A stretch of DNA of 64,000 nt from Octopus sinensis (lineage: Eukaryota). The notes under the pieces are model-generated. The model saw nothing but the letters and a program-made list of their open reading frames with translations. It did not search any database and was not told where the DNA came from. The stretch covers positions 56,172,001 to 56,236,000 of the forward strand of contig NC_043006.1 of assembly GCF_006345805.1 (NCBI RefSeq), given 5' to 3'. Shown here piece after piece: positions 1 to 64,000 of the stretch. Position 1 is the stretch's first letter, and each line of letters begins with the position of its first letter. Position numbers and translations under genes: made by a program.

Positions 1-285
1 AAAAAAAAAAAAGATTTTCAAACGTAAATTGCAAGGCTTTCTCTAGGCTTGTATATATACAAGACTGGAGATGAAGATAAAAAGTTGGTCATTTCTCTAA
101 ACAATTATGGTTTCTGAAGAATTTATAAACAGTTATGAACTTATTTTAGTGCCTAATTTCAACACTTCTGTGTAAACACACAAAGCCTAGCATTTTACTT
201 TCAAAAATCTTTTTTTTTTAAAAGTGAAACCGGTAAAGCCAATAAACTTGTTTAAAAGACCTGTGCATTTTCAAATCCTCTCCCC

Positions 286-345
286 ATATATTATATATAT
301 ATATATATATAATATATATATATATATTATATATATATATATATG

Positions 346-390
<45 letters not shown>

Positions 391-410
391 GTGTGTGTGT
401 GTGTGTGTAT
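286..410. repeat. (TA)n/(TG)n compound microsatellite
   Basis: Visible dinucleotide runs; source of the YIYI/VCVC pseudo-ORFs at 218-566. Confidence 0.95.
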
Positions 411-1020
411 AGGTGTACATATATGTGTGTGTATGTAAGTATACATACATACACCACACGTACATACATACATAATTGAATTGTATGACGAATAATTATC
501 TGAAAGTGGAACGCTTACAAGATTTAATAGCACACGCACACACACAACACACACACACACACACATATATATATATTACGTTTTTTTTTTTTAGATCTAA
601 TTCGATAATGAATGCTAGTAAATAACAAGGAGAGAAAAGCATAGATGCATACATACGTACATACATACAATTCCAATAAAAGCGTCATGTTTCGAGATCA
701 ATAAGCAATATTCTCTCTTTGTTATGTGTGTGTGTGTAGGTGTGTGTATACGTGCGAAGGCGAGTGACACGCTAGTTAGGATGTTGAACTCACGATCGTA
801 ATATCGTAGTTTCGATTCGCAGACCGGTGTTGCGTTGTAAACTCAGTTTTGCTCACACATCACAATATATCAAACAAAATTTCAATCACGCACACATATA
901 TACTCGCAACACATACATACAAACACATACGTACACACATATATACGCATGAACGCTATTCCAATCTTTAGTAGTGAAATTCTGCAATTAAAAACTCTAG
1001 AGGCACCGCTTATACATTGT

Positions 1021-1262
1021 GATCACCGTGACCGACCAGGCTATCAGATGTTGCTACACATCGCTAGTCACAATGCGCTTCGCATTGTTTTAGCCTTCAA
1101 ATAACGCCACCCCGCTGGCTAAGTGAGCAGGCGTGAGAGAATGTTGTGGCGAAAGAGTACAGCAGGGATCCCCAACACCCCTGCCGTGGCTCGTGGAGCT
1201 TGAAACCGTGATCCTACGACCGCGAGTTCGCTGCTCTAACCTCTGGGCCATTGCGCCTCCAT
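1021..1262 (-). mobile_element. tRNA-derived SINE (internally deleted) with 12-bp TSD
   Basis: The minus strand begins with a tRNA-like head (TGGAGGCGCAATGGCCCAGAGGTTAGAGCAGCGAACTCGCGGTCGTAGGATCACGGTTTCAA). Flanked by the direct repeat CTTATACATTGT at 1009-1020 and 1263-1274. Confidence 0.75.
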
Positions 1263-1397
1263 CTTATACATTGTATCTGTATCTATATACGTATCTTTAG
1301 ATGTGAATCTTCTGTTTGAGAATACCGCCAACCCTATAAATTGTTGAGTCAGGGGTTGAGAAAGCCAGAGAAATTTATGTCATTTATTTATGTCATT

Positions 1398-1685
1398 GTG
1401 GATGCACATGGGTTAGTGTTTAGAGCAGCGGACTCGCAGTCGAGGCATCGCGGGTTCGAATCTCAGACCGGGCGTTGTTTTTGTTTATGAGGAGAAACAT
1501 CTAAGCCCCACGCGGCTCCGGCAGGTAATGGTAACTTCTGCTGACTCTTCGCCCACAACTTTCTCTCACTCTTTCCTCCTGCATCTTGCAGCTCACCTGC
1601 GACGGACCGGCATCCCGTCCAGGTGGGGAACCTATACGCCAACGAAACCGGGAAACCAGCCCTTATGAGCCAGGCATGGCTCGTT
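1398..1685 (+). mobile_element. tRNA-derived SINE, related to the 1021-1262 and 5115-5295 copies
   Basis: Head with A/B-box-like sequence (..TTAGTGTTTAGAGCAGCGGACTCGC..GGGTTCGAATCTC). Body is shared with 5115-5295 (ACAACTTTCTCTCACTC). Contains the motif CTGCGACGGACCGGCATCCCGTCCAG, also seen in the 63721-63900 copy. Confidence 0.7.
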
Positions 1686-2178
1686 ACTATGGTCATCGAG
1701 TGAAATCAGCATGACAGTGCGTGAAAAGACTGGTTGTTTGAATTAGTGTCACGGACTGGCCACAGCAATGATTTTTATGAACCCAATTCCAATAACAAAA
1801 CATTAGTTTACGTAAGGTTATGACTAATACATTTGCTGAAGGTCTTACATAGTGAGATCGAACACGTGATTACATATTTTTAAAACTAACTTGGCAACCA
1901 TTTGGTCGTGTCATGGAAGTAGGCGTGGCCGTGTTGTTAAAACGTTCATTCCGCAGTTCGTGTCACATCGGGCAAGTAACGTTGATTATATCCTTGGAAC
2001 AACCAAAAGGCGGCGAGCTGGCAGAAACGTTAGCACGTTGCCTTAAAAAGTACGAAACTAGAGTTGAAAAATGCGCACGCTCAAAAGATTTACAGAATGT
2101 AATAATAAACGTTAAAATGTATGGAACTAGTATTGTTGCTCAAACATATTGGAATCACTATATGTTGTACATTATTAA

Positions 2179-2401
2179 GGCGGCGAACAGGCAGAAACGT
2201 TTGCCCGCCGGGCGAAATGCTTAGCTGTATTTCGTCTGCCGTTACGTTCTGAGTCCAAATTCCACCGAGGTCGACTTTGCCTTTCATCATTTTGGGGTCG
2301 ATAAATTAAGTGCCGGTTCACTGGGGTCGATGTGATCGACTTAATCCGTTTGTCTGTCCTTGTTTGTCCCCAATGTGTTTAGCCCCTTGTGGGTAGTAAA
2401 G
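2179..2401 (+). mobile_element. SINE family A (GGCGGCGAGCTGGCAGAAACG.. head)
   Basis: Highly similar to 49610-49830. Degenerate copies at 7331-7470, 18500-18700 (-), 47432-47584 and 60325-60498, and a 5' stub at 2009-2037. Confidence 0.8.
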
Positions 2402-3016
2402 TAATATATATTCTTGAAACAACCCAAGATTTGTGAGTGAAATTTTGAAGGCAAAAACCGTAGAAACCCTTCCAGCGGACTGGTGGTTCCCAACCGTTTA
2501 CAATGTCCGCACCCCTAAACGTTTTTTACGGTGTCTTTGCACTCCTTACACAATTGATTATTTATTTAACGATAAAGAATGTGAACTCATCCTAAATTTG
2601 AGTAACATATATTATCTAGTTTTTCAATAATATGTTAACAAAAACGAAACATATGGTCAAGAAAAATATAACAAATTAAAATAAATCAAAATGTTATTAC
2701 AGCAAACTTATTTTTACAAAACAAAAAATCGAAAGAACGTTCATGAAGGAATTTAAATTTAATGACACTTTTGTTCCTGTTTCTTGATTATGAGGTATTT
2801 AAAATGTGACACTATGTTGATGATAGCAATCCGCATGAATAGACTGTACCTTTAATTCGATGTCACTATGCGACACGCAGATTCTCACCAAGGATTACAT
2901 TAATGGTACACATCGCTGTGGAATAGCTGTCATTAATTATCCAGTTCATATATCGGAGCAATTGGAGCATCATCGAATGCAACAGAGAGCCAGTTACGAA
3001 GTATTGAAGCAAGCAA

Positions 3017-3134
3017 GTATGTATGTATGTATGTATGTATGTATGTATGTATGTATGTATGTATGTATGTATGTATATATATATAATCATATAGACATAC
3101 ATACAAACATACATACAACACATATGTAAACACA

Positions 3135-3215
<81 letters not shown>
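3017..3215. repeat. (TATG)n/(CA)n/(TA)n compound microsatellite
   Basis: Visible runs. Confidence 0.95.
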
Positions 3216-3218
<3 letters not shown>

Positions 3219-4193
3219 CACACACATACAGTATTTTATACATACTAAATAGAAACCAATTAATCATTTTATTAATTAGATAAAACGACAATGTCAGTAT
3301 TGAGTGGTGTAAATAATGGAAGTTTCACGAAAACAAAACAAAAAGGTCCAAAATAACATGAAAGCGAAGACAGTGGATGTGAATGAAGCCAGTATTCTTC
3401 CCTGGAAAGGCCAAATATTCTGTGATCCACTTGGTAGTGAAAAATAAGAAGGAATAAAGCAGTCATCGTTATACTGTGTAACAAAATATTATTTTCAGTT
3501 TTTGTCTTTGGTCAATAAGTGTCATTTTCAATTTGCCTCTTCAAACTCTGCTTTTATGACCTGGACACCAATGTTTTGAAACTGACCTATTTTCCATTAT
3601 ATTTCAGAGCGATTCAGCGCTGACTTACTGAAATAGTAATATCGTTGTAATAAATATTCTGCTCAATACCACAGATTAGCTTGTTAGGTGCTTGACCATA
3701 ACCACTTGAGCATGTCCCTAAGTGACTGACAATATGTGCATTTCTGATAATGAGCAGGAGTAGCAAGGGGGCATCATAGCCATGTGTAGAGAGAGATTGT
3801 TTGGGGTTTGAAAAAATCTAAGAAAGGTAAAGTTTGAATGAAATATTAGCCCTTTTTCATACTTTCTAGGAGTAAGCAAATAGGAAATAACAGTTATTAC
3901 CCAAATACAAAAATCATGTTACAGTGTAATTAGCTCCGTTCAAACTTTTCCACTTTGTTTCTTAGTACAAATATATCTCTCGCTCTGTTGTCTTTAGAAA
4001 ACGAAGTGACTGGATGCTGTGCAGTGATATTTGCATTCGACAGTATTTATTGCCTCCGGATGTGTGGACATCAAAGGACAAAATTTTATTGTTTCCGACA
4101 ATTTGGATATATTTGTGCAAACAGACTACTAATGACAACCATTTACACTTACATTCTTAGATACGTACACAAATACTCTGATAAGTATCTTAA

Positions 4194-4242
<49 letters not shown>

Positions 4243-4355
4243 ATATATATAAATATATATATATATATACACACACAAACAGTATTGCTAGTGTCTTTAA
4301 ACTCACACGCATATTTATCCTTACATATTCACACACATTTACATGCATATACACG

Positions 4356-4417
<62 letters not shown>

Positions 4418-5114
4418 TATATGTATATGTATAAATACATATACATACAGATATATACATATATTTGTATATATATCGTCCGTAAACATCAATCCGAAAA
4501 AAGAAGCAGATTCTAAGTTATAGAGCAGTATATATTAAAATTAGATAAGGCCGGTTTATGGGATTACCTTAGGTTTCACGTCCATCATCGGCTTGGCTTT
4601 ATGAAGTATTATCAAATACTAAAACTTGTTGGCTGCCCCAACATCCGTAGAAGGAAGCGCCACAAAAATATCATTTCGTTTGCACCCCCACTTCTCTCTG
4701 AACGTAAAAAGAAAACGTTTCTATGTAGGATATTCCTTAAGTTAATAGATAAACAGTTCACTAGTTTGCAGAGATAGGGACGCATTTTCAGCAGGCACAA
4801 CTTTAGGGTCTCTTTTAGCTGTGCCCCCAATATTAAGAACATTCTAGTTAGCACCCCTATACCACGAGCGGAGGCAGAATATTTTTGGAGGGACCGCAAT
4901 AAATGTGGAGTGAGTGGCAACTGTAAAACCAAGGGAGACGTCCATGAAGCCGAGGTACTGGCTGACCCTAGCAGCAGCAGCAACAACAACAGCAGCCCTC
5001 TTAACGTTGTCCGCAGTAGCAGGGGCGAAAGAACCAATAGTACTATCAGCAGCAGAAATGCGAAGGTAACCAACGACAGCAATGGTAGTACCCATAACGA
5101 CAACAGCAGCATCA

Positions 5115-5295
5115 GTGGAGGTGCAATGGCTCAGTGGTTAAGGCAGCAAACTCGCGGTCGTAAGAACGCGGTTTCGATTCTCAGACGGGCATTGTTAGTG
5201 TTTATTGAGCAAAAACACCTAAGCTCCACGAGGCTCAGGCGGGGAGGGGTGGTGAACCCCGCTGTACTCTTTCATCACAACTTTCTCTCACTCAT
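5115..5295 (+). mobile_element. tRNA-derived SINE nested in the PLE
   Basis: GTGGAGGTGCAATGGCTCAGTGGTTAAGGCAGC..GGTTTCGATTCTC head; homologous to the 1398 and 1021 copies. Confidence 0.7.
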
Positions 5296-6058
5296 TCTTT
5301 CTACTTCTGTCACAAAGCAGAGGAACCGTGGTGTAACCCACTAAGGTGTGGTAAACTTTCAGACCCTAGTCTAGATTGCGAATCCTCTGTACCCCAGGAC
5401 GGTTCAGCTCTCCACCCGTTCAAAGCCACCGTTTACGGAATGAGATAACAACGTAGATTTCGTGCCTGTGCAACTGCCAGTCTATCGCGTGTGGTGGGTG
5501 GATCTTCAAGTTGGTCGCACGCATTCTTAATAGCTTAGAGTAGGCTCGAATTAGAGATTATTCTTTGTGGCTAATAGCGTGAGTCCTGATTGGAAGAAGA
5601 AGAAGAAGAAGACAGCAGCGTCATCATCAGCTTCCCTAATGGCTACGTCTACAGCAGCAGGCCCGACAGTTCCAATAGCAGCAGCGGCAGTACCATCGCC
5701 AGCACAACATTAACAACAACGGCAGCAACGTCAGTATCCCTAACGGAAATAGCAGCAGAGACATCGCCAATGACATCTACAACAGCGATGACAACACCTT
5801 CATCAATGGCGATAGCTATAATAACAACAACGGTACCTATACCAACACCGGCAGTGGCAGCACCAACACCTTCACCACCTCCAATGACGCCAACACCAAC
5901 AGCGCCAGCACCAAGACCACCCGTACCAGCATTAGCAACGCCAGCACCAACAGCACCAACCAATATATCAGCTCTCCTGCCTAACTACCTTTGTCTAGAC
6001 AGCCGCCATGATTGACCGCTACTTTTTTTATTCTCTCCCTGTTTATTTCCTCGAGTTC

Positions 6059-6094
6059 CTTTCTGATGAAGAGCGTAGGCTGGAAATGTAAAAG
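6059..6094 (+). ncRNA. Minimal type I hammerhead ribozyme motif (probably mutated) in the PLE pLTR
   Basis: CTTT-CTGATGA-A-GAGC-GTAG-GCTG-GAAA-TG-TA-AAAG. Stem I is CTTT/AAAG. Stem II has one G-G mismatch, and stem III reads TG instead of the palindromic CG. Confidence 0.55.
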
Positions 6095-6182
6095 ACTTTC
6101 CCACCCTCCCGAGCGTTAAACTAATACACCTGTTTGTTGTTTATTCACCTGTCTTCGTAGTTTGTTTTTCCGTAAATTTGAA

Positions 6183-6262
<80 letters not shown>

Positions 6263-6281
6263 CGCATGTTTGTGTTTGCAT

Positions 6282-6314
<33 letters not shown>

Positions 6315-6660
6315 ATAGTGTACATTTAACGCAATAGAAAACTGCCTTCATCAGGCAGTTTTTACATGCTAGAAGAAGTACTCAAAACAACCGAAACTAC
6401 ATTTAAGAGCAATCTTGAAAAAGAATGAAAAATATATATATATGTGGTTCATTAAAAAAAAACCGGACAACAAGAAAAAGCACAACAACGTGAGGACGTA
6501 GCACATACAGAATGTTAATAAAACGCTCAGAAAGGAAAAGGGTATTTGTTTTACATTTCGAGCATAGCACTTCTTCGGAAAGAGGAAAAAGGGAAGTCCA
6601 ATGAATAGGAATAAGGAGGAAAATAAATCTCCAACATTCCAGGAGTAGTTATATTTTGGA

Positions 6661-6665
6661 ATGTT

Positions 6666-6697
<32 letters not shown>

Positions 6698-6862
6698 TGT
6701 ATGTATGTATGTATGTATGTACGTATGTATGCATGTATGTATGTATGCATGTATGTATGTATGTAAGTAAGTATGTATGTATGTATGTATGTATGTATGC
6801 ATGCATGTATGTATGTATGTATGTATGTATGTATGTATGTATGTATGTATGTATGTATGTAT
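6661..6862. repeat. (TATG)n tetranucleotide microsatellite
   Basis: Visible run. Confidence 0.95.
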
Positions 6863-7030
6863 ATTTTCTGACTGCTATACTGGTTTCACTTCTATGCTCA
6901 AAAACACATATTGCCATTCATCTTGGAACTTTGATTATCTTAGTGAACATATATTCAATTGTAAAGACAAAAGCATTACCGTTTTTGTTGTGTGGTAAGA
7001 AGTGTGCTTCCCAACAACATGGTGTAAAAC

Positions 7031-7228
7031 AGTCCTATATTTAGGAGAGGAGGAATTACGTACACTATTTACATCATTTACATTTGACGGATATTTGTCC
7101 TCATCTTATTATTATTATTATTTGAAAGACACCTAAGGAAGGCTGGAGGGTATATCAGCCGAAACGTTGTGTTGACAACAAACAAGATGAGGACGAATAT
7201 CCGTCAAATGTAAATAATGTAAATAATG
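7031..7228 (+). mobile_element. PLE pLTR fragment with hammerhead-like motif and inverted 3'-end copy
   Basis: GACAC-CTAAGGA-A-GGCTG..CAGCC-GAAA-CG-TT-GTGTT at 7128-7173; the core position G5 appears mutated to A. 7061-7107 is the inverted copy of 7184-7228. Confidence 0.6.
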
Positions 7229-8574
7229 AAGAAATTGTAAAGATAGAAAATTAAAATGTATCTCCCCACCCCCGCTTTAATTAGATATCCAGTAGGCAAT
7301 GGTTCCTACAATGTTAATATAATTCCATGAAGACGGCGAGCTGACAAAGCCGTTAGAATACTGGGCAAACTGCTTAGCAGCATTTTATCCGTCTTCACGT
7401 TTTGAATTCAAATTCTACCAAGGTCGACTTTGCATTTTATTCTTTCGGGAGTCGATAAAATAATTACCAATCAAACCCTAAAATGATGACCTTGTTCTGA
7501 AATTTGAAATAAATATAAAAAAAATTACAATGACAAGAATTGTAGAAATTGATTTTTCTGTTCAAGCAAGCGTTAATACTTAGATATAATTTTAGTTAGG
7601 ATGCTTGCATATGGGTTTGTTTCAGTTTGCATAGTAATGCATTTAAGAGTGCTTTTATGTTTGTACATGTATATCCGTATATATCGTTATGTGTGTGTTT
7701 ATACATATTTGTTTGTTTATGTTTAAGAATATATGCTGTTTCTTTTGTTATTGTTGCATGTATGTTCAATGCTTTGTATGTAAATATATTCGTACATATT
7801 AATGTCTCCTATGTATGTAAGCATACATTGTGTTTATGCTTAAATTGCCTTCGTCACACCTTCCATTGTATTTTGACGCTTTTAGTACCTGTGACCGTGT
7901 GGTTTCTCTTCTTCACATTTGCAACTGTACGCATGCATATATACTTTCTATGGGTTGCTATGTATATGTGTGTATGTGTGTGTGTGTGGCGGGGTGCAAT
8001 GTACATTTATATGTTTGTGTCATTTATGGATGTCTACACATACACCTACTCATATATGAGTTCCTGACTTTGGAGAAAAGAAAATACAGGAGGGTCAGCT
8101 AATTATGATTTTATTCAACATTCTCCCCTCTCAGATTCACGCATTTATTGGAGCAGTCCGTCAATTTTCTAGGCCCTGCAAATGAACTCTGAAGTTTTGG
8201 CCTCCAACAAGATCCTTTGAAATACCTTTAAAGCCAGAGACTTTTCAACACCCCCTCGTACGTTCTGTATGTATGAACATTTACGTATATGCATTACTGT
8301 GTATGTGTGCATGTGTGTACGCCTTTATATATATATATATATATATATCCTCACAAATCTCCTCACAAAGCTTTAAGTCAGCCCGAGGCTATAGTAGGAG
8401 ACACTTACCCACGTTGCACTTAATTTCGCAATTAAAGAATTATTGACGTTTGTCCCCAATAAAACAGCTGTTGGAAGGTCTAAATAATGATCTATCTTTA
8501 AAACTTGTTTTTCTGCCTTTTATTTTAAATAAAGATTTAAGTGTTTCCACACATACACACACACACAAACACAC

Positions 8575-9190
<616 letters not shown>

Positions 9191-9294
9191 GTGTATATCT
9201 TTAGTCATGCATTGAGGTGCAAACGGGCACACTCTAAATAGACTTAGTAAGGAGCTAATTCGCTCTCTTATCTCACTTGGCCTTAAAATGACAA

Positions 9295-9930
9295 TTGAGA
9301 TCAATCTTACTATATTCAACTTTTTGGGATGTTACACTAGATTTGAGTACTTGTTTATATTGGCCCTATCGGAAACGAAACGAAAGCCTGTCGTACATTA
9401 ACGCAGCCTCCTGCGACCCATCTATTGTGTTAAAGAACCTAGCGAAGTGTATCAGTAAGATGACTTCGACTCCTGTCCACAAATAAAGAGATTTTTGACG
9501 ATAAAGCCCCTATCATATTGAGGCGCTGGCAGCCAGCGGGTTTAAAGACAGCATCTCCTACAAAAGAAAACACCACCGTAAATTATTTTAGTTTGCCCCA
9601 TTCTCACTCAACATCAAGAGCTGCATGGGAAGGATATTCCTCAAATTAATAGACAAGTATTTCACGCAATCCTATGTCTTTGACGATTGTTCAATAGGCA
9701 AAAATTAAGGATCTCTTTTAGTTGTGCGTTCAGCACGAACAGCAGTAATGGCACCGATGCGATAGAAAGAGCAATAACAACAGCGGCTGCACCAGCAAAT
9801 AGTCTGGCTGTGACAGTAGTAATGGCAACGTTAGCGACAGCAAGATACGGAAACATATTGGGGTTACAGAGGGTCCCTTCAAGCGACGACTTAATAATCA
9901 CCGATCCTTTTTTAGGTTCCCTGTGAGGCG
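9295..9930 (+). mobile_element. Penelope-like RT C-terminal fragment (Hydra-clade-like), pseudogenised
   Basis: FWDVTLDLSTCLYWPYRKRNESLSYINAASCDPSIVLKNLAKCISK, then EALAASGF, GRIFLKLIDKYF and FNRQKLRISFSC, matching the PLE RT palm/thumb pattern. Same family as 4590-6182. Confidence 0.7.
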
Positions 9931-10550
9931 AAACGTTACGTCATTGACAGCTGCATATGGCGTTGAAAAGAAGAGTTTACACCATACAAAACTGAATAGA
10001 AGTTCCTGGAACTACCTGGGCCGTATCTTAACGGGAGCAGATGATGTAAACTTTGCTTGGGTGAGAGGGCAAGGCTCCTGAAGAACTCACTTGATCCTGG
10101 TGCCTTCTTAAACTTAAAAAGCTAAATATTCTGTCGGTGCCTTCATTAGAAGAAAATTGAATTGAACACTGAAAATTCCCAGCTTACCGACTAGCGAACG
10201 AAACCCGTTTTGGACGCAACTAGAAGCAGTTAAAGAGAGATAACTCTATGTTGCTCAGAAAGGATGGCGCTCTAGAATTCGTTTCGAGATTTTTTCACAA
10301 ACATGAATAAGGCTGTTTTCCTACCTCCAGTTATAGAGAAGTTATGCACTGCCAAAAAATTCTCTGGAATGTATTTTGTTTTTCGTATTCCTCCAACACA
10401 TTCACTTATTTCATATGCCCTAGGACGCGGAACACCATAGTTTGTTACTCCATACTTTTTTTTTCTCCGGTGTGAATCACACCTTTCTTAAAGGTTTTTT
10501 GAGATAAAAAAATAAAATTAAAAATTATCAACTACAAAAGTCAAAAGAAT

Positions 10551-10965
10551 ACTCTATCTTTTACTCTTTTACTTGTTTCAGTCATTTGACTGCAGCCATG
10601 CTGGAGCACCGCCTTTAGTCGAGCAAATCGACCCCGGGACTTTTTCTTTGTAAGCCCAGTACTTATTCTATCGGTCTTTATTGCCGAACCGCTAGGTGAC
10701 AGGGACGTAAACACACCAGCATCGGTTGTCAAGCAATGCTAGGGGGACAAACTCAGACACACAAACATATACACACACATACATATATATACATATATAC
10801 GACAGGCTTCTTTCAGTTTCCGTCTACCAAATCCACTCACAAGGCATTGGTCGGCCCGGGGCTATAGCAGAAGACACTTGCCCAAAGTGCCACGCAGTGG
10901 GACTGAACCCGGAACCATGTGGTTGGTAAGCAAGATACTTACCACACAGCCACTCTTGCGCCTAT
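10551..10965 (-). mobile_element. SINE family B, full length (tRNA head, internal (TA)n, LINE-like tail)
   Basis: Head TGGCTGTGTGGTAAGT..GGTTCCGGGTTCAGTCCC and tail GCGGTGCTCCAGCATGGCTGCAGTCAAATGACTGAAACAAGTAAAAGAGTAA. Closely similar to 46415-46830 and 60606-61040. Confidence 0.85.
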
Positions 10966-11260
10966 ATAAGAATTATAAATAAGAAACTAAACAATAATTC
11001 TAAATTCTAAATCCGAAACTAAACAATAATTAGCCAACACCATTACTAAAAACAACTTCCTCTGTACGCAAGTTGTGCAACGAAAACACTTACACACAAA
11101 ATACACTGTACGTAATACAAAATACACACTATGTACAAACTTCTTTCGAAAAGGTTCATGATATTCAGTTAAATAAAATGAAATTAAATATTTAACAACT
11201 TTTACTGAAATATGAAGTTTGTTAGTGAAAATTGACAATCTCAGCCAAAGTAAATTTTTA

Positions 11261-11261
11261 C

Positions 11262-11335
<74 letters not shown>

Positions 11336-11368
11336 CTCTATCTATCTATCTATCTATCTATCTGTCAT

Positions 11369-11428
<60 letters not shown>

Positions 11429-11452
11429 GCTAGCTATCTATCTATCTATCTG

Positions 11453-11513
<61 letters not shown>

Positions 11514-11525
11514 TCATCTATCTAT
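11261..11525. repeat. (TATC)n/(TGTC)n microsatellite
   Basis: Visible run. Confidence 0.95.
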
Positions 11526-11534
11526 CAGTGTCCC

Positions 11535-11900
11535 ACTGAACTCGTTAGAGCTGAATGCATATAAACATCTAGTGCTGGTTTCCTGACGTATGCCCTAACA
11601 TGGATAACAACTTCATCTTTTAAAAGTGTAAAGCAATAGTAGATTGTTCAAGCGAGACTATCTCTAGACATTCTACCAAGTAGAGCTTCAACATATAACA
11701 GTTATTTTCGGGTGTTACGTTTCTCCATTTCATAAGTAATTCGAATTTTGTCAAACTGCAGATTATTGTTCCTAATTATGGATACTGTTCATTTCTATTC
11801 AGTGTGAGATGCTACCAATGAAGAGTGCTAATGTTCAAGAACATCGTGACACGGTTAAAATTCATTATTTTCTGATGGTCTTGTTCTGAATGAGTCACAA
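11535..11900 (-). pseudogene. Possible highly decayed piggyBac-type transposase fragment
   Basis: The minus strand gives NNLQFDKIR, then DE(-)LLSM and a frameshifted YMHS-(K)PNEF, resembling the RFD..R / DEQL / YMPxKPxKFG motifs. Weak. Confidence 0.3.
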
Positions 11901-12089
11901 GAAAGCAGTGGTCAGCTGACATTAAATCGTGATCAAGAGTTATAAACCTTTGTGATCTAGGTCTGAAATTGTCCAGTTTAAACAGTTCATCTGTTGTTGA
12001 TAACAGACAACGTTTTCTTGATTACAGTCGTTAAATACATGAACAATAATTACAGTAAAGTATACGAAGAAAAAAGTTGGCATAAGCGT

Positions 12090-12950
12090 ATCCTGTATGA
12101 ACAATAATTACAGTGAAATATACGAAGAATAAAGTTAGCTTATGTGTACCCTCTGTGATACCATTGTTCGGTAAAATCGATTCCGACATAGCATCATTTG
12201 TGTTAAGAAGGTCTTGATAGCACAGTGTGATCGGACAAAAAAATGAACACATTTAAGTGGGCACATTAATTTCCCCAAAACTCTCTACTGTACAGTTCTA
12301 TTCATTGTGTGAAAGGCTGTCGTTAGACCAATAAAAACTCGTACCTTTACCAGATTTTAATCTACATTGAAGCAGTGAGGCAATGATGAAGCGTATGTAT
12401 GCCTGCAGTCGATTCACTGAAAGTCTGGTGAATATCTTGCCACAAAGGAGATCCCACAAAAGTTATCACTGACGGACTTGGTACTTTTCCCTTGTACAGT
12501 GAAATAATTTTAGCATCACTTCAATCTGTGGAACTGGTAAGCATTCCATATATTGACAGTTCGTGTTGTCACAATGTCAGCCACTATATTACCACTATGC
12601 TGAATACTTCCTAATGGTATATCTCCAGATAGTGGGATTTTCCTACGTTGGTGGTCTGTTTAACATCAAAATTTGACTTCCTCTATGTCAGAATTATTAG
12701 CCACTCCTTAAATAACAAGGGGTTACGATAGACGTTTTTATGACTTTATCCTCTATTTTGGGTGGATTGTGAAAAGATCTGTCAAAAAAGAAAAAAAGCT
12801 CCACCCAGCTCTTCAGAGTATATTCATTATTACTGATTAAAAGTAGATCCATCGATAGCTGAATGAGACAAAGTATTAATATTTGTTTCAACAAACTAGA
12901 TATTGTTTTGGAGTCGTTTTTGAGAGAGCCAGTTGAATATCGATGGATAG
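12090..12950 (-). pseudogene. RTE-clade LINE reverse transcriptase remnant
   Basis: Minus-strand fragments DAKIISLYKGKSTKSVSDNFCGIS, FIGLTTAFHTMNR..VLGKLMCP and NGITEG..LTLF match the RTE RT motifs (YKGK..DNYRGIS, DLTKAFDTVNR, NGVKQG). Confidence 0.6.
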
Positions 12951-13371
12951 GCTCGACCACAACGCATTCTTCATTACCCTCAGTTATCTCCCCAATTATC
13001 TCTCCAATAATTCCTCCCTCTCAATTGATTCTGACACTTTTCACTTTTCATTACTCAACACCAGTTGTTTCTGTAACACTTCAATCTCCACCGCTCCACC
13101 AATTCTGTTACTCTTCACTCATAATGCGGCCAATTTTCTGTCTAGTCATACTCACCGTCCCTCAACAACTCTTGTCACCCTTCACACTAATTCACTCTGC
13201 TGTTTGTCACCCTTCCTCTTCTACAAGTCAACTGCTTTTAATACAGTTCTTCATCCATTAGACTCTACTCTACTTTTCCTGTTAAACTTTAGCCGCCATT
13301 ACTATAGTATTATTGTAACCAATTGTTTCTCTTATCCTTCACTTTCCATCTTGTTTTTGTCACTTTTCATA

Positions 13372-15679
13372 CACTGGGTAACAAGAAAAACAAAATTATT
13401 GTCTGCTAATCAAACAAATAGTGCTGTACTAAACTTAGTCGAGTACGCTGATTCCGAATCTGAACTCAGTCAGAATTGCTATAGCATACCAGGATTTTGA
13501 GTTATGCGCATAATTATATATTAATACTATATTTGTACCAGGAATAGTTAAGTTCAAGTTAAATAATTATTATTATAGTATATTAGTACTGTATACAATA
13601 TTTTAATGTTCAAGGCAAATAGTATTATAATATAATTGTACATAGCATATTTATGTTAAGAGAATACTCACTTTATTTTTGATATGCTCAACTCAGAAAT
13701 GTTTAAGACACTTGCTCTTGCGCTGATGCCTCGTGCTGATCTCCCGTCGTAGAAACCAGCAGTAGTTATCCATCATGTGTGGATTAAATCAGCCTTAATA
13801 CCTCGTTTTCATCTCAGATATATCCTGGTGCAACTCTCACATGCTCATCACTAACTGCACTAAGATTTGTTGGAAAAAAGTCGAGATGATAATGCAAGAA
13901 GTGCATTTTAAGGGACATTTGGCATCCCACTCCTTCATACACTGTCATCATAGTTTTCAGCTCTATGCTTTCCAAGAAAGTTCTGTACAAGTAACATGAA
14001 TCCAATGCCATCAACTCAACTGCCTTAAGTTTACCTCAGAATTTTCTATCAGACATGAATTCTCTGATCTCGGGTGCAATGAAAATGCCTGTTTTCAGTT
14101 TTGCGTCCATTTTCTCTGCATCAAATTTTACTTTTAAATACTGAAAGCTACAACCATCGTGTGCCATTGCTTTTACGAAGTTTTTCATGAGGCCAAGTTT
14201 GATCTAAGGGGGTGGAAGGAAGATCTTTTGTGGGTCTACCAGTGGCATATGCTGCAGATTTTGCCGACCAACTATGCACTCATCTCTTTTAGGCCAGTCT
14301 TTTATACTGTAATGATTGCTGTCGTCATGCTGTTCCAAACACACAAGAAGCACATATGTTTGGTATATCCTAGCTGCAGTCCTAGAAGGAGGGAAGTGAC
14401 CTTTAAATCACCACAAATATTCCACTTATGAACTGCGTAATTAACTCCTTTCAGAATGAGTTCCAACGATACATAAGTTTCTTCCATACCGATAACATGA
14501 CCCACAGGAATGGAAGGTCTTTCATTACCATTAAGTAACAACACAGCTTTGAGGCTAACCTTACTTGAATTTATAAGCAATCTCCTTTCGTTAGCCACAT
14601 GCACATGTCCTATGTTTTAGGTGAATGCATTAACGTCAGTACAGAAACAAGGATTATTTTCTTGCTTGAAAAAGACAGATAAGCCTTCATGGCGAGAACG
14701 GAAAATGGTAATTTTCGTACCTAGCTGTAGGAGATTCCGTTGCTGTAGTCTGGATCCCCAAATTTCTACCTTCTTCTTCGACAATGCTAAGTCTCTTACT
14801 AAATAGTTCAAATTTTCATGATTAAACAAGCGTGGCTCATTTTCTTAGAATTAACTACGTACTCTTCGTCGATAGGAGAATCAAGGGATTCATCGTGCGA
14901 CGTTTCAAGGTCTTCAAGTGAATCATGTGAGAGGAAAACTGGGACAGGGTTCTCAAAGTCATGCGGGGCCGGTTTTAGAGCCGACTTAAATCTGCATACA
15001 CAATTGTTGCTTTGGTTTTCTTTGAGAAACCACTAATATGAGTCACGCGAAAGTAAAAATCAGAGAATAGTTGGTTGGCACACATTATACCATTTGTAAA
15101 GCAAAAGGCATTCCTTCTTTTTCCCATTGAGTCACTGTGTAAGCTCTGAGTAACACACAGTGCAGCATATGTGAGGTGCCCACCTCTTGTCTTGGTCCCC
15201 AACTTTACACCCGAGATAATATTTATATGCAGGTTTTAATTTGGCGGCAATGTTCTTCCGTTGGCCACGCAGAGCAAATTTTCCACAAACATAACAAAAG
15301 TTGTTTGGGTGATTCACACAGCCTCTCTTATTCATGATCTAACGCAATGAACACAGTTAAAATAGAAATCACGCAGAGTGAGAGATACACATGCCACACG
15401 TAACTGCAGTGCAAACGACAATGCGAGTTACTAAGAACAAACTGACTCATTTGGCGCTTGCACGCAATACGTCGGCGCCATCTATTGCTAAACTAAATGA
15501 TGATTTTTCTCCTCGTTTGTTTTATTGCTGTTATTTCTTTCATTTTGAATTAAGATCACTTTCCTTTTAGAAAATTTTATAATATAGCCTGTATCTAGCC
15601 GAAAGTATAGTTATAATCTCGCATATGCGCTTAATTCAAAATCAGCACCGTCAATTTAGTCTAAAACACATGTCCAGTG
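13372..15679 (-). mobile_element. Chapaev3-like (CMC superfamily) DNA transposon with both termini
   Basis: Termini CACTGG (13372) and CCAGTG (15679), each flanked by TA. Subterminal similarity (ACTAAA..GCTGATT..GAAT). Decayed transposase on the minus strand. Confidence 0.7.
13693..15335 (-). pseudogene. Chapaev3-type transposase pseudogene
   Basis: Fragments MNKRGCVNHPNNFCYVCGKF..GDQDKRWAPHICCTVC, LVRDLALSKKKVEIWGSRLQQRNLL, GDLKVTSLLLGLQLGYTKHMCFLCVW and MSLKMHFLHYHLDFFPTNLSAVSDEH. Multiple frameshifts and stops. Confidence 0.75.
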
Positions 15680-15751
15680 TATTCTATTAATGGTGCCGCT
15701 TTTCAGCTGCCATCTCTCAACTGCTTCTGCCATAATTATCCATGTTGCTCA

Positions 15752-15894
15752 ACTCTACTTTACTTTCACTTTTACTTGTTGTTTTACTCATTTGACTGCG
15801 GTCATGATGGGGCACCGCGTTTAGTCGAGCAAATCGACCCCAGGACTTATTCTTTGGAAGCGTAGTAAGCAAGCTACTTACCACACAGCCACTA
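15752..15894 (-). mobile_element. SINE family B, internally deleted (head joined to tail)
   Basis: The tail motif and the head TGGCTGTGTGGTAAGTAGCTTGC are directly joined. Confidence 0.7.
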
Positions 15895-17641
15895 TTCATC
15901 ACCCTACTTTTTCTCTACCTGTTTATTTACTCCCCGTCCCTCTACAGTTTCTGTAATTCCCCACCTTCCTTATTTGAATATACGTCACTCTTTACACTCC
16001 GGCATTCTACTAATTAGGCAGCTCTTCACCATCCATCACATTACTCTTTCTGTTACTCTCTAGCTTCTATCTATCTACTACATCTACTATAGTACTGTTT
16101 TTATCACTCTTCAATCCCACCTCTCCACTGTTTCTCTCACTATTTACGGTCATATTTCAACCTCTCAAATATCACTCAACTGTCTCTTCCACACTTCACC
16201 CTCTTGGTCTTCCCACTCTTGAGGCAGCAGGAAATCCAGGATGTGACAACTAATCCCAAAATGCGAATATTAAATACCTTGGTGGCTTCTAGGGTCACGG
16301 TATTTCCTTATGCAACTATAATATACTATAAAATATAGTATATATAAATCAACATTGTGTTCTCTATAGAATGTGTTCTTCTATAGAATATCTGAAAAGA
16401 TAACCTGAATAAATATTTGGGGTCTTCCATTTGTTAGTTCAGGTCATGCGAATAAAGTAGCGGAACAGCATCCGCCAATGATCCACTTTATTACTGCATG
16501 TGTGAGATGAAGAGTCTAGCAGAACCAGCTGCTTTATAGTCAGAAGCATTAGACAATGTAGCAATGTCCAACAGGAATGAAATAGAATATGCATGCGTTT
16601 ACCACGTGTTGAAACCGCTTTGGTAGCGTTAGTTTGCAAAAATATACGTTGGTAGCATTGCAAGATCGCTCAGAGCTGTATCGTTCATATCTATTATTTT
16701 GAAGTTCACTAGCAGGACTTTTCGTTGTTGACAACAGCATGATAGACCAGTTTTCCTGTTGATGAGTACAGCAGACTGTTGCAATGGGTGCAGTTTGTCA
16801 TGGAGGTAGAATTTGAGATGATCGGCCCTAGGTGATTAGGGATGGGCCCCGTCAAGGTTACTCTTTATGAAGTTGGCAAATCATTTCTCTGGTTACAGAA
16901 TCTCCATATAAAGCGACACGGAGAAGTAGACATTCACCTATCCATGTACGAAAAGGAGTGTTTGTATTATGTGAAACTTTCCTAGGGCCATTCATTTTCT
17001 CACTGAATGGTGTAAGTGTAGAGCAAAAAAATCACGGACTGTGAGAGGCAGGTAATCCTCTTAGAGTGTTGGAATGGAATCAGTGTGTGTGCTTTGTTTC
17101 TTTTTCTTGTAACGTTGGAAGAGATATTATAAAGCGTAGATAGTTGATCTTCATGTTATGTGCATTGAATAGTTAACGGTATGGATGACTGGAAAATGTC
17201 ATCTAATTAGGGACAGAAACCAGGCTATATTTGTGGAGACGTCTAGATTAAACGAAAGATTCAACGAGTTTGAGTTCTTCTTTCAAAATCTTATAGATTT
17301 TGGAAGTGTTGATGTCTTCCATATACGCTAACACCTTATCGTATCCAGTCCTCGCTTGTGCATTGTTATAATAGAAGGAGATGATTTTCAAACCATTTCT
17401 ATTCGCTGATAAATTAGAGGTTATTCTGATAATGCCAGTGTGTAGGTTTTGAATTACAGCCCGGTGTAATGGGAATTTCTATCGCTGAAAATTGATTCCT
17501 CGTTCGGCTTTCCTACTTAGATTATCTATCAATCTATCTATCTATTTATTTCTATTCTTTCGATATACGCATATGTGTATATATGTGTATATGTGTGTGT
17601 ATATGTGTAAACATGTATACCTGCATGTATGTATATCTACA

Positions 17642-17689
<48 letters not shown>

Positions 17690-18014
17690 TATATATTAAT
17701 ATATATATATATGCATGCATACATACATACATACATACTTACATACATTCATACATGAATACACATACACACATGCATGAATGTATCTGTGTATGTATAT
17801 GCAATACGGGGATTTCGACACAATGAAATGTCTTACTCAAGGACACAACGTACTGATTCTCCATGACTTGAAGCTACAAACTCTCAATGAATGTTCATAG
17901 ATTGTGTGTTGAAGAATCAATAAAAGATGAATTGATTAATCATGCTATAAAACAATAGGATAGGCAATATAGGTAGATCCATATTTTCAAAGAATTGAAG
18001 ATAGACATAGTTAA

Positions 18015-18233
18015 ACCATTTAGCATTTAAACTGGCCATATCTGGCCAAAATAATCAACCTTTTCAGTGCTCAAACTTGCCAGATTCAGCCTCTCACACC
18101 TACCCTTCAATGTCATTCTAAAAGTAAGCAATCGTATCATTGAAATCACGATGTTACAAGATATAATGCAGGATTTATTAAAAACAGTGTGATTAAATAA
18201 GCGATACATTTGAGTAACCTGAATGCTAAATCG
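18015..18233. mobile_element. TTAA-flanked MITE (piggyBac-like ends)
   Basis: TTAA|ACCATTTAGCATT ... TGAATGCTAAATCG|TTAA: imperfect TIRs, with TTAA at 18011-18014 and 18234-18237. Confidence 0.5.
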
Positions 18234-21024
18234 TTAAAGGAACTAACTAAAATATAACAAAATAAATAAGAAAAAAGAAAATGTATCTTGAAATGTATCT
18301 TTGTATCTTGAACGATAAAACAACAGAGGTGAGAAATCTGTTGGTATTTTGATGTTTATATAGGTTTGTATCAGCGCTTTGATTTTTCGATTTCGATTGA
18401 AACATGATTGCTCCCATCCTTCTATAATCATCCTGTACTATTTCTATTATGAATGTAACCGTCGCATCTACGTATGACAATATAACACTTTCTAATTTTG
18501 CCACTAGGCCAGTAGTTTTGAGGGGAAAGGGAGATCGACTACTTTACCCTCAGCGCTAAATTTGTACTTAGTTTATCGACTCCCAAAATGATGAAAGGTA
18601 AAGGCGACATCGACGGAATTTGAATTCTGCACCCAAAGAGCCGGACAAAGTGCCGCCAAGCATTTTGTCCAACACGCTAATGATTCTTCCACCACACTGC
18701 CTGTATTGTGATGAGAAGGGTAATTAGTTCGATTTCTCCTTCTTACTGTACTTAACTCTCAAATATATTTGAGGAAGATTGTGAGACACCGTGTTATATA
18801 TATTTAGACACATGATTATGTAAGAAACAATGACTTTTATCTCGGGTTATATCTCCTTTAATTTACCTGATTCAGTAATATTTCTGCTTCCAAGCAAGGA
18901 AATGACCCTCTTCGATTCTGATCTCAGAATATATTGAGGTGTAATTATTTTTTTTCTTCTCATATTTTCATTGATATACTAGTTTGGAAATTTCTGATTA
19001 CTTTTATACCTGTTCAAATACATTACTGTAATATTGTGTGCATAATTTTATGCTCTACTATTGATACCTTTAAGGAAATCCAGGAAGGATATTTGGGTAA
19101 ATGCTGTTTAGTATTTAATTTAAGTTAACTAGTTTGAATCCTGCCTTTAAAATCTATTGATACTACGCCTCTATACTTCACTGCTACGTGCAATGTTAAA
19201 AAATTAAATTTAAGTATAGTTAAGGACAATCTAAATGGCAAGATACGTTACCTGAAAATCAACACGTTCTAAATTGAATTTCACAATACGACTGAGATCT
19301 TTTCTGTAGTCGCCACTTCCTCTATTGTCGACGACAGGCAAAATTGTTTAACTGAAATACTCAATAAGTATGTAAGCCAGAAATAGCTGTTAAATGTACT
19401 TCAAATTACACTCTACTCTCTACCCCGTGGAAAAGATATATTTAATAGTGTAGTCTTGCTTCCTCCTGAAAGGACGAGCTGATCAAAAGCCGGAATGACT
19501 TTGATCATAGATCTGGTCAACTGGAGTTGCTTTATGAGTAAACAACGATCACATAATCAATAACATTTATACAGATGTCCTTAAAGCTCACACACTTTTT
19601 CCCAAGTAGTTCAGTCGTTTGTTCGTAAATTCGCTGCTCTAGTATCCGAGACTTTTATCTAGGAGGTGGCAAAATCAGGAAACTTGTCTTCTTAAAAAAT
19701 AATCCTTTAAAGAGACCTGACTACTCGGAATGCTTATATATACTTAGCTATGGAACGTTATCAAGAATGTTTCATAATTCTATATAACAAAGAGGCCTAC
19801 TTCCCAGCGTTGACCTAAAACGGAAAAGGAACAAGTTGCTTGAAAGCTATTTCATTCATAGTGTCATAAATATTTGAGTTTCTTTTAAAATTTTTAAATG
19901 AAAAAGTTAATTGATACAAGTTCTTACACCTTATATGAATGGAGTGGTAGCCATGTACTTAGTGCTAAACATGAGCACGGGCTTGTGAACATTGATCTTT
20001 GAGGTCATCGAATATTACCAATATGACTCTAATATCTTCACCAGTACTATCTAATTATAAGACAACAGTACCAAGATGATAATCACTGAGAATAATTACA
20101 CTTGAAAATTGATACAAAATTGCTTTTCACATTTACACGTACAAAGAATATTTATAGGTAATTAAGTATATAATTAGGTCAGAGAGATATGTTGTTTAAT
20201 AATTAATTGTGGTAGATTTGATGCATTGGAAAGTATTTATTGGGGCTAATCTTCGGCATTTTAGGATATTTTCTGCCATGTGTTCCTTTGCATGGATATA
20301 TATGAAATAGGTGTGAGTTCCGATAAAGTATTTTTCCCAGAAGATTTTTACTCTTTACATAGGAGGTGCAGCGATTTGCAAGTCTGGCCTATTTAAATTA
20401 TTTAATATCGAAAGCATGATAAATATTTACAGATAAACATCTTAAACTTTTAAAAATGTTTAGGAACAAAGCACTGCTGTCAGGATGCGAAAAATCTATT
20501 CTGTGATTAACGAAAATACGATAAGACATCGACTCAGTTATTTACTGAAATCAAACGGAAATAAACATCCAAGTAAGCAAAAGAAGAATAACAGCCAACT
20601 TTACTTATGGAAACATAAAGTAACAATATCAACAATAACAAAGTCACAGTATTGGAATAATTAACATTTAATTTCTCAGGTCAATCCCCAAACCGTTATT
20701 ATTTTTCATTCGAAAGTACTTTTAGTCTTTTATAGTTGGTCATTCTCCAAATCCTTAATTTAGCTGAAATCCGGTCGTTTACTAGTTGTTTCTAAGAGAC
20801 ACCGCTGCTCCATTAAGGATCTGACCAAATTCAGTTGCTGATTTGCAGGCTAACAATTGAGTTTTGGTGAGTTCAGTTACCATAGCGATTTTTAAAAAAA
20901 CATGTATATGTAAATATGTATGTATTTGCATTCTTAAGACATCTAATTTCAAATATATAATACACACATATATATATATGTATATATATATATGTGTGTA
21001 CATGTATATATGTATATATATATG

Positions 21025-21072
<48 letters not shown>

Positions 21073-22899
21073 ATATATATATATATATCTTTATATATAT
21101 ATATATATATATATTGTATATGGGCGTGTGTGCTAAATTGTATAACGGTACATGCTTACATATATGTTGTATATATGTATATATATCTTTGTATGGGTGC
21201 TGCAACAGCAATGTAAGTACGAGAGTTTAGATTTCCGTGCGTAGATTTGTGGGATATAGTTACCTTAGTGGATAAACGGGAATAGACTGCTGTTCAATTA
21301 AATAAAGCAAAGATTGAGGTGGAGGTAGACAGAAAATTTTTTTTTTAGTATAGTTTATTTCTTGTTTTCGTTCGTTTTCGTGCGGTTTTCGAATGGTTTC
21401 GTCAGTTTTCGTTCGTTTTCCTTTAGTTTCGTTTGTCTTGCTTGATGAGATCTACTCGGACCTTATGAACGCACAGTTCCAGGACGATATTCTATTTCTT
21501 TTTTTTTCTTTTTTGAACAAGTCGGTTCTTGGCTGAAATACAAGTAAGGTGAGTAATTAATAGCCACAGGTACAAAATCCTTCACAAATCAATTATTTTT
21601 GTTTCTAATACCCAACAAAATCTGATAGTTTAATCAGATCAAGGGAATTTTTGTTCATGCACAACGTTTTCTTTCTGTTTAATTTTAAAATTTTGTTGGC
21701 TGAATGGTTTAGAAGCTAGCCTTGCAACTACATAATTTTGGGTTCAGTCCTACAGCGCATTCCAAATATTTTACATTTCTAAACACAACATTTATCCAGA
21801 CATAATCATCTCTCATCCAACCAGGTGGTTTCAACATTGCTTAGTCATTGCTTAGGTAGAATAAATACTCCAACGTGTAACCAACTTCTTATTCACATTC
21901 AATCAATTTCCTTTACTACTATGACGTCATCTATATCTGACATATTTCCTAATAAGTAAAAATATCAGATCACAATTGTAGTGCCATGCCCCTGAAAGTT
22001 TTAGTGAAAGCAATGTTGTTACTCATGACAACCTTAAAGAGTTCGACTGCATGGGGCGACAACCTCCCACATAAGTTACTTATCTATGCGTTAAATCCCA
22101 ATCTCAAACCTTGAGACAGATTTGTTTTCATTACACCGCTTAGTCACCACATATATCGTGAGGTTTCTCTCTGATCCACTTTTCATCTAGTGCTGTCAAC
22201 CTGATGTTGTTTTCCCTTCCTCATACAAATTTTTTTCTTTCACACTCACCAATACATATAACGCTAACTTTTAATCATCGTAAATCATTTGCACTCATAT
22301 GCCATCAACATGCAATCTGGTAAATTTCTATCAGATGTCTTGCCGGCACGGATGAAAATCCTGATAAAATCTTGTAATGTCTACACTGCAAGCTAACGCT
22401 TTCAAGATCATCACAACTCAAATACTGCTCATATCAATAGAAGTCTGGCAATACTACACTCTTCATATTCGTAAACAACAACTAGGTCATCCCTTTCTTG
22501 TTTCTCCACCTTTATCAAACAAGCTTTGCGTCAACTTGTAAACGTCACTGCCTTCGATTAAAAAAAAGGAGCAGTGATCTTACAAGCTAGAAGGTCACAA
22601 TATCATATTTTTTATCCCTCATGATTATTTTTGACATGTGCAATTGGCTGCCAAACCAGTTATAAACAACCGTCTTTAAGTAAATATCTACTGAGATTCA
22701 GGTGTATATTTATATACGATTCTGCCACCTCACCGCCTTTATAATAATAAAGAATAATAATAATAATGTAGAAATTATAATGTATTATATATCATATAAT
22801 ATATAATATATTATATAATGTATTGTATATTAATATAATATAAAATATATATTATATATCATATAGATACGGTCTTGATATTTCTTCTCTATTTTCTTA

Positions 22900-23702
22900 T
22901 TCGTTATCGGTCAACAAGCTTGAATCTGAGAACTATCTTTCTCTTTAATTTTATTTGCGTCATGTCGTAGATTATATAATCCTCTGGCATTCTTCTACTA
23001 CTGCCTATAGTATTAAATTTTGGTCCTGTTCCAGTTTGCTAATATCCGCGAACGTATATTTAAATTTTTGTTTGCAGTATGCCCTTGAACAAAAATTAAA
23101 GGCTTGAACATGTCCGGGGTCAACTCATTCAGTTTGAATTTCTCACACTCTCTGTTAACCATTCCGGCATAAGTCACGAAATCATCTTTTTTCACCAAAT
23201 CAAATATTGCCAGTGGGTATTGAACAGGGAACTGCATTCACTGAAAATTTTCGATAAAATATTAATTGCTTCACCGAAACAAATCCCACTTGGCTTCTCC
23301 AGCAGAATATAACTACTATATATTTCATATGTAACTTTCTTAAAATTCTGTTTTCTTGTTAAACAATTTTCCATAATTTTAGTTAGACCGTCGTAGTAAC
23401 TGTCCTTGTAATGTTTCGTCATGTCCATTTACGTTTTAACCCATAACTTTCTTAAAAGTAGTTGTACATTTTTTTCTCGTAGTTGTACTTTTTTAACGCT
23501 CTTCTTTGAAGGTTTCTTTGTATCTACGAAAATATGCAGAGAAGGTAGCACCTTCTTCTAGGTTGTGTTTGAATTCTCCTGTTGAGTTTGCTGGCGTGTA
23601 CGAACCTGAAGTATTGTCAGACTTCCTCAACATTAATCCCAGAAACTGATTTTCTTGTTGTTGCCGTTGCAAGTGCATCACGGAGTCCAATAAGTCTTCC
23701 AT
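22900..23702 (-). pseudogene. Ty3/Gypsy gag remnant
   Basis: MEDLL..QRQQQ..EGATFSAYFRRYKETF, KVQLLLRKL, FGEAINILSKIFSECSSLFNTHWQ and DDFVTYAGMVNRECEKFKLNELTPDMFKPLIFVQG resemble invertebrate Gypsy gag. Frameshifted. Confidence 0.65.
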
Positions 23703-24246
23703 GTTAAAACGAATTTTTCTTTGGTTTCGTAACATCCCCGCCCCAATTTTTTTTCAACGTTCAACACAAGCTTCGAACAATGCGTCATCACTTTTGTATC
23801 CTTGTACTGGATATATAATATAACGAAGTGGGGGGAGCGGGGAGAGAATAAAGTGTTTACACGATGCACTACTATTACTATTACACGAAACCCAACGCTC
23901 TGTATCAAATTTCACAGTGAATTGCTTACCAACACGAACTCTAATTGTTCACACTTCTTTACAATAATGAGTCAGTCCGCCTTCTATTCACTTGAGGTGT
24001 GGTCGGAATCCTTCCACAACAATTATTATTATTATCATCATTATTATTATTAGTGCAAACATACGCGCGCACACCCACACACATAGACATATATTCATGT
24101 ATTAGAAATAGTCTACGTAATAATGTTTTAATTTCATATTGGTAAAATGCCGCACATATGCGGACGATATTATCGATCACGAGTATATAAGTAATACTAT
24201 TTTACCGATTCCACCCCAGATGAACACAATACAAATTCGAACTTAA

Positions 24247-24464
24247 CCCATATTAAGCCACTGTCCTCGTTTGAGGACAGTTGTATTTGGTTCATTTACT
24301 GTAATAAAGGTTAACTGGATGCAAAATAGTGCTTGTTGTATTTATTTAACCATTGTATTTGCTATATTTACTGCCATAAAGGTTAACTGGACGCTTCCGT
24401 ATGTTTGATATCCCTATTTATATATCTTCAAAATTTCGAAAGGGTTAATCTGGGTTAAAATGGG
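24247..24464. mobile_element. Putative TTAA-CCC..GGG-TTAA MITE
   Basis: TTAA|CCCAT ... ATGGG|TTAA. Internal hairpin ACTGTCCTC-GTTT-GAGGACAGT and a ~30-bp direct repeat (ATTTACTG..ATAAAGGTTAACTGGA). Confidence 0.4.
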
Positions 24465-26034
24465 TTAAAATATTAATGGGCATGACTAAACACTACAAGG
24501 ACAGAATCTGCAACGGTCTAACTAAAATTATGGACAATTGTTTAACAAGAAAATAGAATTCCATCAGCCAATCACCTTGTTTCAAGACTATCTCTGTTTG
24601 AAAGAAACTTGTCAGAGAAAAAAAAATGGAGAAAAAATAAAAACTCTTAGCATCCCGATAAGGATTTCATTTCTATTGCAAACGTAAGCTAAAGTAAGCA
24701 ATTTTATCGAAGGTATAATTTAGTTCAGCTGATACTTTTATGGAGATTTTGAAATACTCATAAATGATATGCGTCTCCTCGCTCTGTTGTACTTACCAAA
24801 TTAGAATAGTTTTTCTGAACTTATGATTGTTAGCCTTCTTGAATTAAATTTGTCTCTTACTGAAGTTTTGTTTCGTGACTTTGTAACTAGTCTTATTCCT
24901 AACATAGTACACTATGTAAACTGCACACAACCGGTATATGCGTACAATTCATTATCTACAAAATTATACTCCCTTGAAGCAGTCAACACTACCCAGATTT
25001 TGTTGAAGATTAGGCTTGTTTAAAATATTATGATGAACATCCATTATAGTTCAAACAAGAGTTGCATGTTAGTATACTGCAATATAAAGGAGTGACTAAC
25101 TTTTGTTTTGGTCATTTGTGCGAGATAAAATGTGATAAAGATTTATGGAAATTAATTACAAATAACAATATATAACGAAATTTAGTGTCAGGGATTTACT
25201 ATTTATTTACTGGTTCTGGAGAAATACGCGTGTCCACGGCTTTTGTAAGTCTCAGAAGCTGGTGTAGTTGATGTCATTAATGTTTTTGAACCATTGCAAG
25301 TCGATTATATCGAGAAAGATGAGAAGTATGGAGGAACTTCAGAAAGTCGACGTTCTGGAAAGGAAGTCTCAGTGAAAGTGGTTAGTGTGGGATTTAGGAG
25401 GTGGGGTGGAGGATACAACAAAAATTATGAAAGAAAGAAAAGCTAGTGGTGGGTGAGAGGGTGGAAGATATACTCAAATCAGAGACCGGGATCGAATGCT
25501 TCCAAGGGAGGAAACTCTGCTTAATTCTAATTCACTCAGAGACCAGGTGAAGCAGTAAAATGTACAACAGATTAAGTTTAGCACTCAAATAGGAAACAAA
25601 ATACTTCTGGAGGGAAATACATCTCCGTTAGTGCAATTGTAATAATAGGTTGTGTGCTGTCTTGATGTTTTAAGGAAGAGAGTTGTATTTTAAGGACTGT
25701 ATACCATGATAGAGAATAATGAGAATATTGAAACAGAGAAACAGAGAGTGTAGGTAGAAGATTATATATAAAAATAAAGAAATGTAAAAATAGGAGGCGA
25801 AGAAAGTAGTCAAAGTAGAAATATATTTTGATTGGATATTAGGCTAAAATTTACAGGAGCGAGATTCGTCTTTGAAATTGATTTCAAAATATTACCAGTA
25901 CTTAAGTTTTATACTTAAAAGGGGTGAAAGGCAAATACTGTCGTAAGAGTCGAGAGCAAATTTAAGATACTAATTGATCCTGGCAAGAACTGGGCTGTTT
26001 TATAGTCTCTGAAATTCTTTGAATTCTAACTTAC

Positions 26035-26177
26035 CTGTCAACAAAAGTCATATTTCTGAGTTTCCAATTCTTTTTCAGACGCTTCTTGGTAGGTGAATGT
26101 CACTGAATTATAGTAATTACCACTGGACACCATACGGACAACTGAGTGCCCACAGCCCAGCAAAACGCCAGGGTTAT
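26035..26177 (-). other. Candidate spliced exon (143 nt) of an unknown transcript
   Basis: Minus-strand acceptor TTTTCTTCTCTCTGTTCACAG| and donor CAG|GTAAGT. No frame is open across the whole exon, so it would be a UTR/start-codon or non-coding exon. Confidence 0.35.
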
Positions 26178-27570
26178 CTGTGAACAGAGAGAAGAAAAGC
26201 TGTGATTTATCTCTTGATTTAAAAACATAAGTGACCAAATAACATTTAGAAGTAATTTTTTCTTGGCTAACATAAGACAGAAGCAATTTTCTTGCAATTT
26301 TCTCATGAGAAATATATACTCTTTGCCTTAACTAAATTCCTATATTCCTTATCAGGAAGGAAATTTGGGGTAGAATTATTGGAACCCAATTCTGTATACC
26401 TAGGTATAAATGAAAATATTCCATGTCCCTTAATTTGTCACTGGGTAACTGTCAATGGTTTCCTCTTTTTGCATTAATAGTGAGTCAGTTTAGGAAATCT
26501 ACCCCTGTCTGAACAATGACTGGAACTAGACATAATCAAAGTGATTAAGGAAATGAAGTGAATTAAGCAGGATTTCGACTACTTCAAAGAAAAGTATAGT
26601 GCTGAATGTAATCAAAGGTTTGGTTTTAATTTACATAATGTCTGATACTTTACAGGCTAACGACAGAAAATCATTTCTTCTATCATAATTGTAGATAAGA
26701 AATCGTTGTGATTGCAGGTATTGTTGCAAAAGAGAAGTAATTCGATTGTTCTAACCAGCTCTATACAAGCCCTTTTAGACGTTTGAAAAGTCTTACACCA
26801 GTTTCAACGTTAGAATAGAAGCATCCTCATTAGTCCACAAAAACGAACAATTAATTACTTTAAATGTGATGGCTAAATTTTTTCATCAGATAATACCATT
26901 GAAACTGTAGTTATGAAGTGAAGCACTAAATAGTGTGGAATTAAGTTCTCGGGGAATCAAATCGCTAAATTCATTTTCGATTCGTAAATGAAATTTCTAC
27001 ATTAATCTTTTATACCATTGTTAAAATCATAAATACCAGATACTTAATGTGATGTCTCATGTACCTAAAAGACGAATGTTTGAATTGTGTGTCACAGTAA
27101 TATATTAATAAATTAAATACCATATCGCATGAATAACGCAAGCTTTCATATCACACACTTATCAGTCGATTATTCTAAAAGAATATAGGAAACTGGCATT
27201 AACAACTTAGAATTGATGTATGCTGTTGGCTTTACGGAATAGGAGGAATGCGTATGCACAAAATAATATTAAAGATATTCTCGCTTGTAAGCATTATGGT
27301 AAAGCACTGACTTCCAATCGGAGCCAAATTAAAGCATTAAATTCAAAAGAAAATACAGGAAGATCAGTTAATTATGATTTTATTCGGCATATTTCCCTCT
27401 CAGATTCACACGCTCATATGCCACGGTCTTTCAGTTTGTTTAAGCCCTGTAAAAAACTCGGAAGGCTGGGCTTCCAACTAGGCCTTTCACGATAACCTTA
27501 AACCTAGGAACTTTTTAGCAGGTAAAAATGTTAGCAGACAAAAATGTTTAGTAGATAAAAATGTTAATAG

Positions 27571-27764
27571 GACATCATGCTCGGAATGGTCAGTGGCAAG
27601 AGAGGAAGAGGCCGACCAAGAACCCGCTGGCTTGACACCATCAAGAGTGATACTGTAATGGACATAGCCAATCTGAAAAAAGCGGCCCAGGATAGAACTG
27701 ACTGGAGGACACTGATCCAACGAGTGACCGAGAGTCGACTTCGACTGAGCGGATAGAGAGAGAG
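27571..27764 (+). mobile_element. RTE-clade LINE 3' end (5'-truncated)
   Basis: Translates as DIMLGMVSGKRGRGRPRTRWLDTIKSDTVMDIANLKKAAQDRTDWRTLIQRVTESRLRLSG*, the typical RTE C-terminus, followed by a (GA)n tail. Confidence 0.8.
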
Positions 27765-28899
27765 CACAATGAGCCCGAGCTTAAAATATAAACTAGACCT
27801 GAACTGAAATATGAAAATATTGAATCTTCTTGAACAACCGCATCTATAATATAACACTAACGACGATATTAGCGTTCTAAGCAGCATTAAGTATATTGTA
27901 TCGCTTTACACCTCATCATTATATTCTTCTGCCAAGCTAGCAAACAAGATTTTGCTGGATCACTAGACTCTCTAGAAATAGTATCAAAACCGCCTCCATA
28001 TCAAAACTTATTGTCTGAAATAGGATTAAATATATTACATAAAGTAATCCCTGAATAGGATATGCTAGAAAAGAAGACGAGATTTTCATGAGTAATGTAC
28101 CGGTCGAAGATGGAAATTAGAAATACTTGCTCCATTAAATTTCTTAGCAAATATAATCATAGTACAATAACATCATCAACTAGAAAACAAATCAACAACA
28201 TTAACGGTAACAAGATGCAAATTTGCTTTTATACTCACATCGATTGTAACGAGAAGTTCCGCAGATAGAAGTCGAAGTGTATTGCATAAACCTAGGATCA
28301 AGTCCGTCGCCCGTCTTTAACTGGAAGTAATCGTTACCGCCTCGTTTCATGCACTGAAATAAAGAATTTAATCTTTAACATGTGGCATTGCATAAACATT
28401 TGAAATTAAATTAGATTGCAGATGTCTTTACCTGCAAAATGTAATAAAGTAAAAGAAATGCAAATGTAAAGAGAAAAAGAAATCTATAAAAAAAATGAAG
28501 AATAAGAGGGAGTGGAGACGCTAAAGAGGCATGTTCTTTTGGTGTTTTAAATAACCATTATCTTTATCCTACCACTTTATGGATAGCATGTTTATGGTTA
28601 GCTTTGCAGAGACATTAAGAAATAAAAATGAACGGTCCTTCTTTAAATTAAAATGGCTGAAATGAAAATGTAAAGAAGTATTTCTTTACAAATTGTTTTT
28701 ACGTACACGTACGCACGCACCACACTCACACACACACACACACACACGCATCACACGCATACGCGCATGCACACATACACACACACACACACGGTCTACA
28801 TATAGTTAGGTAGATCTTTCTTGTTCTGTACTCCTGTTGCAAATCATTGGGCTACATTCTAGGGCGCAAATTCGATCTTATCGATCCCAGTCCTTATTT

Positions 28900-29573
28900 T
28901 AGTCAGATATCCAAATATCCAACGTTCTCTGTTTATTGAACAACTAGGTCACGTCTGGCATAACATGACGCGAATCAGCATCAAATTGCTCCCATGAATG
29001 TAACAAAAAAAAACGCATGTGAGCACAGAATACACAGAATACGGCTGCGAATATACAGTAGATACCTTGAAAATGCACAAGCTCATCAAATGCAAAAAAG
29101 CAACACAAATCGCTAAAGAGACTGCTAACAAATGCGAAGTTTTGCAAAACAACAACGAAGCCAACGGTTAAAAAGTGTGGACGCCCAAACTGTGGAACCT
29201 GCCCAACTTACTTGAAGGCTCGGATTTCCTTTTCAAGCAAGGACAGAGGTTCACAATTGAAACTAGTTTCACTTGTGCCTCTGAGAAACCTAAATTATGT
29301 AATAACCTGCTCGGGTTGCGGACACAACTATATTGGACAGGCGAGTATGACCTTGAGACAGAGAACCGCTCTACATAAAGAGCAAATCCATTTCCGCAAT
29401 ATAGGCAAATTCCTCTCAGTGAACATATTGAAATATGTGCAGTTAGCATCAAACTAAATTTCACAGTCTTCCCCTTCTACCAGTGCAAAGGCACAATTTC
29501 CACATAAGAACTTTTAAATAAGGAAACTTTTTTCATTGAAAAATACAGAACACGTCTTAATATGGACGCATAA
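28900..29573 (+). mobile_element. Penelope-like element fragment (Neptune/Naiad-type: Cys-rich linker plus GIY-YIG)
   Basis: KLIKCKKQHKSLKRLLTNAKF..KKCGRPNCGTCP..EGSDFLFKQGQRF, NYVITCSGCGHNYIGQASMTLRQRTALH and FTVFPFYQC..KETFFIEKYRTRLN. Frameshifted. Confidence 0.75.
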
Positions 29574-30722
29574 TTCTACGAGGTATGGATTCGTACAAAG
29601 TTTGTTCCCAAAGGAACTTGTGTCCATTCTTCAGCTAAAACAGTCTCACGTTCTTGTAGTGATTATGGTGGAAGATATCGATTCCTTACTTGTTTTTCTA
29701 AAATGCACCATAAATGTTCAATAATATTGAGATCTAGGGTCTGTGGTGGCCAGACAAGATATTCAACTTCACTAGAATGCTCCTCGTGCCATTCAATAAC
29801 AACTTTAGCTGCGTGAATTGGTGCATTACCACCCTGAAAGATTGCATTTCCCTCTGGAAACAGCTCCTCAGACTCAGGATGAATTTGATCAGATAAAATG
29901 CTTAAATAGTCTTGACTATTAATTCTGACATGAAGGGAAACCACTGGGGTGGTGGATTTCCAAGATATCGCTCCCCAGATCATCACCGATCCTTCTCCGC
30001 GTTTAACAGTTGGAACAAGACAATCTGGGTCAAATGCTTGTTTTGGTTGTCTGTACACGTATACTCGGCCGGTGGTCGGAAATAAGATAAAGGATAAATC
30101 GTCTGAGAAAATAACATTCTTCCACTGCTCTAGGGACCAATTCTGTAGGCTTTTTTTTTTACTCCGCTCTAAACGCTTTGCAACGTTTGGTTTTGAAAGT
30201 ATGGGTTTTCTGATCGCAGTCCTCCCGTGAAATCTGGCTTTGTGGAGCTCCAGGCGAACAGTTTTTGCGGAAACTAGGTTCTTGAGGTGGTCATTAAGCT
30301 CTGCAGTAATTTTGAGAGCAGCACTTTTGCGATTCTTTCTAATTCGCGAAAGAGTCTGGCGGCCCCTATCTGAAAGTTTTGGGTTTCTTCCGGAGTTTTG
30401 TTTGAATGGGAAGGTTTTTCCCTTTCTCAAAGGCTGTCATTTCTTTCGAGACAGTGCTTCGTCTGTTTTCGTTATGCTATCGCCTGCCACACGAGCACCA
30501 ACAATTTGACTTCTTTGAAAGTCCGGTAGATCTATCATTTTAATGAATTTTAATTACCTTTTTCTGATATTGAAAAGAAATAGCAAGTTTAGCAAAACAT
30601 ATTAAGCAACAGTAATAATAAATAAAAAATCATAAACATAAACAGGTTTTGAATGTTTTATAAGTATTTCAAAATTAAGATGCTATGACGCTAGGAGCTT
30701 CCATTATTTTGTCCAACCCGTG
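29572..30722 (-). mobile_element. Tc1/mariner transposon with DD36E spacing; 3' end missing
   Basis: One TIR (TA|CACGGGTTGGACAAAATAATGGAA) at 30722. Transposase start MIDLPDFQRSQIVGAR at 30538. The ORF at 29663-30430 carries the Tc1 motifs FSDD, VKRGEGSVMIWG and WPPQTLDLNIIEHLW, and ends at ..YESIPRRI against the PLE. Confidence 0.85.
29663..30430 (-). pseudogene. Tc1-family transposase, inactivated
   Basis: 255-aa open stretch. The second catalytic Asp reads QGGNAPIH instead of QDDNAPIH, and the N-terminus is frameshifted. Confidence 0.8.
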
Positions 30723-31185
30723 TACATACATTTACGTATCTATATAGCTATACATTTATATATTTGTATTCAAGCATGTATTTTATTTAAGTGTGTATAT
30801 GTACCTATAAGGATGTTGATGTGATTTATGTTTTTGTTTTTTTGTCTCCAGATTTTATTACCTAAGAGAAAAATACTGGCCAGCTTTTCAACCTCGTCAA
30901 TCACCAACGCCGGACTGTGTGTGCAAATATGTGTATGTATGTATGTATGTATGTATGTATGTATGTATGTATGTATGTATTTATGTATGTATGTATGTAT
31001 ATAGTATGTATGTATGTATGCATATGTGTGTGTTAACGTTTGTATATATATATGTATAAGTATACACCCACAACTTTCGTCACCATTGCATCTCTTTTTT
31101 GTCATTGCTGTTGAAGTTGTTCTTGTAACTGTTGTCATAGTTCACGTTCTTATTTTCATTTCTTATTTATCTCCTTAGGGAATTC

Positions 31186-31231
<46 letters not shown>

Positions 31232-31336
31232 GCGAGAAAGAAGCAACAAGAATTAACTTGAATCTTTATTGCTTTTTGTATATATATATATATAATATAT
31301 ATAAACATATATATATATATTATATATATATATATA

Positions 31337-31387
<51 letters not shown>

Positions 31388-31389
31388 AT

Positions 31390-32663
31390 ATCTTTTTTTC
31401 TCACTTATCCTATCTCCAATATTTCCCTCTCCCCTTCACAGTTCTCTGTCACTTTCTCACCCTCACTTTTTCTTTCTTGCTCACGTGGCTCTCACATGAC
31501 CATCGGCCATCTTTCTTCTCCTAACTTGTGTTTCTTTCTCTCCGTTGTAGCTGGAACAAGAAAGAGGTTTTCCTGTCTTCTCTTGTCGAAGCTTGATTTA
31601 TGCGTTCGCCACCACGACCTCGATTAGGCTTAGCAGCCCTTCCTGTTCCTTTTCACTGTCCTGTTTGACCTTCCGCAAAATTCCAAATTTTGTTTAATTT
31701 GCTTTGCGGGAGAACTGTTTTATCGAAAACGTATATTGTTGTAGAATGCTCGAAATGCGGGACTAGAAAAACAGACAACAACTGATGAATGGTCGTCCTT
31801 TGTGTTGTTTGTCTTGTTTTCCATTTGTGTCTTTCGTTGTTCGAAAAAATAGTTCATATTCCATGTACTCATATTGCGCATGTTTTGCTGTACACATTTG
31901 GTGACGTCCTGTGCCCACATATGCATATATAAATATAGATGTATGTATGTACATATACGCATATATATATGCATATATATATACATTATTTATATTATTA
32001 TATGATTGAACGCCATGCATCCTCTTCAAATTAAGTGTTATCTTAATAATTCTTATGCACACTCTCTTTTTACTCTTTCGTTTTTCTCTTATTATTCTAC
32101 CTCCCCTTCTCCGCATCATGTTCTTTTTCTTTTTCTCACTTATCCTATCTCTAATTTTCCTTCTTCCCTCCACAGTTCTCTGTTCGTAACTCTCTCTCCC
32201 TCACACTTCTTCCCTTGTGAACTTGTGGCTTGTGGCTTGTGAACTTGTGTTTCTTGTGGCTTGTGAACTTGTGTTTCTTTCTTTCCAATATAGCTCGATC
32301 AAGGAAGACGTGTTCTTGTCTGTCTCCTGTCCAAGCTTGATTTACACGTTCGCCACCACAACCACGTTTAGGCTTAGCAGCCCTTCCTATTTGTTTTCAC
32401 CAATTTTGACTCTCCGCAAAATCCCAAATTTTATATAATTTGCTTTGCGGGCGCAATGTTTTATCGAAAGCGTATATTGTTGTCAAATGCTCGAAATACG
32501 TGAGAAGAAAAACAGCCAACAACTGATGAAGGCTTGTTTTTGTGTTGGCTGTCTTATTTTCCATTTGTGTCTTTCGTTGTTCAAAACGATAGTTCATATT
32601 CCATGTACTGGTACTTCGTAATTTTTTACTGTACACGTTTCGTGACGTCCTGTGTCCACATAT
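31390..32663 (+). mobile_element. Two diverged direct copies of a PLE pLTR (~540 bp each) separated by an EN C-terminal stub
   Basis: 31390-31925 and 32130-32663 align end to end. The spacer includes LNAMHPLQI, like the L.T..P.GLN end of PLE GIY-YIG. CTGATGAA and decayed GCTCGAAA motifs occur in both copies. Confidence 0.6.
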
Positions 32664-32719
32664 GCACACACACACACACACAGACACACACACAGACACA
32701 CACACAGACACACACACAC

Positions 32720-32758
<39 letters not shown>

Positions 32759-32856
32759 TATATATATATATGTTTAAGAGACAGAATCACACTCAAGCTA
32801 CTCAATCATCATTGAATGACATTATCCGCAATATGAACATATAGGTCTACATATTA

Positions 32857-33000
32857 AAATTATCAAAATTAATACCTACAATTCTTATTCCAAATTATCA
32901 AAATTAATACCTACAATTCTTATTCCAAATTATCAAAATTAATACCTACAATTCTTATTCCAAATTATCAAAATTAATACCGTCAATTCTTATTACAAAT
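32857..33000. repeat. 35-bp minisatellite, 4 copies
   Basis: Unit AAATTATCAAAATTAATACCTACAATTCTTATTCC starting at 32857, 32892, 32927 and 32962. Confidence 0.9.
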
Positions 33001-33368
33001 CATATACTTTACATTATCTAGACTACTTGCATTTCATGACAACATATTCCGCTGTATTGCTGAAATAGAATTTATTTATACAATACCATATTAAAACGAT
33101 TACCTTGCCAATCATCAGGTCTATCTTATATAAACTTATTTTGCTATTTACATCGTATATTAAGAGATGACAAACTAAAATTATATAACTAGAAGTTGTT
33201 GGAATAATTTTACTTTAGTAAATAATGAACAGAAATGTTCATTATTTACTAAAGTAAAATTATTCCTTTCATCCTTTCTTTCTTTCTTTCTTTCTTTCCT
33301 TCTTTCTTTCTTTCCTTCTTTCTTTCTTTCCTTCTTTCTTTCTTTCCTTCTTTCTACATTTCTTCCTT

Positions 33369-33411
<43 letters not shown>

Positions 33412-33889
33412 TTTTTCGCTTATCTCATGGTAAACTCTTCATCCCTCTGTACATTTTTACCACACCCTCCTCCACTCTCTAAAAATGTACATATCTCACG
33501 CTGTGTTTTGTCTGCCAGTGTGTGTGTGTGTGTGTGTGCATACATATGTTTAAGGAATTTCAATAGGGTGACACAATGATTTAAAAAGACGTGTAAATGC
33601 TAATATATATTAATAGCATACTTTTCTGTTAGTAACTATTCAGAATTCACATGTTTGTGTATCATATTTTGCTGAATCATACTGACACCTATGTCAGGAC
33701 CGACAAATCTATCTATCTAGGACAGACAAATGCCCGTGGGAAAGTCAATACTCAGTCAGTCGATATGCTAGTTTTGGCATTAAAATCTCCCACATCTGAC
33801 AACTTTCCGTCTCTTTTTATACAGTCTAGTAATATCTATATGCATAAAACTGAGAATGTGTGCGTGTGCTTGTGTGTGTATGTGTGTGC

Positions 33890-33939
<50 letters not shown>

Positions 33940-34205
33940 AAGCGTCGGGCTTACAATTGTGAGAGTGTATGTTTGATTCCGGATCGATCTGTGTGTTTTG
34001 TTCCAGAGCAGGACACTTTATTCACGTTGCCCCGATTCACTCAGCTGTAGAAGTGAGTTGCGACGTGACTGGTGGCAAGCTCTATTGGCCTTAGCCTTTT
34101 CTTTGGATAACATCGGTTGCGTGGTATGCATGTGCGACTAATGGTCTTCCACAAACAACCTAACACAGACAATCTCGTGGGTGGCGAACTTTCTTGGTAA
34201 AATCC
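33940..34205 (+). mobile_element. Degenerate tRNA/CORE-type SINE
   Basis: Decayed head (GTTTGATTCCGG) and CORE-like AGCAGGACACTTTATTCACGTTGC..CACTCAGCTGTAGAAGTGAGT. Confidence 0.45.
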
Positions 34206-34206
34206 C

Positions 34207-34755
34207 ATGCTCATTCGTGACCGAATGAGCATTATTAATATTCTAGAGGGTTGGATGGTATTAGCTAAATTAATGTTAGTATTAGTAAATGTATTAATAT
34301 TTAACAGGTTGTTATTATTATACAAGGTTATTGTATCTGAAGTCAATTCCAATAGAATTAAGTTTATGTCAAGTAACTCTAAGGTTCAAAATTCTATATA
34401 CCAGTGTATAATCAGTACTCGTAATAAAGTACGATTTTACATTGGAAGCACATCGTTAGAGTTATCTAAAAGAATTTCTATCCATTACTCAACATTTAGG
34501 GATAGAAATAAACGGAATAGTACCGGACTCAGCAAACTGATTTGGAATTTAAAAGACCACAATGAACAATTTCATTTAGAATGGTTGATCCTCTCAATTT
34601 CAATACCATATGACAAAGGCAAGAAATTCTGTTTTCTCTGCAATTCTGAGCTATTTTTCATTATTTTTTCTAAAGATACACTAGTAAACACGGTTATAGA
34701 GCGAGCATACAGATGTAAGTATTGGCAAAAACATACATTTAGTGCATATAAGTAG
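34207..34755 (+). CDS. Uninterrupted PLE-type GIY-YIG endonuclease ORF with no adjacent RT
   Basis: IYQC..FYIGST..KRISIH..NSTGLSKLIWNLK..EW.IL..CFLCNSE..LVN..E..CKY..KH. The domain starts at the in-frame Met at 34366. Expression is unproven. Confidence 0.6.
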   Translation: MLIRDRMSIINILEGWMVLAKLMLVLVNVLIFNRLLLLYKVIVSEVNSNRIKFMSSNSKVQNSIYQCIISTRNKVRFYIGSTSLELSKRISIHYSTFRDRNKRNSTGLSKLIWNLKDHNEQFHLEWLILSISIPYDKGKKFCFLCNSELFFIIFSKDTLVNTVIERAYRCKYWQKHTFSAYK

Positions 34756-35079
34756 TCTCTATCATTATATATAATTTAAACTTTAATTTCATTTATATTT
34801 AACATTCACTATTAATATCCCTACTCGTTCTGTTAGCTACTTATGACGTTATATCATATAACGTTTTTTTAAACAATATTAATAGCGTTCTGTCTATCGC
34901 TATACAAATCCATCATTTTTTGCTAAAATGTCGTATTGACGAGTTTCGTTTTTTTCACTTTCCCGAGAGAAATTGCATTGTTTATACCATTTATTCTTTT
35001 GAATAGTATCAGTGGAATTTTCGAAACATGTGTCGAAAGTAAAAATATTTGTTTACACCTACGTTAACTCCATTTTTTA

Positions 35080-35163
<84 letters not shown>

Positions 35164-35333
35164 ATATATGTATGTATTTATATATATGTTTATATGTATA
35201 TATATATATGTGATATATATATATATATTATATATATATATATGTAGATATATATACATGTACATATATGTGCATATGTATATATGTATATATATATATA
35301 TATTTGTATTTATATATGTATGTATATATATAT

Positions 35334-37374
35334 GTGGCTACACCAAGCACAAAGAAGGAACCTTGCCCACCACTATGCAAGACCACCACAGTCAACAGAC
35401 ACGGGATGACCTCCCCTAACGCCTGCACAGCCGTCACCCCAATACTGTTACTAAATATTGGGGGCCTGTTGCATCAAAATAAAAACAAAATTTCTTTCCT
35501 GAAAATCTTACTGCATGCAATCAAGCCCTATGCATAGCACTCGTGGAAACTCATCTCAGCCCTGATATAGATGACGCAGAAGTACACGTACCAAACTATG
35601 CTATACTGCGAACAAGGGAAAGGAGCCATTGTGGAGTTGCTGTATACATCCGGGATGACCTCACACCCCAGGTTTTACTGACACTCAAATTCGGTATGAC
35701 ACTTTAATTGTATACATAAAACAACATAATATAGTCATATGCAATACATATTGTCCACCAGATGCTCCAAACCACATAGGCATGTTTGAAGATTGCCTCA
35801 CAAAAATTAAAGAAATCCTCATGAATCTGGAACACCACGTGACCATATTTCTTATGGGTGATTTCAACTTTCCCAACGTCAAATGACCCGAAGGTCTCAT
35901 ACTCTCAGGAATGAATTATTGTAAGCAAGTACAGGTAGAGTCTCTGCTCAACCTCACCAATGCCTTATTCATGGAGCAAGCTGTACTCAAACCAGCTAGA
36001 GCAAATAACATTCTGGATCTCTGCTTCACGAACAATATGGACATCATTCATGATGGGATAGTGACACCGACATTAGTCTCGGATCACAACATAATAAAGC
36101 TGTCTATGTTTGGGCCGAAATTAACCAGAGACATACAGCCTAAAGGAAGCACCCGAAATCTCTCCAATCTGAACTTCTACAAAGCAGATTGGAAATCGAT
36201 CCAAAAAGAGATCCTCAGAAAGGACTCGCCGAAATGTCTCTCCACACCTGACATTGACATGAAGCCGTATGCCAGAAATATGTCCCAGAGCACAAGGCCA
36301 AAACAAATAGGAGCAAGATTCCAAGAGAGAGGAAGATCTTCATGAGACGACGGACGAAGGTTGCAAATCGACTCAACCAACATCCCAAAAGTAGCGAACC
36401 GTCCCGCCTAAAATCAACACAAGTGGAGATCGAAAAAAGGCTGCAACAATCCTATGTGAGGGAGAAAGCAGACAAAGAAGCCTGGGTTATAAAAACATTA
36501 AGTCAAACCTTAAGGCCTTCTTTCATTACGCGAAAGAAACAGCCTCAGTGCACTACAAGACAGGACCCCTTCTCCAAAAGGTTGGCTCCCTCACAGACAG
36601 TCCAACTAAGATCAGTGAGATACTGAATGACCAGTTCAAAAGAATGACCAGTTCAACTACCCCGTTGGAACACAGACAAGTGAACGAACCAGTGGACTTC
36701 TTTGCCGCCTCACCTATAACCAGCGAGGCAGTTACAATAGAATATATTGACATTAGCGAAGAAGATGTACAACTAGCCATAAATGAAGTGGACACAAACT
36801 CAACTGCTGGTCCTGATGGTTTCCTAGCAATCCTCCTCAAAGCGTGTAAGCATGCTCTGGCAAAACCCCTCAAGATTCTCTTCCAGAGTTTTCTTACAAA
36901 TGGCAAACTGCCAAACAAGCTGAAGGAGAGAATAATATACCCAATACATAAAGGGGGAATTAGAGCAGATGCCAAAAACTATAGGCCTATCTCCCTGACT
37001 TCACACATCAGCAAAGTCATGGAACGGATAGTCAGAGGTAAACTAATCGCATTCCTTGAAAAAAATAACTTGCTAAGTGGTACCCAACAACATGGCTTTC
37101 GACCAGGTAGGAGCTGCCTGACCCAGCTCTTACAACGTTATGACTGGGTGCTGAAACAGTTACTCAACAAATCAAATGTGGATGAAATATACCTTGATTT
37201 TTCAAAAGCTTTTGACAAGGTGGATCGTGGTATGATATGCCACAAACTGCGTGATCTCGGCATAGCTGGAAAACTTGGAGTGTGGTTACATGACTTCCTG
37301 AAAGATAGGATTCAGGCAGTAGTGGCTACTGGAGCCACCTCTATCAACACACAAATAGTGAGCGGTGTTCCACA
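35334..37374 (+). mobile_element. CR1/L2-group LINE, 5' part (APE endonuclease plus N-terminal RT)
   Basis: APE motifs LVETHL, MGDFNFP, NILDLCFTN and SDHNII. RT motifs GPDG, IHKGG..NYRPISLTSHISKVME, HGFRPGRSCLTQL and YLDFSKAFDKVD, ending at IVSGVP. Several frameshifts. Confidence 0.9.
37355..37374 (+). repeat. Left copy of the 20-bp direct repeat ATAGTGAGCGGTGTTCCACA
   Basis: Identical to 53771-53790. Confidence 0.9.
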
Positions 37375-37375
37375 T

Positions 37376-37472
<97 letters not shown>

Positions 37473-37476
37473 TATA
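37375..37476. repeat. (TA)n tract at the left edge of the block interrupting the LINE
   Basis: Visible run, followed by a SINE-B central fragment at ~37480-37580. Confidence 0.9.
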
Positions 37477-37711
37477 TGCGTATTTATGTGTGTATTTGTT
37501 TCTGTGCTTAAGATCCCCAACCCAATCGCTTAGAAACCAATGTTTGTGTGTTTATATCTCCGTAACATAGAGGTTCGGCAAAATACACACACACACACAT
37601 ATATATTATATATATGTATATGTATATATATGTATGTATGTATGTATGTGCTATATATATGTGTATATATATTCACATACATGTATATTCTTTATTTGTT
37701 TAATCAACGTA

Positions 37712-37784
<73 letters not shown>

Positions 37785-38402
37785 TATATATGCATATACA
37801 TACATATACATATATATGTATATATATACATATATATATGCATATACATACATATACATATATATGTAACAATCTTTTTGAAGAAAGACTTTCTTGTCTA
37901 ACATCTTTAGTACATATGATATTTATATTGCTGCTCACAATATCTCGTCTACTTGCAATAAGCCAACTAAAATATTTGGAGAAGGATCCAATTTTATTGA
38001 ACAGATAAAGAAGAAAATGAAAGTAGGTCGACCATTGTTGGATTTAAATAAAAGCGTATTTATATTATATACGTTTATATATATAACTAAGTTCATTTTT
38101 ACGTAGATAAGAAGCTTCGATCAATTGTATCCAAGTGATCGTATTACGACGGGGATCTCGGTTTACTTGCTAAGGTGCTATTCAACAAACACGAAAATAG
38201 ACGTATTTGTATAGCTTACGTCTCTCATTTCAAATGCTTTTCAAACTGATAAGTTTCTGGGACATACTGAATTCAGTGCAAGGGTACTTGATCTTATGTA
38301 ATAGGCAAGTGCAGTGTGAGAATAATTAATAGTAATCATGTGTGCTATTTTTTCCTAATGAATTGACCTGTCTATCACAAGTTTTCAATATCAAAATAAC
38401 CG

Positions 38403-38553
38403 ACCGTGTATTAAGCAGCTTGCTTCCCATCCACATGGCTCCGGGTTCAGTTTCAGGGCGTGGAAACTTGGTCAAATGTCTTTTACTACAGCCTCGGGCC
38501 AATCAAAGCCCTCTGAGTGGATTTCAGAAAAGGAAAATCAAGGAAGCCTGCCG

Positions 38554-38593
<40 letters not shown>

Positions 38594-38856
38594 GCCTCAC
38601 ACTAGGAGGGACAAAGTCATTACTACCAAAATTATTACTAATAGTATAATTAGTATAATTTTGGTAGTAATGACTTTGTCCTCCTAGTTGAGGCATTATG
38701 TGTAATAATGCCCTCTATACAATTAGATATAATAATTTGTTCAAAAGAAAAAAATTATTTCGAATTCTTTTCTTTTATGAGGTTTCGCTAGCTACCGATA
38801 ATTCTTGTTAAGATCCCTTATTAAGAGATTATCCTTAATGTTAAACTTATTATAAT

Positions 38857-38888
<32 letters not shown>

Positions 38889-39400
38889 ATATAATATTTA
38901 AAAAAAGGAGATGTCGAACACGAGTGGTGATATATAAAAACGGAATGAAGAAAATGCTGACAAATAATTGAAGTAATTAAGTAATTTAATTAGGTGAAAG
39001 TTCTTTTTACCGGTTGCGCATTTGTTATGCTTATCAAAATATATGTTTTGATAAGCATAACAAATGCGCAACCGTAAAAAGAACTTTCACCTATATAAAT
39101 TACTAAATACTTCAATTATTTGTCAGCATTTTCTTCATTTCCTTTTTTATATATATATATATACATATACATATGTGTGTGTGTGTGCCTTAGTGTATGT
39201 GTTTGTTTCGTACCACCACTTGACAACCAGTGTTGATGTATTTACGGCTATGTAACATAACGGTTTGACAAAAGGGGTGATATAATAAGTACCAGGTTTA
39301 AACAAAATAAGTCTTGTGGGGCGATTTGTTCCACTAAAACCCTTCAAGGTGGTTCCCCAGGATGGCCTCAGTCAAATGACTGAAACCAGTAAAAGATAAA
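38403..39400 (+). mobile_element. Old SINE family B copy split at its internal (TA)n by two fold-back inserts
   Basis: 5' half at 38403-38558 and 3' half at 39175-39400. Palindromes at 38591-38697 and 38931-39155 lie between them. Confidence 0.65.
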
Positions 39401-40400
39401 ATATGAAGGACTTGCAAATAATTTATTACACAATCATCAGGAAATGTGATAGAAAGGATTTTATTGTCACTCGATTATTCCATGTTGATGTTTGAACTAT
39501 TTGCGTCTTTAAAATTCGGGTAAATAAGGATTTTACAATATCAAAGCTCCTTAGCCTGTATCTGTAAAATCATTCAATAATGAGGAAAGAAGATACGAAC
39601 TCTCATGTATATTAGACGCTATTCTGCCAAATATGAATACCACAGATAATGTGATGTGTTTCAGGAAGGCAACATATTCTGTTTCGAATGAGGTATTTGG
39701 AGTGCTTCGCCGGGAGTATTGAGATTGATCTGCTGAAAACAACATTGAAATTAATCATAACACATGAATGTGGGTAACTGAGAGAGAATGGCCAGCGAAA
39801 AAGAGAATTTATCTGGAATGTACTTATCTAATATGACAAGTAGGTAAGTCGTTAAGAGTATGATGGGCTGGAAAAAGAGGCTATTGGCTACACACCTCTG
39901 GTTCATCTCCAATTCTGTCTACTGATCGTACAAAACTGCCAGCTGAAAACCTTCCGTCTGTTTTGTATACTGACTCTTGAATTCACGAATTTGTTCAAAA
40001 ATGTCAGAGAAGGTATAACTTGCTAATAAACTTAGGGTGATTGAGTCTTAACCTAGGTTTAGGTCAAATAAGCTGGCAATTGACATGATGTACTTCTTCA
40101 GACAAGCTTAAAAAAAAAACGACGAATTACTGCAGAAAAATCAAGAACTGCACACTGCGTTAATGTCACTAACGAAACGAACGTAGCGGGAAACATACAA
40201 AAGTTTAAAAACTTAATCGCGTTCATTCTCTACAAACAAGAAGCATTCAGAGCATTGATTGTTTGGTAGTATTACTAAAAATGTTTGGTCAACTGTGTCA
40301 GTGTTAACTTACGACGCCAAACATTGATACTAACACACGGACGTAGCGGGGAACCTACAAACATTTCTAAGACCAGTCGAGTGACTATCTTCTACCAATC

Positions 40401-40404
<4 letters not shown>

Positions 40405-40484
<80 letters not shown>

Positions 40485-40579
40485 ATGTACGTATGCATAT
40501 GTATATATTGTATGTATATATGCATGTTTGTATGTATGTATGTATGTATGTATGTATGTATATATATATATATATATTA

Positions 40580-40610
<31 letters not shown>

Positions 40611-40675
40611 ATGTACGTATGCATATGTATATATTGTATGTATATATGCATGTTGTATGTATGTATGTATGTATG

Positions 40676-40720
<45 letters not shown>
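40405..40720. repeat. (TA)n/(TATG)n block with an internal ~125-bp duplication
   Basis: TTGTATGTACGTATGCATATGTATATATTGTATG occurs twice. Confidence 0.85.
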
Positions 40721-40721
<1 letters not shown>

Positions 40722-41489
40722 TCCGTAATAATGAAGGGTGAAATTAATTAAAAAATTCAATATTAATCATTTATGATTATAGTATTCTACGCTGAAGAGA
40801 AAAGAAGTTTCGGTAAGATAGAATTATTTAATATTAATATTTAATTCTTAGCTTTCCTAAAACTTGATTTCGAAACGTACGTCCGTAGATAACTTAAAAA
40901 ATGTATGATAGATTGCAGTCAATTCATTCTCTCTTACCTGTTTGTGTCAGCTTCCAATTGCTGTTTTTACTGAGATCTCCCTTTTTAGTAGAAGAAATAG
41001 CTATAACCCTTTGACTGCTATTTCTAAATTCGGTATGTGGTAAGGCAATTCGTTGCTAAACCCTTATTGCTTAGTATATATATATATATATATATTGTTT
41101 GTACGTATATATACGTATGCATGTGTATATATTGTATGTATGTATGTGAATTGGTGCTGACGTTGCAACATAATTTACGTAAACCGTAATAAAGGATCTG
41201 GACAAATTACAGATACATTATTCCAGTAAACCTTGTAAATATTGTTTAAAATTTTTTTTTCAGTTGTACATAGAAATCAAATCTCTCTCACTCACGTACC
41301 TCCTCTCTTCACACAAACACGTATATAGATTGAGTGCTTTTTGTATGATCGCTTCAAACTTATAATTTATTTTTTCCCAAAATTAAAATAAAATAATAAT
41401 AATGAAATCATAAAACCCATGTGTGTGAAACAATATTTGTGTAAGCTCTTCAATAAACAATATCAACCATTCTACATTTATATCATGTA

Positions 41490-41881
41490 CTAGCAGTATT
41501 GCCCGGCCCTGCTCGGGTTTGTTTCGACTCTTTAGAATTGGAAGTTTTGAAAAGTAAAAATTATGAATTATGTAGCTTGTTATTCTCTTTAAGTGAACAT
41601 TTTTCTGGTTGAAATACACCGGAAAATGGCGACACAGCAGTCAAAAAATCGTAAAAAATAGGGATTTTTATAGAAAAAAAGCACCTTTTTGATGTAAATA
41701 ATTTTTGGTGCTAACATGGTCCGATTTGAATTTTTTCTTCTACGGAAGGAAGAGCAAGCTTTCTTCTATCATACTTTCAGTTTTCGTCAACTTGCGCCGC
41801 AAGGTCTCGGAGGAGATAGTGTTAGTTGAAGGCTACCAGACCTGCCATACACAGACAACCTCAGCTTGATATATAGAGAGA
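41490..41881 (-). mobile_element. Non-autonomous Helitron
   Basis: Minus strand A|TC.. 5' end; 3' end has the GC hairpin CCCGAGCAGGGCCGGG followed by CTAG|T. Confidence 0.7.
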
Positions 41882-43418
41882 TTGAGAATTACACTTGAAA
41901 GAACTTAATCAACCAAGGACGCGCGCATTTATTTGTTCAACTTGAAAGTGTGCTACTTTATTAACATCTGATTTTGAATCTAGAAGTAGAAAGTTTAGAA
42001 AATTTTGTAATGTATTTTAACGTAATATGTGGTTCCTTGTGGGATTAAGATTTTAGTTCTGTGTTCAATATTGAGATTGTTGACGATGTTCTTGACGTTA
42101 TCCAAAATAATATTGTAGTGTATTTTTGCTTGCGGTTCAAACGGGATTTGATATGAATTGATGTTTTTCTATTTTTGTTCTATCTTATAGATATTCTTAA
42201 ACTTGCAAAGTTTTAAACATATGTTATTCGAGTGATACACGATTTTTTTAAAAATTGTTCGTAGAATATTTTAATCCCATGTCATTTCTGTTTAACTGTC
42301 TTGTCAACTCCAAAACCAAAATTTAAATTAATATCGCAATATGACAGCATACTGAAAATACTAAAAAAAACAAAAACATCTCACATAAGTAAACCTCTCC
42401 CCAGATCCATACTACAATTGAAGAACTTTTTTTATATACAAATTTCGACTTCGCATTTTGCTCACACTTTGAATTAGATTTGAGAAGCGTAAATGGAATT
42501 CTTCAAGACTGCCAATTCCACCACTACATTATTAACTCTAATAATAATTTATAACATTAGCACCGATAGACTATTGAACATTGAGCATTTTGTAGCCTAA
42601 GATGAAACACAATCAGACACTCGTGTATTTCGATATATTATCCTAAAGGAGCAGAATTATATAATTTTTACTCTGCAACATTCTTTTAAGAGATTAATAC
42701 TGATTTATAGCATAATGTGATATATTTGAAGTATGGAAGAAGTCCATTAAATCGATCCTCGTATTTGACTAGTATTCATTTAATCGACTCTGGAAAGCTG
42801 AAATGCATAGTCGACCGGAAATCGAGTGACGCAACTAAACACCACAAGTTATATTTCTGACGGTGTAGAGATTCTGTCACTTATACTGAAGGGAATATAA
42901 TTGTTTAAATCCAGTCTAAAAGAGAAAATAATTTCTCGTATCTACACATGTATTTGACTGAAACCTATAAGGATGAATATCAACTATATAACAGCAGTAG
43001 TATTTAATCTTAGAACGCAAAGCGACATTAGTAAATACCATAGGTATTTTGTCCGTAGCTCTACACGTTGCAACACATCGCTGATTTTTCTTACCTCATA
43101 GTATAGGTGTATAGGACTTACCTAACTTTCCGCAGTGGGGATGAATATGATTCCACGATCAATTAGAACATGTATTTACAAGTAATTACTTACAAAATGC
43201 AGCAGTTAAGAATATAATACCATTACTTTACCTGGGTGTTATATTTCAGGGATGGGGTGAGCTGTTTCCTAAAAAACGACTGGAGACTCTGCAAAAGTAA
43301 AGAAAAATAGATATGGAGACGAACAGCAGAATGATTCATGATTCATTCCAATGATATTGATGTAAATCTACATGAGACATAGATAAGCATTTTATTTTCG
43401 TGCCGACCTCCTGATAAA

Positions 43419-43470
<52 letters not shown>

Positions 43471-43620
43471 GTTGAAATGGAAAGATGAATTTTCTTGTTA
43501 CAGATTATTCAAAAGTTTAACCGATACCTGGGTATCAAAAATCACAGCAGAAAAAAACACGGTTGGAGATAAGACCATATGGTGTTGCAACCGTGCGTTG
43601 GTGCGGATAATTGAAGTTTA

Positions 43621-43865
43621 ATATAATTAGTGAATGGAAGAAATGGAGTTGAACGAAGATTGTACAGAATTCCTTTTATTACATTCTACACATGTTTCAA
43701 AGCCACAATTTTCCAATTCTGATTAAATAAGGATACCAAGCTGCAATATGGTATCCTTATTTAATCAGAATTTGGAAAATTGTGGCCTTTGAAACATGTG
43801 TAGAATGTAATAAAAGGAATTCTGTACAATCTTCGTTCAACTCCATTTCTTCCATTCACTAATTA

Positions 43866-43868
<3 letters not shown>
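43621..43868. repeat. Near-perfect fold-back palindrome with ~118-bp arms
   Basis: 43621-43738 is the inverse of 43749-43868. Loop AGCTGCAATA; two 1-bp indels. Confidence 0.9.
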
Positions 43869-43908
<40 letters not shown>

Positions 43909-44566
43909 ATACCCATATATATATATATAATATACCCACACAATCGAATTGGCAAATGAAAGAGCATAGCAACACAGCATATTTGGTTAGAATACTGTAC
44001 TATGAAAATACACCTGCCTGCTCACCGATCACTCGTTTTTTCTGACGTTTTGGCATGGCGTGAGGACACGACTTCCGCATCCCTATCCGGAGTTTTATCC
44101 CGAGAACTTGGTTTTGTTTACAAACTTTTAATTAAGCCAATGACATTACCATTTCAGACGATAGAAGAGATGAAAGAAAATCAACTACTTGAACCTTGCA
44201 CTACCCAATAATCCTTACTAATTCTTAAAACGCAAATACTAAAACGTTAATCTTTTCTACTTGTTACAGTCACAGAGTTGTGACTAAGCCAAAGCTTAAC
44301 CACACTAGACTTGCTTCACCTAAACCCTTCAAGGACTCCGGTGCTTATTTTCGGTTTCTTCTGTCTTTTGTCAAACTGCAATGTTATAGGGACGTAAAAA
44401 AATCCCCGGGGCTATACAAAAAAAAGGTATCATCCAAATTCCAGCGCAGTGTGATTGGGATACAAGGGAACATGGTTGTGAAGTACGCTTCTCCTTACAC
44501 AGCTACGTCAGCGCCTGGCTAAATAGCAACTAATAAGTATGTATGAAGAGTCACTTTATTTTGTAA

Positions 44567-44962
44567 CTAGCAGTATCGCCCGGCGTTGCTCGGGTTTGTA
44601 AGGGAAATAACTATATAAGCATTTTTAGAGATGTAAAGTATAATAGCCATCTCAATATGGCTAACCATAAAGGTGGGGTGTTACTGTAGCTTTTTACGTT
44701 CTGAGATTTAATAATAAATTTTTAGAGAGTTACTTCCCTTATATATGCCAAAAATGCATTAAAAATGGGAAAAATTGATGGTAATTTTTTTTTTAATCGT
44801 AGACTCATCGTAGACGCACGCTAATGCACAGAAGGGCTCGATATGAATCACGACTATAAGATACCAGGTTTTGGTTAAACTGCACCGCAAAATGTGGGAG
44901 TAGTTAGGAATCTAAATCGTAGGAGACAGACACTCACACAACCTCACTTTTATATATAAAGA
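44567..44962 (-). mobile_element. Non-autonomous Helitron
   Basis: Minus strand A|TC.. 5' end; 3' hairpin CCCGAGCAACGCCGGG followed by CTAG|T. Termini are shared with 41490-41881 but the interior differs. Confidence 0.7.
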
Positions 44963-45027
44963 TATGAAACAATCACATTTAACAAAAATACGTACACACA
45001 TATATAAAAAGAAAGAAAGAAGGAAAT

Positions 45028-45063
<36 letters not shown>

Positions 45064-45434
45064 AAGAGAGAGAGAAAGAGAGAGGGAAAATCAGAAAGAA
45101 GGAGAGTGAAACAGAACATATGTAAACCTACCTCACGGCGTTGGGGTATATTGATGAAGTTCATAGTCGACGTAATTCCCACGTTTACAGCCACTGTTTT
45201 GATTATAGATGGGAAGATGAAAGAGAAACTGCAGTTCATTTTGATACCGTAGTTTTTTAGTGTGTAGGTTCCTGAGTGCGTAATTGATATGACGTTGCAA
45301 GCTGGAAGTAAATTAATGAAGCGAATAACGTAAACAAGCAGATATAGTTAAGAAACGCTAATAGAGCAGTGATCAGATATAACAATATGTTTGTACGCAC
45401 TATATATTTATGTATTGCACTCGCTCTTATATAA

Positions 45435-45463
45435 ACATACATGCATACATACATACATACATA

Positions 45464-45494
<31 letters not shown>

Positions 45495-45828
45495 CATACA
45501 TACATACATATATACATACATACATACATACATGCATACATACATACATGCATACATACATACATATATACATACATACATGCATACATAAATACATACA
45601 TACATACATACATACATGCATACATACATACATACATATATACATACATACATACATACATGCATACATACATACATACATATATACATACATACATACA
45701 TACATACATACATGCATACATACATACATACATACATACATACATACATACATACATACATGCATGCATGCATACATACATACATGCATACATACATACA
45801 TACATATATACATACATACATGCATACA
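45435..45828. repeat. (TACA)n microsatellite
   Basis: Visible run. Confidence 0.95.
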
Positions 45829-46159
45829 TGCTGAATGCCGTACACAATAATCTTTTTCAGGAATAGCATAGACGATCATTTATCTTATATCTAGCCTGAA
45901 GTATTCAAGAAAATATATTGGCAAACGATTATGTCATTTGACTAAAGATGGTGAGCGCATAGGTTCGATTCCTGTTTTGACAGAGTGTCGTGCTTTCGTG
46001 AACACGGCTTTTCATTTCAGGTTATGCTAATTGACTTAGAAACTAGCATCAGAGGAAACTGGTAGTTAAGCCTGCAGTGGAATGCTGTCCGGTTGAGCAG
46101 CGTGTCTTTGTCTCTGAATTACCTACATAACTTACATCTCTGGATAAAGAATACATTCA

Positions 46160-46204
<45 letters not shown>

Positions 46205-46414
46205 CTTTAATCATAAAATCAGGAAGTATGAGAGGTGACTATAGATTTCTTTATGATTTCCATATAATTAAAGCTGTTTTGTAATCTTATCTATGTAGTA
46301 TCGTTTATTTCAACATTTCAATACACATATTTTACATGTATACGCATGCTTAGCATTATAAAATACAAAAGTATATTCACATACAAATGTAGAATAAAGA
46401 AAACTATTTCATCT

Positions 46415-46626
46415 TTACTTTTTTACTTTTTTACTTTTTACTTGTTTCAGTCATGTGACTGTGGCCATGCTGGAGCACCGTCTTTAGTCGAGCAAATCGA
46501 CCCAGGGACTTATCCTTTGGAAGCCCAGTACTTATTCTATCGGTCTCTTTTGCCGAACCGCTAAGTTACGGGGACGTAAACACACCAACATCGGTTGGGG
46601 AGACAAACGCAGACACACGGACATAT

Positions 46627-46657
<31 letters not shown>

Positions 46658-46830
46658 CATATATACGACGGACTTCTTTCAGTTTCCGTCTACCAAATCC
46701 ACTCACAAGGCTTTGGTTGGCCCGAGGCTATAGTGGAAGACACTTACCCAAGGTGCCACGCAGTGGGACTGAACCCGGAACCATGTGGTTGGTAAACAAG
46801 CTACTTACCACACATCCACTCCTACGCCTA
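46415..46830 (-). mobile_element. SINE family B, full length
   Basis: Closely similar to 10551-10965. Confidence 0.85.
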
Positions 46831-47581
46831 TAAATATACGCCCGAAAATATATATTGCAACATTATGGCTAAATCCAGGATGTATCCATATTGTTTCAAT
46901 CCCCATATATAGCTGGCAAAAGTTGTAACATTACGCCTTTCCTGAACTCTAAAAGAAAATCTATAACTATCCAGTCTAGTCGTAATGTGGCCCTCCACTG
47001 CCCCTACGTATTTCTATATATGCAAACGTCATGCTAGCGCGGTCTGACAATATTTATAAGACAAATTTGCACTCTTGAGGGAAGGAGCCGAAAACCTCGC
47101 TTTTGCATCTTATAGGTGGCCGGGTTAAGATATTCTTTTTCTCAGTTAAGTAGAGTTTGCATATCCTACTGCTGTTAAAGTAATACCTACACTTATATAT
47201 ATTCCACTTTATGTCGTAGGCCTAAGAACTCGTGGCGTAGATCAATACAAAAGGAACTAGTGGAAGGAGGGCATTCATGGCAGAGTATAAATACAGAAGC
47301 GAAACATTATGCGACATGGGATTCAATTATAAGTGGCCTATACTCCGCGTTGGATGGTTAAAGGCAGAAAAAAAAGAAAAAAGGAAACAAAAGAAAAAAG
47401 AAAAAAAAGAAGAAAAAAGAAAAAGAAAAAATGCAGTGTTTTCATTTCGTCTGTCTTTACGTTCTGAGTTCAAATTCCGCTTTTCGGGGTCGATAAATTA
47501 AGTACCGGTTGCGTACTAGGGTCGATCTAATCGACTGACCCCCTCCTCCCAAATTCCGGGCCTTGTGTTGGTGTAGAAAAG

Positions 47582-48130
47582 AATATACAGTGTTTTCTTT
47601 CAATGTCCATGTATACTTCGCCAGGGATGTGGTATTTAGTATTTCTTGGATATTAAACGAGGATTTGTTGTTTAACCGATCTCTGAATAGGCCTCCTGTC
47701 ACGCTCACATATTTATACACATCTCTCGCTCCATTAGAATCTAAGAGATGCAAAATATCACATCTCTGGTGAAGCATACATGGACATTGGATGAGAACAT
47801 TGCACATTATGACATCAAGTGGAATATACTCGATAAGTGTAAACAAGACTTTAGCTGCAGTAGGATGTGTTACTTCTGCTTAACTGAGAAAAGGAACTCC
47901 CCAATCCAGCCATCTATAAGCTGTAAAAGTGAAGTCTTCTGTTCCTTCCCTCAGTAGAGAAAAATGTGCCTTATACTCATAATCGAATGCAAGAGTATCA
48001 CCCTAAAGCAGTTCATGTTTGAAGCTCCGACGAAGCTATAAGCTGATACTCAAGCAGTCAAGTATGAGTTCATTGTAACTTACCGCAGAAATAGCTATGA
48101 GCTGAAGATGTTCATAGCGTAATTGTTTAT
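47582..48130 (+). mobile_element. Decayed PLE GIY-YIG fragment with an inverted upstream EN segment
   Basis: Plus: TSLVKHTWTLDENIAHYDIKWNILDKCK..CYFCLTEK. Minus (47582-47700): VTGGLFRDRLNNKSSF..NTTSLAKYTWTLKEN. Confidence 0.6.
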
Positions 48131-48443
48131 TCTGTTATCATACCAATTTCTTATATATATACATACATACATACAAACAAACACACACGCACATACATTA
48201 GGACCACTGAGGATTATAGGTGCACTGGGATATGTAACATACTGCCAAAATTAGGCTTCCCAAAGCCAGAAAAAGGAAAGCTGATTCGAAGACTACAGAT
48301 CCAATCCACCACTGGAACTGTAAAAATCTGTAAAACTTTCTAGAAGTTTATCATTTAAATATATATGAGCATGTCTAGATATGCAAGTATATAGTATATG
48401 CATGGGAAGACATACATAAAACAAAGCATACAAATCTGCACGT

Positions 48444-48575
48444 ATACATACATACATACATACATACATACATACATACATACATACATACATACATAAT
48501 ACATACATACATACATACATACATACATACATACATACATACATACATACATACATACATACATACATACATACA
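48444..48575. repeat. (TACA)n microsatellite
   Basis: Visible run. Confidence 0.95.
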
Positions 48576-49089
48576 AACAAACAAAAATACCCTGTTGCTG
48601 ATGCTGAAATTCCAATAAAAGAGCCTTGGATTTTGGTTAGAAATTACCTCTTTTCTATTGGCTAGAAATCTTGAAATAAAACTGAATAATGACGTACATA
48701 CATGCATGCGTACGTACGCATGCACGTACATACATACTTACATAGATCTGAATATACGTGTATATATATTTTCTTAAACATAAATAAGTAAATCGGTACT
48801 TACGCAATGAGTTCTTGATGAATTTTACCCGTAAGGTGAAACCCTGTCCTTTTATTGGGACATAAAAGTTAATAAGAGCTGCGTTCTGTGATGCAATGAA
48901 CTTGCGTCTTGGCCTATTGATTCCACAATATCTTTCATCGTGTAGATTCCTGGGTAGATCGTTAGGACTGGGGAAGAATTGGTTGTTCAGCTCCCATCCA
49001 TCAATGATCTAAAGAAAGACAAAAGTAATAATTTTACTCATATTTTTGTATGCACGGAAATATTTATCGAATGTTCTCAAAGTACAGAT

Positions 49090-49395
49090 TTGTTCAGTGA
49101 TGTAAAATTTCACTAAGCAACTGACATTGTCGCTTACGACAACGAGTATTCCAGCTGATCCGATCAACGGAACGGCCTGTCCGTGAAAATAACGTGAAAG
49201 TGGCCAGCACTCCACGGACACGCTTACCATTAACGTAGTTCTCAGGGAGATTCGGTGTGACACAGAATGTGACGAAGTTGGCCATTTGAAATACAAGTAG
49301 TGCACGTTCAACTGTGTGGACTGGAGCAATGTGAAATAAAATGTCTTGTTGAAGGACGTAACTCATCACTGGTATTTGAACTCACGTCCTTACGT
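49090..49395 (-). mobile_element. tRNA/CORE-type SINE
   Basis: CORE-like GTGGACTGGAGCAATGTGAAATAAAATGTCTTG is shared with 63721-63900. Decayed B-box end at ~49380. Confidence 0.55.
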
Positions 49396-49609
49396 TCACG
49401 AGCTAAATACAGTAACAACTAAGTCACGCGCCTTCATGTCATTATACTTATTCGGGATGGTTAAAACCTTCTATTTATACATCATTCAGAAGAAATCTCG
49501 TTTAAAAATAGGTCGTATGACACCTTGTAACACTCCTAGAAACTACTTGTTTTGTTATTTTTATTGTTGCTGTTTGGATATGAAGAGGTTATAGTGGTGG
49601 TGGTTGTAA

Positions 49610-49830
49610 GGCGGCGAGCTGGCAGACACGTTTGCGCGCCGGGCGGAATGCTTAGCGGTATTTCGTCTGTCGTTACGTTCTGAGTTCAAATTCCACCGAG
49701 GTCGACTTTGCCTTTCATCCTTTCGGGGTTGTTAAGTAAAAGTACCAGTTTCGCACTGGGGTTGATCTAATCGACTTAATCCCTTTGTTTTTCCTCTCTA
49801 TGTTTAGCCCCTTGTGGGCAATAAAGAAAT
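49610..49830 (+). mobile_element. SINE family A with 17-bp TSD
   Basis: Flanked by ATAGTGGTGGTGGTTGT at 49591-49607 and 49833-49849. Confidence 0.85.
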
Positions 49831-51049
49831 ATATAGTGGTGGTGGTTGTGTTATTTAGCCCCAGGTCAGCAAGAAAATCTTTTCGTAACATCTATTTAGG
49901 ACCAGTGAAAATTAAACTTGCCAGTCGAATCATCCTTCTCAGATCATACAAACTACTGATATTTCATATATTTAAGAAGCAAAATTATTTCCTTTTTGAG
50001 AAAAATTAAATGATCACTCTAAGGTTTCCATATGTTATTTATTGGGAAACAGGTCGTAATGGGATTCACAATATATTTCCACGTGGATATAAAACTTTTA
50101 GTCCAAGTGGAAAAATATAACGCTTTTTCAATTATTTTGTCTATTTGTTTGATTTCTAAAATTAGTATAATCCTAATGCAATAAAATTTGAAACAGAAAG
50201 CTGATTCCGTAATTTACAAAAATGCTGCTGGTATCTTTACCACAACTTCAAAGCTGCAATATTTAACACAGAACATTACTATCATTTATGAAATAATCGG
50301 AAAGTAGGTGTGACTAATTTAACATTGAAACTAAACTAAAATGCAAGACCCAATATATGAACGAAACTACTTTTTCAGGGAACAGATAATTTGTGAAATG
50401 TTCACATCATAATGTGTAAATTGAAACAGAAGTTATTTGACCGATAATGGCGAATGTGAAATACCTAACAATAGATTCATAAGTTTCCTTATTGCTTTAG
50501 CATTGCAAGTGGTATAAAAGGATATTTTCTATTGTGCTGCTCTATGTTGCATTTTAAAGCTATACCAATTAAACTATTTTTTAAAAATATCTGAAAATAT
50601 TTGTACAAAGTCAAGAAAGACGTTATGAATTAATGATTCAATTCCTCAGGAATTTATTTGTTATCATTCATTATCAAGTCAACAATAAACAGCACCCAGG
50701 AGTGAAACTACGAAAACTTAAGCTTGTCAGCAATTAAATCTAAGTCTTTGATCCGAATCAAGACAAAATCGAATGTCCATGGTTTTGTGTTCAATTACCG
50801 CCGAAGACGGCTTTGACTTTCACGTTTTTCGATGCTGATAAAATAAACATCTGTTGAGCAGTATGGGTCCAATATTGCTTTTACGAGAGTAACGTGTAAA
50901 AGGAGGATGTTATTAATAATATAGAAATGATATTGATTAAAGCTGTTACATGTATCCATCTGTATAAAATCAGACTTATATGTACACATATAAATATGTT
51001 CACACGCACACACACTCACGCACTCACACACACACACACACATCATCTA

Positions 51050-51245
51050 TTACTTGTTTCAGTCATTAGACTGCGGCCATGCTGGGGGACCACCCTGAAG
51101 AATTTTTAGTTGAATGTATCGAGCCCAGTACTTATGTTATCAATCATTTTTGCCGAACTGCTAGGTTATGGGGACATAAACAAACCAGCATTGTTTGTCA
51201 AGCCTTGGTGGAAGGGGGGACAAATACACACACGCGCACACACAC

Positions 51246-51294
<49 letters not shown>

Positions 51295-51425
51295 TATTAT
51301 ATATATATATACATACACGACGGGCTTCGGTCCGAGGCTATAGACGAAGACACCTGCTCAAGGTGTTACGCAGTGAGACTGAACCCAGAACAATGTGGTT
51401 GGTAAGCAAGCTTCTTACCACGAAC
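51050..51425 (-). mobile_element. Older SINE family B copy
   Basis: Head, internal (TA)n and tail motifs are present but diverged. Confidence 0.7.
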
Positions 51426-51666
51426 ACACAAATACATATCTATAAAAGTTTGAACATTCATCTGCACATATATATCACATCACCTGGTGACCTCAGTGTG
51501 AGTCCCCAGGTCACCAAAAGCAATATAGAAATGAGCATGACTTATTAAAGCAACATGTGATCTAGCTCTGAAATCACACCGTTGGGAATGGTGGTTTGCG
51601 GGAAGACTTCTCTTCTGTTGGTCCCTTTTCCTGTTTTCCTATAACTGCTCAAAATATATGCATATT

Positions 51667-51835
51667 GTTGGTGTATTTACACCCCCGTAACTTAGCACTT
51701 CAGCAAAAGTGACCGATAGAATATGTACTAGACTTGCAAAGAATAAGTCCTGGGGGCGAATTCTTCGACTAAAAGCGGTGCTTTAGCATGGTCGCAGTCA
51801 AATGACTGAAACAAATAAAAGAACAAAAGAATACA
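51667..51835 (+). mobile_element. SINE family B 3' half
   Basis: GCGGTGCTTTAGCATGGTCGCAGTCAAATGACTGAAACAAATAAAAG tail. Confidence 0.7.
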
Positions 51836-51838
51836 AGA

Positions 51839-51872
<34 letters not shown>

Positions 51873-52070
51873 TAAGCAATATAGGATGCTTGCTACAGGA
51901 GACTGGTAACCATTACAATTTGTAGCGGCGAAAGGTCTGGACGTTTTTTCTGAGGCTGACCAAAGAATTTTTATTTTAGATATAAGTGATGTACTCAAGT
52001 GTAGTTATGTTTTTAGCTTGTGCTTTTTCCATGATCATACGTGAGTATTTTATTTATATCCCATCGAAAG

Positions 52071-52133
52071 TTCTACTGAAGAAGGAATATATCTTTTTTA
52101 TAAGATTAAGTCCGAAATTGATTCAATATAGAG
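52071..52133 (+). ncRNA. Type I hammerhead ribozyme, unit 1
   Basis: TTCTA-CTGAAGA-A-GGA..ATCTT/AAGAT..TCC-GAAA-TTG-ATT-CAA-TA-TAGAG. Predicted cleavage after 52128 (AUA). Confidence 0.75.
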
Positions 52134-52562
52134 ATAACGAAATTTAAATTTTCTAAAGGTTAGTTGCCCGTTTTCAGTTTCAATTTTCCTGTAACAAGCG
52201 GATTATAAGTGGATAAAACAGTGTATTTGGCTTTAGAATAACCCTCTTAGCCCTTAATTATATGATGTATATTGCAAACGTAACGGTTTTTTTAAATATA
52301 CTGCCCACGCTTCCTGATGAATTCCTTTGCTGTAGAGTAAGGGACTTCATCCTATATTGCTTAGTAGTAAACTCGATGCTTGCTACAGGAGGACTGGTAA
52401 CCATTACAATTTGTAGCGGCGAAAGGTCTGGACGTTGTTTTCTGAGGCTGACCAAAGAATTTTTATTTTTAGATATAGTGACTGTACTCAAGTGTAGTTA
52501 TGTTTTTAGCTTGTGCTTTTTCCATGATCATACGTGAGTATTTTATTTATATCCATCGAAAG

Positions 52563-52625
52563 TTCTACTGAAGAAGGAATATATCTTTTTTATAAGATTA
52601 AGTCCGAAATTGATTCAATATAGAG
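52563..52625 (+). ncRNA. Type I hammerhead ribozyme, unit 2
   Basis: Same motif; predicted cleavage after 52620. Confidence 0.75.
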
Positions 52626-53055
52626 ATAACGAAATTTAAATTTTCTAAAGGTTAGTTGCCCGTTTTCAGTTTCAATTTTCCTGTAACAAGCGGATTATAA
52701 GTGGATAAAACAGTGTATTTGGCTTTAGAATAACCTCTTTAGCCCTTAATTATATGATGTATATTGCAACCGTAACGGTTTTTTTTAATTATACTGCCCA
52801 CGCTTCCTGATGAATTCCTTTGCTGTAGAGTAAGGGACTTCATCCTATATTGCTTAGTAGTAAACTCGATGCTTGCTACAGGAGGACTGGTAACCATTAC
52901 AATTTGTAGCGGCGAAAGGTCTGGACGTTGTTTTCTGAGGCTGACCAAAGATTTTTATTTTTAGATATAAGTGATGTACTCAAGTGTAGTTATGTTTTTA
53001 GCTTGTGCTTTTTCCATGATCATACGTGAGTATTTTATTTATATCCCATCGAAAG

Positions 53056-53118
53056 TTCTACTGAAGAAGGAATATATCTTTTTTATAAGATTAAGTCCGA
53101 AATTGATTCAATATAGAG
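53056..53118 (+). ncRNA. Type I hammerhead ribozyme, unit 3
   Basis: Same motif; predicted cleavage after 53113. Confidence 0.75.
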
Positions 53119-53546
53119 ATAACGAAATTTAAATTTTCTAAAGGTTAGTTGCCCGTTTTCAGTTTCAATTTTCCTGTAACAAGCGGATTATAAGTGGATA
53201 AAACAGTGTATTTGGCTTTAGAATAACCCTCTTTAGCCCTTAATTATATGATGTATATTGCAACCGTAACGGTTTTTTTAAATATACTGCCACGCTTCCT
53301 GATGAATTCCTTTGCTGTAGAGTAAGGGACTTCATCCTATATTGCTTAGTAGTAAACTCGATGCTTGCTACAGGAGGACTGGTAACCATTACAATTTGTA
53401 GCGGCGAAAGGTCTGGACGTTGTTTTCTGGCTGACCAAAGAATTTTTTATTTTAGATATAAGTGATGTACTCAAGTGTAGTTATGTTTTTAGCTTGTGCT
53501 TTTTCCATGATCATACGTGAGTATTTTATTTATATCCCATCGAAAG

Positions 53547-53609
53547 TTCTACTGAAGAAGGAATATATCTTTTTTATAAGATTAAGTCCGAAATTGATTC
53601 AATATAGAG
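53547..53609 (+). ncRNA. Type I hammerhead ribozyme, unit 4
   Basis: Same motif; predicted cleavage after 53604. Confidence 0.75.
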
Positions 53610-53740
53610 ATAACGAAATTTAAATTTTCTAAAGGTTAGTTGCCCGTTTTCAGTTTCAATTTTCCTGTAACAAGCGGATTATAAGGGATTTTAAAACAGT
53701 GTATTTGGCTTTAGAATAACCTCTTTAGCCCTTAATTATA

Positions 53741-53770
<30 letters not shown>

Positions 53771-53777
<7 letters not shown>

Positions 53778-54895
53778 GCGGTGTTCCACAAGGCACTGTT
53801 TTGGGACCACTACTGTTCATAATGGCCCTCTCAGACATGCCCTCAGCTACGCAGAGAGCCACGATCACAAGTTATGCAGATGATACAAAAGTTTCACAGG
53901 CAATACAGAACCCCGAAGACACTATGCACCTGCAATGTGAGCTGGACAAAATATACAAGCGGGCTGAAAAGAATAGCATGCAGTTCAATGCTGAAAAGTT
54001 TCAAGCTTTATGCTATCAGCATGCAAAGCTAAATGCAACACCCAATAAATGCACTAGACCTGGAGGGATTGCAATCCCAGAGGCACAATCAGTGCGAGAC
54101 CTGGGTATTTACATGAGTGATGATGCAACATTCATGTGCATTTTGCTAAATTGGCAATGAAATGTAGGCGGCTGACCGAATGGATTCTTAGAACCTTTAG
54201 AACAAGAGACCAGGAAACCATGATTGTCTTCTGGAGGACACTTGTCCTAAGCCACTTTCCTTATTGCTCTCAGATATGGTCACCATCCAGTGTCAAGTTA
54301 ATCACAGAACTTGAGGCGATCCAACGAAGCTACACGATGAAGATAGCCTCTGTGCAGCATATAAGCTACTGGGAAAGACTCAAGAGATTAAGACTCTATT
54401 CCTTAGAGCGTAGGCGAGAAAGATATGCCATAATATACATCTGGAAGATCCTAGAAGGACTTGTCCCAAACTTTGGCATCGAGAGTTACACAAATACTAG
54501 AACTGGGCGCCACTGCATAGTGCCAGGGACTCCAAATTTGCCATCAAGATGTAGGACAAGATACTGTGATAGCCTGGGCTTCAGAGGCCCACAGCTCTTC
54601 AATATCCTCCCGAAGAACCTGAGAGACCTGCATGGGGTGGATGCAGATGTTTTAAAATAAAACTGGATCTCTTCTTGTCAGGTGTCCCAGATGAACCAAC
54701 TTCACAGCAGGAGGTGCAGATGAGGGCAGCTGCATCGAACTCTCTCATGCACCAAATGGCAATTGCTAAAAAACATTCGTGAAGTAAAATCATGTAGCAA
54801 CACCAAATAGCGGTGCCCCCGCATGGCCACAGCTCGTGAGCTGAAACTAGATAAAATAAAAATAAAATAAAATAAAATAAATAAATAAAAATAAA
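53771..54895 (+). mobile_element. CR1/L2-group LINE, 3' part (C-terminal RT, 3' UTR, (TAAAA)n tail)
   Basis: Resumes at SGVPQGTVLGPLLF..SYADDTK..QFNAEKFQ..VRDLG, then SYWERLKRLRLYSLERRRER. Ends with GCGGTGCCCCCGCATGGCCACAGCTCGTGAGCTGAAACTAG plus (TAAAA)n. Confidence 0.9.
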
Positions 54896-55517
54896 TATCA
54901 GTTACTGAATGGAGTATGGGAAATCCGGGCTACATATGTTTCATAGTGAGTGGAACCTCAGAAGTGGCAAAAAGTATATACCACCGGCTACTCTTCAGGC
55001 CAAGGATATCTTGATTTGATTAAACGCTACATTGTCGCAAGGAGGTACATATATAAGCATATATTTTCGCATGAGGTACTGTCTTTCATGTTTTTCAGGG
55101 GCATGGAGCATAGTTTAATTTCATCACCTGTTTCTTGAGTCTTTTGTAGAGTCTATTTTGTTGCCAGCTTTCCAGTTAAGCCCGCGTTCTAAGCATATTT
55201 TCTTTAGATTTTCAGTGATGGATGTCCTAAAAAGTTATGATTGCTACTATGCCTTTTTTCACTGAGCAATATAAAATATTCTTCAACACTGATAACTTAA
55301 TTTGTATATAAAATGCAGCTTATGGCGAATGAATATTTCTTGTATATGTATTTAAACGTAACAACGCAGCAGTATCAGTGCATGTATTTAGTTCAATGCT
55401 GGTATGACAAGAACTCCAAACTTGGTATATGTGTATACGAAATAAAGATCGTTATCTTTTCTCTATAATTCAGAACCAACATGCCTGTGTTCAATAAATA
55501 ATTGCTTTTCTCATCAG

Positions 55518-55704
55518 ATGCTGTATAATTCTATTTATAAGGGAAACCATAATCCGGACAAAAGTCTCCAAGCTATATGGTGTATGCTTATTAATGTTGC
55601 TATGGAACATGTATACTTGTCATTTAACGGAATGACAAAGCGATTGATTTGTGTAGGGGAATATAGATATGATGAGAGTGTTCCTTTTCATCTCCTTTAT
55701 GTTG
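55518..55704 (+). other. Candidate coding exon (187 nt), product unknown
   Basis: Acceptor TTGCTTTTCTCATCAG|, 62 open codons (MLYNSIYKGNHNPDK..PFHLLYV) and donor G|GTAACT. No homology recognised. Confidence 0.25.
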
Positions 55705-55920
55705 GTAACTTTATTTTCTTTTAGCGTTTCTTGGTGTGCAACTTCAAATTACTTTTGGTTCCATTGAAAGAAACTTTTTATTTGCTTGACCATATATATT
55801 TATATTTCTCAATTTATCTTTATATCTTGCTCCACCTTAATTCCCCATCGTTCACACACAAACACACACAAAACACACACACAACACACACATATATATA
55901 TGTATATATATATATATAAT

Positions 55921-55954
<34 letters not shown>

Positions 55955-56109
55955 TATGTAGGTGTGTATATATCTATGTATGCATATGTATTCATGAATA
56001 TATGTATGTATATATGGATATATATATATATATATATTAATCTATCTATCTATTTTCTATCCATCCATCTATCTACCTAATAAATAAATAAATAATAATA
56101 TATATACTT

Positions 56110-56154
<45 letters not shown>

Positions 56155-56295
56155 CTTATATATATATATATATATACATACATACACACACACATTATAT
56201 ATATATGTATATACATACATATATTTATATATATTTATATATTACACACACATATGTATATATATATATACTTGTATGTGTGTGTGTGTGTGTGT

Positions 56296-56327
<32 letters not shown>

Positions 56328-56813
56328 TTGAATGCGTGTTATTAAATTTACTGGGCGGTTCAGAACCTCGCAGCGAGTAGAGTTTTCATCCCAGTAGGGA
56401 ACTTTAGAACCGACTAAACAATGAGGAAACTAAAGAAACTACAAATAAATCGGTGGTAAGGTAGGAGGTTCTGCAATTGTGGCCGCTGGTGGGAGTTAGC
56501 TTATTTTAAGCTTAATATTGTTTTGTTAGACATATTTATTAATTTTTGTGTACGTAATTTCCCGTAGAGAATATGAGCGTTTCATTGTCCTGTATAGTTA
56601 TAGTTTTATTTAAGTATGTGCCTGTTTGCGTATGCTTGTTTATAGACGAGGTCGGTTTGCGGTGAACAGTGAACAAACTATATAAAGAACTATCTTAGAA
56701 ACGAAGTTTAAAAGAATTTCTTTGTAGCGGTGTCAGTGTTCCTGAATGTGTATATGCGTCTGCTTGTAGGTGAGCATGTGGGTGAATGTGGTGTGTGTGT
56801 GTGTGTGTGTGTA

Positions 56814-56868
<55 letters not shown>

Positions 56869-57861
56869 GCGTTTGTGTGTGTGTGTGCGTGCTTCAGGGA
56901 TAGGGAATTAAAAATTGGAAAAGAAATGGAAATTGAATAGATAAAAAGAATATTAGGAAAGATATATTTGTCTATGAAGTCACATGTCAGTTAGCAGTAG
57001 AACTTATTGCTAGTAGAGCGTGGGTGTATTTTAATGAAGTTGTGGGCGTTTGGGGTGCATAATCTCTGTAGAATATTTGAAACTGGAGTAGTTTTCAAAG
57101 GCCAATGTATGTGGTGTGTATTTGGGCTACGTAGATGGAACTAATGAGATGTATTTCTTGTAGAAGGCTGCAAATTTTAGTTTTGATAATTGATTGGTGT
57201 ACGAGATGGGGAGATAATGGACGGGTAAAAGACTGGGAGATCTTATGCATGTAAGCGATGGTCTCTGTAGTATTACTACACGGCAGTTTTTAAATACTAC
57301 TTAGTGTGCGCGTACTACAAAAGCGTCGTAACACTGCGGTATTCGTCCGGAGAAAACTCCTCTATAGGAGTTTAATACACAAACGCATCGAGACACCGTT
57401 GGCTGACAGCAATTGTTCCGCACCGGTCGTGGAACTGCTGTATCACGTGAATTCGGCATATTTTGCGCCTCATTATCACTGCTAGCTGAATCTTCTCTCC
57501 ACCGATATATTGAAAAACAGTGAGCATCCAGTCAACGGTGTTGCTCATAGCAAGCAAGCCGGGATATTAGCGATAGAGGCAGTATTGTCTTAAATCCAAC
57601 TTAATGTGGCTGGATGCAATATAAGAATACTGCAATACTGCGATATTCCTTTTGAATAACTTCTATGTATAGAAGATTAATGCATAAAAGCATAAATTTC
57701 TCCCGCACCGGTCATAGAACTGTTGTATCACGTGTTTTTGGTGTGTTTTGTGCCACACTATATTAAGTAGTATTTAGAGACTGTCATTATAGGAAGTGGT
57801 TTTATATTTGAAAGTATGCAAATACTGAACAGTGTATTTGTTGCGGTGGTTATATGTTTAT

Positions 57862-58152
57862 AGTTCTATATTTAAGAGATAGTTAGTTCTATATTTAAGA
57901 GATGAGGAATTATGTACATTATTTACATTATTATTCAGGTCACTGGAATCGAACTCGGAATCTTGGGGTTAGTAGCCCGCGCTCTTAACCATTATGCCAT
58001 ATGCCCGTGGGCAATTATGGAGTAAACCTTAGGGCTTATAAATATAATATTTTTCTATCCTCTCTTAATACCAGTTCTCATATGCTGCTCATATCTGCAC
58101 GCGGTTTGCTTAGGAGGTTGTTGTGTCCAAGCATATGTGCTACTTCTTTTAG
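57862..58152 (-). mobile_element. PLE 3' end: EN C-terminal stub, tRNA-like segment, (AAT)n and pLTR tail
   Basis: LKEVAHMLGHNNLLSKPRADMSSI* then A box TGGCATAATGG and B box GAGTTCGATTCC (57938-58006). The tail is similar to 7031-7080. Confidence 0.5.
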
Positions 58153-59714
58153 TTTTCGTATACATATATGTATGTATGTACCTATGTATGTATGTATACT
58201 TACACTAATGAATACATACATGCATGTATACATGAGTATTTGTTGGTATACACGTTGTATACAAGCCTTTTTACATACTCTTTCCCGCCCAGCCGTCTAT
58301 ATCAGATATTATACCTGCCTTATCATTTTTCCTGTAATTCCCACTTTTTATAGACTTTGTGCTTTTCCTCTTACTTGTACCTGTTTTATTTTCCTCGCCT
58401 ATTACAACGTATTATTTACTGATGTTGCCATTTTTTTCACTTTCCACGCGTGCCTCTCACCTTAACTACATTCCCATCCACTCATCTCCATTCAAACCTA
58501 GCCAAACACCTGCATCCCACATTATTCAGAAACCCACACCACATTCTCACCCGGTCCCTGCCACTTTGATATTATTTATAGCTCTATTCGAGTTACACCG
58601 ATGAAAAATAATCATATCACGTTCTCTCGAATTTCTAATTTATTATGTCGTACACAAATTTCAACTCTCTCTGTTAAAAATTGCTTTGGTCCAATGGTAT
58701 AACGTCTGTCATCGTTACTGACAGGGTGGGTTTAAGTTCCACGGCGAACCCTCAACTTATTCTATCAAATGGTTTGCTTTTTCTTTACCCAATATTTGTA
58801 CGCTATTATTTAATGCTTTATCTTCTTTGCATTCTACTGATAAAAGCGAATTATTTTACGTTCTCTCGAAGTTTCTAAATTCTTATGACGTACACAACAT
58901 ACACACACACATACATATATATGCTTAACAAACGTAATTTACATAGGGGCACATGGTGTGCTATATTTCTCTGTGCATAACAAGTCGAAATGTTTATTCA
59001 GTCAAATTATTCCTAATGGCACTGTTTCAATTATTTTATACCGAGATGATTTATGAGGAAAAACATTTTAGATTCCATATTTCAGTTTTGTTTCTTATAT
59101 CCAAAAATGCATTGTTTGGTTCATCATTGTTTAATTAAGAAATTACGATGAAATTTGGATCGCTAATTTCAGGCAAAATTGCGCAAAAACTTGAAGGCGC
59201 CCACGCTGATTTTTATCTTTCCCTCTGTTGGCTTGTGGACTCCTCGTCGCTTAGCTATTTATGCTGATGGAATAAAACCGCTCCAAATTGTAGTGTAATG
59301 ACAGATTGATATTAAACGGCTTCAAAGTCAAAAGTCAGTAAATAATAAACTCAATAATAAATAGGTTGAGAGACCATTCTTCCAATTTTTTTAATATCAT
59401 TCTTCATTATTTCTTCAAAGATTCAATATGTGAGACCTTGTACAAGAGTGCAATAAGTTGATTGTTCGTGAATAGTGAATAATTTAACTCTTTTGGCACG
59501 TCTATGAATCGAGGAGACAGTAAAACTATTCTGGCATTGATTTAAGCGAATGAAATATCAATTATGAGGGAAATTAAATTATAGCTATCTGGGATTGATT
59601 TGTTACCATTCTTAAAGACTGGAATCAATCAAGGTAAGAAATTTTATATGTTATATATATATATATATAATATATATATATATATATTCATTCATACAAA
59701 TGTGGATGTATATA

Positions 59715-59747
<33 letters not shown>

Positions 59748-59885
59748 ATAATATATATATATATATATGCAGTAACCGTGCCAGTTGTTTCGTTTCACTG
59801 TTAATGAGAACAGCACGCCTTTCAAGTGACCAAATTATTTGCAAGATCGCAGACAGACAGACAAACACACACACACACACGCACA

Positions 59886-59931
<46 letters not shown>

Positions 59932-60231
59932 CACACACGCGCGCGTAACAGATATATTCTCATATGGTTCCTGAAGTACTGTTGGCGTATTCCACGCTCG
60001 TTTCTTCTGAAAGATGTGACGCAGATACACAAGGATCGAGCTCAGTACAAAACTGGTCCTTAATTAATCCTGAAACAATGAAATGTAAAGTTGGCTTCAG
60101 GGAGATTGTAACTCAGTGAGTAGAGATCTGCAGTGAATATTGCAAAGCAATCTATCCGACGCTCGGCTAACAGGCTGCATTTTAGATTACAAATATGAAA
60201 ACTTTATTTACAAATACATACATATATACAC

Positions 60232-60286
<55 letters not shown>

Positions 60287-60605
60287 CATATATGCATTGG
60301 TACTCATGCTGTGTTGTAATTCTAGGTCTGGCAAAATCGTCAGCACTAGTGGCAAGATGTTTAGCGGCATTTCGCCCACCCTTACATTCTGAGTTCAAAT
60401 GCCACTGAAGTCGATTTTACCTTACATCCCTTCTGAGATCGATGTAATCGACTTATCCTCTCCTTTCAATTGTTGGCCTTGTACCAAAATTTGAAACTCT
60501 TATATACGCGGAAATAAACGTGCATGCGGAGAGTATTTAGAGATGTATTGTCGCAAGACTTGGTTTATGTTTCCTTGTTTCATCTTACCTTAAAATTTAT
60601 GTCGA

Positions 60606-60766
60606 GTGGCTCTGTGGTAAGTAGCTTGCTTACGAACCGCATGGTTCCGGGTTCAGTCCCACTGCGTGGCCCTTGGGCAAGTGTCTTCTATTATAGCCTC
60701 GGGCCGACCAAAGCCTTGTGAGTGGATTTGGTAGACGGAAACTGAAAGAATCCCGTCGTTATAATA

Positions 60767-60827
<61 letters not shown>

Positions 60828-61040
60828 GTGGTGGGTGTATGTGCGTGTGTATATGTTTGTGCGTCTGTGTTTGTCCCCCCAACATCGCTTGACAACCGTA
60901 CTTAGCCATTCGGCAAAAGAACCGATAGAATAAATACTAGGCTTACAAAGAATAAGTCCTGGGGTCGATTTGCTCGACTAAAAAGGTGGTGCTCCAGCAT
61001 GGCCACAGTCAAATGACTGAAACAAGAAAAAAAAAGAGTA
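60606..61040 (+). mobile_element. SINE family B, full length
   Basis: Head TGGCTCTGTGGTAAGTAGC..GGTTCCGGGTTCAGTCCC, internal (TA)n, tail CAGTCAAATGACTG. Confidence 0.85.
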
Positions 61041-61392
61041 TACAAATCACCCTTCTTTAATCTCTGCAACATTCATCTCGTTCATTCATTCCACCCACGC
61101 GTACACTTTACTGTTCTTCCTTGTTACTCCCTCACTTAATCATACTTCTTTGCTACTTTCTTTACTTCCTTTACCTCAGATTCTGACTTGACAATAATGA
61201 CGAGAATCGTTCCCTTTTCCCCCCATTTCCTACCTTTTTCTTATTTATTATTTGTTACCTTATTTGTTACGTACGCATTTTGCTTTGTTTTATTTTCTGG
61301 CATTTCTTCCAACACATATAATCATGCGCTCACATGCATACTCACAGAAACACAAACGCGCACACACACATGCACGCACATACACGCACACA

Positions 61393-61427
<35 letters not shown>

Positions 61428-61459
61428 TTATATACACAAACGTTTATTGTATGTGTGTT

Positions 61460-61504
<45 letters not shown>

Positions 61505-61560
61505 TATATATATATAGGTATTAGGGAGAAGTTGGTGTGTGAAAGCACGTGGTTTAATTA

Positions 61561-62462
61561 TAGAAAATAGTAAAAAGTGAAAAAACTACAGAAGGCTTGT
61601 TTTAAAAGGTTAAAAAACATATTTGAGTCATTATGTCATAAGAATGTTATAAAATTTTTTCATACAGTGACATAGTTTTTGAAGAAATTACCGGTTTCGT
61701 GTTAACTTTTCAATTTCTCAAAACATCGTGTTATGTCTTCGTTATGAAGTGTAAAGAAGAGTTCCAGGTAAGGGGAGGTAATAAGTGGTTTCTTCCGGTG
61801 TAAGGGAGATAATCGCTTTATATTTCTTGCCTCTTTTACTTAATGGGGTGAGTTTCTCTGTATAAGAATGTTAGAGTGGTTTGGGCTTATATTTTTCAAT
61901 GAAGAATGTTTCCTTGTTTAGTCTAATTTGTGTTGGTGTTCCAATAGCGCATTGATAAAATGGAAAGATTAAAAATTGTGGTAGTAGTTGCTTTGCGCAT
62001 TTCTCAATATGTTCACTAAAGGGTATCATTCTGTATTCTGGGAATGCAATCTGTTGTCGATGCAGTGTGCATCTACGTCTGAGTGATAGTCCCGTGGACC
62101 CCAGTTAGTTTTGGTGGCAGCCCGAGCATCTTATGACATAAATTATGTTTTCAGAAGCAGAAGTAAAATTAGATTTGATCTTGAATTTTTGTCCCTCTTT
62201 GAAGAGGAATTCTGATCCTTCTAGAAGGTTTGGGCATGTTGCGTAGTTTGGTCTACCACATTTTTCTTTACACTTCATAACGAAGACATAACACGATGTT
62301 TTGAGAAATTTGAAAAGTTAACACGAAACCGCTAATTTCTTCAAAAACTATGTCACTGTATGAAAAAATTTTATAACATTCTACTGACATAATGACTCAA
62401 ATATATTTTTTAACCTTTTAAAACAAGCCTTCTGCAGTTTTTTCACTTTTTACTATTTTCTC
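61561..62462 (-). mobile_element. 5'-truncated Neptune/Naiad-type PLE with an inverted pLTR (~195-bp inverted repeats)
   Basis: 61561-61755 is the inverse of ~62265-62462. The interior translates on the minus strand as KCGRPNYATCPNLLEGSEF..NIIYVIRCSGCHQN*LGSTGLSLRRRCTLHRQQI..FPFYQC..KETFFIEKYKP; same family as 28900-29573. Confidence 0.8.
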
Positions 62463-62650
62463 TCTCTCTCTCTATATATATATATATACATATATATCTG
62501 TATTTATACATATATATATATGTGTGTGTGTGTGTAGATACATATATATGTATAATTATATCTAATATATATACATATACATATATACATATATATATAT
62601 AAATATATATACATATGTTAATATTTCTATCTATCTATATATCTGTCTGT

Positions 62651-62687
<37 letters not shown>

Positions 62688-63720
62688 AATATATATATAT
62701 ATATATGCAGGTATATATCTATGTAATTTATATATAATATAAATATGTATGAATATAAATATTTAATTATAAATATTTATAAATATATAGGTGTGTGTGT
62801 GTGTGTGTCTAAATGCATGTCTATACCATTAGGCATGGCTTCTGTGATATCTATTCTATTAAGCTATTTATATAATGATTCTTTTCGCTGTATCGCATCA
62901 ATTTCTATAATAGATAGGATTGCTTAGCTTGAACTTGAGGGCATTTATATTAATAGATATTAACATTTAAGTGTCATATCTATAAAATGCAAGACGTAAA
63001 ATTATTTTCGTCATTCATTTCATATTCGATAATATAATACCTTTGTGTATCTCATGCTCATTGTCTATATTTGTGCTTTGTGATATGAGTGAGTTCGTTT
63101 GTCTATCTATGTATGTGTGTGATCGTGCATAAGTGTTGGTCGTGTCTGTGTATACGATTTATTTTCGTTGACTGTGTGTGGGATGATAAGCGAAATGGCG
63201 CAGTAGTAAGAGCCTCGTACTATATTCTCTCCGGTATTCGTTTTGATTCTTTGGGTCCCAAGTTCAAATATCACAAAGGACAGCTTTGCTTTTCCAGCCA
63301 AATACCTAAGTCAAATCTCATCATCTCTCCTGGAATTCGTTACATTGCTCTGTTACAATGATTGTAGGGTACAATTCACTTTTGTTTTGCAGAAATGTAC
63401 AAGCGTTGAGGCAGACGCCAACAGCCACTTATTATAAAAAATCAAATATTTATCCCCACCTAAACGTGGATGTACTATTAGAACAAACTTTACTGTAGAT
63501 ACCATGAGAGAAGCTCTAATACTGGCTTTTTGGTGCAAAATGAGCTTTTTAACAAGAAAAGCATGTCACTGGAACATTTGAAAGATGGACCAATATGTAC
63601 AAGAAGTGATAATAAAGAAGTTGCATGATGATTTCGTATTTGAGTATTTTCTGCTTTATTCGTTTCTTGTGTGTGTCTGTATGTGTGTGTATATGTATGT
63701 GAGAGTGTGTGTGTATGTGT

Positions 63721-63900
63721 TCCCCAGCTGGATGGGACGCCAGTCCATCGCAGCGTTACTCATTTTTTGCCAGCTGAGTGGACTGGAGCAACGTGAAAGT
63801 GTTTTGCTCAAGAACACAACGCGTCACCCGGTCCAGGAATCGAAACCACAATCTTACGATTATGATGCTGACACCCTAACCACTAAGCCACGCGCATCCA
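63721..63900 (-). mobile_element. tRNA/CORE-type SINE
   Basis: Head TGGATGCGCGTGGCTTAGTGGTTAGGGTG..GGTTTCGATTCC, CORE-like TTGAGCAAAACACTT..CCACTCAGCTG, then CTGCGATGGACTGGCGTCCCATCCAG. Confidence 0.75.
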
Positions 63901-64000
63901 TATATGTGTATAGTATACCACAATATTTCTATAATGTTCTTCTTTGTAGTTTGGCAGTTTCTGTACTTGTAGCACTTAGTATTTTGCTTTTACTATCTCG

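What the first reader, a model, noticed from the sequence alone, without database searches (positions are those of the whole stretch)
37355..53790. 16.4-kb (TA)n-bounded block splits a LINE RT gene and is flanked by an exact 20-bp duplication
Seen: the LINE RT stops at ..IVSGVP (37374) and resumes at SGVPQGTVLGP (53771). ATAGTGAGCGGTGTTCCACA is present at both junctions (37355-37374 and 53771-53790). The intervening 16,396 bp begin and end in (TA)n. They contain ordinary genomic debris (SINEs, Helitrons, palindromes, the ribozyme array) and no transposase or RT able to move them. The left (TA)n leads into a SINE-B middle fragment. Inference: a staggered cut with a TSD was filled either by a large captured genomic segment (repair, eccDNA integration via (TA)n recombination, or PLE-driven transduction) or by serial insertion into a founder (TA)n. 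Either route would be a microsatellite-seeded mechanism of genome expansion.
Basis: partly seen in the sequence, partly recalled or inferred. Interest (0 to 1): 0.75.

Follow-up and report, generated by a model that had tools for sequence, protein, structure and literature searches.

The report
LINE split by resident gene exons
The 16.4-kb block that splits an old octopus LINE element is the host's own DNA, carrying three exons of the CRF-binding-protein gene in their normal order, so this is a small local reshuffle (or odd two-site LINE integration, or assembly mis-order) with breakpoints in (TA)n tracts, and not captured or accumulated junk.

Summary
The 20-mer occurs exactly twice, at 37355-37374 and 53771-53790. 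Removing one copy plus the 16,396 bp between them restores an uninterrupted RT frame, and that frame aligns without gaps to related LINE copies. The block starts with (TA)52 and ends with (TA)15.

The interpretation mostly fails. The block is not only debris. It holds three canonically spliced exons of the Octopus sinensis corticotropin-releasing-factor binding protein gene (XP_036362595.1) on the minus strand. These exons are colinear with the next two exons, which lie outside the block beyond the LINE's 5' half. The block is therefore resident DNA, and the two LINE halves sit in two different introns. Capture from elsewhere, serial TE nesting in a founder (TA)n, and genome expansion are not supported.

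All three tail-less LINE junctions abut (TA)n tracts.

My best reading (about 0.4) is a balanced local transposition. The 2.0-kb LINE 5' part and the adjacent 16.4-kb gene segment swapped places. Two breaks fell in (TA)n tracts, and one staggered break in the LINE was filled in to give the 16-20-bp duplication.

Rivals are a split LINE integration from one RNA at two (TA)n ends, a local assembly mis-order, and coincidence. Orthologous DNA could not be retrieved, so the mechanism stays open.

The parts
35083..35333 (.). Degenerate (AT)n tract of about 250 bp directly upstream of the LINE's 5' end
   Evidence: TRF period 2, 126 copies, 80% matches; sequence read
35334..37374 (+). LINE 5' part (APE endonuclease plus the first half of the RT). 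It is decayed by frameshifts and stops, has no tail, and ends with the left copy of the 20-mer
   Evidence: Pfam Exo_endo_phos_2 and RVT_1; three-frame translation; tblastn of relatives
37355..37374 (+). Left copy of the duplicated 20-mer ATAGTGAGCGGTGTTCCACA
37374..37477 (.). (TA)52, 96% pure, at the left end of the block
37478..37583 (+). Fragment of the octopus tRNA-derived SINE. It starts at the SINE's internal microsatellite and is cut off at both ends
   Evidence: Self-BLAST 37406-37583 vs 51315-51148; sequence read
37375..53770 (.). The 16,396-bp block. It is resident intron and exon DNA of the CRF-binding-protein gene with ordinary intronic repeats
48804..49008 (-). CRF-BP exon, residues 92-159 (CRF-BP_N domain), 100% identical to XP_036362595.1; acceptor tttctttAG, donor GTAAGT
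   Evidence: Pfam PF05428, E 1.7e-6, above the curated cutoff; tblastn; splice sites
45132..45301 (-). CRF-BP exon, residues about 160-216 (start of the CRF-BP_C domain), canonical AG/GT
   Evidence: Pfam PF23541
43232..43288 (-). CRF-BP exon, residues about 216-235, canonical AG/GT. It splices across the LINE 5' part to the exon at 28353
28239..28353 (-). CRF-BP exon, residues 235-273, outside the block (left of the LINE 5' part)
26038..26177 (-). CRF-BP last coding exon, residues 274-319 plus the stop codon, outside the block
51840..51871 (.). (TA)16 on the left flank of the tandem array
51885..53750 (.). 492-bp x 3.8 tandem array with 97% identical units, itself bracketed by (TA)16 and (TA)15. 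No ribozyme was detected
   Evidence: TRF; self-BLAST; Rfam negative
53743..53772 (.). (TA)15 at the right end of the block
53771..53790 (+). Right copy of the duplicated 20-mer
53771..54895 (+). LINE 3' part (second half of the RT and the C-terminal region) ending in an (ATAAA)n tail at 54851-54895, followed by the flank TATCAGTTAC

Best explanation
What it is (high confidence, about 0.9): one old, decayed CR1/jockey-like LINE copy on the + strand is present as two exactly complementary pieces. The pieces lie in two different introns of the Octopus sinensis CRF-binding-protein gene, which runs on the minus strand. The 16.4 kb between them is the gene's own resident DNA and includes three consecutive coding exons.

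How it arose (inferred, about 0.4): a balanced local transposition.
- The LINE first inserted as one piece at the right edge of a (TA)n tract, between the block and the sequence that now follows its tail.
- Later three breaks occurred within about 18.5 kb. Two fell in (TA)n tracts, which form cruciforms and are fragile: one at the present A|block boundary and one just 5' of the LINE. The third was a staggered break of 16-20 nt inside the LINE, of the kind LINE endonucleases make.
- The 2.0-kb LINE 5' fragment and the 16.4-kb gene segment were rejoined in swapped order with orientations kept.
- Fill-in of the staggered ends left the 20-mer on both LINE pieces, and every other joint is hidden inside TA repeats.

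A two-step version gives the same product: excision of one segment as a circle by (TA)n x (TA)n recombination, then re-entry at a nearby (TA)n tract. Because exon order is unchanged, the gene is unaffected.
For: Resident block:
- Pfam CRF-BP_N and CRF-BP_C hits fall on minus-strand fragments of the block.
- A 319-aa CRF-BP protein matches 100% over the 68-residue exon.
- tblastn places residues 92-236 inside the block and residues 235-319 outside it at 28.3 and 26.1 kb, same strand and order.
- The O. sinensis protein XP_036362595.1 matches every exon exactly.
- Splicing five exons at canonical AG/GT sites reproduces residues ~98-319 exactly; residues 92-97 follow from the tttctttAG acceptor read at 49008.
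- The same exon order is encoded in O. vulgaris and O. bimaculoides proteins.

One LINE copy:
- The 20-mer is exact and unique to the two junctions.
- The frame is restored on joining.
- Related LINEs align contiguously at 706/707 and 535/536.
- No other fragment of this LINE group is in the window.

(TA)n at breakpoints:
- An (AT)n tract lies directly 5' of the LINE, (TA)52 follows the left 20-mer, and (TA)15 precedes the right 20-mer.
- Pure TA runs cover only about 3% of the window.
- The 3' piece keeps a normal tail-to-flank joint, so it probably never moved.

Precedents:
- AT/TA repeats are cruciform-forming fragile sites (PMC12972899).
- DSB ends made by LINE ORF2p show TSD-like overlaps of 4-15 bp and get ligated to distal DNA (bioRxiv 10.1101/2024.12.14.628481; PMC13526784).
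Against: No orthologous or allelic sequence could be obtained, so no intermediate state (an intact LINE next to the block) has been seen. Three coordinated breaks, or excision plus re-entry, in the germline is a rare kind of event. A copy-neutral, orientation-preserving outcome is only one of several possible rejoinings. Nothing in the sequence separates this model from a split LINE integration or from a mis-ordering of (TA)n-bounded segments in a PacBio CLR assembly. The cause of a 16-20-nt staggered break at that spot is assumed, not shown.
Confidence: 0.4

Rival explanations
1. Split LINE integration with no host rearrangement. One LINE RNA was reverse-transcribed from two DNA 3' ends on the same strand, 16.4 kb apart. 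Ordinary tail priming at the edge of the right (TA)n tract gave the 5'-truncated 3' piece, joined to (TA)15 through ATA microhomology. Internal priming from a nick or break in the left (TA)n tract gave the tail-less 5' piece. On this reading the 16-20-nt overlap is RNA template copied twice and not a target-site duplication.
For: - The 5' piece is 3'-truncated, has no tail, has no discernible TSD and is flanked on both sides by TA repeats. These are the hallmarks of endonuclease-independent or internally primed L1 insertions (PMC1920257).
- The 3' piece has a normal tail junction and 3-nt microhomology at its truncated end.
- The host gene is intact without any further assumption.
- Two pieces of one mRNA at two separate breakpoints have been seen in L1-expressing cells (bioRxiv 10.1101/2024.12.14.628481).
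- It needs a single event.
Against: - Known twin priming uses the opposite strand at the same site. It gives inverted, adjacent halves, usually with an internal deletion and not a duplication (PMC2837659).
- A same-strand second primer 16 kb away has not, to my knowledge, been described.
- Microhomology at the proposed internal priming site is only about 1 nt.
- A clean 16-20-bp duplication is more typical of a staggered DNA cut.
Confidence: 0.22
2. Local assembly mis-order. The true O. sinensis sequence would be A-(TA)n-block-(TA)n-LINE, with only a small (TA)n-bounded insertion flanked by the 20-bp TSD (possibly the 492-bp array element). The assembler threaded the (TA)n-bounded 2.0-kb and 16.4-kb segments in the wrong order.
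For: Every joint involved lies in TA repeats, which are hard to sequence and polish. The swapped path uses each unique segment exactly once, so both orders are valid walks through a graph that collapses TA tracts. The window matches O. sinensis, whose public chromosome assembly is, from memory, built on PacBio CLR reads. The window has no Ns, so gaps would not flag a problem.
Against: The TA tracts are only 30-250 bp long, far shorter than typical long reads, so reads should span the 2-kb piece with both flanks. A mis-order that returns precisely to the same LINE needs two coordinated errors. This model still needs a real (TA)n-bounded insertion with a 16-20-bp TSD inside the LINE.
Confidence: 0.15
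3. Two independent insertions of the same LINE family in neighbouring introns. One is 5'-truncated and the other later lost its 3' part. Their ends happen to overlap by 20 bp.
For: LINEs make up about 13% of the O. vulgaris genome (PMC13282606).
Against: The ends would have to coincide within about 20 bp out of more than 3 kb. The 20 shared bases are identical, although the nearest relatives found are only 75-80% identical. Both pieces have the same orientation. All three junctions are at (TA)n, and no other copy of the family is in 64 kb. A rough joint chance is well below 1e-3 per LINE fragment (my estimate).
Confidence: 0.07
4. A staggered cut in the LINE was filled by a genomic segment captured from elsewhere (repair, eccDNA, PLE transduction), or a founder (TA)n grew by serial TE insertions. 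Either way the genome expanded.
For: The flanking duplication is exact and the empty site can be restored. Many elements in the block sit in or next to TA repeats: two palindromic MITE-like elements split a SINE at its internal TA tract, and the tandem array lies between (TA)16 and (TA)15. Naiad PLEs are known to prefer (TA)n and occur in Octopus (PMC8557442).
Against: The block carries three conserved, canonically spliced exons that continue the reading frame of the exons outside it. No second copy of these exons is in the window. The block has no RT, transposase or ribozyme. This reading survives only if a duplicate of the gene's middle was inserted next to the original and the original was then lost, and that amounts to relocation.
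Confidence: 0.04

Closest known systems
Classical nested insertion with a target-site duplication (a TE inside a LINE)
   Same: An exact direct repeat lies at both junctions. Removing one repeat plus the interior restores the LINE reading frame and colinearity with relatives. The repeat length of 16-20 bp is in the range produced by LINE-type staggered nicks.
   Different: The interior is not a mobile element or foreign DNA. It is resident gene sequence with three exons colinear with exons outside. It has no terminal repeats, no tail and no coding capacity for movement.
L1 twin priming / dual priming (Ostertag and Kazazian model; variants in PMC2837659)
   Same: Two complementary pieces of one LINE, apparently from one template, meet at a defined internal position.
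   Different: Twin-primed halves are inverted relative to each other, adjacent, inside one TSD, and usually show an internal deletion. Here the halves are in the same orientation, 16.4 kb apart, and overlap by 16-20 nt.
Rearrangements at LINE ORF2p-generated breaks, where retrotransposition intermediates or their reciprocal ends join distal DNA (bioRxiv 10.1101/2024.12.14.628481; PMC13526784)
   Same: These show TSD-like overlaps of 4-15 bp at the two sides of a staggered break, ligation to distal DNA ends, 3'-truncated tail-less insertions, and pieces of one cDNA at two breakpoints.
   Different: Those cases are somatic or experimental human events and are often unbalanced. Here the event is fixed in an octopus germline assembly and is copy-neutral. 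The LINE involved may be the target of the break and not the active element.
Endonuclease-independent (non-classical) L1 insertions at DNA breaks (PMC1920257)
   Same: The 5' LINE piece is 3'-truncated, has no tail, has no recognisable TSD, and lies in a break-prone sequence.
   Different: Non-classical insertions are isolated fragments. None is reported with its exactly complementary, tailed partner 16 kb away.
Translocation through circular intermediates (cattle KIT colour-sidedness; recalled from Durkin et al. 2012, cited in PMC3784456)
   Same: A resident segment is excised and re-enters the genome. Repeats at the ends could mediate circle formation.
   Different: That case is inter-chromosomal and duplicative, with a circularly permuted insert. 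Here the move is 2-16 kb within one gene and copy-neutral, and permutation cannot be tested.
(TA)n as a preferred TE target (Naiad Penelope-like elements, PMC8557442) and as a fragile, cruciform-forming repeat (PMC12972899)
   Same: TA tracts in this window are crowded with insertions and sit at every hidden joint of the structure.
   Different: No Naiad RT is present in the block. The event of interest relocates resident DNA and is not a PLE insertion.

Membership tests
TE or foreign-DNA insertion flanked by a target-site duplication | Identical short direct repeats at both junctions, present once in the uninterrupted sequence | tested here: met
   The 20-mer is exact at 37355-37374 and 53771-53790 only. 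It is single in related LINEs, whose alignments are contiguous at 706/707 and 535/536.
TE or foreign-DNA insertion flanked by a target-site duplication | The interior is foreign to the locus (a mobile element or DNA from elsewhere) | tested here: not met
   Three exons of the surrounding CRF-BP gene lie inside, colinear and in frame with exons outside.
TE or foreign-DNA insertion flanked by a target-site duplication | Element hallmarks at the ends (TIRs, LTRs, 3' tail) or coding capacity for movement | tested here: not met
   The ends are plain (TA)n. Pfam found no RT, transposase or integrase on six-frame fragments.
TE nest grown by serial insertion into a microsatellite | The interior decomposes entirely into TE insertions and repeat remnants | tested here: not met
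   Conserved coding exons with canonical splice sites lie at 49008-48804, 45301-45132 and 43288-43232. Local nesting in TA tracts does occur on a small scale, for example at 38406-39404.
APE-type non-LTR retrotransposon (CR1/jockey-like LINE) | N-terminal apurinic-type endonuclease followed by an RT domain, with a 3' simple-repeat tail | tested here: met
   Pfam Exo_endo_phos_2 (E 5e-9) and RVT_1 (E 4e-27). (ATAAA)n tail at 54851-54895. The closest proteins are octopod 'jockey-like' RTs at 61-78% identity. Clade assignment within LINEs was not tested.
L1-type twin priming | The 5' part is inverted relative to the 3' part, and both lie adjacent within one TSD | tested here: not met
   Both halves are on the + strand and 16,396 bp apart.
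Endonuclease-independent LINE insertion (for the 5' piece alone) | 3' truncation, no tail, no TSD, non-consensus target | tested here: inconclusive
   3' truncation and the lack of a tail are met. A TSD cannot be read because both flanks are TA repeats. The pre-insertion state is not available.
Corticotropin-releasing-factor binding protein gene | CRF-BP_N and CRF-BP_C domains, with identity to the annotated orthologue | tested here: met
   PF05428 scores 28.3 bits against a cutoff of 25. PF23541 scores 18.2 bits on one exon alone. The spliced exons equal XP_036362595.1 residues 92-319. The precomputed Pfam hits on the O. vulgaris protein list both domains.
Hammerhead or other self-cleaving ribozyme array (retrozyme) | A match to a ribozyme covariance model in each repeat unit | tested here: not met
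   Rfam 15 gives no ribozyme hit in 37000-54000 at gathering score or at E <= 1. The tandem array itself is real.
Naiad Penelope-like element | N-terminal GIY-YIG endonuclease linked to a C-terminal RT, with insertion in (TA)n | tested here: inconclusive
   A weak GIY-YIG hit (E 1e-3, below the cutoff) falls on ORF 34207-34755 next to the (AT)n tract. Related remnants lie at 47.0-48.0 kb. No RT was found beside either.

The most novel reading that the evidence does not exclude
A single LINE RNA was copied from two separate (TA)n DNA ends on the same strand, 16 kb apart. This produced a split insertion whose halves overlap by 16-20 nt and bracket untouched host exons. It would be a germline, same-orientation, long-range relative of twin priming, with TA microsatellites serving as priming sites independent of the element's tail.
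Probability: 0.22. Interest if true: 0.7.

Novelty: new variant of a known kind. Interest (0 to 1): 0.42.

Why it matters
If the arrangement is real, it is a clean, sequence-resolved footprint of a copy-neutral micro-rearrangement inside a conserved gene. Fragile (TA)n tracts supply the hidden breakpoints, and a LINE acts as a built-in marker that makes the event visible. Octopus genomes carry a TA tract every couple of kilobases, so such events could shuffle intronic DNA often and go unseen wherever no split repeat marks them. If instead the split-integration reading is right, it would extend the known range of LINE integration outcomes. For annotation, the practical lesson is that a TSD-flanked 'insert' should be checked for host exons before it is called captured or nested DNA.

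Tried and rejected
1. Ribozymes. Rfam at gathering score on the whole window, and at E <= 1 on 37-54 kb, gave only spurious microsatellite 'miRNA' matches. I dropped the ribozyme array label.
2. Mobility genes in the block. Pfam on all non-low-complexity six-frame fragments of 40 aa or more found no RT or transposase. The same scan revealed the CRF-BP exons.
3. Other (TA)n tracts flanked by complex direct repeats, which would indicate a class of TSD-making (TA)n-ended elements. Only the pair under study was found.
4. Near-identical LINE ORFs from other reads or assemblies, to recover an allelic or orthologous junction. The best hits were only 75-78% identical. Exact look-up of a window ORF found nothing.
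5. Orthologous DNA through the CRF-BP gene models of O. vulgaris and O. bimaculoides. The gene ranges of 160 kb and 149 kb are too long for the tool, so no DNA was returned. The shorter isoform is not on record.
6. A word-indexed search with the 68-aa exon peptide found nothing. The exhaustive HMMER search then found the protein.
7. I considered the left SINE fragment (37478-37583) and the SINE 3' part at 51666-51839 as two ends of one founder SINE. I rejected this because they overlap by about 45 bp and differ by about 30% there.
8. I considered tandem duplication with a breakpoint in the LINE, and NAHR between two LINE copies. I rejected both because they predict a second L1 or L2 copy, or loss of the block, and neither is seen.

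Full report
**1. The observation**

The 20-mer ATAGTGAGCGGTGTTCCACA occurs exactly twice in the 64-kb window, at 37355-37374 and 53771-53790. It has no other match even with three mismatches, and none was expected in shuffles. To the left of the first copy and to the right of the second lie the two parts of one non-LTR retrotransposon. Joining 35334-37374 to 53791-55000 gives an uninterrupted frame ...[20 protein letters not shown]... through the conserved RT motif. Pfam reports an APE-type endonuclease and a single continuous RVT_1 match.

Related LINE copies were fetched from public contigs and are 73-79% identical in DNA. They align to the joined sequence without a gap. The left half ends at base 706 of L001 and the right half starts at base 707; in L002 the bases are 535 and 536. 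Protein relatives show the same contiguity. The two pieces are therefore one LINE copy, and the 20-mer is present once in the family.

The intervening 16,396 bp start with (TA)52 and end with (TA)15. The first three and the last base of the 20-mer are also in phase with the TA tracts, so the securely duplicated core is 16-20 bp.

**2. What the block contains**

- There are several copies and fragments of the octopus tRNA-derived SINE, which has its own internal TA/CA microsatellite.
- Two short elements have Helitron-like CTAG|T ends and a hairpin.
- Three palindromic MITE-like elements sit in TA repeats.
- There are long (ACAT)n and (ATAC)n tracts.
- A 492-bp x 3.8 tandem array is itself bracketed by (TA)16 and (TA)15.

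Rfam finds no ribozyme anywhere in the block. Pfam finds no reverse transcriptase or transposase.

The same Pfam scan gave the key result. Two minus-strand fragments match the N- and C-terminal domains of corticotropin-releasing-factor binding protein (CRF-BP). An exhaustive HMMER search with the 68-residue fragment returned a 319-aa protein that is 100% identical over it. Its cluster holds the CRF-BP proteins of Octopus vulgaris, O. bimaculoides and O. sinensis.

The O. sinensis protein XP_036362595.1 matches every exon in the window exactly, including two residues that differ in the other species. The window is therefore O. sinensis.

**3. The block is resident DNA**

On the minus strand the exons lie as follows:
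- 49008-48804 (residues 92-159)
- 45301-45132
- 43288-43232 (through residue about 235)
- 28353-28239
- 26177-26038 (to the stop codon)

All have canonical AG acceptors and GT donors. Spliced together they reproduce residues 92-319 of the annotated protein exactly. The first three exons are inside the block. The last two are outside it, beyond the LINE's 5' part. Exons for residues 1-91 are not in the window and presumably lie upstream, past 64000, since the gene spans 149-160 kb in the sister species.

A segment brought in from elsewhere, or built up from TE insertions, would not carry exactly the middle exons of the surrounding gene in the right order, strand and phase. The block therefore belongs to this locus, and the two LINE pieces sit in two different introns. 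It also changes the question: the host DNA has not gained an insert, and what needs explaining is how one LINE copy became discontinuous.

**4. Anatomy relevant to mechanism**

- The 3' LINE piece keeps a normal (ATAAA)n tail and a normal tail-to-flank joint.
- The 5' piece has no tail.
- All three other LINE boundaries abut TA repeats. A 250-bp degenerate (AT)n tract lies directly 5' of the LINE, (TA)52 follows the left 20-mer, and (TA)15 precedes the right one.
- Pure TA runs cover about 3% of the window, so three hits out of three is not chance.
- The right junction shares ATA between the TA tract and the LINE. The left junction shares one base.
- No other TA tract in the window is flanked by a complex direct repeat, and no other fragment of this LINE group is present.

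**5. Explanations**

The net change relative to any simple ancestor is that two adjacent, (TA)n-bounded segments stand in swapped order. These are the 2.0-kb LINE 5' part and the 16.4-kb gene segment.

(a) Balanced local transposition. I rank this first, at about 0.4. Two breaks fell in TA tracts and one staggered break fell in the LINE. Fill-in of the staggered ends duplicated the 16-20-mer. The event ran either as a single three-break rejoining or as excision of a circle by (TA)n x (TA)n recombination followed by re-entry nearby. AT/TA repeats are documented fragile, cruciform-forming sites (PMC12972899). Breaks made by LINE ORF2p show TSD-like overlaps and are ligated to distal DNA (bioRxiv 10.1101/2024.12.14.628481; PMC13526784).

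(b) Split integration of one LINE RNA from two TA-tract DNA ends, at about 0.22. The tail-less, 3'-truncated 5' piece looks like an endonuclease-independent or internally primed insertion (PMC1920257), and the host gene needs no rearrangement. However, known twin priming gives inverted, adjacent halves, usually with a deletion (PMC2837659). Same-strand priming at 16 kb is unprecedented to my knowledge.

(c) Mis-ordering of the TA-bounded segments in the assembly, at about 0.15. Both orders are valid walks if TA tracts collapse. The tracts are short relative to long reads, though.

(d) Coincidence of two independent fragments, at about 0.07.

None of these can be separated further from the window alone.

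**6. What could not be done**

Orthologous or allelic DNA was not obtainable. The gene models of the sister species are too long for the retrieval tool. The protein collections hold no near-identical ORF from this LINE copy. The decisive tests are therefore read-level validation of both junctions and comparison of the CRF-BP introns across octopods.

**7. Verdict**

The structure is best filed as a new variant of known LINE- and microsatellite-associated structural change, with an unresolved mechanism and a non-trivial chance of being an assembly artefact. Interest is moderate.

Noticed in passing
window 26038-49008 (minus strand): Five coding exons of the O. sinensis CRF-binding-protein gene (XP_036362595.1, residues 92-319) lie in the window. 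Exons for residues 1-91 are absent, so the gene continues beyond 64000. An alternative last exon used by an O. vulgaris isoform maps to 21534-21466.
   Followed up: yes
window 34207-34755 (+): A 182-aa ORF with a weak GIY-YIG endonuclease match (Pfam E 1e-3, below the cutoff) lies just left of the (AT)n tract that borders the LINE. It could be the N-terminal endonuclease of a Naiad-type Penelope-like element, a group reported to target (TA)n and to occur in Octopus. No RT was found next to it.
   Followed up: partly
window 47066-47963: A nested inverted-repeat structure has outer arms of 131 nt (75% complementary) and inner arms of 80 nt (78%). It carries decayed GIY-YIG-like coding remnants on both strands, which are 29% identical to the ORF at 34207. 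It may be a head-to-head PLE-like remnant. It also produced a spurious MIR2646 match in Rfam.
   Followed up: partly
window 51885-53750: A 492-bp unit is repeated 3.8 times at 97% identity, sits between (TA)16 and (TA)15, and has no other copy in the window. It has no Rfam ribozyme and no Pfam domain. A 16-nt inverted copy of unit sequence (actaagcaatatagga) lies at its left edge. Its origin is unknown. It could be a non-autonomous tandem element that inserted into a TA tract.
   Followed up: partly
window 38406-39404: One SINE copy is split at its internal TA microsatellite by about 560 bp. The inserted material holds two palindromic MITE-like elements (38591-38697 and 38930-39154) and further TA runs. 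This is a small, genuine example of serial insertion into a TA tract.
   Followed up: partly
window 41491-~41871 and 44568-~44963 (minus strand): Two elements of about 380-400 bp have Helitron-like ends: 5' TCTCTATATAT / TCTTTATATAT, and a 3' GC-rich hairpin followed by CTAG, inserted next to T. Their termini are similar and their interiors differ.
   Followed up: no
window 45435-45829 and 48444-48583: Long (ACAT)99 and (ATAC)35 tracts in CRF-BP introns give many sub-threshold Rfam 'mir-297 / mir-466' matches. These are microsatellite artefacts, not miRNA genes.
   Followed up: yes
loci L001, L002 (ENA metagenome scaffolds) and L003 (GCA_024449705.1): The closest relatives of this LINE in the protein collection sit on short contigs from samples labelled as metagenomes. 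These are presumably host or prey cephalopod DNA in those samples. The species of GCA_024449705.1 was not looked up.
   Followed up: no
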